Below are positions 1 through 64,000 of a DNA stretch of 64,000 bases, piece after piece. The translations under genes and the position numbers were made by a program. The stretch is from Nemertoderma westbladi (Eukaryota > Animalia > Xenacoelomorpha), in contig JAUCBJ010008088.1 in NCBI GenBank assembly GCA_032718475.1, positions 1 to 64,000 on the forward strand, written 5' to 3'. The first letter of the stretch is position 1. Each line of letters begins with the position of its first letter. The notes under the pieces were generated by a model. It did no database searches, was not told the origin of the DNA, and was given only the letters and a program-made list of their open reading frames with translations.

Positions 1-960
1 GACATATCTAGAAGTCCACAACTTCTACAACAGACATATCTTCACCATCAGAGACTGATGAGTATATAACAGTAGATAATATATCAGACAATTCAAATGA
101 AACTGAAATGGATCCTACTTACTCATACAGCATAAAGGAAAAGAAAGGTGAATCCCTACAAGGAAGTCAGGTACCAACAAACATAAGAAAAGACTCTGTA
201 ATAATCACAAACCCATCAGTGAAATGTCCCTCTACTCTAGAACAAGTCCTCAAAAACAATGAGACCTGGCAAGAACCAAAAAGATCTGCCAAACCAACCT
301 TCAAATCAAAGATCCAGATGCGGCACAACATTAAGACTGAAAACAAATATAGTGAACTAGATAATGATACCAAAATTACCATACTTCCACAACAACTGAC
401 TGATTTCTTGGTGAATCTAAATAATGTTTCCAAAGAAACTGTCAATCTAAGAAAATCACAAGGTAGTAGCAAGAATGAACACAACAACTTTAAGCAACAT
501 CAAACGAGATACGAACAAGAAACCCAACGAAGCACCCCTTCCAACAAACGGAAGCAGTAGAAGCAGCACAGATATGAAGCGGAATAATAAAGGGTTTGAT
601 CTACACTACAAAACCTCTAGGGATTCATACTGACACAATAACAATCAAGCCAACTATAATGGTAATCAATATAAATCTATCCCGCAAGATAATAATAGGC
701 ATACGGAGTATGTGAGGAACTCTTGGAGACATGCCCCAGAATCATCTCGACACCAAAGTCAAACATACCAGCAGTATCAGAAGAACAGAGTGAGTAGACA
801 TGATTATCCACATCAACACTTCCCAAACCCTCATCTAAGAGACCAATCTGAACATACCTCGTACCCCAGTAATGACCAATGTGACATAACCTATGACAAC
901 AGGTATTACAACCGATCCAACAGAAGTCATATGGCTAGGAATCGTTTTTAAGCTGGCTCC
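1..960 (+). mobile_element. Possible degraded non-LTR retrotransposon ORF1-like relic
   Basis: A/C-rich low-complexity ORF pieces (108-560, 712-951; rich in N/Q/S/R) with no recognisable domain. An (ATT)n-like tail lies downstream near 1490. Family not identifiable. Confidence 0.25.
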
Positions 961-1849
961 GAGTATCACAACTGGAGACCTAAATTTCAAAAATGCTGGA
1001 AATACGAGTAATATTTTGCAGAGAAGTGAAATCAGTCTTACTCAGTTTTTAAGACTTGCATTTTAATTTTCACATTTTTTACTCAAAATAGATAGATAGA
1101 CAATTTGTTGTCAAAGAATAGTTAAGGAATGTCTCGCAAAGTTTATTCATGTGATTTTTCAGTGAATCTAATTTCGCAATAAAAAAATGTCAAATTAATA
1201 GTGCTAAAACCCAGCATCACTCTGTAGAACCAATATATTATAAAAAATGTAATATACTATATTAACACTGACACATTGACTTACCTACACATAGTTGCAA
1301 CACTACAGTGTATACATGAGACATTGTTTCATAATGTTACATATCGAATAACACTATTACTGCTATATCTAGCACATACTCACAACAATCAATACCCTAC
1401 ATCTAAACATTAATTATCATTCCATCTTATATTCAAACGTAATTAACCTGTCAATATTGTACTGATAATGTATGTAGAACAAGTAAATTATTATTATTAG
1501 TTAGATGTATTTCGTATTAATTAATATGCATTTTATGCTATCGAAATCATTAGAATAATTGGATCTCGTTGGTAACATATGCTATAGTATAGAATTCAAT
1601 GAACAATAATTTATAATTGATACTACCACAAGCTATTTGTAAACATCTGCGACCAGTTATGATGAATAAATCGATATTGAATAATTATTACTTGGCATTC
1701 AACAGCTATAACTCGGATATTTATCGCCTTTTTCTCTCGAGGTTGGGTGGAAGAGTGGGTGACGAGTTGTGAGGAGTTATAACAGTCCCGAGTTCGAACC
1801 CGGTTGAATATTTTGTTATCTGAAAAATTGCGAAATTAAATTTAGTTAC

Positions 1850-2110
1850 TGGTGAAAAATAGTAGAAGTTACCTGTAGACACCTCTAGCGTCTGTAAAAT
1901 AAAGGTTTGTAAATATGAAAATACTGGTTGCTGAAAAATAGCGATTTGAAAAATAGTAGACGTTACCTGTAGACACCTCTAGCGTCTGTAAAATATAGGT
2001 TGGTGAATATGAAAATACTGGTTGCTGAAAAATTGCGATTTGAAAAATAGTAGAAGTTACCTGATGCTAAGTGTAGACACTCGAACACCTGTAAAATAAA
2101 GGTTGGTGAT
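1850..2110. repeat. ~94-bp tandem repeat (about 3 copies), possibly part of an old LTR
   Basis: Repeated gaaaaatagtagaagttacctgtagacacctctagcgtctgtaaaata...ggttg, followed by several ctgattgg (CCAAT) motifs. Confidence 0.6.
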
Positions 2111-4056
2111 TGGACGGAGTACTAGCGCTGGGTGACTAATAACGCCTCTAGCGGAATAAGCGGGAACTTGAGAAGTTGCCATGGTTACGGATGAAATGCT
2201 GACATCTGATTGGTTGAAATAATAACGACCACCGCAAAAGGTTGAAATAGTGGCTTCTGATTGGACAGAGTACTAGAAATGGATGGTAATGATGGGCTAT
2301 GGGTGACCATGGCGCAGTGTCATAGTATCTTATACTACTACCGCTAGACTAGGATGCATTGTCGGATCGCCCGCTTCTGCAACGCAACACCTATCCCAAC
2401 ATACCGACATTAGCCATGATCTCTGCATCAATAGTATTCTGCCTGAATGAACCTCTGAAAACCTGAAACCTGAGAATTTGGGCCCCATCCAAATGTTTCT
2501 CAGATTAAACCAGATCATCCATCACCATAGTTCGCGAGCCAATTTTCGTCAAGTTTATTGGTTGTTTTCCTCTACTTGTACTATATTAGGCTGGTTTTAT
2601 ATCCACCCCATCTACATTATGTTGGTCAATATACATTCACCACACATAGTCCAACACATTATTCGCGAAAAGGAAAGAAAAAAGCGTCTCACCTCGGGGC
2701 TCGTGCTCGTAAAAGTCATAAGTCACTAGCCGTTTTCAGTCCGTAGGTCAAATTATAGCTTCCGTGTTCCACTGTTGTTAAGTATTTGTTAAACAATATA
2801 TGATGCGTTCCCTATTTACTAGAACACAAGTTATTACGGATTTGTGAGAATAAGAACTGTGAAGACTTCTCTATAGTGAGTGATCCAACATAAACATATG
2901 TTGTACAATTATATTTATGGATTTCATCAATACAATTACATTGTATTGTTTGCTAATCTTTAAACAATTAATTAGATGACCTATAAATTCCATCCCCCGA
3001 ATGATGCGTCAAAACGTGCTTTAAAAATGGTTTAGCTACAAGGGAGTGCCTTTCATGAATGGCTTGATTATTTTCCTGCCGAGGCCAGGTTGTTTTATTT
3101 CACTTGTACTCTGTTTCCTCAGACCGAGGTAGGTGCACAGCTTTGTGGCTCACGATTCAATGATTGGAAGAATACTTGTCATTATTTGGTGAGCTATGAA
3201 ATCAGCCCGAAGCTGTTGCTCGAGTCGACATTTTTTTTTTTTTTTTTTTTTTTTTTTATTCGTATATACAGTAAGTATAATGTGGAGCATCGCAACTATT
3301 GGTTTAATGTACTCGTTCTAATTTTCTCAGCGACAGCAGGGGTCTGGACAATAGGGGCAGAAATTAAACTGTTGTTTCCAGCAGCAGTGATAATAATCTA
3401 GAAATAACCTAAAAATAATGTAGTTTTTAACTACATTCTTTGTGGTATCAACACATCGTTGTTGAGTAGCATGCCGTAAAACAGCTGATTCATTCATTGC
3501 CTTGTAACAAAATACCTACCCATCGGATACCGGGTGGCAAGATGTTGAGTTGAGTAATTGTACAATTGAACAAAAAAGCCAATATATTGTAACTGTTTTG
3601 ACTACCGGTACCGTTTCTCACATCTACGTGATCAATGATACAGGTATATAAAGGGAAGAAAGATTGGAAAATATCACCACCATCATCATTGATATACACA
3701 CTACCCTGCCCGAGACCTTCACTCCAACACTAACCACATTGCCCATCACCTAAAGTTCCCTTAATTAAGAAGCGTGCAGAACGAACCAGCATGGCCATTT
3801 ATGAAAATAGATAACATAGTTTTTAACTGAGATTGTGGTTAATACGTGATCCCGCGCCCGGGTGGAAAAGTGGCACACACCCAGGTGGTGGCATATGGGC
3901 TATCTCACCGAGTGAATGGATACCTAATAATTAATTTATATACGACGCGACGATATATACAGAGCGAAAACCAACTGAAATAATCAAATAACTAAATACA
4001 ATCCTCATATTTTCAGGGACTATCTGCTCAATATATTTACAATCTTATACTTTCAG

Positions 4057-4220
4057 GAGCGGGTTCTACTCCCACCAATATCAGTGGCAGGATTCTCAGT
4101 GGCGCGTGGTGGTTTTTCTCCCTTATTATCATTGCGACCTACACGGCAAACCTTGCGGCATTTCTAACTGTCAACCGAATGGAGCTTCCCATTGAATCGA
4201 TTGATGATTTAGCCCTGCAG
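4057..4220 (+). CDS. Ionotropic glutamate receptor (delta-like), exon covering end of pore loop and M3
   Basis: tttcag|...|gtaaat; translates [55 protein letters not shown], containing the iGluR (S/T)YTANLAAF gate motif. Upstream exons lie outside the window. Confidence 0.95.
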
Positions 4221-4945
4221 GTAAATAGAATTGAATCAAGTGTCCGGTAATAATGTGGATGTCGGGAAATTTCGAGTTTCATAGGGACTCTGGGGGATTA
4301 TAAATATCCCCAAGAGGGATAACCCCGTCAAACCGGTACCGTACTCTTGCATATTCTGAATGAAGTAAAAAGCAGTAAGAATATATATATAAATAAAAAC
4401 AGTAAAAATATGTTAGTCAAGAACATATACAATTAAAATGACCGTTTTTATATATATCATACGTAATAAGCATTGTCAGAGAATTAGCCCAACCTACCTA
4501 TCCTATATTGTACCAGTACCACACCGAATTATTGCACCCTCAAAACAAAACATGCCAAATTACTATCCTAAAAACTTTATACACAAACAATCCAGCATTG
4601 AAACAAACTTACAGGAGTTGGCAAGTTTCTAGAACGCCAGCGAATGGAAAACTCATCACACGAGGACAGAATATCTGAATTTCTCTATAAAGAAAAGGTG
4701 TGGAGAAGTAATTTCCCTTACGTTTTTATTTCGAATATATTGTTTTATTATCGTCAGCTTTATCACGGTATCCTTGAGATTACCCGAAAACGTTGCAAAA
4801 TGGTGAATTTCCTAAAAACAACGCAAATTTGTGCTCTCGACTCACGTTCATTGTTTTGGCTACTATATTCCAGGGCATGGTATAATGTAGTGTTTTTGTG
4901 ATCCGGACAGTTGATTATCCGCATTTACGGTGTTTGCGGTTATTT

Positions 4946-6518
4946 TTCTCATTTCCAATTTTAAATTATGAGAAATTCCACCAAAAATAGTACTAATAAA
5001 GCTTTAGCGGTTATAAATATTATAAGCGGTTTTTCCTAAGCCGTAATACATAGAATGCCTGCTTACCTCCCTCCCCAGGTGACCTCCTGTTTCCTGCTGT
5101 CGGTCCACGAATAGCCTGTTGAGGATATGTGTTAGACCCCGTAATCAGTGTAACAAATAAGAGGGTTCGGTTTGACTTCCATTAATTATAATGGCATTTA
5201 CTAGATAATAGCTAATATCTCTCACTGTTAGCGGATCCAATTCGCTGCACCACCCAGCGGAAAATGGGGAAAGGCATCATGATTGGAATTTCCGAATCAT
5301 GATTGGCTATGCGGTATTAGCAATATAATATCGCATACCAACACACCGGGGAAATATACATTACCAGCCAGAGGGAGAGATGCCAGCTCATCTCAGGGCA
5401 GAAGCTAGCATAAGGTCAAAGGGGAAAGATGGGTTTGGCCCCACAGAAAGTAGATCAACCAATGGTAGGGCGGTTTACCATCAATCATAACGCATCCATT
5501 GCCTACTGTAGATCTTGTTCGATGGCACACGACTGGAGAGCAGATCGCAAACTATGTAGGGTGTCGATATCCAAAGACAACCGATAAATGCATCCAACTG
5601 GTGTAGGGGTGTAGGTATACATGTACTGTATGTGTAGGCCCTTATAGTGGAACTTAACCTATCAAATTCTGCGCAAACGCCACGGTCACCTCCCACTTAC
5701 TTACTCTACTAGCAGATATTATTATTAATTCATAAAGGTCTATTAGCTTCACAGTCCCGCTACCGATAATACTACGGAAAACAATGTCTTTGATCTTTAA
5801 CCTTGATAGATTTGATTAATTTGGTGAAATTGTGCATATTTTTTATAAGTTTTTTTTTCTCATTTCCAATTTTAAATTATGAGAAATTCCACCAAAAATA
5901 GTACTAATAAAGCTTTAGCGGTTATAAATATTATAAGAGGTTTTTCCTAAGCCGTAATAGTACAAAATTAACAGATTTTGTCCTGCACTCTAGAGTTGTA
6001 AGGGAACTCCTCCAGTAAAGGTCACTAAAGGGATATCTTTCGTCGGGTGTGTTAGATAGTCGAAAGACCCTTATCCGATCCCTTAGGCGTTTCCCTATTA
6101 GAATGCCTACCTCCCTCCCCACGTGACCTCCTGTTTCCTGCTGTCGGTCCACGAATAGCCTGTTGAGGATATGTGTTAGACCCCGTAATCAGTGTAACAA
6201 ATAAGAGGGTTCGGTTTGACTTCTTACTAGATAATAGCTAATATCTCTCACTGTTAGCGGATCCAATTCGCTGCACCATCCAGCGGAAAATGGGGAAAGG
6301 CATGATTTACGAATCATGATTGGCTATGCGGTATTAGCAATATAATATCGCATACCAACACACCGGGGAAATATACATTACCAGCCAGAGGGAGAGATGC
6401 AAGCTCATCTCAGGGCAGAAGCTAGCATAAGGTCAAAGGGGAAAGATGGTTTGGCCCCACAGAAAGTAGATCAACCAATGGTAGGGCGGTTTACCATCAA
6501 TCATAACGCATCCATTGC
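4946..6518. repeat. Near-identical direct duplication (4946-5503 vs 5857-6518), probably LTR-derived relic
   Basis: tttctcatttccaatttt...gccgtaata and agaatgcct...catccattgcc each occur twice; the second copy has ~140 bp extra. CCAAT/GC-box-like motifs are present. Confidence 0.7.
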
Positions 6519-7680
6519 CAGGCCAAAAGTAGGTAGGAATGTATCCCATGTAATTATAATATAACCGTTACCTATATTGATTGTGGCTCAGTTGGCTAGT
6601 ATTGAGTGTAGAAGTCAAACGGTTTTCAACTGTCGCCATTACTGCTATTATTGTGCTGTATTACCGGTACCTATTAACTCAGTTTTTTATACCGGCCTTT
6701 GGCCTTTCAGCCCCAAAGCCTTCAGCCACTAGCACGCGGCGACGCGTATCAAAACCACGGCAAAACCCGGTCGGGATCCCCTCGCCAACTCTGGGATCCC
6801 GTCACACTCACCAATAATAGCTATTGCACGTACGGTGCGAAGTAGCGTAATACCAATAACACATAATATAATAATACTAACAACATAGGGAAAGGTGATA
6901 TTTAATGTAGAAACGCACCTAAGGAATGAAGTACTTGACCATAAACACAATATTATATACACCGCAATATTGACAATAATCACTACCAACATCTCTAATA
7001 ATCTAGGTAGCACCTTCACCTGTTATACATAAATTGTTAGCTACCCTTCCTCAGCCGTGAGTGACCCCTGGTATTTCCCTCTATGTAATAATAGTCCCTT
7101 TTGTACCGTAACAAATAACCAGATCCATTATTCCTACTGTATTATATTCCTACAGTACTTTATTGCATCATTGTTCGGTTTGCTAAATGTTTAACACTCG
7201 ATTTGGGCCTCGGTAAGCGTTCACACCTCTCTCAATGGCTTTGTAACCATGTCATACCATCACTCACGATGTAGTCAATAATTCATCCATTGTTATTACC
7301 ATTCTAATTATATTGTTTATTGGTTTGGGATTACTCACTAACAAGAGTGTTCTGATCACTCGCTACGTTCGTTCGTGTGACTAACCACTTCGATCACTGT
7401 AAAGTGCTACTTTACACAGAAGTATTTAAAAAATACTTATTTATTGCTTTCCTCTAAACAGTTGCGGTTAACATATGGCATTATTATTATAAAATCTACT
7501 TCATCTCAGTACTAAAATCAATAATCTAATAATGCGCTGTTCTATTTATGACGGACTCCGTGTTCTAATTGCCTCAGGACTGCTCCGCTGCCTGTACACT
7601 GCGCAATATGTCGCTATCATATAACCATTTATACAATGGGAGAATGTATCTCGAACAAACTTTTTTCCATTGTATTGCAG

Positions 7681-7838
7681 ACAAAGACTGTTTATGGAAC
7701 GGTCATTAACTCCTCGCTGCATCGATTCTTCGAAGACAGATCGACGCGAGGTAACGAGTTGTACAGAAAGATGTGGGCCCAAATGCAAAAGTTCGAGGAT
7801 GAGGGTAAACAACCATTCGTCGAGAAAGCCGAAATTGG
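7681..7838 (+). CDS. iGluR exon, S2 ligand-binding domain part 1
   Basis: ttgcag|...|gtaaag; TKTVYGTVINSSLHRFFEDRSTRGNELYRKMWAQMQ...; phase matches neighbouring exons. Confidence 0.92.
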
Positions 7839-7984
7839 GTAAAGTTAACGTGTTTGAGTCAATACTGTAGGCAGAGATAGAGGGAGTGGAAAGTGTGGCA
7901 AGTTGTGCATGTTTATCCAAACATATTTTCCGTATTTACTATTTCGGGATTAAGTAATTTATGTTGTTTATCTATGGTTTCCAG

Positions 7985-8155
7985 GTACCACCGAGCTCTT
8001 CGTGGAGACTACGCCTTCATGTGGGACGCGGCTCTTCTCGACTACGTCGTCCAGAAAGAATGCGATCTTATCCACGTGGGCCGGCCTTTCAATCTTAAAG
8101 GCTACGCCTTCGCTCTGCCAGAAAACGCGCCATACCGCGACGCTGTGTCCTTACA
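7985..8155 (+). CDS. iGluR exon, S2 ligand-binding domain part 2
   Basis: ttccag|...|gtaagt; YHRALRGDYAFMWDAALLDYVVQKECDLIHVGRPFNLKGYAFALPENAPYRDAVSLQ. Confidence 0.95.
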
Positions 8156-8352
8156 GTAAGTCGATACCGGTACCAGTATGCTATAATGTTAAAGTAAGTC
8201 GGATCCACTAAATAATTTAATAATTTATATTAACACACAATGTCCTGGAATATTGGGAAATTGGGGGGGGGGGGGGGGGGGGGGGTAAAGGACACTTTAT
8301 TCCCGGACATAGTTATTTGGTCGAACCTTTTTGTCATATTCTATTACCATAG

Positions 8353-8458
8353 AATCCTTGAATTGCAAGAAAACGGTTTCCAGGAGAACAACCTAAAGAA
8401 ATGGTTTGAAGAAAGTCCTATATGCCATAAAGGAGACGCAATGCCAACAGAAACAGAG
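8353..8458 (+). CDS. iGluR exon, end of S2
   Basis: ccatag|...|gtgagt; ILELQENGFQENNLKKWFEESPICHKGDAMPTETE. Confidence 0.9.
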
Positions 8459-9229
8459 GTGAGTCTGCCATAAGAGGACGCAATGCCAAAAGAAACAGGT
8501 GAGTCTGCCTTAAAGGAGACGCAATGCCAACAGAAACGGAGGTGAGTCTGCCATAAAGGGGACGCAATGCCAAAAGAAACAAGTGAGTCTGCCATAAAGG
8601 AGACGCAATGCCAACAGAAACAGAGGTGAGTCTGACATAAAGGAGACCCAATGCCAACAGAAACAGAGGTGAGTCTGCCATAAAGGGGACGCAATGCCAA
8701 CAGAAACAGAGGTGAGTCTGCCAAAAAGGAGACGCAATGCCAACAGAAACAGAGGTGAGTCTGCCATAAAGGGGACGCAATGCCAACAGAAACAGAGGTG
8801 AGTCTGCCAAAAAGGAGACGCAATGCCAACAGAAACAGAGGTGAGTCTGCCATAAAGGAGACGCAATGCCAACAGAAACAGGGGTGAGTCTGCCATAAAG
8901 GAGACCCAATGCCAACAGAAACAGGGGTGAGTCTGCCATAAAGGAGACGCAATGCCAACAGAAACAGGGGTGAGTCTGCCATAAAGGAGACGCAATGCCA
9001 ACAGAAACAGAGGCGAGTCTGCCATAAAGGAGACGCAATGCCAACAGAAACAGGGGTGAGTCTGCCATAAAGGAGACCCAATGCTAACAGAAACAGGGGT
9101 GAGTCTGCCATAAAGGAGACGCAATGCCAACAGAAACAGAGGTGAGTGTGCCATAAAGGAGACCCAATGCCAACAGAAACAGGGGTGAGTCTGCCATAAG
9201 GGAGACGCAATGCCAACAGAAACAGGGGT
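8423..9229 (+). repeat. 43-bp minisatellite (~19 copies) made of the iGluR exon end plus 5' splice donor
   Basis: Unit gccataaaggagacgcaatgccaacagaaacagag|gtgagtct; the first unit is the true exon end. Confidence 0.95.
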
Positions 9230-9967
9230 GTATCTACTCCGCAAAAGTGGCAGTCATTGGAATAGGAAGATGAGTAAATCTAATAGGAGACTTTTATATT
9301 ACTTTACTTAAGCTATGGAATAAACTCACATTTAGAAATTAAACACATCGACAGATACTGTCCCCATCTCCCCACTTAACCCATGTTATATTCAATTTCT
9401 AAATGTATTATTTGTTATAATTATATTATTATGATACAATTAATTCAATTAAAGAATAACCATCAACCAAAACAAGATAACAAATTTTTAAATAAATATT
9501 TGTAATAAATATTTTAAATAAATAATGACTATACATAACGTAGTGTAGTTATTATTCAGAAAATTATCCAGTAATAACTAATTTATATATTTTTTACTCC
9601 AATTATATTAAATGCCTTCTACATATCTTGTAGTTTTTCATATTTAGTTAGTAAATCTCCCAATGTTACAATTGAACCACGAAGTTGACCCCCACGTTAT
9701 CACTATATGTAAATCGACAAATATTGAATACCTCCCACAGAAACGCAATCCCAGCACCCCTCTCGTAGTCGCGCTATACGTTTAGAGAAAATTGCGTACA
9801 AATATATTTATCATAATCACTTCATTCTCACCCTATCGTTAATAATTCATCCATATCATCGCATGAGATATAAAGGGTGTTATATTCTAGAACTCCCCAC
9901 ATTGTAGACTCCACCATGGCAACGTTTGATGTAGCGGTACCATATTGTAGAACAACCCTCTTACGGC

Positions 9968-10003
<36 letters not shown>

Positions 10004-10244
10004 AAACTAGCCAGTCCAAATTAACCTAGAAATAATAATTATTGGATTTGTACGTTGCTATAGCAGGTTTGTAAAGGAGCAGGTTACAGACATAGGTGGG
10101 TTGGGGGAACCAAAACAATAAACCAAAGTTAACACATTATAGAAGATTATAAAGGTTAGTAAAGAATTTAAATCATTAACAATACATTAGATGGCATTTT
10201 ACCATAACGGGGGAATTGTATGCATCTACTTATCACTCGAATAC

Positions 10245-10790
10245 GCAAGGGGAAGATATGGGCCACATTGAATGGGCTTTCCGGGATTTCGAAGTGTCAT
10301 AGGATACGTCAGAAACTTGATGTTCGACTATTTAGAGCAGCAGTAGAACTAGTACTCCTATATGTGGAGTAGTGGAGTCCATGCTGTGCTCTAACTGCTA
10401 AAGATATCAAATCACTGGGTAGCACATACACAAAAATGCTACGCCAGGCTCTTTGTGCAAATGCTTCAGTGTCTCAAAATAATGCACAAATCCGTCCCTT
10501 TGATCCCCCATTGATGAGATTGAGATTTGAACAAAACCACCCCCGCTTTGCAGGACATTGTTTTCCCCGTGAGGACCAGCTTGTGCAAAATATCGTGCTT
10601 TGACAGCCCCATCGAGAAAATAAGCATGGTGGACAGCCCATGACTTATTGAGACGCCTCTTAAAGGACGCTGGCATTGAAGATGCGGATAATCTCGCGAA
10701 AGTCATGAGGGATAGAGAGATTAATTTTGTCGATAAGCCGGCATAGCATTATTAACGCGCTGCTGTATTGGCGCTAGCAAATTTTGGCTT
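10245..10790 (+). mobile_element. Degenerate 3' fragment of an RTE LINE (same family as 56733-59168)
   Basis: Translates with stops and frameshifts to ...RLFRAAVELVLLY...[33 protein letters not shown], matching the C-terminus of the RTE ORF at 56772-59150. Confidence 0.85.
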
Positions 10791-12099
10791 GCATTTTGGT
10801 AGCAAAATTTTTTGTTACGTCATTTTAGCATCTCAATGTACAGCTGCAATGTAGCTGTTTACACTTAGATGTTTACAATGCAGCCGTTTATAGATAGAGA
10901 CATCCACTTTGCCTCCCCGGACAAAATTACACTTACACATAACAATTTAGGGAAAACTTATTGAGATGATCACTGAATTATGACACTATATTCCAGGGCA
11001 TCGTTTGGCACCAAGTAAATAGATAGGGACATCAGCATGTATCAGTGGGTCAGTAAAGGAACAGGTTACCATAGACGGCTAGATACAACCAAAATAACAA
11101 ACTAAAGTAAACACGTAGTGCTATAATATATAAATATTTAATATTTCAGGACCCTGTACCCACTGTATAATGAATCTAATGAAATACTAATGTAACTAAT
11201 ATGTTATTTAAAATAAAATAATTTATATAATTTCGTAAATCTCTGTGAAAATAGTACGAAGTTACATATTAAAATTGATAATAATGATAAGTTTATATGA
11301 AATCCTTTGTTTAGAGATACATGTTTTTATCTCTTTACAGTCTTCAACACGTTTTGCCGATTATTACTTTGTAAGTATCTATCATCTCGACTGCACAGTA
11401 TCCTGTACGTACACAATTCCATCTCGACGTATCTTCAACTGTTTTTCATAGTTACACATCACATAGGGTAGCAGTTGGCGAAAATGATCGCAAATACTGT
11501 AATAAAACTGGCGTATATATTTTAATGCTTAATAACAAACCCGGAACCTAACATAGTGTAAATTGATCAAATTAAATTAGCTTTGCTAATTGAAAATTCT
11601 GAAAATTTAGAATATGAATCGTAATAAATAAGCGAAATATCATTGATTGATTATTAAACTAAACAGAAACCTGAAATGTTTTATTTAGCGACATTTTCGC
11701 CTGTTGCTCCCATCTTGTTTAATCGTTGTCTTTAAAAGTGGGCTGGAATTTTATCATATGCATGAGTCATTCTCTTCGACTCCTTAACAACCAAACGCGA
11801 TCATGCTCTGTAACCCCTGTTGAAACTAACATAAACCTCTTTCCCAATATTAATCATCCATTATTGTTTGGCAAAACTAACATACCAAGCGGTGTTGTTA
11901 AACGTAATAGGCCTGCCTTCCTTTGAATTCATTTCATTTTTATTATGCAGTGTCAGTGAGTGTTTAGAAATTAGAATTTTCATTCAGTTTAGCCTCTTTA
12001 CTTCAGCAACCAACGGCCTGCATTGTGGTTTTAGTTTTACGGTTGTACTGTACGCATCCCGGGTATCATACATCGTTAGACTTGATTACTGTAAGAATT

Positions 12100-12350
12100 G
12101 TTGACTGACTGACTGGCTGGCTGGCTGGCTGACTGGCTGGCTGGCTGGCTGGCTGATCTACAGCCAAAACTACTCTAACGATTTTGATGAAATTTTCACA
12201 GCATCTAGATACCGCGATTCTAAGGTCCCTGGCATGATCGGCTACTCCGTCCATAGCCTCTGGGCTCGAAAAATAGAGATAAACGAAAAAAACGCCATAG
12301 GCGCAATGGTAAAATAACACCCATGACAGCTGGTGTCCTGATGAAAAATG
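12100..12350. repeat. (GGCT/GACT)n microsatellite within an interspersed repeat, possibly Helitron/Helentron-associated
   Basis: Tetranucleotide tract followed by acgattttgatgaaattttcac. Similar architecture at 37430-37590 and 42940-43100 (gatgaaatg..accaaacttggtaca). Confidence 0.4.
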
Positions 12351-14557
12351 ACTTATGTAATGCAATTCTACACAAGGCTTAGTATTAAATAGATGAGGTT
12401 GCCAAGAGTATTATACTTAGTACACCCATACTGTTTGTTTAGGCCCTACCAACCACTCTGTGCAAACAAACATCAACTGGTTGGTTTGCTATTCTATAGG
12501 GAGCCACCTAACAAGGAAGTACATACAGTGCCAACTTTATAATCATTCACTGGGTTAGCCGGCTATTACAGCCTCAGCTGAATAACTCTTCCCAATGCTT
12601 TCTATGGCGATCTACAAGGTTACTCTCTCTTCTATGTTAATTGACGTGTAAGCTGATTGACTGTTAGTTACACAGTGTGTTGGGTACTATTGGATTGCAC
12701 TGTATTTATAATAATAATTGTTTTATTTTTAAATCTTTCGGCCAACATTAATTCTGTGGAGGCAGTATGCTTATAAGGTGGAATGTTTACTCAGCCTCAT
12801 ACTGATACTGTGTAAGGCTAACACTAACATTATAGTTTGAAATATATATATCACTGCTTATTATCTGTATCAGGATACACACCGTAGTTTAAGTTACTGA
12901 GGAGTCTCACCCATTGGATGACCAATAGTCCGACAAGACCAATACACGTGAGGGATGATGTCAGGAAAGTATAAGAGGTGGCAAGGGGAATGCACTCAGG
13001 AGCATCGAGAATTCATCCCTATTAAGGGGAAAATCGATGCAAATTACATTACAGCTGATTACTCCCAGATATGAAACCGTAACCTGTACTATTGAGTTTC
13101 GTTTATTGTTTTACTTAATAGATCGTAACACTACTGTAACCTGTTCCTTTCTTTTCGCAAAACTGACCTTCACTTACCGAGTTACTGCGTCGCAGTACCG
13201 GAAATTGTTTATAGCCGGATTACAAGGACTAGACTTATCTGTCATGGGATGAAATTGACAGTTAGCTTGTTGGGTAGTAGGAAGCTAATTTGGAAGATCT
13301 GAGAACAAATATTTCGTGTGGTTTGGCAAACGATTGAAAAGTGACCCAATAATCATTACTTGAACAAAATTTGGATTGTCTATGTTATTCAAATTCATGT
13401 TTTGTTGCATCGTACAGTAGCAATGGATCACATTAATCAAAAGACGGTTATGAACTTTGAAAAAATTACATATGACCGACAAGTCTATTCCGCGCAATCC
13501 CACGCAGACTAACGCAATGCCGTGATATCATTTTTTATCACTAATATCGATAATCACTACCCAATACCGCAGACGGTGTCTTAAATGCATAGAAAGATAA
13601 AAAGCTATGGGGGAGCGGTTTACAGATTTGGACCCGGCATGAAATTAAAAAATAATCGATGTTCATATGGGTGTATTTAATAAATTTAACTTTTTAATTG
13701 GAAAACGCTCTACCTCCCGTATGCTTAATTACTGTAAACGTACAAGTTCAATGAGGTTATTGGAGTAAAGAGGCTCACATACTTGCCTGATGAGTTTCCA
13801 TGTTTCTAATTCTAATTCATTTCCTCCGCTCCGTAAACTACCTTTCGAAATACAAAATCGACGATGTTTTCACAGTCCATTATTGCAGACTTGCCTGAAT
13901 GTTTCAGAGCCATTTTCACTAATATCATCTTCATTGCACCTACTGGGCCTTCAATTCTTTTTTGTATTAGTTGTATTATCTGACTCCATATGCGGGTAAG
14001 ATTAGGGTCAAATTGCAGTATGATTGGAGCCAGTGGTACTGTATGTTATCCAAGGGCTGTAGTGTAGCACACAGTAACTACATCCCTTCACATCGTATAG
14101 GACCCGCTCCAAACGAGGGAATACAGCATAATCTAATCTAAATCCTTATTCCTAAAATTACAAATAATGCTACTGTAAGTACATACAGTATATCTGATGT
14201 ATAAGCCCTGTATTACTATCTCACGCAGTGTTCCTGCATGGTGGACCGGGATTAACTCTGGTTCGGTACACTAAGTCATCAGAATTCCCATCTAACTAAA
14301 ATATTATGGTATACTCTTGAAGCAAAAAGTTCCCGGCGATAAGTTTCACACATTACGTATGATGCTTGCATTGTGTGTTGTATGTAACTAATGTAACTAA
14401 TAACTCTGTCAATATTTTTGATTAAATTCAACCAAACTTGTTTGTTACACATGCAGGCAGGCAATCGAATATCTCAAATATAATTTGGGTTAGGAGTCTC
14501 AGCAGCTCTCCAAACTCCCACTAGAGGCCCCACGAACGTGCATTATTCACATATTAG

Positions 14558-15663
14558 GGATAGTATTCTACACTAATCTGAACCGAACTGGATCGAAAAC
14601 GTGGCGAACTGGACCGAACTGGACCGCCAAATGAAAGATAATCTAAAAACAACCATCCATGCAGACAAGTGAAAATAAATATTGAAATTAATATGGCCAT
14701 TTCATATTTTATAAATTTAGTTGCGTTTAAAACATCGCTAAATTAAGATTACTTACTTCTAACACAGCTACTGCATTGCTTTTACCAGTCTACGTCTACC
14801 TGTCGAAAGTCTACATGTGTATATATTGCAGTGGACCGTCTGCGTTCAATGAGAGGTAGACCTACAATACTGCAATATACTCACATTAATAACATTAATT
14901 ACGTTAAGGGTAGCCTACTCGTCAGACACATACAGACTAATTAACATTATTATAAACTATATGCAGGCAGGTCACAGGTAGGCCTACTTCAGTACTTAGG
15001 TACGCCTGCACTATTAAGCCCCATAGCGGTATCTCTTTATTACGTTACATTTCTGCATTTGTTACATAGGCTAGCCTATACTAACTGTACTTCGGCTTCC
15101 GGTACCGTCTTATCATTGCTGCATTGCAGCATTGAATACAACTACAAGTACCCAAAATACTGCTATCTATGATATGTGCTAGATATGTGCTACCGGTATC
15201 TATCTATAATTTAAGCCTACTTAGGTATGACTAAGCTTAGGTAAGACTGAACTAAGCCCCGCACTGGTATCTCTTTATTGCGTTACATTTCTGCATTTGT
15301 TACATAGGCTAGGCCTATACTAACTGTACTTTTTGTTCCTGTACCGTCTTATCATTGCTGCATTGAACACAACTACCGGTACGCAAAATACTGCAATCTA
15401 TTATATGTGCTACTGTAACGGTAGGCCTAAACTGGTAAAAGCAGTACAGCAGTGTTTTATGTGAAGCAAGTAATCTTAATTTAGCGACATCTTATAAACA
15501 AATAAATTTACAATGTATGAAAAGACCAAATTAAATTCAATTTTAATTTTTCCTGTCTGCATGGATGGTTGTTTTTAGATTATCGTTCATTTGGCGGTCC
15601 ATTTCGCCACACTTTCGATCCAGTTCGGTCCAGTTCGGTCCAGGTTCGTGTAGAGTACTATCC
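14558..15663. mobile_element. Non-autonomous Mutator-like DNA transposon (MITE)
   Basis: Long imperfect terminal inverted repeats (TIRs) GGATAGTA(T/C)TCTACAC...gaccgccaaatgaa..ataatctaaaaacaaccatccatgcagaca; 9-bp TSD ACATATTAG at 14549-14557 and 15664-15672; internal direct duplication. Confidence 0.85.
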
Positions 15664-15710
15664 ACATATTAGGTACTCCCCAACGTCACTATTTATTCTT
15701 TTATTGCCAG

Positions 15711-15874
15711 GATAACTCCGTAGATATGTACAGCGTTGCGGGAGTGTTCTACCTTCTCGGGATGGGTGTTGTCGTATCATTTGTAGTCGTCTTCGCCGAA
15801 ATCATTGTATTCCGTTACCGAAGATCACGTGACCGAGCAGTGTTGAAACGTCACGGATACAGCCCTAGATGCCG
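15711..15874 (+). CDS. iGluR exon, M4 transmembrane helix
   Basis: tgccag|...|gtaggt; DNSVDMYSVAGVFYLLGMGVVVSFVVVFAEIIVFRYRRSRDR (typical AGVFY...AE M4). Confidence 0.93.
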
Positions 15875-17426
15875 GTAGGTGAAATCCTGAGAATATCATT
15901 GGAGCTTAATTACTTTTTGACAAATGTTTGGTTCTTTCCTTTGATGCGCCAAGTCAAAAATACTAGTTATTGAAATTTATTATTATAGTACTGTATATAA
16001 TAATTTTAATTATATTATTAGATAATAATTCATCAAAAGACGGCGGAAGTCAGGAGATTCATTTAACCCTTCGCGTACCAAAAATAAATTACATAAATTT
16101 TTCCTCAAAAATGACCAAGAAAAACATATATTATCGGACCAAGGTTTATTTTCTTTTTGTATCAGAGATATTTTATATAAAGAGTATAATCATATTATTA
16201 CTTATCCTACCCTAAAATTATCCTACCCGCCTTTAACCATTTTCGAAATTTTTAAATCTTTCATTTCAACCCCATGTGCTGCACACTGCGGCCATAATTT
16301 TTTGAATACAATCAACAAAATTAGTGGTTAAATTGAAATTAAATTACACAAATTATGTAATTTAAAATACCCTCAAAGCAATAGGAATCCCTTCAAGCAA
16401 TGTTAAATTAACTTTTCTAGACCAGATTGTCCTGCCCAACACGAATATGAACCCCATTTTTCTGCCCCTAATGGTTATAAGAAAGTTGTAAGATGTTTTA
16501 AGGGCACGTGTATGTCAATACATTGTACTGTACTATTAAGCTTATGTACCACTTCTGAGGAATTGGTTCAACAGAATGGCTTGAAATTTTTATGGGAATT
16601 TATTTCGCGTGTGTCTCAAACGTGGAACCACAAAATTAAAAAAAGATAATTTGGTCGCCAGAAATTTTCAAAATGAAAAAAGTCATTTTTTAAAATTGAA
16701 AAAAAACACGTATTTTGGCTCTTTTTTGAGATGAAACTTTTGCAATTTCTAATCTACATGTCCAAACGGTGGTTCCGCCTATAAAGGATTAGTAGAAGAA
16801 CATATACTGAAAATGTCATGCAATTTGGTCCAGTAGTTCCAAGAAACAGATACATGAGTAAATGATATAAACGAAAAATAAAATGTGAGGTTTGATCAAG
16901 AAATCGACCTACCGTTGCAAAATATTATTTCACATAATTAGAGGTTGAAGTCAAAATAGTTCATTTGGTATTAAAATATCGAATTTTATTTTTTTACTTT
17001 TTCTAGATCAGAATTTTTTGCTAATTCTGAAACTGTAAACGAAATTTTCATATCTATTTTAGTTTTGGAGTTATTTGATTTTTTGTAGACCTCACTCATT
17101 TTGAAATTATTATAAATAAGTGGCCAATTATTTGTAAGATTCAGTAACAGTATTACTTTTTCAAAATACTATAATTGTATTTGTCCTACAGGATAATTTT
17201 TGCTATGAGTTTTCCTGTTCAGTGATTTAATTTCAATTGTTACTTTCCACGGCTGACGGATCATAGACTGTCGATCAGTCTGTTTGTATGTCTGTCTGTG
17301 TGTCCGTTTGTCTGTCAAAAATTAGGGAATCATGATATCTAACAAAATGTTCTGCTTTCTCGGAAGGCGATTCCATTTCCAATGTCGATTTATGGGTTTG
17401 ACGCGATCCTGCTTGTCTGAATTCGT

Positions 17427-18616
17427 TGTAAAAGCTTTTGTGGGATAACTGATACGTTTGCCTTTGCTGGCCAGTTCCCCCCCGGTCGCTAGAATACTCT
17501 CAAAGGGATTTATAACTAAAATAGTGCAAGCTACCAGCTTATTGGCTGATGTGCTGTACGGAGATATCTGGGCTCAGTTTAATCGGCCAACTAGCTTAGA
17601 GAGGTTGCCTTAGCCTTGCTGTCCGTATCGGCCAATAGAATTTGAGTGGGCGTTGATTTCGACCTATCCCAGAGCTACTGAACTGAATTTCCTATCTCAC
17701 TGCTCATCCTCTGTGTTGAACGGGAGCTTCGGGGAATAAGGGTAGTTGGTATCCTCGTATAGTAGGTAGTCATATGATTCTTCATATGATTCTGTTGTTA
17801 TGTTCCCATTTTTCGCCATAACACCGGCTTTAGGGAATAACTCCAGTAAAACTGCTTAAATTATCGAAAGTATAACTGTTACCTTAACTAATCAATCTTA
17901 ACTTACTTAACTCACTATTAATCATATTGTTTGTACTGTTATTTACCGTCAGTTATTAATTGTATCTATTTGTTGATGGAAATATTGCTCTTTGGATAAT
18001 ACGGATAAATCACCCAAATTTCCCAATTTTCTTGATACACTACAGGTTAGAGAGACAGGCTATACATAACAATTGCGATTTATATTAATGTGGTGTGTAT
18101 TGAATCTAATGTTATTTAGCAGACCCTACATGAGTCAATTGCTGCTCTCTTTATGTGTGATCAAATTTACTGACGGTCGGCAGAATAGTGTGCATGATTG
18201 TGATTGGTAACAAAGTATTTCCTAAAGAATACGCCTTATACTTTAATCATAAGCGGTATCGTTGCGTTTAGTATAAGTCCTAGTTCTGTTTAAATAGATA
18301 GAGCGCCACGTCCTAAAGGAACTGTTAATATTTCCCGAAAGCCAATAATATCTGTCAGAGATTAATTATTAACGATCTATCGAATAATACAGTAGGTTTA
18401 CACTGCAACCTTACACTGCAATAATAAAATTTAAGCAGCCGAATTCAGCCTCCCGGGTGTAGATCCATCGGGTGAATGATCGCGCATGGGCTGACTTCGG
18501 GTAATGTTTTGTGTATTAGCATAAAATATTGTCGTATGCTAAAGGTGTTTTAATTAACTAAAAGACATATAAATTTTGGCAGGTTAAACTGCTAAAGGTC
18601 TTCAAAAGCGCGAACA
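17427..18616 (+). repeat. 5' LTR
   Basis: TGTAAAAGC...GCGCGAACA; CCAAT motifs at 17540-17640; AATAAA near 18423. Confidence 0.96.
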
Positions 18617-18685
18617 GTAACAGTTAACGATCTTATTGCAGTAGGCAATAAGGTTGCAAAATACCGTAGTGACCGGTAAACCTGA

Positions 18686-20740
18686 ACCGGTACTTCTGTA
18701 GGTCTGTAGGCCCAACTGTCCTAACCGGTACTGCTGTAGGTCCGTAGGTCCAACTGCCAGAACCGGTACTTCTGTAGGTCTGTAGGCCCAACTGTCCTAA
18801 CCGGTACTGCTGTATAAGTACATTAGTATTATTCGATTTTGATTATTGTATACCGGTAGGCTGTTTAAGAGATTAGGGAGTGTACACCCCTTGTTTCTTT
18901 TGGAGCTTACTTATTTCTGTCGGTTTTATTTCCTAGTAAGTTAATATTGAGCTGAAGACGTGTAAGTCTGCTCAGATTGTTCAAATAATTGTAGGCTGAA
19001 CTGCTGTCTGACTGTTGTTGGGTTTGGAGAGATTACGGTGTGTGTAGAGTTTGTCTGATAAAGTGCCATTAGTAAGTTGGGGCAGCCATATGCGGTAAGG
19101 TCAATCCCCTCTTAAAGAATAAGTCGTACTACCGTGTTAGAACGCATACTAACTAACAGTTTCAGAGTCTGCATATACTGTAGTTTATTTAGGCTTGATC
19201 GTAGTCTGCCAGTGTTTTGGCCTGTGTTTGTTTGTGTGGTCTGTTCAGGTACCGTAATAGTTATTACTCAAATATTTTGTAGGCTGGATTGTTGTCTAGC
19301 TATTCTTAGGTCTGAAGGGATTGCTGCGTGTGTAGAGTTGGTCTGATAAAGTGCCGTTAGTAAGTTGGGGCAGCCATATGCTGTAAGGTCAATCCCCTCT
19401 TAAAGAATAAGTCGTACTACCGTGTTAGAACGCATACTAACTAACTGTTTCAGAATCTGCACATACTGTAGTTTGTTTAGGCTTGATAGTAGTCTGCCAG
19501 CGTTTGGTTTGTATTCTGTTTGAGTATTCTGTACGGGTAGCGTAATATTTATTATTCAGAGTTTATGCGATTATTCGCAACATTCATGTCCCCAAGTTTA
19601 TTCCTACAGTAATTGTGTTTGTTACACATACCGTTATAGTTAAATTAACCCCGGTACTACACGGGCTGCTTGGCGTAGGTAAAGACTGGTGACTTTGTGC
19701 TTCGGTCACTCCAGCAGATGCCGTGGTTCTTTTAACTGTTCAAGTATATTTAACTGCTGATTATTTGTTATACCGGTACTTGTACCTAATTTAGGGTTTA
19801 GTGTACAGTGCTTTCCGAAGTAATTAGTGTGTAGGCAGTATATTTGTGTTGTAAAGTGGTTGATAGGCACATTCGTTAGCTCTATTAGCTTCTGGGTAGG
19901 AACAATCCGTGATACATAACGTAGTACCTATAGCGATACGGTTATAGGTCGTCAGGCGGTGGTATTTTCTTATCTGGACAGTACAATATATTTACTACTA
20001 CTTATTATTTCAAATACCGTAGTACCCTGTCCGTTGTAATAACCAGAATTCTAACCCTTTGTTAGGCTGGTTTGTAGACTTCCTGTAAAATTACCCTAAA
20101 AAAATTTCGTACGTAATATTTTGTTGTGTTTAATTAGAGAATTAATCTCACCAGTATAGTAAGTAATTTGTAGTATTAAGTAACTTAGGTAAATTAGAAT
20201 TATCAGTTTTTAGTGTCAAATAAATAGCACTTCACTGAGAGCGCACAGCTTCTGTGTAGTGACTCCCCCAGAAATAATAACATTTATTTCAAATATTGAC
20301 AAAAACCCATTTAAACGGGTATATAAATATTATAAATCAACTCAAACGATTTATAAATAGTAGGCCTGTCATACAACAACTAGGTCTCACTATCAGTTGG
20401 ACTACTGCTTAAATAACGGTAATAAAGTAAGTTAAAGTAACTAAGTAACCCTAAAATATTCAGGAATTCAATTATTCTAAAAATAATTGACATACCGGTA
20501 CTTGCCATAGGCTTATTATATTTATTTCTATAAATTTGAGCTGAAATCATACCGGTACTCTGTAATTAATTCTAGTTCATAATTATACTTATATACTATA
20601 AGTGTAAGCTGTATACCGGTATTCACTATAGGCCTACTATATATATATATATATTTGTGCTAAAATTATATACCGGTACTCTGTGACAAATCTAGTCTGT
20701 AATAATACTTATATATATTATAAGCATACCGGTATTCTAA
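18686..20740 (+). repeat. Tandem repeats in the long (2.2-kb) leader of the LTR element
   Basis: 38-bp units (accggtacttctgtagg...) at 18686-18815; ~288-bp duplication at about 18980-19560; ~90-bp ACCGGTA-containing units at 20490-20740. Confidence 0.75.
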
Positions 20741-20872
20741 TATATTGTATATATATCACGTTACACCAAGTAACGGTACCGGTAATAAATCGCTAGGCTT
20801 GCGGTCATACTGAATTACCAGACTTGCTTTAACTGAAGCTATAGTAGTAGACATTCAGCTGTATAGCTAAAC

Positions 20873-22039
20873 ATGTCTGACACTCAGCAAAACCTGTCAG
20901 ACAGTCTGATCGATACAACTATCTGTGACTCAGATAGGAGTGTGGAGCGATTAAGAAAGGAGTTCAGCTCACCTCCTACTGCAAAAAAGGTCATCCCTCC
21001 AGTAGTATCAGACCCTAGGCTAATCCACCATAGGTCTATCATAGGCACTCGGGCACAGGTCAAACGGAACCAAGAGGCAGCTGTCCTATCGCAGCAACAT
21101 CTTGGTCAAGAACCTACTTCCCAGCGATCCGATAGCTCCAGCAGTTCGGATACTGTAGAGCTGACCCCCGAACGCGGAGTGCAGATGGCTGCTACAGTCT
21201 ACTCGGACCCCCTTCTTACCCTTCCTGCTGCAGTGCTAACTACTATATTCATTGCGGTGGAGGAACATCAAGCCGACTGGGCGAGAAATAAGCGAGCGAC
21301 CCAAGATAATTATGCGGGATACGCCAGGGAAGAATTGACGTCTATTGTCGAGTCACAATGGAACTTTCCCGGACTCGGACTCCCGTTGGATCTGTCCGAG
21401 GCTACTTGGGAAGATATACACAGGATGGGAGTGGCTAAAGATACAATGGATCCAGCTGTTTGGAAGAGGTCGGCAGCAGGATATGTGCAGGGATTCTTCG
21501 GCTCCTTGGAGCGATTGGAAGAACAACTGTTTCGACAACTTCAAGGACCTCAAGAGCAGGAAGAGCTGCTATATCAAGTACGAGAAAGAACCCTACGCAT
21601 TCGACTAATCCTCTCAGCCTTTGAGGAAACTTCCAAAAGAAGACAGGACACGTCGCTGCAAGTTGCTGTCAAAACTTGGTTACATCGGGTAGGTCTCAAA
21701 GTACAGGAAACGGCCCAGTGGAAATCCCAGCTGGCTGAGAGATCACCCTATGAAGAACAAACTGATGTCACTCTTTCTCAAGCGGAAAGCGAAGAGACCG
21801 CCGAGAAACCGCGAACTAGAGACGCTATCGACATTTATTTGTCCGACTATCAGCGATTCCTAGGAGACGAAGAGTTGAGGAGACGGCTGTCTGGACTTTC
21901 CCCTAATAGTGAAGGAACCAAGCTTGTGTTGGACTCAATCGATGCCGAAATGTTAGCTGCAAACCAAGCTGAATGTGATGAAAAACTCCGCCTCACTAGA
22001 GTCCGAGAAGAACAAGTAAAGAAAGAAAGAAAGAACTGA
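20873..22039 (+). CDS. LTR element Gag N-terminal part (frameshifted relative to the downstream gag-protease ORF)
   Basis: 388-aa ATG-initiated ORF ending in an (AAAG)n run; the -1 frame is open from 22000 and continues into the gag-protease ORF. Confidence 0.8.
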   Translation: MSDTQQNLSDSLIDTTICDSDRSVERLRKEFSSPPTAKKVIPPVVSDPRLIHHRSIIGTRAQVKRNQEAAVLSQQHLGQEPTSQRSDSSSSSDTVELTPERGVQMAATVYSDPLLTLPAAVLTTIFIAVEEHQADWARNKRATQDNYAGYAREELTSIVESQWNFPGLGLPLDLSEATWEDIHRMGVAKDTMDPAVWKRSAAGYVQGFFGSLERLEEQLFRQLQGPQEQEELLYQVRERTLRIRLILSAFEETSKRRQDTSLQVAVKTWLHRVGLKVQETAQWKSQLAERSPYEEQTDVTLSQAESEETAEKPRTRDAIDIYLSDYQRFLGDEELRRRLSGLSPNSEGTKLVLDSIDAEMLAANQAECDEKLRLTRVREEQVKKERKN

Positions 22040-25000
22040 TAGAGAGAAGAAAGGTAGCAGCAGCAGCGGCGGCGGAAGCAGAAGCAGAAAGAAAAGAAGC
22101 AGAAGCCGAAAGAAAAGCAGCAGAAGCAGAAGCCGAAAGAAAGGCGGCAGAAGCAGAAGCAGAAAGAAAAGCGGCGGAAGCCGAAAGAAAGGCAACAGTG
22201 GCAGAAGCAGAACGGAGAGCGTCTGAGGAGACTATCCAACTAGAGTTGGAAAATCTGCAAGAGACGCAAGACAGTATAAATAAACAGTATACTGCTAATC
22301 AGATGCAGATGATGAGAAAATCTACTCCCAAGCGCCAGGGATACACATCCTCGGAGGAAGGCGATACTACCGATCCTGAAGGCGGAGGAAATAGATCTCA
22401 TCTAAGTAGGCGTAGAAAAACTTCTTACCGTCGCAAATTGCCTGATTTGCCCCCAGCTGTTAGAAGACAGCTAGCTAGCACAGACTTAAGTAGTATAGAA
22501 CCTACGGCCCAAAGTATTAAGGTCCAAAGACTCTCTACAATAGTTGATGAACCTGAGATAATTAGGCCTGTCGTTCCCAAAGTCACTTCTGTGTTAGAGA
22601 CCCCTGTACTTCCAGAGTTTAACTCTAAATTCCCTTTACATAGTACTACACTGCCTGTACCCGGTGGAACAGCCCAAGAGAATATCCCTGTCCAGATAGC
22701 AGAGAGAGAAATTAAAAATTTGTCTCCCGTCGTCCCGCGTCAGCCCGCTACTATGTTGGCGACTCCCGCTTCGGCGGTTGAGTGGGTGGAAGATGGACGG
22801 CGTGGGATGAATCTCCTGCTGGGACAGATGCAGGAGACTGTCCACCAACTTAAGGGAACAGTGAGGGAAAGTAGAGCAGAGTTGCAAGAAGTGCAGCAAA
22901 GTATCGCGCTAGAACGCGACAAATTAGTCAATATAAAAAAGGGCATACCAATACCCCCTGTAACATTGTGTCAACCTGTTAGGTCTGAAGTATTACATGC
23001 GCAAGGTGTGGAGCCTACACGCATCTATACTGCTAGTGAAGTTGAAACTCCTATAGCAAACCCTATTAAGGGTGATTATAGACCTGTTATTAATGATATT
23101 CCCTATAGACCTGATAATGATCCGAGAAATTTATATACCGATAAGTCGATATTAAATAACACGATGGCCCAAGAAAGCTTTACGCGTCAGATGGCTAGAA
23201 CAGAAGCCCGCCAAGCGGTCAAAGTGGGAGAGATCGTCAAATTCAATGGAGATGAGATGAAATGGTTACCTTTCAACGAATATTACAAAGATAGCATACA
23301 GAACTCTGTACTATCTAACGGAGAGAAGCTTAGATTCCTCATCAAGTGCTTGGAAGGACCTCCCAAGTTAATGGCGTTAAAGTTTATTGGACATCCAGAA
23401 GGATTAAGACAAGTTTGGGATACATTAAATATCAGGTATGGTAACAAGGATAACATAGCTAAGTATTTGTACGCAAAATTAGTAGCCCCCCGACACTTCC
23501 TTAGTAGTGGGATTATAGAGTTTTCCGATGAAATTCAAGAGATCTGTAGACAACTGGACTGGTTAGGTAAGTCGCACGAATATCAGAGTTCCATGGTTAT
23601 TGGAGCCGTAGTCTCTACTTTACCAAAGGGTGGAGTATGTACACGCTGGCACAAGAAAGTGTTGTACATGAATGAACAACAACGACGAAGTCCTACCATG
23701 GCTGATCTCATGTCCTTCTTAGATGGTGAGGTAAAACTACAACTCATCAAGCAGGCCAGAGAGAAAACATCGGAAAATAAGGTAAGTGAGAAACCCGTTT
23801 CTAGGAGAAGGATAATACCAGTGTGTTACACTGACGACGGCGAGAGCCAAGCTTCTCAAGAAGAGGACAGCGGGAAAGACACAGCAAAATCTTACTATGA
23901 CAACAAGACCTATAAAGACGTAAGTAAATACAAGTCTCGAATCAGTGACAGGAGAAAACAGGTAACAACAACTCCTCCTACGTCTCCTAAGAGAATTCAC
24001 GGAAGAAAGCCCGAAGAAAGAACGAGAGTGCATAACGTTACCCAAGGTAAGGTGAGTAACATCAAACCAAAATGTGCGCTGTGCGACGGGCCCCACCGTT
24101 TGAGTGCGTGTGCTGAATTTCTAAAGAAATCCCCTGTAGACAGACGTACAGTCCTGTGGAATAAGCGGTTATGCTATAATTGCCTCAGATCAGGACACCA
24201 ACGGCGAACCTGTTACTCCGACGTAAAGTGTGCAAAGTGTGGCGCGAAACATCACATCTTGTTACACAGTGAGTTCGAACGAGACAACCCGAGTCAGGTA
24301 AGTGAGCCCGAACTACATGTCCAATTCAGTGATGTGAACGACACTGACCAAGGTTCTGAGTGGGAAGGATTCTATACAGACGAATTCTCCGATGCCAACG
24401 AATCCTGTTATCTAATAAATACCACAGTGTATCGAGCACTTACGGATGAAAAGGACACTGACGAGTTTACTCCAACTCCTTTTGACAAACAACCATCTTG
24501 GAAAGTTCCAACTTCCAACATAGGAATAAGAGAATTTCCTGTAGTGCAAGTTCGAGTTCATGGTCCCAACAAGAGTTACATAGTGAACGCCCTACTTGAC
24601 TCCGGCAGCACAGGAACATTCATCGATCAAGAACTAGCCGAAGATATCTTTGCTGGACAACCCAAGTTCCGGACTAAATTGAATATGTCAGGAATTATGC
24701 AGGTTTGGAAATCTACCCTAACGGCAGATTACTATGTAGGTGTGTTGTCCACCCCCCAGGATAAGTTAGGAACACAAGGTATAAGGTCAGTAAAAATGGT
24801 GGCTATAAAGAACTTTGCTACTACTCAAGCAGACTTTTATAATTGGAACGAAGATGAGAGCATCCAACATCTTAAGATACCTCGATTCCAGACAGATTAT
24901 CCTGGAGTGCAAATACTCATCGGCCAAAACGCGCACGAGGCGCTCGAAACATTAGAGAAACGGCCTGCTCAACCACAGCCATTACAAACTTATGCGGTAA

Positions 25001-25503
25001 GAACTAGAGTAGGTTGGTACTTCACTGGCCCTTCCCGTAGAACTCTCAAAGAGAGATTACCTCAACAACAGGTATACCAAGTAAAGGAATGGGAAGTGGA
25101 GAGCAGTGATGTGGACGATCCAACTGAGGGAACACCATACTCCTCAGATAATGACGATATTAACTCCAATGTAGATCAATGGAGACATTGCCTTGGGACG
25201 ATTAATCCAGCCGACATCGCTTCCAGAGGAGCAACTCCTCAAGAACTGATAGATACTCCAGGCTGGTTAGGTGGATCCGACTCCTTAAGTAAAGAAGAAG
25301 AAGAATGGCCTCCTCATCTTACCACGGCAGAAATTAGACAGGCCAAGGGAGCGGAGAAAGTAACACAACAACTCAATCGCCCAGCTAGTCGTTTATGTTT
25401 ACTGGAAAGAGACCGAAAACTGTCCGAAAACTATGGAAGGCAAGATACTCTTCCTACGACTACTTCCCTAATCCGACAAATATCTAGGGACTCCATAACG
25501 TGA
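22000..25503 (+). CDS. BEL/Pao Gag + aspartic protease + RNase H C-terminal remnant (RT and integrase absent)
   Basis: DUF1759-like KFNGDEMKWLPF...EKLRFLIKCLEG...LNIRYGN; three BEL knuckles CALCDGPHRLSAC, CYNCLRSGHQRRTC, CAKCGAKHHILLH; protease ALLDSGS...ILIG...TRVGWYFTGP; then QWRHCLGTINPADIASRG...EEWP. No YxDD or integrase motifs. Confidence 0.92.
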   Translation, partial: SPRRTSKERKKELIERRKVAAAAAAEAEAERKEAEAERKAAEAEAERKAAEAEAERKAAEAERKATVAEAERRASEETIQLELENLQETQDSINKQYTANQMQMMRKSTPKRQGYTSSEEGDTTDPEGGGNRSHLSRRRKTSYRRKLPDLPPAVRRQLASTDLSSIEPTAQSIKVQRLSTIVDEPEIIRPVVPKVTSVLETPVLPEFNSKFPLHSTTLPVPGGTAQENIPVQIAEREIKNLSPVVPRQPATMLATPASAVEWVEDGRRGMNLLLGQMQETVHQLKGTVRESRAELQEVQQSIALERDKLVNIKKGIPIPPVTLCQPVRSEVLHAQGVEPTRIYTASEVETPIANPIKGDYRPVINDIPYRPDNDPRNLYTDKSILNNTMAQESFTRQMARTEARQAVKVGEIVKFNGDEMKWLPFNEYYKDSIQNSVLSNGEKLRFLIKCLEGPPKLMALKFIGHPEGLRQVWDTLNIRYGNKDNIAKYLYAKLVAPRHFLSSGIIEFSDEIQEICRQLDWLGKSHEYQSSMVIGAVVSTLPKGGVCTRWHKKVLYMNEQQRRSPTMADLMSFLDGEVKLQLIKQAREKTSENKVSEKPVSRRRIIPVCYTDDGESQASQEEDSGKDTAKSYYDNKTYKDVSKYKSRISDRRKQVTTTPPTSPKRIHGRKPEERTRVHNVTQGKVSNIKPKCALCDGPHRLSACAEFLKKSPVDRRTVLWNKRLCYNCLRSGHQRRTCYSDVKCAKCGAKHHILLHSEFERDNPSQVSEPELHVQFSDVNDTDQGSEWEGFYTDEFSDANESCYLINTTVYRALTDEKDTDEFTPTPFDKQPSWKVPTSNIGIREFPVVQVRVHGPNKSYIVNALLDSGSTGTFIDQELAEDIFAGQPKFRTKLNMSGIMQVWKSTLTADYYVGVLSTPQDKLGTQGIRSVKMVAIKNFATTQADFYNWNEDESIQHLKIPRFQTDYPGVQILIGQNAHEALETLEKRPAQPQPLQTYAVRTRVGWYFTGPSRRTLKERLPQQQVYQVKEWEVESSDVDDPTEGTPYSSDNDDINSNVDQWRHCLGTINPADIASRGATPQELIDTPGWLGGSDSLSKEEEEWPPHLTTAEIRQAKGAEKVTQQLNRPASRLCLLERDRKLSENYGRQDTLPTTTSLIRQISRDSIT

Positions 25504-27123
25504 TAGCATGTGGAGTGGGCGTGTGACTATATCATTTTATATTTGTTTTTATTTTATATTTATGTATGTATTATTATGTAATTTATTATAATCGTTTTCT
25601 TTAATTTTATTTAGTAGAATGTTATTTTAGAATATTTAGTAAATTAGTGCAATATATTAGTGTTTATTACGTATTTAATTACTTACAATATATTTAGTGC
25701 GACGGCAAGAAATAATTATTTTTCTCTTTCCTTACTGTCCGTATCATATTATAAATACGTGACTACAGTAAGATGAAATGTCCGTACTTCTTAAGGTACA
25801 ATAAAGCCACTACTATATTTAAGTATTATTGGTAGGCAGAGTATTAGGAATGCAAAGTTCAGATCCTCGTGTCTCGGCTAAACCAAGCTCTGGGTAGACC
25901 TTGGAAACGACTTGCCTCTTCACACTGACATTGCTTCGTGCGATATTGCTCTTCTACCTTATAACAAATAATACATATAGTAGCGTGATGTCCCTCTAAC
26001 AGTAGCGTAAATCGCAAATAAATCTGTTAAACTTTTTGACCATCTGTAATTCTAGTCGATTAAGATATCGTGGCACCCACCGATATACTTGAAAGACAAA
26101 TTCTAGAATCAGTGGTTAACGTCCCCAGACAAGTTCTGGAATAAATCGGTGCTCATCCTAAATATTAATTTAATATTTATTAAAATCTGTAAAATCCCGA
26201 TCCTTTAAAAATTCTAGTCAATTAAGATATCGCAGTATTTACCGATATTCTTAAAAGGACTATTTTATAGAATTAAGGATCCTAAGTCCCCAGATATGCT
26301 CTGGAATAAAATTTGTGTCAATTTAACATCAAATAATAAAATTCACGGGAATGAACTTAAATTCATATTCAAATGAATTTCATAAATTGTCATTTTGTGC
26401 AATTTATAACATTCCCAAAATTCCAGTAATTAATAGATCATGGGAGCGGAGATTCATATTGAGTGTACTAGAGTGTGAGAATCTCCAACATATAGTCAAT
26501 ATCCGATAAAATTTATAAAATCATGCATAAAGAGGATATTGACAATTAAAGAATTACTATTAAATAACATCCCAGATCTGTATGCATGAGAATTACCCTA
26601 ATTCTACCGCTAGTTTTCCATAATGTCACCATGGCAACACCCACGCTAGAATTAGAAGCAAGTTAAAGGAACAATAAAAAGCTTGCCCCATTGCGTAGCA
26701 TAAGAGTATACATAGCGCACTATTAGTATCCAAGGATACATAGTAATAACGTGACATTCTGGAAGACACTGACTAACGGACAAATGGCATGCATGTGTGC
26801 AGTACGTAATGATTGTATGGAATTTGTGCGTTTATAGGTGAATGTTACTACTAAAGTGTGTTTACAGTAGCTAATCGCAATTGTAAAGTAGCCCTAACTC
26901 TACCGAGATAACCTCAAGTGGATTCAAGCCTTTGGGACGGACAGTGGTGGGACTTGTGCCGGTTATCGTTGTCGTGCTGTTGCTACATGTTGGCGTAAAC
27001 ACTGCGACAACGGTACATCGGCGCTGAGAAACCCACTGTCCGGGGGCAAAGCCTAGTAGGCAGCGACGCCCGCTTGCCTAAAATATTAACTCATATTGAT
27101 ATTAATAAACTCAGATAGCAGAT

Positions 27124-30100
27124 ATGACGGAATTGATAGAAGATGACCTTGGTATTAGAGAGCGATATACTCTACCTTTACAAGCGTTTGTGGATAGCTT
27201 GATACGCGGTGAAGCCGATCCGACTATTACGGAGGACGATGGTCGTTATATCGAACCGCCGATGTCCCAGGAACAACTTACGCGTGAATCGGACTATAGA
27301 AAATTCACCGCTCGCTATACGAATCGTAATGGTACGTATATGAACTTCTTAACTACCGGCCATCCTACCGATTTACATGATACTGATGATGTAGACACCG
27401 AAAGGGAAATGGTTTTATTTAAATATCATGCCCAGCGGAATCGTAATGATAAACCGAGAATAGAACACGAGAACTCTATTCGCAACCTACTCGACAGAGA
27501 AAACGTTGAAGAACCCGATAAGCGTATCAATTTCAACGACTACTTGGAATTTTTGAGAGAAACCTATCTCAATATTGCCAGTCAACAGAACCTAGAGACT
27601 CGATATCCTCAAGGTATACATCACGATCCCATGGTAGAACTCAAACGACTCTATTTCACCATGATGTATCTTACCGCAGATCGTCCACTGCCTGTTGTCC
27701 CGGACAGCTTTGAACAAATGGAAGAGTATTGCAAAACTGGAGAACGATCACCCGCGTTTCCTCTGCAGGACGTACGTCTTTGGTATTATTGTGACTCATG
27801 TCCTAGACCTAACCAGCAAACGGAAAGACATAAACATCCGCGGAGACGTTGTGCTAAACACAGTTTTACGCGTTATACTTACGGGAGTTTCGAGCGAAAC
27901 CTGTTCGACGTATCACCTACGATCGCCCGTCTAAAACGATCGCTAAATAAACCCATGATCAGAGTTCCGGAATACTCGGTCAGGCCTCCCCATTTCCCCG
28001 TGAGACCTCAAACTCTTGATCCTAACAGTATCACTGATCCTCCCGAGTTATATTCACTGTTCAAAGATTTGGTGTTACCCGAGCAGTTAATCGGTGGGGT
28101 TCCAGCGGTAGGTTCGTTAGATATTCGACCATCCTATTTAACCGGATTGGGACGTGGGCATCTAACATCGCCATTTAATCCTTACAATCGGCCAGGATTA
28201 ACTCCGATACAACCTGCCACGGAAGTCGAGGAGAGTGTCATCAGAAACGCTCTAGACGCCATCCGACAGAAAATCGGAAAGGGAACCCAGGATTTTCTAG
28301 AGAAACGTAAATTACAGCAGCAGGTCCAATCGGTTAAAGAGTTAGCCTTGCCGCAGTTTGATAGAGAAATCCAAAACCTCGAAGAGGACATCGAGCTTGG
28401 ACGTACGTATTCTCTACAGGAGTTTCTAGAAGAACGCTTACAGAAACAAGCGGAGGAAAATCAACTAGAGGAGACACATACGGAAATGGAAATGGATGAG
28501 AGAGAAGAAGCCGCTTTAGCCCAACCCGAAGCTCAGATACTCATAACATATCTCTACTCTAAAACCGTCCGTCATCCATCGATGGTTCCGCATTTCGGAG
28601 ACAAACTTTTTGCAAAGATACAACCCCAACCGGTTGATATCAGCATAAGATCGCAAAATCTTATCGCTGACGCTCCTATGTTACAGCGTCCGCCAATCGA
28701 GGCCGCTCGAGTTGACGGTATACTCGTTGAACCTCCGGACAATCGAGCGGATCTTGTCCGTCGTATGGTACACGATGTCAACATACGCGCTAGACCTTTA
28801 CAGAACTCTTTTTATGGAATTAAAGACCACCCTTATTACGTTAATCTGACTCAATATTATATGGTAAAACCAGAAGATCCGACACATAATTTAAAGTTTC
28901 TACCACTAATAAATCCTCTGGACATTGTCGAACTCGAACAATTGCAAAAACATCTGGATCAGTTAGTAAAGGTAAACTCATTTCGAAAACCATATAACGT
29001 TTCTCGAATAGAGAAGGATACAGAACCTCCTTATAATCTCGATGGATTTATTAAAACTCGATTAGTCCATTGGAATCTAGACGTATTATTCGAGGAGGAG
29101 AAAATACAAAGATATGGAAACGTGGAGACGTATACCACTCGATACATGAAGTATAGTGATCTCCCTGACGCTAATCAATGCGCCACCTTGTGGCATCCGG
29201 TAGGGATGACCCTCGAGAACGCCACCAAAGAGTGGAATGAAACTCTTAATATCATTGAGATGTATGGCGTTGTTACTTACGATAACGAAGGTAGCGTTCC
29301 AATCGGAGAATTAGGAACTACGCGCATGATACACATACGCGGATTAGCTGGTTCCACTCACGTGTTTACGCGAGCGTGTTCCGACGTGATCGATTATTCC
29401 TTTGAAATTCTCACCGAAACGCAAAAGAATCTCCGACATGGACAATTCGAACTCGCGCAGCGTTACGTCATTGACACCGAACGCAAACCGACCATGGGTA
29501 TCGATGGATCGATGTTACCCCAGCCCGTTCTCGAAATGTTATTCAACGAAAGAATCATTAAAATCGGCTCAGCTGTTTACGGAGATCTCCAAAACGACTT
29601 TCGGAATATGGAGAATATCCCCTATCCTTTCGTGGATACTCAGCTGATAGCTCCTTGGGCCGAAGGCCGAGGTTTCTTTCGCACCATGTATGCTAATGCG
29701 TCTAGCAACATTACAAAGGTGCAACGAACTTCCATCGGACATCTTGCTTTTCAGGAATACGGATGGAATTTCAAGGTCGGAAACCCCATCAACTATCAAC
29801 AAGTCTACGGAGACCATTATTCTCGATTATACTTTGACGGACCGTTGACCGCACCTGGCGCCGTGTATAGCTTCATGAGTGTTCCACTCCGCCCCTCCTT
29901 AGCTATCTACACGATCTTCGAAAACACCGCACTTTCCGGTTGGCTAGCCGATGTGTGCAGTCGTACTATACGCGCCCATCCATTAATCCTTGGGACCAAA
30001 CTCGCTAAGCTAGATGAACATAATAAATTCATCCGCTTTGAATGTTTCCGACGATTTTTAACCCCGTTTCGCAACGTGGATAGCCAATTCAAAGACCGCG

Positions 30101-31383
30101 CTTTGACCAAGCTCAGCTTAAGAGACTCGGCTGCGGAGAAGTTAGATAGCGCTGGATTCGCTATTTTCAAAGACATTTGTATAATAAACCTGCACTCCTC
30201 GGTTATCCAAAGACCTCGGATCCCCACAGGTTATTCTGTCGTAGAAATTCAGACGATAGGTCCACTTGAGGAGACGGCCATGCCTACCTCAACTATACAA
30301 GGGGAAGACGAACCCATATGTTTAGAATCTGAAGAGATTCAGCCCCCCACGTCTCGGAGTAGCGATAGCAACTATATATTGGAATGGTATCAAGGTCCAC
30401 AGTGTCTTACTGCGTATGATTATCGCCACGCCAATTATGTTTCTCGACAACGTTGTCGGCTGTGCGCATCGAGAGACCATATTACGTCTATGGACACCAA
30501 CGATCTCTGTTCCTATTTCCACGAACAACCGTCGATGGAAATCTATTGTGCATATTGTCGGCTTAATAATTTGCACATTTTTGCTGTCTGCCCCCAATTT
30601 ATGACTCAATGCCATCATTGTCAATTAAAAGGACACGCCAGCTTTGATTGTCCCTTTAATCATGATTTAGAGAGCGTAGATGAAATGATTGTACTACGTT
30701 ATATCAGAGCTTGGGAAGCGAACGCTGATTTACATTGTGATTCGCGCCATCGCTATTACCCTGGACGCGCTTACGAAGGAGTTTATGCGTTCCATCCTTA
30801 TTTGTTTGCATCCGTCGAGCAAAAATCACGCCTATCAAGTTATGAACTATTGAAGCGCGTTGGAGAATGTATTTCAACTAAATATGTACGCAAATTCCTC
30901 AGGAGCATTAATCCGAGTGACATCCATTCTTACAACTTAATAAACTTTATCCGTCAAGACCCTGCCTATGGAGACTTATTTGTCAACTCACACCCCGAGT
31001 TACAGGAAGTATATCGACGGCCTTACGAGTATCGAGCCCGCGAACGCGAGTTGGAAAGAACCATTAAACCAAGGAAGTTTCTAACTACCTATGGTCCACC
31101 CACGGCCCTCGTGCAGACCACTCGTACAGGACCCGTAAGAGCGGCTGTCTTGAAACGAGCTCTCAAAGCCGTTAGACCCCTCTCCCTGGACGTTGATGTC
31201 AATCAACCCGGTACTTCGACCGGCGGATATACCGATCGCAATCCCATACCTTCTGATGCAATCATATTGCACCCTTCACCCAGGAGTTATAGCCCTCCTC
31301 GTAAAGTGGCTCGCCCCAAAGAGAAAAGGACTCTTGCTAGCTTTAAAAAACTGCGTAAACGCCATCCGCGCAAGAAAGACTAA
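27124..31383 (+). CDS. 1419-aa accessory protein: DEDDy 3'-5' exonuclease-like domain plus 3 CCHC zinc knuckles
   Basis: ExoI VVTYDNEG; ExoII LPQPVLEMLFNERIIKIGSAVYGDL; FVDTQ; SIGHLA; ExoIII-like PLRPSLAIYTIFE; knuckles CRLCASRDH..C, CAYCRLNNLHIFAVC, CHHCQLKGHASFDC; basic C-terminus KKLRKRHPRKKD. The ORF is certain; the domain call is by motif recognition. Confidence 0.8.
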   Translation: MTELIEDDLGIRERYTLPLQAFVDSLIRGEADPTITEDDGRYIEPPMSQEQLTRESDYRKFTARYTNRNGTYMNFLTTGHPTDLHDTDDVDTEREMVLFKYHAQRNRNDKPRIEHENSIRNLLDRENVEEPDKRINFNDYLEFLRETYLNIASQQNLETRYPQGIHHDPMVELKRLYFTMMYLTADRPLPVVPDSFEQMEEYCKTGERSPAFPLQDVRLWYYCDSCPRPNQQTERHKHPRRRCAKHSFTRYTYGSFERNLFDVSPTIARLKRSLNKPMIRVPEYSVRPPHFPVRPQTLDPNSITDPPELYSLFKDLVLPEQLIGGVPAVGSLDIRPSYLTGLGRGHLTSPFNPYNRPGLTPIQPATEVEESVIRNALDAIRQKIGKGTQDFLEKRKLQQQVQSVKELALPQFDREIQNLEEDIELGRTYSLQEFLEERLQKQAEENQLEETHTEMEMDEREEAALAQPEAQILITYLYSKTVRHPSMVPHFGDKLFAKIQPQPVDISIRSQNLIADAPMLQRPPIEAARVDGILVEPPDNRADLVRRMVHDVNIRARPLQNSFYGIKDHPYYVNLTQYYMVKPEDPTHNLKFLPLINPLDIVELEQLQKHLDQLVKVNSFRKPYNVSRIEKDTEPPYNLDGFIKTRLVHWNLDVLFEEEKIQRYGNVETYTTRYMKYSDLPDANQCATLWHPVGMTLENATKEWNETLNIIEMYGVVTYDNEGSVPIGELGTTRMIHIRGLAGSTHVFTRACSDVIDYSFEILTETQKNLRHGQFELAQRYVIDTERKPTMGIDGSMLPQPVLEMLFNERIIKIGSAVYGDLQNDFRNMENIPYPFVDTQLIAPWAEGRGFFRTMYANASSNITKVQRTSIGHLAFQEYGWNFKVGNPINYQQVYGDHYSRLYFDGPLTAPGAVYSFMSVPLRPSLAIYTIFENTALSGWLADVCSRTIRAHPLILGTKLAKLDEHNKFIRFECFRRFLTPFRNVDSQFKDRALTKLSLRDSAAEKLDSAGFAIFKDICIINLHSSVIQRPRIPTGYSVVEIQTIGPLEETAMPTSTIQGEDEPICLESEEIQPPTSRSSDSNYILEWYQGPQCLTAYDYRHANYVSRQRCRLCASRDHITSMDTNDLCSYFHEQPSMEIYCAYCRLNNLHIFAVCPQFMTQCHHCQLKGHASFDCPFNHDLESVDEMIVLRYIRAWEANADLHCDSRHRYYPGRAYEGVYAFHPYLFASVEQKSRLSSYELLKRVGECISTKYVRKFLRSINPSDIHSYNLINFIRQDPAYGDLFVNSHPELQEVYRRPYEYRARERELERTIKPRKFLTTYGPPTALVQTTRTGPVRAAVLKRALKAVRPLSLDVDVNQPGTSTGGYTDRNPIPSDAIILHPSPRSYSPPRKVARPKEKRTLASFKKLRKRHPRKKD

Positions 31384-31461
31384 CTGTTTAGAGTATTTTT
31401 ATATTTTAGAAACTGTGATTTTGTATATTTTATAGACTTAAATCCCATTTTCTGGGAGCGG

Positions 31462-32651
31462 TGTAAAAGCTTTTGTGGGATAACTGATACGTTTGCCTTT
31501 GCTGGCCAGTTCCCCCCCGGTCGCTAGAATACTCTCAAAGGGATTTATAACTAAAATAGTGCAAGCTACCAGCTTATTGGCTGATGTGCTGTACGGAGAT
31601 ATCTGGGCTCAGTTTAATCGGCCAACTAGCTTAGAGAGGTTGCCTTAGCCTTGCTGTCCGTATCGGCCAATAGAATTTGAGTGGGCGTTGATTTCGACCT
31701 ATCCCAGAGCTACTGAACTGAATTTCCTATCTCACTGCTCATCCTCTGTGTTGAACGGGAGCTTCGGGGAATAAGGGTAGTTGGTATCCTCATATAGTAG
31801 GTAGTCATATGATTCTTCATATGATTCTGTTGTTATGTTCCCATTTTTCGCCATAACACCGGCTTTAGGGAATAACTCCAGTAAAACTGCTTAAATTATC
31901 GAAAGTATAACTGTTACCTTAACTAATCAATCTTAACTTACTTAACTCACTATTAATCATATTGTTTGTACTGTTATTTACCGTCAGTTATTAATTGTAT
32001 CTATTTGTTGATGGAAATATTGCTCTTTGGATAATACGGATAAATCACCCAAATTTCCCAATTTTCTTGATACACTACAGGTTAGAGAGACAGGCTATAC
32101 ATAACAATTGCGATTTATATTAATGTGGTGTGTATTGAATCTAATGTTATTTAGCAGACCCTACATGAGTCAATTGCTGCTCTCTTTATGTGTGATCAAA
32201 TTTACTGACGGTCGGCAGAATAGTGTGCATGATTGTGATTGGTAACAAAGTATTTCCTAAAGAATACGCCTTATACTTTAATCATAAGCGGTATCGTTGC
32301 GTTTAGTATAAGTCCTAGTTCTGTTTAAATAGATAGAGCGCCACGTCCTAAAGGAACTGTTAATATTTCCCGAAAGCCAATAATATCTGTCAGAGATTAA
32401 TTATTAACGATCTATCGAATAATACAGTAGGTTTACACTGCAACCTTACACTGCAATAATAAAATTTAAGCAGCCGAATTCAGCCTCCCGGGTGTAGATC
32501 CATCGGGTGAATGATCGCGCATGGGCTGACTTCGGGTAATGTTTTGTGTATTAGCATAAAATATTGTCGTATGCTAAAGGTGTTTTAATTAACTAAAAGA
32601 CATATAAATTTTGGCAGGTTAAACTGCTAAAGGTCTTCAAAAGCGCGAACA
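31462..32651 (+). repeat. 3' LTR
   Basis: Same length as the 5' LTR; one substitution seen (G17757 vs A31792). Confidence 0.96.
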
Positions 32652-32965
32652 TTCGTGTTTGTCAGTCTGTCTGTCTGTCTGTGTGTCGGTTTGTCTGTCA
32701 AAAATTATGGAAACATGAAATCTAACAAAATGTTTTGCTTTTGGGTGAAATGAAATCACCGACCAAGAAAATCCCATAATTGTTTGTTAATTTGAGATAT
32801 TTCTCAATTTTGACAGACAAGCAGACAGAAAGACCGACAGACAGACAGACGTACAAACATTAAATAATCAATCAAAAGTAAAAATAGATATCGGAAATGA
32901 AGTCACCGACCAAGAAAACCCCATAAATAAATTTGTTTGTTAATTTGATTTAGTTCTCAATTTTT

Positions 32966-32998
<33 letters not shown>

Positions 32999-35632
32999 AC
33001 GTCAAGATTTCTTCAAACTGAAAAAGTAAATTGTAACTGTAATTACCACCCAGTGACATTTTAAATGTTATCACCACTCAGAAAAACCCCATAACACTAA
33101 TTTTGAATAGTTTGTGCGCTTCTTAAATTTTAACAGACAGACAGACATACCAAAAACAGACAGACTGACTGACATGCAAACAATCGTCTAGAATCGGTAA
33201 ATAGTGAAAACCGACATCGTATTTGAAATCATCGGCAAATAAAAACCCAATAGCAAAAAAATGTAGGTGTTGGTGCTTTATTTATTTATTTGTTACATTT
33301 TTGACAGACAAACAGACAAGTATTCAGACAAACAGACAGAGTGACCTCCAATAGAAATAACAATTAAAAAATTGTCGCCTAAGGTCCATTCACTGATGTG
33401 TATCAGAATTCTGACGTATATACCTAATTTTTTACAAGTCTGCTTTGAAATATCGTAAAAGTTTTCATTTGAAAATCCCCCCAATTACAGAAAATTGGCG
33501 GGAACGTTTGAAACTCTCATAACTTGAAAGGCGTTTTTCTCAAAACTTTGTTAAAATTTGGTCATAAGACTACTAATTTTCAAAACTCAATATCTCAGCA
33601 ACACTTTATCGGATTTGAAATCTGTTTTCAGTGTTCGATTCAGCATAAAAATGTGTATTTGAATCAATAAAAAAACACAAAATTATTTTTTGTAACCGTA
33701 GGTCGGTTTCTTGATCAAACCTAACAAATTCTGAGATAAAGCCATTTAAAGTTTTCAAACCTTCCCACCATTTTTTGTTAAATGGAGGGATGATTCAAAC
33801 TATATTCAAAAAATAAGAATAAATAATCCAAAAATAGTACTTCTTAACTAAAATTTTCTATATGGGGGTTTGCGTGATTGCATTTCCGATATCAGTTTTA
33901 ACGTTTTATGAATTCAGACTGTCAGTTTAGAAAATCTCTAATTTGTTTAGAAAACCAAAATAATTTGCCCAATGACGAATTTGAAAGATTAATTTTGAAA
34001 GTTAGGCCATGCATTACTTCCTGTATTGCTTTGTTTTCTACTTTATTCAACAATACGGTATTGTACTGGTAAGTCGTATGTCATAAGTCAAAATAAATTA
34101 TGGAACACATTGGTTTAAAATGGAGCGCTTCCACTGGTATGTCATAAGTCGTTTGTTACGATTCATGAGTCGAAAGTGAATAAAGTGATTATGTCACATG
34201 TTCCATCTTTTGACATACGACTCATAAGTTATATCCGGCAAGAGGCCTGTGATTGGTTACTTTGGGTAGCAGCAAGCCAGAAAATATTGTACAGCAATTT
34301 ATTGTGTTCCATTAAATGTTAGGCGCAACTTAAATTTTTTAAGAAAAGACTTATTTATGACTTCCCCAGTATAGAGCCCGGGAGGTACTGTATATGCCTA
34401 CTTTTCACATCAACAGACTCAGACAAAATCTGAAAGCGATTTATAACATTCGACTCATGAGTTACCAGTGCCAGAGCGAGGGCCTACGTAATCTTAAATA
34501 TCATTGAAATATTAAACTACAGTAATAAAGACCTACTACCCTATGTAATGCAGCTTTGGTGAATTAATGCCATTTTTATTGGGAAGGAATATTCCACATG
34601 ATTGGGGTGTTGGGACAGTAAAATAAGTATCAAATTATAAGACTGTAAATTATGGGAATGTCAGTGAAACACTCGTAGACTGTAACACAGTCGATGTAGA
34701 TTTACTTAGAAATAAACAATACCACGAGAAATGAGGCCGAGTTTATTCGATATTATAGAAGTTGGTACAAATGGAGCTGGAGGAGATGAATCAGATTTAG
34801 AGGATTAAGTATTCGATTCTGGTGAATGAACGAACAATAAGGAACAAACAACATTAATAATAAATTAAAATGGTTAATCTTAAATTTTGATTTACAGGTG
34901 TTTTTTTTATTTCAAACGCTCTAGTAAAGCTTATGTTTTTCAATTTGTTGTTGCAATATTTAATTTTAGAAATATTTCTAAACAAGTTGAAAAAATTTAG
35001 AAATCACTATTTTTATTTATAAATTTCACTAACATATTTAGAAAAAAAAACCCTGACTGACAGACAGACAGGCTAAAAGACAGACAGCGAGACAGAAAGA
35101 CATGCAAGCAGGCAGACAGAACGACAGACAATCTATAAAATACATGAAACATTAAAATCGACATTAGAAATTCGATCACTAAACAGGAAAAATGTTGGAC
35201 ATTCTTTTTTTTGACAGACAAAACCGACTGAAAGGCAGACAGACAGCTATAACTCGAGACCTAAAATAGATCTCGCTATCTCGTTTTCAGTTTTGAAATC
35301 GCCATTAAATAAAAAAAAAAATTTATTTTTTTATCACAGACACGTGCGAAAAACATAAAGGCGGCACCCTGCCGCCCTGGGGGTCAGAATAATTTAAGTA
35401 TAGGCGAAACTCTGTCGCCCTTGGGGTTGAGTTATAACTATATAAAGGCGGCATACTACTGCATCACTTATGAGCATGATCCTGAATTATTTAGAATGAA
35501 AAAGGCGGCAGTGTGCCGCCTTTTTTTAGTGTTGGTACGCAAAGGATTAAAGAATTTCGGAAATTTCTTTAAGACTGCGTGAAATAGATAAATCCTCATA
35601 TGGGTCTCACACACGTGCTCCATTTTTCTCTC

Positions 35633-35660
35633 CTCCGGGTCGCCTCCGGCTTCGGCCGAA
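35633..35660 (+). mobile_element. Short 3'-end fragment of the SINE family seen at 37589-37828
   Basis: ccgggtcgcctccggcttcggccga is the reverse complement of tcggccgaagccggaggcgacccg at ~37603. Confidence 0.55.
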
Positions 35661-36588
35661 TAAGATAATCATTTTTTATAAAATCAGCGAGTATTTTATT
35701 TGACCGAGAACTGTAATCCTATAAAGTGCAAGATTACGACTTTGGTTATGTAATTTTATTCGAAAATGAATATAAAAAAAACCTCACAGAGAATTCTTGT
35801 ATATCGTTAATATACTGAGACCTAAGATGATTAGCTAACGTCCTACAGTACCGTAGCATACAGTATAATGAATGTTATTAAAATGAAAGTAAGTGACGGT
35901 ACCGGTAACGTATGTACCGGTAACGGGCCTAGCTCGTATGCTCTGTCCATGGGCGCCGCTAGATTTCCATTCGCTATAAAAACATTTGTCACCCGCCGTA
36001 AAAAGTCACCCACCGAGTTATAACAATATTTCAATTTTCGAATCAAATAATATTTGAAACTAATATTAAGTAAGATCAAAAGTGACCAAGAATAATTAAT
36101 AAATAATTTATGAGTATTTAGTGTGGCGGCCAACAGTCCTTTATTCAACGTCTAAATGATTAGTTAATAAAATAAACTTAAATTCAATTCATTGTTATAT
36201 TTTTGTTTAGTTTAATAGATAATAATAGACAAAATATTCCGGAATTCAGACAGCACAATTATTTAAAGCGCAAACAGCAAAGCAAATATGTACATTTATT
36301 ATGTTTAACATATAACATGGGTGTAAACACTACCCCGACAGCCGACAACCGACAGCCGACAAGGACAAATATGAAACTACAATTGTCTTTTTTGCAAGTC
36401 GCTTATTCGCTTATTGTATTGGTTATTATAACATTCCGCTGTAAATTATTCCTTTCCCTCAATTGATAATTAACTTTGTAACATTAAGTAGCGTTAATGG
36501 TTGTCGTTATTGGTTGTCTCTTGTCGGTGTAGCGTTGACACCACTGTAATCAGACTTATTGACATTAACTTTTTATATTATCAAACAG

Positions 36589-37057
36589 GCATCTGGATGC
36601 AAGTCCCATATTCGGTAACGAAGAGGTTCTACTAAACCGACAATCGACAAGGAGAAACGAATATCCGACGGGAAGTAAACCGAGCAACTGCATCGCCGAA
36701 ACTCCAATAACCTCGGCGACCCACACCACTTCCCGTAGCAACCAACGACCCACCACTAGCCCGGGCGGTTGCCAACCTTACGCCATGTACTCCGGAATCT
36801 CGGGCAGCGGGATAGTTTACAACCAACCGCCCGACGGCTCGTTGCACAGACACACATACAGACGAACTCCCTCTGAACTATCGCCGGCGGAGCGCTACCA
36901 AAACACCTCGCCTAGCAACCGGCATCGTATGGTGACGTCATTGACGCGCCCGGCAACGGGTATGCCGTCATCCACTGACTCCTGGAGTCCTCCGCCACTT
37001 AGGAAACAGTTTACCGGTAACAGCATAGGCTCCGCAATTCGATATTCAGAAAATTAA
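36589..37057 (+). CDS. iGluR probable last exon, intracellular C-terminal tail
   Basis: aaacag| acceptor; phase 2 matches the M4 exon (CG|G = Arg); open S/T/P-rich frame HLDASPIFGNEEVLLNRQ...SAIRYSEN*; AATAAA near 37240. Confidence 0.75.
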
Positions 37058-37588
37058 ACTATCTTTCTATTTCATCGACTTTTAGCTATATTTTAATTAC
37101 GCTTGTGAAGTGTACCTACTGTATGTGTATTTTGATTACATTATGTTCATCTTAGAAAGTTACAAAATTACATTTCCATGCTGATCTGAGTTGTTTGTTA
37201 CCCGATCGAACGTTCAATACATAGTTGGTGAGTGTGATTTAATAAAGACACTGCCGGCACCACCACCGTAAGGAACAAAGTTTAACACGTTTCATGTTCT
37301 ACTCGATTTGTTTATTCAAATATCAGATAAAGGAGGACTAGCTATTTTTTAGAAATTAAATGAATTGGAGTTGAGCTGTTAATGCAAATGCAATCCTTGA
37401 GCTCTGCTCGGGTACCTGCAGCTATTATTAGTTTGTGGTTGGCTGCCTGGGTTTGTGGCTGGCTGGCTGGGTTTGTGGCTGGCTGGCTGGGTTTGCGGCT
37501 GGCTGGGTTTGTGGTTAGAATGTTAGAACAGTAATAAGTCGGTCAATCATGGATGAAATGTAACCAAACTTGGTACACATGTACAGTA

Positions 37589-37828
37589 AAAAAAGCAAAC
37601 AGTCGGCCGAAGCCGGAGGCGACCCGAAGGCTCCTCTTTCGATAGATGCTACCCGAGGGTAGGGGTGGGCGCTACTCCTATACCAAGATTTGCTCCCAGT
37701 TATTTAACTGGTACTCATTTTATCGACCCCAGTGGATGAAAGGCTGAGTGGACCCTGGCGGGGCTGAACCTACAACCAATAGATTGCAGACCCGGCGCTC
37801 AATCCAATGAGCTACCCCGCCTTTGCAT
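37589..37828 (-). mobile_element. tRNA-derived SINE, full length
   Basis: Minus strand: A-box-like GGTAGCTCATTGG, B-box-like GGTTCAGCCC, central ACTCAGCCTTTCATCC...GGTCGATAAAATGAGTACCAG motif, T-rich tail; 12-bp TSD ACATGTACAGTA (37577-37588, 37829-37840). Confidence 0.85.
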
Positions 37829-38170
37829 ACATGTACAGTAGTATATCAAAATTTTAGAAATTATGCACATAGACAAACTTCTATAGTTCCTTTGTCTGCC
37901 GCTAGGGGCCGAATTGACAGAAAAGTAAAAGTAGCTGTAATTATAAAACCAACCATCATATTCATCTGAAATTTGGTAGTAGTAACCTACAAGCATTGCT
38001 TAATTAGAAATTCTACACACAGACAGACTTTTACAGTTCCCCTTCTGCTGCTAGGGGGCGAATTGTCAGAGCTCCAGTTCAACGTGCTTGGCATGGTTTA
38101 ACTATCAATGATGTAATATTATGATTTTATTCAGAAAAGGAAAAATTAGGAATTACGTCACCATCCCAGT

Positions 38171-38329
38171 AGTTTAACCAGCGCTATGCGTACGCTTCGG
38201 CCTATCAGGCCTCATCATTGTATACGATGTAAGAGTAAGTGTCAGGGGCAAGTTGACCCTGTACTATTTATTGCGCTACTGATGAGGCGGCCTGGTAGGC
38301 CGAAACGTATGTATTGCAATGGTTCAACT
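38171..38329. ncRNA. Inverted pair of degenerate minimal hammerhead ribozymes (Penelope-like terminus relic)
   Basis: + strand gcgcta-CTGATGA-ggcggcctggtaggcc-GAAAC-gtat-GTA; - strand TGATGA-ggcctgataggcc-GAAGC-gtac-GCA-tagcgc. Confidence 0.7.
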
Positions 38330-39322
38330 CACGATGAGGTGCTTCCTCATTTTTACCACTTGAACAAAACCACAATATTATATATTTGTTTCAAAGTTAT
38401 TGAAGAATTCATCTAATTGTTCTGTTTATAATAGGGGCTATTTTGAAAAAATTACCATCACTCCATTACTTTTACTTTTAGCGCCAGGTTGTAGGCCTAC
38501 AGGTGGCCTTTATAATATTACAATACTGAATTTGATTTCTGGTAGGCCTAATTATTTTCAAGTGTTCCAAATGCTTAATTTTCTTTCACTGGTTATTTAT
38601 CTCACAAAGGCAGTTTCAGAACAATACAACAAACGGTAGTGGTTTCTCATGCAGTATTTTTTGTCAACATTTTCTTATAAAATTATTATTATTACTAAAA
38701 TTATATTTCAAAATGTGTCACGCACTTTTACGTCTCACCGAAATTCGCCACTCGGGAAATTTATATGCGCTGAATATTCTGCCATTCTATTGAGTATCCC
38801 AGGAAACTCCAAACATAGTTACAATATCACACAACATTTTAGAGCAAAATCTAAAATTAAGATATATGCTTCGGAGTTACGGTTCGGCAAGCGCCCTAAA
38901 TTAGTTTTGGCTAAAAAAAATGGTAAAGAACAAACATTACATTTTGAAAGCCATTCCAATTGATTCAGATAAATTGGTAAAATTCAAAATTTCATACATT
39001 ATACGTATATATACTGTACAACGATAACCGACGACTGGGACAATCGACGTTACTTTGAAATAAAAAGTGGCACACCCGGCTACATGGTTTGTAAAATAGG
39101 TTATAGGTGTACAGTTACGTTGTATGGTTGTTTCACCATATGCAACTCAAATTAACAGGTTATGGTTACAACAATATATTTCATAGTGGACCGGGGGGCG
39201 AATACCCTTGGTGGGTTTCATCTATTTGACTATTTAATTAATCACCTATTAAGAATTACACTTTTCCTGATGCTACCGGTGAAATTTACCGAGTTCCTCT
39301 ATGTACTACCGCGTTCTATGAA

Positions 39323-39455
39323 CTACCGTTCCTCAAGATCCTTCTCTAGAAGATTGACCTCTATGCTGCGCTCCGTCAGCATATCTAAGATAATATCCAT
39401 CTTCAGTTTCAATAGATTGTTCTGTTCGTGTAGCTCCTTATAGGCGCGTTTTAAT
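39323..39455 (-). CDS. CBY1: Chibby homolog, coding exon 2
   Basis: tttcag| acceptor; LKRAYKELHEQNNLLKLKMDIILDMLTERSIEVNLLEKDLEER*, matching the Chibby coiled coil (ENNLLRLKVDILLDML). Confidence 0.93.
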
Positions 39456-40341
39456 CTGAAATTTTAAATGTAAATTAAATAATAGCCACGAATTGATTGT
39501 TTGACAAATATGAGATTTAACTCAATTGATGAGGCGACTCATTAAATTAGTGTAGCCAAAAAGTCTTGTAGAAGAATAAATGAAATGCCCGCCTGTCTGT
39601 GAGTTGGCTTTCAGGCTGCGCTGAAACTATTTTGAGAAGAAAAGAGGTTGGTTGTATTTCTTTGTGAAAAGGAGTATTTATATTTATTCAATCATTTTAA
39701 ATTTGTGGTTGAGTTTTACAAGAGTTGGCAAGTTGAGAATGCCAACGAGTGGAAAAATCAACACACGCGGGCATAATATCTCAATTTCGCTATGGAAAAT
39801 GAGTGGAAAAGAGCGATTTCCGTTACTCGTTTCATTTTCTTGACTAATATTTTACTTTTCTTAACTGATTTCTGGAAAATTCATGAAACAAAGTTAGATT
39901 AATTAACTCCTTTCTAAAAAAAATATTAGTGAGAAAAAGGTGATTTTTCGAAAAAAAATGTGCTACCTAATCCTACAACACCAAACATCAATATCCTGTA
40001 AAACTTGTAAATTATGGGATTAAATTGACTAAAGATATAACGTCACCTATTAATTAACAATCATTGTCTTTAATACATCCAGTTGGTATCAGTACTTTAG
40101 ATCCAGGCTAGATTTAGATACTGTAGTAGATTAGATTGGTGCCGGTAACATTTAATCAGGGTTTGTTGGTCATTACAGAAGCTCGAACCAAATATAAATG
40201 TTAAGGATTTTTGGGCGTTATTGCCATAGGTTCGAAGGACATGAATCACTCTTGTAATCTGGGAATCTAACGTCCGCGGGATCTGTAGTCCCCCAACCAT
40301 GCAGTTACCACTAATATAAACGATGTAGGCCTAATATAAAC

Positions 40342-40568
40342 CTGTGGACATCCTTGATGGTCGCAGCCGTCGCTCCAGGACTGTCCACGTACCACTGACC
40401 GTTATGGAAGGCCAACTCCTCCTGGTCCAACTTCACGTTCACCATCCCGAAGTCGATTCCGAAATCGGAGGCGATTTGCGCCGAATTCAACCCGCTGAGA
40501 TTGGTTAGGGATTGGGAACGACGTGGTGGAGCCTTCTTGGGGGCAAATTTATTACCTAAGATAGGCAT
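40342..40568 (-). CDS. CBY1: Chibby homolog, coding exon 1
   Basis: MPILGNKFAPKKAPPRRSQSLTNL...LAFHNGQW, matching the Chibby N-terminus (FSPKKTPPRKSASLSNL...LKFENGQW). Exons of 227+133 nt give 119 aa plus stop. Confidence 0.93.
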
Positions 40569-41571
40569 TGTAAACCCTAAGTTACTACAGTATAAATAAT
40601 AACAATTTTAATTGTAAGGTGAAACCCGCTATTATATTTGCAATATGTCTAAACAAATTATGAGATTATTTCAAATAATTGTTAACGTAGCCATGTCAGG
40701 CTAAATATATACAATATCATCTTGGCAAGTCGTACCAACTTTAACCAAAAATCTGGCAAACTACAGTATTTTACTCTGAGAAATACATCTTTAAAAAGGC
40801 TTGCTTGGTATTTCCGCTAGTATATTGTAAACAAAACTCATGTGTGTAGGCTGGCTATATTTATTAATAAATTCAATTGATATCTAAATTAATTCACACG
40901 CAACATTAACTTTACTCCTGTGGTATTAATTAACATACAGGTACAGCACGCTAGGCAGCTACTTTATAATTAGGGTGACGTCCTTTTAAATTTAGGGTGA
41001 TCTACTATATTAGTGTTGAGATAAACGAATAATTTAGGAAAGAACAGTACAGAAATCGAGGCAAGCGCCTTTACTTTCGCATTCTGAACTCATTCTGGTA
41101 GTGCCGTTAGACAGACATGGTACTGTAAACTACCGGTCCGTATGGCTTTTTCCGAAGCCATTCATTAAATCCTTCTCCTTTATAAGAAATTTCATTAACG
41201 ATTAATTAAACTGCTGATGATGTAATGGTAACGCTTATTATTTTACCGAATCGACCACAACGCATGCATCCTTGCCAATAGATGAACATTATCTATACTA
41301 TTTACGTGATTGTAAACATCTTCAACAAAAATACAAATTTATTTAATTATTACCAAATATAAAGTTACAATACAAGGACAATGTTTCTAGTGACTTTATC
41401 CAACACTAAAATGGTGAAATTATAAATATGAGAATATTAGTTAGCCTCAAATTCAATTTAAACACGCAGGCAATGACAACAATCAATAATTAATTATGTC
41501 AACCAGATGCTTTGATGGGGGCTAGACTAGAGATGTAGTGGGTGTTTCACAGGACCATTTGAATATAGGAA

Positions 41572-42467
41572 ATGGCACGTAACACTTTAAGCCAAAAAAG
41601 TGGTCAAAACATAAAGTTTTCAAAAGCATGACATATTATATATATTTCGAAAGCTCAGAATTTTTTCTTTTTTTAGTGCTAATCAGCTTTTACATTTTTT
41701 AAACAATGTTGGGATTTTACACATTTAAATCAAACTTTTTAAACAACATAATACTTTGATAAAACTATCGCTTTTACATTACCGTTCGGTAGAATTATAA
41801 CAGTGGACGTATTATACCTCTACACTAATATAATAAATATTGTTGGAAAAGGCTTTAATACTCAACATTAGCCCTTCATTATGCCTGTAATTTCGCCCCA
41901 TAGAGAATGTTTCCCAAATTAATGAAGAAAAGTTGCGCATTTCATATGTAACTTGTCAAGAAAATATGTATTCTGTCTACCAATTTATATACAGTATTCA
42001 CGAAGTCATTGTTACAAGACTACTATATTTAGGGACAAACCACTCAATATTTGACAAGTCTACTTTTTTTATAATAGTCTTGGAAATTCTAGCTCCTGTA
42101 GCCAAATTACAGTTCATTCAAAATATGACACTCAATGCATATGAAGCCTAACACTATAGGTAGTCTTGGAAGCATAACGTTGGATTTTCAAGGATCTAGT
42201 CTCTGTATTTTTTTATATGCTTGAATTTTGATTTCCAAGGAACAGCTTGTCTCAATATTTCGCGTAGTTGTAATAAACTTTATCCCAATTTCATACCGCT
42301 AATAGATATGATATTTATTTTTGATGGTTCCACCGAATAGAACATAAAATTTTAGTATAGAAAAATTATATGAAATATAATATTGAAATTTCAAGATATA
42401 ATTCTAAATTTTTTTAACATTTAACATTTTAATTGGACATTTAATTCCTTAAAGTGTTACGTGCCAT
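41572..42467. mobile_element. MITE with ~20-bp TIRs
   Basis: ATGGCACGTAACACTTTAAG ... CTTAAAGTGTTACGTGCCAT; AT-rich non-coding interior; TSD unclear. Confidence 0.65.
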
Positions 42468-43134
42468 ATATTTATTGGTTGACATTGAGTGTTTTACTGA
42501 ATGCCATGGTCGCCAAACAACATTTACGGAACGCTTTCTCTTAAAAAGCCGATTCTATTCTAGTCCAGTATAGACTCTACACAAGAGAGTCAGCTAATAT
42601 GATCGTCGCATGGGAACGTTAATTAGTAATACATTGAGGAATAAAAACTCACAGGTTATCAAAATACGTTTTTATTATCAACCAAAACGTTAAATAATTA
42701 CGTGGCAACATAAAATATGAACAACAATAAAACGAAACTACAAACGCGGTAATATATACAAAAATACTGGCAGTTAAAGCACCTCCACAATACAAGAGCA
42801 CAAAACGTTAGACATGTAAATAACAAATTACTTGACGACAAACTAAACTGCCATATATCGAGAAGTTAACAAATATCGACCCTGAAAACATTATTGAAAC
42901 AATTATTCTGAAAGCAGCAAAAAGCGACAGAACAGCAACCAAATAAGCTGTGGGGCGAGCCACGAAGCGGAACGCTAATAAGTTGGTCAATCTTTGATGA
43001 AATGGAACCAAACTTGGTACATAAGTAGTCTATCACAACTTTATAAATTATACACAGACAGACTTCTATAGTTCCTCTGTCCACCGCTAGGGGGAGCGAC
43101 CATGTCCACTCATTTTACCGCTAAGCAAAGGTTC

Positions 43135-43637
43135 ATATCGACCCCTTAGAACCAACCATGCTCAGCCATGTCCACATGTTGTCACTAGGAGAAAAACGCT
43201 TTTAAGTTTTTTTAAGTGTCGCGAAAAATCAACACATCATTATAATGATAATGTTTTTTCATTGAAAATTTATGTCCCAACCTCAATTACAGGGCGTGAT
43301 ATCAAAACGTTTGGAATATGTAGGCCTAGTGCCAATTTTGAAAACCACAGAATTTTTCGAACTTTTTTGCTCATTCTTACTTAATTGAATTGACTTTTAA
43401 AAAAATTTGAATTATTATTAGGATAGTAAGTGTAGGAAATTAGAATAAATAAATTATATTAAAATGGACCATGTGTCCCAGAAGTCCTGGAAAATAATGC
43501 GATAAAATGAGCCGAGTCCATGGAAATGGATCATTTATTGTAAAACCCGCCTTTTGTTATTAAATCGAAACTACATTTTATTCAGAATTCGCACAAAATG
43601 CGGACATAGCTGGTTATGGATCTAAGGTGCCGATATA
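43135..43637. mobile_element. Degenerate MITE
   Basis: Imperfect TIRs atatcgaccccttaga..cagccatgtccacat / atgcggacatagctg..tctaaggtgccgatat. Confidence 0.45.
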
Positions 43638-44160
43638 TACTTCGTGACCCGCCCCCACTCGTATTTGGCTAGGTAAACACTTTACCCTCACAAAATACAA
43701 TAAAAAATATTTTACAAAATTTCATATAATTTGTTATGTTTTCTATAATTGTAATTGAAAGTTTTTTTTTTTAATTAGATTCAATAATTGTTGATAAAAA
43801 TGACGGACATATTTATATTATATTAGATAATAAATATAATTAGATCGGTACATATTGAAGTAAAATTAAATAGTTGGGATGAATAATAAATAATACAATA
43901 TTGAGATTCCAGAATAATTTACCAAAAAATTATTGCCAACAATAAATATTACCATAGAAGTTCACTACGGCATCAACAACTACATGTAATTCGATTTAAA
44001 TAAACTATAAATATAATAATTAAGTTTGCAGATCATTATGTATTGCAATAAATATTTACATAATTGGTGTGCGGTTATTAAACGAACGGTAGTGAGTACA
44101 AATAAGGATGCGAGGGATTATAACATTGTAAAGTACTTTGCAACAAGAGTATGTATATAG

Positions 44161-45203
44161 TAGGGTAGGTCGATTTTTACTTTTTTTGGATATCTAGATT
44201 TTCTCATTGATAAAAAGTGGCCTTGGGTCCTAAAACTTTGTAGAAACAAAATTTTAACTCCTAAAAATTATGTTTGACCCCTGCACTGGACGTCGTCCAG
44301 TTCCCGCCCTAGCCGCTAGTGAGTCATTTTCCCAATTATTGTGATGATCAACTTCTAGTATTCCTACCGCATTGATATTATGCTCATTAGAACCGCAATG
44401 ACCGATTTAGTTGGTGTAGACACCTTCAAAACAAGCATAGAGCGAGTAGTTTTTGAGATATTGCAGAATATGTGAAGTCCGGTACAAGTCAACATTAGCG
44501 CCTTGATGCGGTATTGACAAATACACTAAAAATGATACTTTTAATTATCTCAAGGCATCCACAATTTACACATAACTGCAGTGATCAATTTAGGGGATGT
44601 TGAAACTCTAATAATATGAGTTCAGTGATTAGTTCTCGAGTTATTGTACAAAACGTCTGGACTGAGTCAGCTCAATATAAGGTCATTAATTGGTGGACCT
44701 AACCTTGACATTTTGTACAATAACTCGAAAACTAATCACTCAATTAATATTTTTAGAGTGTCAACATCCCCTAAATTGATCATTGCAGTTATGTGTAAAT
44801 TGTGGATGCCTTGAGATAATTAGAAGTATCATTTTTAGTGTATTTGTCAATACCGCATCAAGGCGCTAATGTTGACTTGTACCGGACTTCACATATTCTG
44901 CAATATCTCAAAAACTACTCGCTCTATGCTTGTTTTGAAGGTGTTTACACCAACTAAATCGGTCATTGCGGTTCTAATGAGCATAATATCAATGCGGTAG
45001 GAATACTAGAAGTTGATCATCACAATAATTGGGAAAATGACTCACTAGCGGCTAGGGCGGGAACTGGACGACGTCCAGTGCAGGGGTCAAACATGATTTT
45101 TAGGAGTTAAAATTTCGTTTCTACAAAGTTTTAGGACCCAAGGCCACTTTTTATCAATGAGAAAATCTAGATATCCAAAAAAAGTAAAAATCGACCTACC
45201 CTA
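44161..45203. mobile_element. hAT-type foldback element (near-perfect ~495-bp inverted arms)
   Basis: Termini TAGGGTAGGTCGA...TCGACCTACCCTA; 8-bp TSD GTATATAG (44153-44160, 45204-45211); short central spacer at ~44655-44709. Confidence 0.9.
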
Positions 45204-46939
45204 GTATATAGTTCTATTCCAAAATTGTGACAATACGAAACAAATGATTATTTAAAAATTGCAAATTAAAATTTGTTGTGAAAAAAATATACACTTTTGA
45301 GTGAAAATTCTCCAAATATAGGCCCTAATATTTATTAATAGATTATTATAGAAGAAAGAGTGTGGACCTAATGATATTGAACAAATGCATCCATGCAAGT
45401 AGAAATTACAGTGTATGCACAGGTACAGTCTGCTAGTTGGTACTAGTTAGCATATAGATAAATATATTAATAAATATGATAACAGCATTGAGTAATGGTG
45501 GAATTTTGGAATAAAATAGTAATTTATAGGTTTCATAATATCGATCTTACCGTGTAGATAAATTAAACACAATAACCAAACAAAAAATTAATATTCCTGA
45601 ACAAACAGAGTTTATAACGTCCCACTATCTACAATATTTTTAATTAGTTTTTTTTTTTGATACAATGAAAAAAAAATACAACAAAACTACTCATAGACAT
45701 AATAGTTAACGAAACACTGAACCACCTCAGGTTCTACACAACTTATTGGCACAGGTTTCTAAAGATATCAGAGTACCGAAAGTAATTAAATACTGCCTAG
45801 TAACTGTGCTATGGCAAGACATACGCAGTACCAAGACTGGAAAATTAATGTCAAAAATATGAGTCATGTGCTAATAATATGTGTTCATTATAATGACCTC
45901 AGAATCTCAAAAAAGTGATACCATAGCAGATATTTTCACATACGGTATTCTATTCAGAACACTTTAATTATCTTTCATTATTTTACACAAACTACTAATA
46001 AAAGGGCTGGACACACAATTATTATTCGTAGAGTACAATGCACATTATACTATCACCCTACTGCACTACGGAATGCATACAACACAACACAATCTATACA
46101 TTTGATACTAGCGTGTTAAGATTAGGACCTTATAATGTGGGTCTTAATGACTTGCGCTGCAACCAGAATGTGTATATTCGAACATGCAGAGACTAACCAA
46201 CAACATATTAACAAATTAATAACAAACAGTAACTGATAACAGCTGATAACAACTAACAGGAACGCACGAAATGTTGCTTATTTAATCGGCAATCCGTCTG
46301 CAGATTTGGTCCGAACTCAAAGGCGATTCAAGAAATGGGTGAACACTGTCCAGAGAAGCAAGATTGAAAGTATCTGAAAACTATTTTATTAGTCTCTGTC
46401 CTGTACCCTGCTCAGAAAATATAATTTCAGAAAATTATATTTCATATCAAAATATATGAAAATATATTTCATATATTAAATTTATATTTCAAATATAAAT
46501 AGATTCCACTTACATAACAATTTAGAATCTAATTTTACTCGAACGGCAGTGTGAAACGAACCTGGAAAGTAGGCGACGCAATACTCGTCTTTATTACAAG
46601 TCTCGTTGCGCTCGTCCTGTTTTGTCTGGAAACTGGAAATATTTTCCTAAACTTAGACTGACATCGTTCAGATAGCTGTTACCACAAACATTTGAGAAAA
46701 TACTCACTCTCACCACCTTGAAACAATAATCTACTTTTAGAAAAGTAGAATCTAATAAATTTGATAAAACTATAATTTACTTTTATAAAAGTCAATTCAA
46801 CTTTTCTGCATAAGAGTGCAATATAATTAATTGCATTAAGTCCATTAGCGCGAAAATAACCAATAAATATATAATATGATACACTGCATATTGGGTTTAG
46901 TAGTGTGATATTTATGACTTCCTTAAAAGTTGTCTGATA

Positions 46940-47200
46940 ATAATAATATTATTATCAGATAATAATAATTATACTTTTATTTGAAAAGTCATTCTCTCAG
47001 AAAGGCAACGGGCAGAGACCAAAGGATACAGTTGTCAGAACACTTGACATATTCCTCTCTCAAGGTATCTGATCTGCCTTTTCCCATCTAAGTTGTGTTG
47101 CGATAAATAAAACTCTTCTGGAATCTCTGACTAATATGATTTCTATTTTTTAACATCTGGAAAACTACGTTAATAATCTACAGGTATATGAATCAAAATG
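46940..47200 (-). mobile_element. 3' fragment of a LINE (CR1/L2-like) with (ATT)n tail
   Basis: Minus-strand frame ends ...RNHISQRFQKSFIYRNTT*, resembling LINE ORF2 C-termini; followed by a UTR and ATT repeats. Confidence 0.4.
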
Positions 47201-48017
47201 TTAGAAATTGTCAAAAACCAAATGTATTTGCCAAATTTCATCGTATTACTGTCAACGTTGCAGTCGTTATCATATCGCGAGGGACAAGTGGTAACTACAA
47301 AATGGCTTAATAAGAAACAAAAGGCAACGCATGGATTCATGGGTTAGATATGTTATTAATCAACCTATCGGATATTCGGAAGTAATTACGTTCGTTATAA
47401 TTTCTTGTGATCTAAAAAACACTTTGACAAAAACACCACACTCTAACAATAACATTCATCACTCCGACGCAATTATACTACAACGTAAATAAATCATTTA
47501 CGGGGCAGCTCTGCATTGTTTCTAGAACTAAAATTTAAATATTAAATGCTGCGTAGCCAGCCAATACGGAGCATTATAACAAAATAAAAGCACCAATGCA
47601 CCTAAAAGCAGCTGGACGGTACGTTCTGGAACACAATGATATCTATAGATACCGTATAAAGTGTTCGAGGTTTTGTTTTCAATTGGGTTCTATATAGTTA
47701 AATTGCACGAAAAAAATCACAATAATTGCGGAACCAACATCAGGGTTTGTTTTTTGGTCTGCTGATGTTTGTTAAATTATATTGTAAATGGAAAATAGTT
47801 ATTTTGTGTCAGAAGTAAAATTATATTCTAAAGTTATAAACTCTAAAGAATTATAGTCTAAATCACTACATACCTATCAAAAATATATATATCTAATATT
47901 TTGTGATATAGGATCTCAAAAAGAAAATAATCGGTCAATACAAAAAGAGTTAGACAATAATTATAATTGCCACGTAAGATCACCACAAAAATGTTTACAA
48001 ACGGTTTGTTAGGTTCA

Positions 48018-51000
48018 TATCCTTTGTTTGTATTGTCTGACGTTTCATGTCCTTTGTTTGTATTGTCCGACATTTCATATCCTTAGTTTGTATTGTCCGA
48101 CGTTTAATGTCCTTTGTTTGTATTGTCCGACATTTAATGTCCTTTGTTTGTATTGTCCGACGTTTAATGTCCTTTGTTTGTATTGTCCGACGTTTAATGT
48201 CATTTGTTTGTATTGTCCGACATTTAATGTCCTTTGTTTGTATTGTCTGACATTTCATATCCTTTGTTTGTATTGTCCGACGTTTAATGTCCTTTGTTTG
48301 TATTGTCCGACATTTCATATCCTTAGTTTGTATTGTCCGACGTTTAATGTCCTTTGTTTGTATTGTCCGACATTTAATGTCCTTTGTTTGTATTGTCCGA
48401 CGTTTAATGTCCTTTGTTTGTATTGTCCGACGTTTAATGTCATTTGTTTGTATTGTCCGACATTTAATGTCCTTTGTTTGTATTGTCCAACATTTAATGT
48501 CATTTGTTTGAATTGTCCGACGTTTAATGTCCTTTGTTTGTATTGTCCGACGTTTAATGTCATTTGTTTGTATTGTCCGACATTTAATGTCCTTTGTTTG
48601 TATTGTCTGACATTTCATATCCTTTGTTTGTATTGTCCGACGTTTAATGTCCTTTGTTTGTATTGTCCGACATTTCATATCCTTTGTTTGTATTGTCCGA
48701 CGTTTAATGTCCTTTGTTTGTATTGTCCGACATTTCATGTCCTTTGTTTGTATTGTCCGACGTTTAATGTCCTTTGCTTGTATTGTCCGACGTTTAATGT
48801 CCTTTGTTTGTATTGTCCGACATTTCATATCCTTTGTTTGTATTGTCCGACGTTTAATGTCCTTTGTTTGTATTGTCCGACATTTAATGTCCTTTTTTTG
48901 TATTGGCCGACATTTCATATCCTTTGTTTGTATTGTCCGACGTTTAATGTCCTTTGTTTGTATTGTCCGACATTTCATATCCTTTGTTTGTATTGTCCGA
49001 CGTTTAATGTCCGAGTTCGCTCGACCTAGTAGTAGTAGAATGTCCTTTGTTTGTATTGTCCGACATTTAATGTCCTTTGTTTGTATTGTCCGACATTTAA
49101 TGTCCTTTGTTTGTATTGTCCGACATTTCATATCCTTTGTTTGTATTGTCCGACGTTTAATGTCCTTTGTTTGTATTGTCCGACATTTAATGTCCTTTTT
49201 TTGTATTGTCCGATGTTTAATGTCCTTTGTTTGTATTGTCCGACATTTCATAATCCTTTGTTTGTATTGTCCGACATTTCATATCCTTTGTTTGTATTGT
49301 CCGACGTTTAATGTCCTTTGTTTGTATTGTCCGACATTTAATGTCCTTTGTTTGTATTGTCCGACATTTCATATCCTTTGTTTGTATTGTCCGGCGTTTA
49401 ATGTCCTTTGTTTGTATTGTCCGACATTTAATGTCCTTTTTTTGTATTGTCCGACGTTTAATGTCCTTTGTTTGTATTGTCCGACATTTCATATCCTTTG
49501 TTTGTATTGTCCGACATTTCATACCCTTTGTTTGTATTGTCCGACGTTTAATGTCCTTTGTTTGTATTGTCCGACATTTAATGTCCTTTGTTTGTATTGT
49601 CCGACGTTTAATGTCCTTTGTTTGTATTGTCCGACGTTTAATGTCCTTTGTTTGTATTGTCCGACATTTCATATCCTTTGTTTGTATTGTCCGACGTTTA
49701 ATGTCCTTTGTTTGTATTGTCCGACATTTAATGTCCTTTTTTTGTATTGTCCGACATTTCATATCCTTTGTTTGTATTGTCCGACGTTTAATGTCCCTTG
49801 TTTGTATTGTCCGACATTTCATATCCTTTGTCTGTATTGTCTGACGTTTAATGTAGTTTGTTTGTATTGTCCGACATTTAATGTCCTTTGTTTGTATTGT
49901 CCGACATTTCATATCCTTTGTTTGTATTGTCCGACATTTAATGTCCTTTGTTTGTATTGTCCGATATTTAATGTCCTTTGTTTGTATTGTCCGACATTTC
50001 ATATCCTTTGTTTGTATTGTCCGACGTTTAATGTCCTTTGTTTGTATTGTCCGATATTTAATGCCAGTCCTTTTTTTGTATTGTCCGACGTTTAATGTCC
50101 TTTGTTTGTATTGTCCGACATTTCATATCCTTTGTTTGTATTGTCCGACATTTCATATCCTTTGTTTGTATTGTTCGACGTTTAATATCCTTTGTTTGTA
50201 TTGTCCGACATTTAATGTCCTTTGTTTGTATTGTCCGACGTTTAATGTGCTTTATTTGTATTGTCCGACATTTCATATCTTTTGTTTGTAATGTCCGACT
50301 GCCCGACGTTTAATGTCCTTTGTTTGTATTGCCCAAAATTTAATGTCCTTTGTTTGAATTGTCCGACGTTTAATGTCCTTTGTTTGTATTGTCCAACATT
50401 TAATGTCATTTGTTTGAATTGTCCGACGTTTAATGTCCTTTGTTTGTATTGTCCGACGTTTAATGTCCTTTGTTTGTATTGTCAAACATTTAATGTCATT
50501 TGTTTGAATTGTCCGACGTTTAATGTCATTTGTTTGAATTGTCCGACGTTTAATGTCCTTTGTTTGTATTGTCCAACGTTTAATGTCATTTGTTTGAATT
50601 GTCCGACGTTTAATGTCCTTTGTTTGTATTGTCCGACGTTTAATGTCCTTTGTTTGTATTGTCCGACGTTTAATGTCCCTTGTTTGTATTGTCCGACATT
50701 TAATGTCCTTTGTTTGTATTGTCCGACGTTTAATGTCCTATGTTTGTATTGTCTGACATTTCATATCCTTTGTTTGAATTGTCCGACGTTTAATGTCCTT
50801 TGTTTGTATTGTCCGACGTTTAATGTCCTTTGTTTGTATTGTCCGACGTTTAATGTCCCTTGTTTGTATTGTCCGACATTTAATGTCATTTGTTTGAATT
50901 GTCCGATGTTTAATGTCCTTTGTTTGTATTGTCCGACGTTTAATGTCCTTTGTTTGTATTGTCCGACATTTAATGTCCTTTGTTTGTATTGTCCGACGTT

Positions 51001-51720
51001 TAATGTCCTTTGTTTGTATTGTCCGACATTTAATGTCCTTTGTTTGTGTTGTCCGACGATTAATGTCCTTTGTTTGTATTGTCCGACGTTTTATGTCCTT
51101 TGTTTGTATTGTCCGACGTTTTATGTCCTTTGTTTGTATTGTCCGACGTTTTATGTCCTTTGTTTGTATTGTCTGACATTTCATACCTTTGTTTGTATTG
51201 TCCGACGTTTAATGTCCTTTGTTTGTATTGTCCGACGAGTAATGTCCTTTGTTTGTATTGTCCGACGTTTTATGTCCTTTGTTTGTATTGTCCGAAGTTT
51301 TGTCCTTTGTTTGTATTGTCCGACGTTTAATGTCCTTTGCTTGTATAGTCTGACATTTCATATCCTTTGTTTGTATTGTCCGACGTTTAATGTCCTTTGT
51401 TTGTATTGTCCGACGTTTTATGTCCTTTGTTTGTATTGTCTGACGTTTTGTCCTTTGTTTGTATTGTCCGACGTTTAATGTCCTTTGCTTGTATAGTCTG
51501 AAATTTCATATCCTTTGTTTGTATTGTCCGACGTGTAATGTCCTTTGTTTGTATTGTCCGACGTTTAATATCCTTTGTTTGTATTGTCCGACGTTTTATG
51601 ACCTTTGTTTGTATTGTCCGACGTTTAATGTCCTTTGTTTGTATTGTCCGACGTTTTATGTCCTTTGTTTATATTGTCCGACGTTTTATGTCCTTTGTTT
51701 GTATTGTCCGACACTTCATG
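48018..51720. repeat. 30-bp satellite array, ~3.7 kb (~120 copies)
   Basis: Unit cctttgtttgtattgtccgac(g/a)ttt(aatgt/catat); begins ~45 bp past the PTP stop codon. Confidence 0.97.
49013..49038 (+). mobile_element. 26-bp 5'-truncated LINE 3' end inserted in the satellite
   Basis: gagttcgctcgacc + (TAG)4 tail, flanked by TSD AATGTCC (49006-49012, 49039-49045). Confidence 0.7.
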
Positions 51721-51763
51721 CCACATATTATTATTGATCGACGATTTATCTACAAACAAACAG

Positions 51764-52223
51764 TTACGTATTGTCCGGAGTTTTGTCGGGGGAGGGCGAG
51801 CTATCGAAGGGGAATGCGGTCCGACAATAGGCTGGGGGGCTGACAGTCCTCGGGCGGGTCTCTGGGGGGCTTCCGACCGCCGGAACCCCGACCGGCTGAC
51901 AAGCTACACCCCCGATCCAACGCACTACATCGTGTTGCGATTGGCTGTTGGGCAGGACCAATAGCGGCGGTCGTGAGGGCCGTCTGCCCAACCAGACGCC
52001 GGAAGGCCTCCGTTCCCCGGAATTACTACGGGACTTCCGGCGCCCGCCTTCCACACCGCTGACTCGCAGTTCGCCTGGCTCTGGAAATTCAAATCGCCCG
52101 CGTTTAAATTTCTTCAATGGTTGAACGTCCGGTAAGGTTTCCTCTTTCGTGTAAATGTCGATAAATTCACACAAGGCTTTATGAATAAATTCGTATTGCT
52201 CCAAAGTTTGAACCATTCCACCC
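51764..52223 (-). CDS. KIM-family protein tyrosine phosphatase, last exon (Q-loop plus C-terminal tail)
   Basis: cacag| acceptor; RGGMVQTLEQYEFIHKAL, followed by an S/P/R-rich tail. Confidence 0.92.
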
Positions 52224-53179
52224 CTGTGTGTATAGAAAAAACGGATACATCAGGAAAAGTTAAAACATGTTGGTTTTAGTGTTTAAACGGATTCCAAATC
52301 CCGAAATCCAGGTCCCGATATTTTTGGAACGGGATCCTAAAGTATATAGTTAAGTTAAATTTGTTGAATATCCAATGAACAGTTGAACCAGAACGGAAAT
52401 GTTTTGATTATATCGAATTTTTATGTCAGTAAAGTAATAAATTCAAAATAATTTTAATATAACTTTACATTACTAATATTTCAGAAGTGTAAGATAAAGT
52501 TAGTGTTACCAAAAAACCGCCACATTTACTATTAACTCTATATGGAATTTAATTCAAAATTGCAATCCCGAAAAACGGGATCCCGAGAGTGAGGCCCCTG
52601 TGAAGAATACCAGACTTTCTGCCATTATTTTTCACTTTGCAGTTACCCCCCCCCCCCCCCCCCCCCCCGCCCCCCGTGTGTGAAGAATACTACCAGCTTT
52701 TCACCAAAACCACAGGTTACAGAAGGGCTGAATCTAACCAAAACAATAAACGAATTAGTATATCTACAGGTTATAAGACAGAAACAAGCGCTATAAAACA
52801 ATTAAAAAAGATAAATTTAAAAAAATAAAAAATCTTCATATATTAATTTCCAATAAAAAGTCGACGGTCAATAATAAAATTGACATTTTAATTTGTTTAC
52901 TACAATCCCATTGCCAAGGTAATAACGATAATAGCAAATTTGATTTATTGCTGTCGTTAAATAGTGAATTGTGAATTAAAAACATTGTGAACTCAAAAGT
53001 ATATCAAATCAACCTGATTTGAACCGCGAACCATGTTGGATAAAAAATATCGGCGACTCGCGTATTTATACCACATAGTACATCAAATCATAGTATATTA
53101 TAGGGAGGGAGGGAGGCGAGTGTCTCACTAACCTAAAGCTAGAACCGTATACTAACGTTTGGTGAGTCTAGGAACTAAC

Positions 53180-53355
53180 CTTTCTTTCCTCATTTGACAA
53201 ACAATACTTAGAACATCGGCGTATCCCGTCTCCATAAGCTGTAGCATTCCTATTGACATGGAAATGAAGCAACCTGTCCGCCCTAACCCGGCGCTACAAT
53301 GAACTATAGTAGGTCCAATGACGTCATAGGAGTCTGTGTGTCGACGTTTCTCAAC
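53180..53355 (-). CDS. PTP exon with catalytic motif
   Basis: GPTIVHCSAGLGRTGCFI...DVLSIVCQMRKER; canonical AG/GT boundaries. Confidence 0.96.
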
Positions 53356-53568
53356 CTGGAGGGAGTTTATTGTTTATTATTATTGTAGAACGCTACAACG
53401 AAATATCTTTTCAAAAACTAAATAACATTATATTTAACAAATTAGAATTAATAACAAAAATATTTACATTAATTATGAAAAAAATAGAACATTTTTTCAT
53501 TCCTGAGGTAATTTATAAATGTTTGAAAGAACATTGAACAAATATTGAGGATTGCCAACCCCACCAAC

Positions 53569-53736
53569 CTGGCGAATCACTTCCAGTAACTCCATGGCAG
53601 ACTGGGGCACTCTCTGATCAGGCCAAGCCTTGAACCAGTAATGGGTGCAGTTCTTGGATTCCCCGGTATTAAGACTTCGCAGAGTTAAGTTCATCACAGT
53701 GTACGCGGTGAGTTCTTCAATAGATTTGATACAAAC
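53569..53736 (-). CDS. PTP exon with WPD loop
   Basis: VCIKSIEELTAYTVMNLTL...THYWFKAWPDQRVPQSAMELLEVIRQ; 168 nt, phase 0/0. Confidence 0.95.
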
Positions 53737-54071
53737 CTAAATAAAACCGAGAAAATTAAACAACGAAATTAATACATTTCATTTGAATTCATTATAATTC
53801 ACTCGGGTGGAGAAAAAATATGTAAGTATTTAAATGAATCCACAGCCCGCGCTGTAATTATAGCAAATCTTGAGTATTCAGTGATGATATATTTTATAGA
53901 ATAGAACAATAATAATAATAAATTACTTTTAACCAGGGGATATGAGGGGGGGGGGGGGGGGGGGGGGTAGTTCGAGCTACCGAATTACAGATCCCATCCA
54001 TGTCATAGTCGCCATCGGTTGTCGTATAAAACAAATAAAAATACATTTACATGTAAATAAATCATACGCAC

Positions 54072-54140
54072 CTGTATCTCGCGGTAACTGTGCTTCTGCC
54101 CAACTTGAACAGGCGTCGGCCAATAGCATTCGCATTTAGT
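54072..54140 (-). CDS. PTP exon (KCxxYWP motif)
   Basis: TKCECYWPTPVQVGQKHSYREIQ; 69 nt with AG/GT boundaries. Confidence 0.93.
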
Positions 54141-56732
54141 CTGTGGAAGAAACAAAACACTGTTTGTTATTAGCTGCCAAAGAAAGGGGAATGATTACAC
54201 GACCAGATGACGCAATGTATGAGATATGTTGAATTTATAACTAACAGGAGATGCAGATATCTAATCAATCATATATTATTATTATCATCAACAGAAAACG
54301 TCACAAAGAAGACGAATACCAACTTAATACGTCATCCCAGAATGATGCGATGGATTGGGCCAATTAGAAGATAGTATAATGGTGGGCGTGTGTTTCTTAT
54401 ATAATGAATGGGGGGTAGACGTTAAACGGACATGGCCATGGTGGGTTGGGAGAGAGGGGTTTGGGAGACAATGAAACAAACTTAGTGTAGGATAATTATG
54501 CGCAACAGAAAACACGTCACAGTAGGGTTCTATGGCAGAATGGGGAGGCGATGGTAGGGAATACCAACCCGGATCTACGATTCTGCCCCCAGAAACGTAC
54601 CAAACGATATCTAAACAAGGATAACATTTACGGAATCTCTTCAAACCCACGCATTTAAAGCATATCACATTAGTTAATGTAGTAAAGTAAAGAGCGCGGA
54701 TGCTCAGCTTCTGTCATATATATATTCTGATTCGGAAAAAATATCCAATGTATACGGGATACTTATTTCCAAAATGGCCGTCCCTAAATTTATTCAAGTT
54801 TATTTAGAACATTGTCGACTACTCCTCCCCATACATCACCAAATCTCGTACCCCTTTAAAGGACCCAAGTAGCAAACAATTACGGGTCCCAAAAATCGGA
54901 TCCCAGCAACACCTTCATGGACTTCGTCGCTCCTAGGCAAAAACAGTGAGCAATCCAGTTCTGGGTGCAGTGAGTACACCAAGGGAAGCAGTTGGAGGTC
55001 AGAGGGGAGAAGGTAGAGGTGCAAGAGGAGCAGTCGGAAGAGCGAGAGGAGTAGTTCGACGTGTGAGAGGAGAAGCGAGTGGAGACGGAGTGGGAAGTAC
55101 AGGATGATCTGTGGAGGATGTGGGGGACGGAGTGGGAAGTACAGGAGGATCTGTGGATGATGTGGGAGACGGAGTGAGAAATACAGGATGGTCTGTGGAG
55201 GGTGTGGGAGACTGAGTGGGAAGTACATGAGGATCTGTGGAGGGTGTGGGAGACGGAGTGGGAGGTATGGGAGGATCTGTGGAGGGTGTGGGAGACGGAA
55301 TGGGAAGTACATGAGGATCTGTGGAGGGTGTGGGAGACGGAGTGGGAAGCTCAGGAGGATCTGTGGAGGGTGTGGGAGACGGAGTGGTAAGTACAGGAGG
55401 ATCTGTGGAGGATGTGGGAGACGGGGTGTGAAGTTCAAGAGGATGTGTTGAGGATGTGGGAGACGGAGTGGGAAATACAGGAAGGACTGTGGAGATGGAG
55501 TGGGATGTACAAGAGGATCTGTGGAGGATGTGGGAGACGGAGTAGGAAATACAGGAAGGTCTGTGGAGGGTGTGGGAGACGGAGTGGGAAGTACAAGAAG
55601 ATCTGTGGAGGGTGTGGGAGTCGGATGAGAAGTACAGGAGGATCTGTGGAGGATGTGGGAGACGGAGTGGGAAATACAGGAAGGTCTGTGGAGGATGTGG
55701 GAGACGGAGTAGGAAATACAGGAAGGTCTGTGGAGGGTGTGGGAGACGGAGTGGGAAGTACAGGAGGATCTGTGGAAGGTGTGGGAGACGGAGTGGGAAG
55801 TACAAGAGGATCTGTGGAGGATGTGGGAGACGGAGTAGGAAATACAGGAAGGTCTGTGGAGGGTGTGGGAGACGGAGTGGGAAGTACAGGAGGATCTGTG
55901 GAAGGTGTGGGAGACGGAGTGGGAAGTACAAGAGGATCTGTGGAGGATGTGGGAGACGGAGTGGGAAGCTCAGGAGGATCTGTTGAGGGTGGAAAAGAAG
56001 GAGTGGGAATTACAGGAAGGTCTGTGGAGAGTGTGGGAGACGGAGTGGGAAGTACAGCAGGATCTGTGGAGGGTGTGGGAGTCGGAGTGGGAAGTACAAG
56101 AGGATCTGTGGAGGATGTGGGAGACGGAGTGGGAAGTACAGGAGGATCTGTGGAGGGTGTGGGGGACGGAGTGGGAAGTACAGGAGGATCTGTGGAGGAT
56201 GTGGGAGACGGAGTGGGAAGCTCAGGAGGATCTGTGGAGGATGTGGGAGACGGAGTGGGAAGCTCAGGAGGATCTGTGGAGGATGTGGGAGACGGAATGG
56301 GAAGTACAGGAGGATCTGTGGAGGATGTGGGAGACGGAGTGGGAAGTACAGAAGGATCTGTGGAGGGTGTGGGGGACGGAGTGGGAAGTACAGGAGGATC
56401 TGTGGAGGATGTGGGAGACGGAGTGGGAAGCTCAGGAGGATCCGTGGAGGGTCTGGGAGACGGAGTGGGAATTACAGGAAGGTCTGTGGAGGATGTGGGA
56501 GACGGAATGGGAAGTACAGAAGGATCTGTGGAGGGTGTGGGGGACGGAGTGGGAAGTACAGGAGGATCTGTGGAGGATGTGGGAGACGGAGTGGGAAGCT
56601 CAGGAGGATCTGTGGAGGATGTGGGAGACGGAATGGGAAGTACAGGAGGATCTGTGGAGGATGTGGGAGACGGAGTGGGAAGCTCAGGAGGATTCGTGGA
56701 GGGTCTGGGAGACGGAGTGGGAATTACAGGAA

Positions 56733-59168
56733 CTACTACTAGCATCGGCATGCTGCATTGCAGCTGCATTTTTAAGAATGCTGTGCCGGCTTATCAACAA
56801 AATTGCACCGCCACAACTCCCTATCACCCATGACATTTGCTAGATCATCCGCATCTTTAAGGCCAGTGTCCTTTAAGATGCGTCTCAAGAAAGTCATGGG
56901 CTGTCCACCATGCTTATTCACTCCATGAGGCTGCCAAAGTACAAGATTATGCACTGGCTGGTCCTCACGGCGAAAGCAATGTCCTGCAAAGCGGAGGCGA
57001 TTTTGTTCTAGTGTCAAGCTTGGGGGAACCAATGAGACACCTCCAATGTTATATAGTGTCTGGTTGGAGATGTGTGCATTGTACTTGACACAATGTACCC
57101 GGCGTAGCATTCTTGTGAATGTGCCATCCAGAGATTTGGTGTCCTCAGCAGTTAGAGCCCAGCATGGACTCCCGTAGAGGAGTACTGGAACTACTGCTGC
57201 TCTAAATAATCGGACCTTAAGTTTCCGATTAATTCTAGGTGACTTCCAAATCCTGGAAAGCCTATTCAAGGCTGCCCATGCCTTTCCCTTACGTATTCGA
57301 AGGTCCTCACCTGACTTCCGGATCCATGATCCCAGGTAACAGAAGTCGTCCACATGCTCAAGCATACCATCCTTTGAGCTTATGCTCATCCGATCAGAGA
57401 CTTGCTGAGGACTTTCAAAGTTAACTGTCAGAATTTTGGTCTTTCTGGAGTTAATAAAAAGACCAACACTAGAAGCAGCATGTTCTAATGAGCTGAGGAG
57501 CCGCTGGGCTCCCTCTAATGATTCTGAGAGTACTCCTAAGTCATCAGCAAAGTCTAGATCAGTTAGGTACTTGGCAGGATTTCCTCGACTTCTGGAGCCA
57601 GTAGGTGGAGTTATCATCACCCCATCATCATTATGATGATCTAAGGACATGCGTAGAACATAGTCAACCACAATAATGAACAAGAATGGTGCAAGTGTGT
57701 CTCCTTGGAGGACGCCCCATAACACTTCAAATGGTTCTGTGTCACCGTCAACAGTAGACACAAATGTTGTCGAACCATCGTATACTGATCTGATTGCTGC
57801 AATAATTTCATCAGGAATCCCATATAATGAAAGTATGCTGAACATACGTGAGCGAGAGACTGAATCAAAGGCCTTGAAGAAGTCAACAAAGATAACAGCC
57901 AGATGCCTGTCTTTCTTTTTTGATAACTCTTCAATTATCCTTCTAAGTGCCAAAATGGGCTCCATGGTCCCACGACCTTTACGGAACCCATTCTGATTTC
58001 CACGTAGCAGTCTCTCAATGGGATCCCTGATGCGATTTAATAGAATTCTATTGTATAGTTTTGCAGCAATCGAGATCAATGAGATTCCCCGAAAAGAACC
58101 ATAGAGTGTTAGGTTGCCCTTCTTGGGAACTGGCACCAACTTATTTGTTTTCATTTCTTGTGGGACTCTTGTTGTACGGTACATGTCTACTATGATGGGA
58201 TAGATGAGCTTTAAACACTCAGGTATTTTAAAGACCTCAGGGGGAACGCCATCTACTCCACTGGCACGATTGGTCTTAATGCTCTTTGCAGCAGCCTTCA
58301 CTTCTGCAAAGGAGATATCGCCAATGGGAATATCTGGGAGTACAGACTCAGACACTTTTACTTCTATAAAGTTATCAGGCAATACCCTGTCATTATTGAG
58401 GAGCTTTTCAAAGTGGGCTTTCCAACCATTGAGGCGATCGGCTGGTGATTCAGCCTTAACCTTGGTGGTTGGTTGGCTTTTCCGCCCAGTAAGCAGATTG
58501 ATCGATTTCCATGCCTGGGATGATTGCCTGCTGTCGTCAGCATCATTGATGGCATCAACCTGTTGGTTTATTAGCTTCTGTAGATTAACAGAGTACTGCC
58601 TGTTCAGGGACCTAGATGCAGCTTTAACTGCATTCTTGGCCGCTGTAGTCTGTTTGAGTCGGGACTCTTTCTGCGCCTTATGAAGGTCATTTCGGCACTT
58701 CTGAATTTTGTTGTCAGTCCAGGGGGCCCTTTTCCTGTTTCGAGGGTATACAGGAACTGTTTCTGCAGCTGCTAACTTAACTGCTTCTGTAAAGGCAGTA
58801 TAGCCCTCACAGTGATCTGCCGCCTCAGAGGCAAGAGCCTCATACCTGTTGCTCAGCTGTAGTGTGAAGCTGGATCTCACACTTGGCTGTTGCAACAGAG
58901 AGGACCAGTCATGCCGTGGCAAGGCAGATTTCGTTGTTCTGCTAGCACGCAGACTAAGTCTTACCTTGGCCACAATAAGGCGGTGATCACTGGAGAAGGG
59001 TCGAAGTGTAAATGCATTACAGTCTTGTATAGAGCTCCTGTATTTCCTACGAAACAGAATATGGTCTATCTGGGACTTGTGACCACTGGGTCCACTATGA
59101 GTCCATAGCTTTCCAGTTCGCTTCTTGAACTGGGTTCCAGCCGAAAACAATCCATTTCCAGAGAAGGC
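56733..59168 (-). mobile_element. 5'-truncated RTE-clade LINE
   Basis: 10-bp TSD ATTACAGGAA (56723-56732, 59169-59178); (TAG)n tail; very short 3' UTR. Confidence 0.95.
56772..59150 (-). CDS. RTE LINE ORF: end of APE endonuclease plus reverse transcriptase
   Basis: SQIDHIL...SDHRL (endonuclease C-terminus); RT motifs [41 protein letters not shown]; RTE-type [10 protein letters not shown]. No internal stops. Confidence 0.95.
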
Positions 59169-59720
59169 ATTACAGGAAGGTCTGTGGAGGATGTGGGAGA
59201 CGGATTGGGAAGTACAGGAGGATCTGTGGAGGATGTGGGAGATGGAGTGGGAAGCTCAGGAGGATCCGTGGAGGGTCTGGGAGACGGAGTGGGAATTACA
59301 GGAAGGTCTGTGGAGGATGTGGGAGACGGAGTGGGAAGTATAGGAGGATCTGTGGAGGGTGTGGGAGTCGGAGTGGGAAATACAGGAGGATCTGTGGAGG
59401 ATGTGGGAGGCGGAGTGGGAAGCTCAGGAGGATCTGTTGAGGGTGGGAAAGAAGGAGTGGGAATTACAGGAAGATCTGTGGAGGATGTGAGAGACGGAGT
59501 GGGAAGTACAGGGGGATCTGTGGAGGGTGTGGGAGATGGAGTGGGAGATACAGGAGGGTCTGTGGAGGGTGTTGGAGACTGAGTGGGGGGTATGGGGGGA
59601 TCTGTAATGTGGAGGGTGTGGGAGACGGAGTGGGAAGCTCAGGAGGATCTGTGGAGGGTGGAGATGAAACCGATGAACAATTTACAGGTTTTGACTAACT
59701 GCTCTGCTATAGTGATATAT

Positions 59721-60110
59721 TAATTTAAAGTTTATTATAAAACGGCATCCAGCTTCCAGGGGGTTCATGTTAAATAACAACAGTTTCAACTACTCTCCCA
59801 TCTCCACTTCGGGTCTATTCCCCCAACATATAAAATTGATATTTTTAAAACTACCAACGTTTCATTGCCATTAGGGCCATCATCAGGGTACTTGTGACGC
59901 ACGACACAATACAACAGCAAAAACTATAACTATAATTTATAATTTAATTTATATATTCCTTTAATAACTATAGTAATTAACTAATTACAGTATAAATGTG
60001 TAGGCCTACCTACGGTACAGTAAGTAAAAATAATTTTTAAAAATATCAATTTTATATGTTGGGGGAATAGACCCGAAGTGGAGATGGGAGAGTAGTTGAA
60101 ACTGTTGTTA
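59721..60110. mobile_element. Short Penelope-like insertion with inverted repeat and minimal hammerhead
   Basis: 13-bp TSD TATAGTGATATAT (59708-59720, 60111-60123); ~77-bp inverted repeat (59774-59850 vs ~60035-60111); minus-strand TACC-CTGATGA...GAAACGTT-GGTA at 59852-59890. Confidence 0.75.
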
Positions 60111-60624
60111 TATAGTGATATATAACAGTTATAAACTTAACAGTAAACAGAAAGTCATAGTAATAAACAGTAATAGAATAATAAGTAATAAACAGAAATA
60201 TGAACCATAAAGATTTATTATGATTGATTATATTTTCAAATAAGATTTATTGGGATGTGTTACTGGGATCAGGAATGGCTGCATAGCTCCCACTCAGAGA
60301 CGAAATCTAGGTTAATTTAACATATCAGTGTAATTACAACTGGTGTTACATGGTGGGACAAATTGTTACAGGCATCGGAAATTACCATGCAATGGCTCTG
60401 ATTGGCTGATATCGAGCGTTACATTGGGGGACAAGTGTTACAGGAATGGACATCTGTTTTTCTCAATTATTTGTTACCATGAGGTCGGGGCTATTGGGAA
60501 ATTACCACCATTGAATTCAGCGCATCGAGAGCTTTCTGGTGATATATAATATTACATACTTTGGGAAACTTTTTTTTTTTTTACAAAAAAATGAATTTTT
60601 TTGGCCACTTTTTGTGAGTTTGAC

Positions 60625-60718
60625 TCCTATCCCATATCTCACTTACTCACCTATCCCATACCTCACTTACCTATCCCATACCTCACTTACTCACCTATCC
60701 CATACCTCACTTACTAAC
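60625..60718 (-). repeat. ~24-bp tandem repeat of splice-donor-like motifs starting at a PTP donor site
   Basis: Sense strand GTTAGTAAGTGAGGTATGGGATAGGTGAGTAAGTGAGGTATGGGATAGGTAAGTGAG..., about 3.5 copies. Confidence 0.8.
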
Positions 60719-60856
60719 CCTGTGCTTTTCCTTGATTTTAGTTATCATAACAATAACCGGACAGTTCCAATAGAACGCCATGTTCCAGAAATCGGCAATA
60801 GTATTGGGCAGGGGACCCTGTGTGGCTATAAAGGCCTCTGGCTCCCCTCGATATCC
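60719..60856 (-). CDS. PTP exon (IATQGP / DFW motifs)
   Basis: [46 protein letters not shown]; 138 nt. Confidence 0.95.
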
Positions 60857-60974
60857 CTGGTGGAAATTACAAATATGTCAAAATATGTCAATAACTCTAG
60901 ATACATTTAAATATACCATATAATTTGATATTAAATATTATATAAATAATTATTATAAATATAACATTTAAGGA

Positions 60975-61062
60975 TGCAAGACCCTGGCCGCCACGTGGGA
61001 TCGAACCCACGACCTCCGGAGAGATGTGAATATAAGGCAACTGACTTAACCACTTCGCCGAA
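60975..61062 (-). mobile_element. tRNA-derived SINE head / tRNA-like relic
   Basis: A box GGCGAAGTGGTTAAG and B box GGTTCGATCCC; no proper cloverleaf between them. Confidence 0.55.
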
Positions 61063-61403
61063 GTGGGACATATTTAACCATAACTGGAACCTATTACTTG
61101 TAAAATTAAAATAACTGTTTTAATGATATAATATTTTTTAAATCTAACAGTAAATAAATTTGCTACAACGTTTTCATTATTATTTATGAACTCCATTTAT
61201 ATTATAAAACTTAGCAGTAAATTTGAGAGCCGATTCCCAAAGACATTCCTACAAAATGTAATTAGCAGAAAGTGAATTGCTAAGCACCGGCGCACAATCC
61301 GCAGTTGAGGAACAGCACGCAGGGTTGTTCACCGGTGGTCAATCGGAAGTCATAAAGAAACTGGTTTCAGAGCCGCAGCTAACGTGTTATACGAATTACT
61401 CAC

Positions 61404-61822
61404 TTCAATGAAGTTTGCGTTGATGTAGGTATCGCCTAGGTTGGTAGAGGTTGTCTGCAGCGGGACCCGGGAGTGGAGGTTGGGCAGCATATTGTAGCGG
61501 TTCTTGGTTCGAACCCCGTGGATGTCGAGTTGTTCCGCGTGATTCATGGGGATGTCCCAGAACTCGAGATGGAGTTGGGGCAACGCGTCGCGGTGCCGGA
61601 CCAACTCGACCCAGGACAGCGAGTGGCTGTAGGAGTCGAGGATTCGTCGCACATTGGCCGCGTCCATGTGGAACGGACTCGGGCTGAGACTGTCCACGTC
61701 CGCGCCAGTCTGCGGTTTGATCTCGATGGTTAGCGACGTGTTGGAGCCCCTGCGTTCTAGTAGACCTCGAGTTCGGGCGCGTTTCAGTTGCAGGTTCTCC
61801 GTGGACGGCTGAATCTTGCGAC
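61404..61822 (-). CDS. PTP exon with kinase-interaction motif (KIM) and start of the catalytic domain; PTPRR/PTPN5/PTPN7/PTP-ER-like
   Basis: GLLERRGSNTSLTIEI (KIM consensus LQERRGSNxxLxL), then KNRYNMLPN and YINANFI. Confidence 0.95.
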
Positions 61823-62004
61823 CTGAACAATAAATATCTTACAGTTGTTGTGGATAGTAACTATAGTAACTATAAACAACCCCAAAACACAAATACCATA
61901 ATATTGATAAACCGGTGAACGATTGGATAGGCAGATAACTAAACCTGGAATGTAAGTGGATTAAAGGGCATAAAATATAATTTAAAGAGGTTAGAGGAAT
62001 TACA

Positions 62005-63990
62005 TTGACTCACCTAGAATAATCTAGAACTCATGGAATATTGTCTCACCTAGACTAATATTAGAGTTCATAGAATATTGACACACCTAGACAAAGACTA
62101 GAGTAGAGATCATGGAATATTGACTAAGTTAGACTAAGACTAGAGCTCATAGAATATTGCCTCATCTAGACTAAAACTAGAGCTTTGGAATATTGACTCA
62201 ATTGCCTAGACAAAGAAAGTCTAGAGCTCATAAAATATTGACTCAGCTAGACTAATACTAGAGCTTATGGAATATTGGCTCACATAGACTAAGACTAGAG
62301 TATAGCTCATGGAATATTGACTCACCTAGACTAAGACTAGAGCTCATAGAATATTGACTCACCTAGACTAAGACAGAGTTCGTAGAATATTGACTCACCT
62401 AGACTAAGACTAGAGTCATGGAATATTACTCACTTAGACTAAGACAGAGTTCGTAGAATATTGACTCACCTAGACTAAGACTAGAGTCATGGAATATTGA
62501 CTCACTTAGACTAAGACTAGAGCTCACAAGAAAATTGACTCACGTGGACTAAGACTAGAGATCATGGGATATTGACTCACTTAGAATAAGACAGAGTTCG
62601 TAGAATATTGACTCACCTAGACTAAGACTAGAGTCATGGAATATTGACTCACTTAGACTAAGACTAGAGCTCACAAGAAAATTGACTCACGTGGACTAAG
62701 ATTAGAGCTCATATAATATTGACTCACCTAGTGACTAAGACAGAGTTCATAGAATATTGACACAACTAGACTAAGATTAGAGCTCATATAATATTGACTC
62801 ACCTAGACTACGACTAGAGCTCTAGAATATTACCTCCTTGACTCACTTAGAATAACACTAGAGCTCATAGAATATTGACACAACTAGACTAAGATTAGAG
62901 CTCATATAATATTGACTCACCTAGACTACGACTAGAGCTCTAGAATATTGCCTCCTTGACTCACTTAGAATAACACTAGAGCTCATAGAATATTGACTCA
63001 ACTAGACTACGATTAGAGCTCATAGAATACTGACTCACTTAGACAAAGACTAGAGTTCATAGAATATTGACTCACTTAGACTAAGACTATATACAGCTCA
63101 TAGAATATTGACTCACCTAGACAAAGACTAGAGCTCTAGAATATTGCCTCCCCTAGACTAAGACTAGAGCTTATGGAATATTGACTCACCTAGCCTAGAC
63201 TAAGAAAGACTAGAGCTCACTGACTCACCTGGACTAATACTAGAGCTTATGGAATATTGGCTCACATAGACTAAGACTAGAGCTCATGGAATATTGACTT
63301 ACCTAGACTAAAACTAGAGCTCATAGAAAATTGACTCACCTAGAATAAGACTAGAGCTTATGGAATATGGACTTACCTAGACTAAGAAAGAGCTCCTAGA
63401 ATATTGACTCACCTAGACTAAGACTAGAGCTCATGGAATATTGACTTACCTAGACTAAAACTAGAGCTCATAGAAAATTGACTCACCTAGACTAAGACTA
63501 GAGCTTATGGAATATGGACTCACCTAGACTAAGACTAGAGCTTATGGAATATGGACTTACCTAGACTAAGAAAGAGCTCCTAGAATATTGACTCACCTAG
63601 ACTAAGACTAGAGCTCATGGAATATTGACTTACCTAGACAAAAACTTGAGCTCATAGAATATTGGCTCACCTAAACTAAGAAAGACTATAGAGCTCATAG
63701 AATATTGACTCACCTAGACTAAAACTAGAGCTTATGGAATATTTGCTCACCTAGACTAAGACTAGAGCTTATGGAATATTTGCTCACCAAGACTAAGATT
63801 AGGACTCATGGAATATTAACTCATTTAGACTAAGACTAGAGCTCATAGAAAATTGACTCACCTAGTAGACTGGGATACAGAGTTCATAGAAAATTGACTC
63901 ACCTAGACTAAGACTAGAGTTCATAGAATATTGACTCAACTAGAGCTATCGAATTGACTCACCTAGACTAAGACTAGGGCTCACAGAGTC
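62005..63990 (-). repeat. 37-bp minisatellite (~50 copies) made of the PTP exon end plus 5' splice donor
   Basis: Sense unit AATATTCTATGAGCTCTAGTCTTAGTCTAG|GTGAGTC, matching the exon end at 63963. Confidence 0.9.
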
Positions 63991-64000
63991 CATCTTGACT
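63963..64000 (-). CDS. Probable 3' end of the upstream PTP exon (cut by the window edge)
   Basis: GTC AAG ATG GAC TCT GTG AGC CCT AGT CTT AGT CTA G|GTGAGT = VKMDSVSPSLSL(G); phase 1 matches the 61822 exon. Only 38 nt are visible. Confidence 0.6.

Follow-up and report, generated by a model that had tools for sequence, protein, structure and literature searches.

A predicted DEDDy exonuclease gene in the env position of a young BEL/Pao-type element of Nemertoderma westbladi

In bdelloid rotifers, the LTR elements Juno and Vesta carry an ORF3 for a DEDDy exonuclease, which they have in common with Terminons, according to the excerpted account of these elements (PMC5408684). The BEL/Pao elements (Belpaoviridae) have LTRs of 0.2-1.2 kb and a total length of 4.2-10 kb, and their 18-nt primer site is complementary to tRNA-Arg or tRNA-Gly (PMC8742986). 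In Tf1/sushi elements, according to excerpts of three papers, the primer-binding position has roughly 10-11 nt that pair with a stretch inside the LTR (PMC7175516, PMC4600332, PMC6317226). Egalitarian, in the excerpted text of a further study, keeps its tetrad though RNA binding does not need it (10.1101/2025.08.03.668247). We analysed a window of 64,000 nt from Nemertoderma westbladi (contig JAUCBJ010008088.1, positions 1-64,000, forward strand), in which a BEL/Pao-derived element carries a third gene with a predicted DEDDy exonuclease domain (Table 1).

The element is 15.2 kb long and is flanked on both sides by a 5-bp target-site duplication. Its two LTRs show 1 mismatch in 1190 bp; the insertion is thus very young. 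The DUF1759 match in the gag-protease frame lies above the Pfam cut-off (E 2e-13), and we take this domain, the triple gag knuckle and the 5-bp duplication to be BEL/Pao traits. Short stubs after the protease, which Pfam did not support, resemble the end of a BEL RNase H and integrase in their motifs. The initial annotation had described a loss of RT and integrase, and this holds: Pfam found no RT or integrase core in the gag-protease frame, and there were no further frames of at least 70 aa at 25400-27200 or of at least 80 aa at 18617-20800. Since pol consists of the protease only, without an RT or integrase match, the element is filed here as BEL/Pao-derived and non-autonomous and is not counted as a full BEL/Pao member. 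The gag is split across two frames at about 22000-22039, a feature absent from the initial annotation.

Table 1. Features of the element and its third ORF, in window coordinates
Feature	Position	Strand	Basis
5' LTR, 1190 bp, TG..CA, TSD TTCGT before it	17427..18616	+	LTR comparison
10-nt LTR segment, candidate self-primer, complementary to bases directly after 5' LTR	17873..17882	+	
Primer-binding-site position, complementary to 17873-17882	18617..18626	+	
First gag-side frame, 390 aa stop to stop, no Pfam match	20867..22039	+	
Gag-protease frame, 1167 aa stop to stop	22000..25503	+	ORF list and Pfam
DUF1759 in gag-protease frame	~23242-23628	+	Pfam
Triple Cys/His knuckle in gag-protease frame	~24070-24270	+	
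Aspartic protease in gag-protease frame	~24544-24648	+	
Third ORF, 1419 aa, intact	27124..31383	+	ORF list
Predicted DEDDy-type 3'-5' exonuclease domain, aa ~705-945	29236..29958	+	Sequence/profile matches
Three Cys/His zinc knuckles, common to P0001 and P0002	30454..30651	+	Sequence comparison
Basic C-terminal tail, putative NLS-like, aa 1408-1419	31345..31380	+	
Purine-rich tract GGGAGCGG, PPT candidate, adjoining 3' LTR upstream	31454..31461	+	
3' LTR, 1190 bp, TG..CA, TSD TTCGT after it	31462..32651	+	LTR comparison

The third ORF occupies the env position, between the gag-protease frame and the 3' LTR, and is intronless and without an internal stop, as first annotated. Several lines of evidence, each weak but in agreement with the others, suggest a DEDDy exonuclease in it, the assignment already made from motifs in the initial annotation, and each of these motifs was found in its place (TYDNEG 29275, LPQPVL.. 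29515, FVDTQ 29629, SIGHLA 29731 and PLRPSLAIYTIFE 29884). Alignment to an RNase D places the tetrad and the Tyr at D720, E722, D821, Y929 and E933. In a four-way alignment of the third ORF with two distant homologues (P0001 and P0002) and with the RNase D-like ORF at locus L001, the ExoI DxE (D720, E722) and the ExoII D (D821) align in order. ExoIII reads Y929xxxE933; the Glu is also present in P0001, and P0002 has the Asp of the canonical YxxxD. Alignment A1 set ExoIII one helix earlier, with Ser in place of the acid, whereas BLAST, alignments A2 and A3 and the four-way alignment favour the E933 register and so the YxxxE reading proposed before. An insertion of about 25 residues lies within the predicted domain. 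Since an acid is present at each of the four positions, with a Glu at the fourth that P0001 also has, we infer that metal binding would be retained.

Among 1.84 billion representatives, two homologues were found at E<=0.001 (P0001, 7e-7; P0002, 2e-4), both with exonuclease, spacer and three knuckles. A profile of the third ORF with these two (A3) gave three matches at E<=10 against 177,635 PDB sequences, all of them DEDDy: Egalitarian (E 0.019 and 0.39) and EXD2 (E 0.22). The NCBIfam RNase D match (E 0.0014-0.0022) was far under the family cut-off. In the Atlas, PF01612 was present in 25/30 matches, and in the first match to P0002 (0.92), 100% of members have PF01612 and 61% zf-CCHC. From 347 candidate metagenome stretches came one matching locus (E 4e-5), whose ORF is read as a bacterial RNase D from its sequence. 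Profile and language-model matches agree on a predicted RNase H-like fold, each profile match being weak alone. A Pfam match to the exonuclease domain, sought as first suggested, did not appear; Pfam gave only a weak zf-CCHC_3 for the third ORF and its parts, and an HRDC match was also absent from this ORF. The AlphaFold models, likewise suggested at the outset, had mean pLDDT of 31 and 34, too low to show a fold. Single-sequence PDB searches returned chance matches only, an exact-match search of the protein collection contained none of three window proteins, and neither phage tblastn nor locus scans of viral contigs and of prokaryote genomes found a match. Word-based searches found no homologue among 2506, 1011 and 3863 candidates; these are weak blanks, because the search of 3863 candidates also missed P0001 and P0002.

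Outside the nuclease, the three annotated knuckles are present, with spacings Cx2Cx4Hx9C (aa 1111-1129, atypical), Cx2Cx5Hx4C (aa 1142-1156) and Cx2Cx4Hx4C (aa 1163-1176), and this region matches retroviral nucleocapsid structures among PDB sequences (best E 0.002). The N-terminal Cys/His motif (aa 223-246) and the basic tail, which P0001 likewise has, were also recovered, and a coiled coil at aa ~375-460 was recognised by eye only. Comparison of the N-terminal ~560 aa covered Pfam, NCBIfam and PDB. The third ORF has no membrane helix, as its highest 19-residue hydropathy is only 1.37, and its N-terminus, read from the sequence, is acidic and without a signal-peptide-like stretch. An env identity was rejected for lack of both features, in agreement with the initial annotation.

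Further copies were sought, as had been proposed, and the third-ORF gene was found on many diverged contigs in four public runs (thousands of contigs, four studies). Among the 40 exonuclease-domain differences listed of 149, 32 were synonymous against 12.3 expected, a crude ratio of about 0.11, and none of those listed was an indel; judging from this excess and the lack of listed indels, the domain is under purifying selection among copies. The earlier argument for selection, that the ORF had stayed open while RT and integrase were lost, does not hold by itself, given how recent the insertion is; selection itself stands on the synonymous excess. Against it, only 4 of the 10 third-ORF differences listed in the whole-element comparison were synonymous, and most of the 10 are sites where nearly all contigs depart from the window copy. 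The diverged contigs could come from autonomous relatives. Run X5 contains a contig of depth 2918 in which 27486 is joined to 30302 and the nuclease is missing. There are therefore copies that lack the nuclease domain, perhaps in abundance, as would be expected if it acts in trans or is dispensable.

Based on these findings, we tentatively propose, at a little below an even chance, that this is a young multi-copy BEL/Pao-type element whose conserved third gene, for a predicted exonuclease with knuckles, likely acts on the element's own RNA. The protein, with its three zinc knuckles, would likely bind this RNA, and the predicted exonuclease would likely trim or protect RNA 3' ends during replication. 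The message of the third gene may be spliced or arise from an internal promoter, and an autonomous relative would mobilise the element in trans. Action on the element's own RNA would account for a helper-dependent family keeping this 4.3-kb gene.

One candidate substrate would be a self-primer that arises through pairing of the RNA 5' end with the primer-binding position. A complementarity of at least 10 nt was reached by 17/10000 simulated LTRs. For an RNA start at 17870-17873 the pairing probability is 0.87-1.0, and with the whole LTR folded it is 0. In a search by pattern, no TGG-type tRNA primer site was seen within 60 nt past the 5' LTR, and no tRNA gene was found within the 64-kb window. 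It is possible, from these sequence features, that a BEL/Pao-type element shows a Tf1-like self-priming layout. We consider it quite unlikely, in turn, that an undescribed BEL/Pao lineage self-primes from the RNA 5' end rather than from a tRNA and that the exonuclease-knuckle protein, of a wider mobile-element family with P0001 and P0002, makes or trims the primer, a role in cis that would explain selection without RT or integrase.

The third-ORF protein could instead counter silencing by trimming, degrading or sequestering the piRNAs or siRNAs of the host, with an effect in trans on the whole family. Related folds act in small-RNA pathways (Exd1; mut-7 is named in the excerpts of PMC5408684), and a benefit common to all copies would permit the nuclease-less derivative of run X5. 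If the gene acted in trans alone, however, it should erode in a helper-dependent family, yet selection here is strong, unless it comes from autonomous relatives; we regard this explanation as somewhat unlikely. The exonuclease domain might also be catalytically weak or dead and work as an adaptor that binds RNA for its export, transport or packaging, in the manner of Egalitarian, which is the best PDB profile match. The Glu as fourth acid, the insertion within the domain, the large N-terminal half with its likely coiled coil and the basic tail would agree with this. We nevertheless think it unlikely: the acids at the four positions are still in place, as is the Tyr, and P0002 has YxxxD and P0001 YxxxE, which suggests metal-site constraint.

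Action on DNA in the manner of WRN or EXD2, either at cDNA ends or to proofread reverse transcripts, is very unlikely in our view. EXD2 is among the three PDB profile matches, and DEDDy enzymes can use single-stranded DNA (PMC5408684, in excerpt), but RNA is indicated by the knuckles of nucleocapsid type and by the matches to RNase D and Egalitarian, and the element has no RT of its own. The lack of introns would suit a host-gene retrocopy that was captured recently and evolves neutrally. This is extremely improbable, since the synonymous excess among diverged copies, thousands of contigs from four studies with no indel among the differences listed, largely refutes it, and no close relative appears among the named proteins searched.

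The cargo concept is less new than the initial annotation held, because DEDDy third ORFs have been published for rotifer LTR elements (PMC5408684, in excerpt); what stands is that our literature search, with Repbase/Dfam outside its reach, found no BEL/Pao element with such an ORF. In the literature found, nuclease cargo in the env slot was confined to rotifer elements and, with the predicted nuclease here, would extend to a second LTR superfamily. Since the present case differs in domain layout, is clearly under purifying selection and includes derivatives without the nuclease, such cargo may have been recruited repeatedly. Its many natural copies would offer a family in which the role of the nuclease is readable from sequence and testable in vitro, and possible self-priming would set the element apart from standard accounts of BEL/Pao in a second respect.

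Besides the DUF1759 gag, the element has in common with BEL/Pao an aspartic protease, a 1.19-kb LTR and a purine tract (PMC8742986 and excerpts of PMC3118150). Unlike BEL/Pao (PMC8742986), it exceeds 4.2-10 kb, lacks an RT or integrase core, has a third gene that is not env-like and, in place of a tRNA-Arg/Gly site, shows a self-complementary 10-mer at the primer position. This 10-mer recalls Tf1/sushi, a layout that the excerpted papers report in Ty3/gypsy and some plant copia elements, whereas ours is BEL/Pao-type (PMC7175516, PMC4600332, PMC6317226). The predicted domain shares with the Egalitarian EXO domain, EXD2 and RNase D the ExoI DxE, the ExoII D and, in the favoured register, an ExoIII Tyr followed at the fourth residue by an acid. 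It differs from them in the knuckles after the domain, the Glu as ExoIII acid and the lack of an HRDC match, and its similarity to Egalitarian and EXD2 is remote (PDB E 0.02-0.4). A close parallel is that of Juno and Vesta, whose ORF3 was compared by published description, from the excerpts of PMC5408684: both have a separate third ORF in the env position without a membrane segment, young LTRs and a DEDDy 3'-5' exonuclease (here predicted) with one Asp replaced by Glu. By the same account, Juno and Vesta are not BEL/Pao and have a complete pol, the changed position is the third in their motif (DEED) and the fourth here (DEDE), and their ORF3 is described as free of coiled coils, whereas ours combines a ~700-aa N-terminal part with three knuckles.

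Sequence reading bears out much of the initial annotation of the element: its third open reading frame (ORF3), in the env position, is intact and stop-free over 1419 codons, and the reported loss of reverse transcriptase (RT) and integrase holds, since the cores of both are absent from every frame of the element. An env identity of ORF3, which that annotation also rejected, was ruled out by a maximum 19-residue hydropathy of 1.37 and an acidic N-terminus. The element is 15.2 kb long and is flanked by a 5-bp target duplication (TTCGT); its LTRs differ from each other at a single position, so the insertion is very young. Upstream of ORF3, DUF1759 scored over the Pfam cut-off (E 2e-13) and the aspartic protease under it (E 0.002). 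The two upstream frames overlap by a frame change within a GAAA-rich tract (the gag split), which may be damage of this copy or a family feature or programmed shift. The second frame ends in two short stretches (pol stubs), which we take to be the ends of a BEL RNase H and a BEL integrase; Pfam confirmed neither stub. The element may lie within an intron or downstream of a glutamate receptor-like gene, whose exons indicate that the host is probably an animal.

Coordinates of the element, its parts and its surroundings in the window
Feature	Position	Remarks
Exons (+)	~4000-8200	presumably an ionotropic glutamate receptor gene, by motifs
PPT-like 8-mer GGGAGCGG, outside element	13611	
PPT-like 8-mer GGGAGCGG, inside element	25347, 26442, 31454	one copy between the two pol stubs
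GACA-rich dispersed repeats	17278-17358, 32656-33350	both orientations, surround element
5' LTR	17427-18616	1190 bp, TG..CA termini
3' LTR	31462-32651	1190 bp, TG..CA termini
Short tandem duplications	18681-19558, 26048-26310	38 bp x3.4, 288 bp x2, ~162 bp x2; within long untranslated stretches of the element
Upstream frame 1	20867-22039	overlaps frame 2
Gag split	22000-22039	
Upstream frame 2	22000-25503	DUF1759, triple Cys/His knuckle, aspartic protease
ORF3 (+)	27124-31383	1419 aa
Inverted repeat	44154-45210	504 bp, 97% complementary, arms 49 nt apart; MITE or fold-back element
Large tandem arrays	48020-51712, 55081-56731, 62004-63944	units 30, 42 and 37 bp

The putative nuclease domain of ORF3 very probably has the DEDDy fold proposed for it, judging from several mutually agreeing comparisons, although it was missed by Pfam and by single-sequence PDB searches, and two structure predictions reached a mean pLDDT of only 31.0 and 33.8. 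NCBIfam gave RNase D at E 0.0014-0.0022, far short of the family cut-off; in the Atlas, PF01612-bearing clusters made up 25 of 30 matches (up to 0.92), a lead given the mere 153-158 shared features. With aa 561-1260 as query, 2 proteins were retrieved from 1.84 billion representatives, P0001 (648 aa, E 7e-7) and P0002 (575 aa, E 2e-4), each aligning to ORF3 in the exonuclease-like region and in the knuckle region and having the same domain order (exonuclease-like domain, spacer, three knuckles). The top Atlas match of P0002 (0.92, 194 shared features) has members with PF01612 (100%) and zf-CCHC (61%). P0001 and P0002-P0006 are unnamed exonuclease and triple-knuckle proteins of 575-648 aa; the ENA contigs that carry them reach about 9-11 kb, and they are possibly part of other mobile elements. 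When a profile of the ORF3, P0001 and P0002 domains (A3) was compared with 177,635 PDB sequences, all 3 matches at E<=10 were DEDDy proteins: Egalitarian (E 0.019 and 0.39) and EXD2 (E 0.22). Of 347 stretches from a metagenome scan, 1 was confirmed (E 4e-5); it lies within an ORF that we take, from reading its sequence, to be a bacterial RNase D (profile comparison 78.7%). In a four-way alignment, D720, E722, D821, Y929 and E933 fall on the ExoI-III positions of this RNase D-like ORF; the ExoIII acid is Glu in P0001, as in ORF3, and Asp in P0002. This fits the proposed YxxxE, but another alignment set the register 13 residues earlier, with Ser at the acid position, leaving ExoIII uncertain.

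ORF3 was present wholly or partly in six listed sequencing runs from four studies, and the 4 of 7 listed runs compared all gave contigs over 20800-31460 (79,643, 20,853, 546 and 869), mostly 90-99% alike and covering all 30 bins. These contigs are not whole copies, and some of the more divergent sequences may come from autonomous relatives instead. Among the best-supported 40 of 149 differences in the nuclease domain (29245-29950), 32 were synonymous, where changes of those kinds would be expected to give 12.3 (binomial p 2e-10; the crude ratio is about 0.11), and none was a stop, a catalytic-residue change or an indel. The claimed selection on ORF3 is thus supported within this domain; a neutral retrocopy, the reading opposed to it, seems very improbable. 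However, among the best 40 of 1988 differences over the whole element, 36 lay in reading frames; in ORF3 only 4 of 10 were synonymous, which counts against selection, and in the gag frames 13 of 26 were. At most of these sites nearly all contigs disagree with the window copy, so its private changes are included. At 25367, between the pol stubs, differences occur in contigs from each of the four runs, a weak hint that the window copy is not alone in lacking integrase. Contigs skipping 27486-30302, the entire nuclease (run X5, depth 2918), and 28870-31224 (run X1) are joined across the domain, and internally deleted, nuclease-less derivatives therefore exist.

We tentatively favor, at somewhat under even odds, a mechanism inferred at every step: the knuckles, which match retroviral nucleocapsid structures (E 0.002-0.004), would bind element RNA; the protein would trim or protect RNA 3' ends, mainly of the RNA encoding it; and an autonomous relative would supply RT and integrase. 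A counter-silencing role is possible but unlikely. A non-catalytic, Egalitarian-like adaptor (10.1101/2025.08.03.668247, as far as its available text goes) we consider less likely still. A DNA nuclease appears doubtful.

As described in the accessible portion of PMC5408684, the rotifer LTR elements Juno and Vesta and the Terminons carry DEDDy third ORFs (motif DEED, activity not demonstrated there), as parts of PMC6431247 and PMC6338049 restate. We found no published BEL/Pao element with DEDD cargo, in a literature search partly weakened by the keyword "bel pao" probably differing from the printed form. The word "exonuclease" is absent from the main text of PMC3118150 and PMC13524379, whose supplements list BEL elements.

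The primer-binding position also departs from the known pattern. BEL/Pao elements have a tRNA-Arg or -Gly site (PMC8742986, ICTV profile), whereas the window element has no tRNA-type TGG within 60 nt downstream of the 5' LTR; instead, its first 10 nt past the LTR (18617-18626), taken as their reverse complement, match LTR positions 17873-17882 at every base, a length of self-complementarity reached in 17 of 10,000 simulated LTRs. Pairing probability was 0.87-1.0 for an RNA start at 17870-17873, and no pairing occurred with the whole LTR folded. Self-priming of a BEL/Pao-type element is thus a lead that depends on the RNA start site. Self-priming is treated in the accessible parts of PMC4600332 and PMC6317226, and the 10-nt layout resembles the 11-nt pairing given for Tf1, a known self-priming LTR element, in the portion available of PMC7175516.
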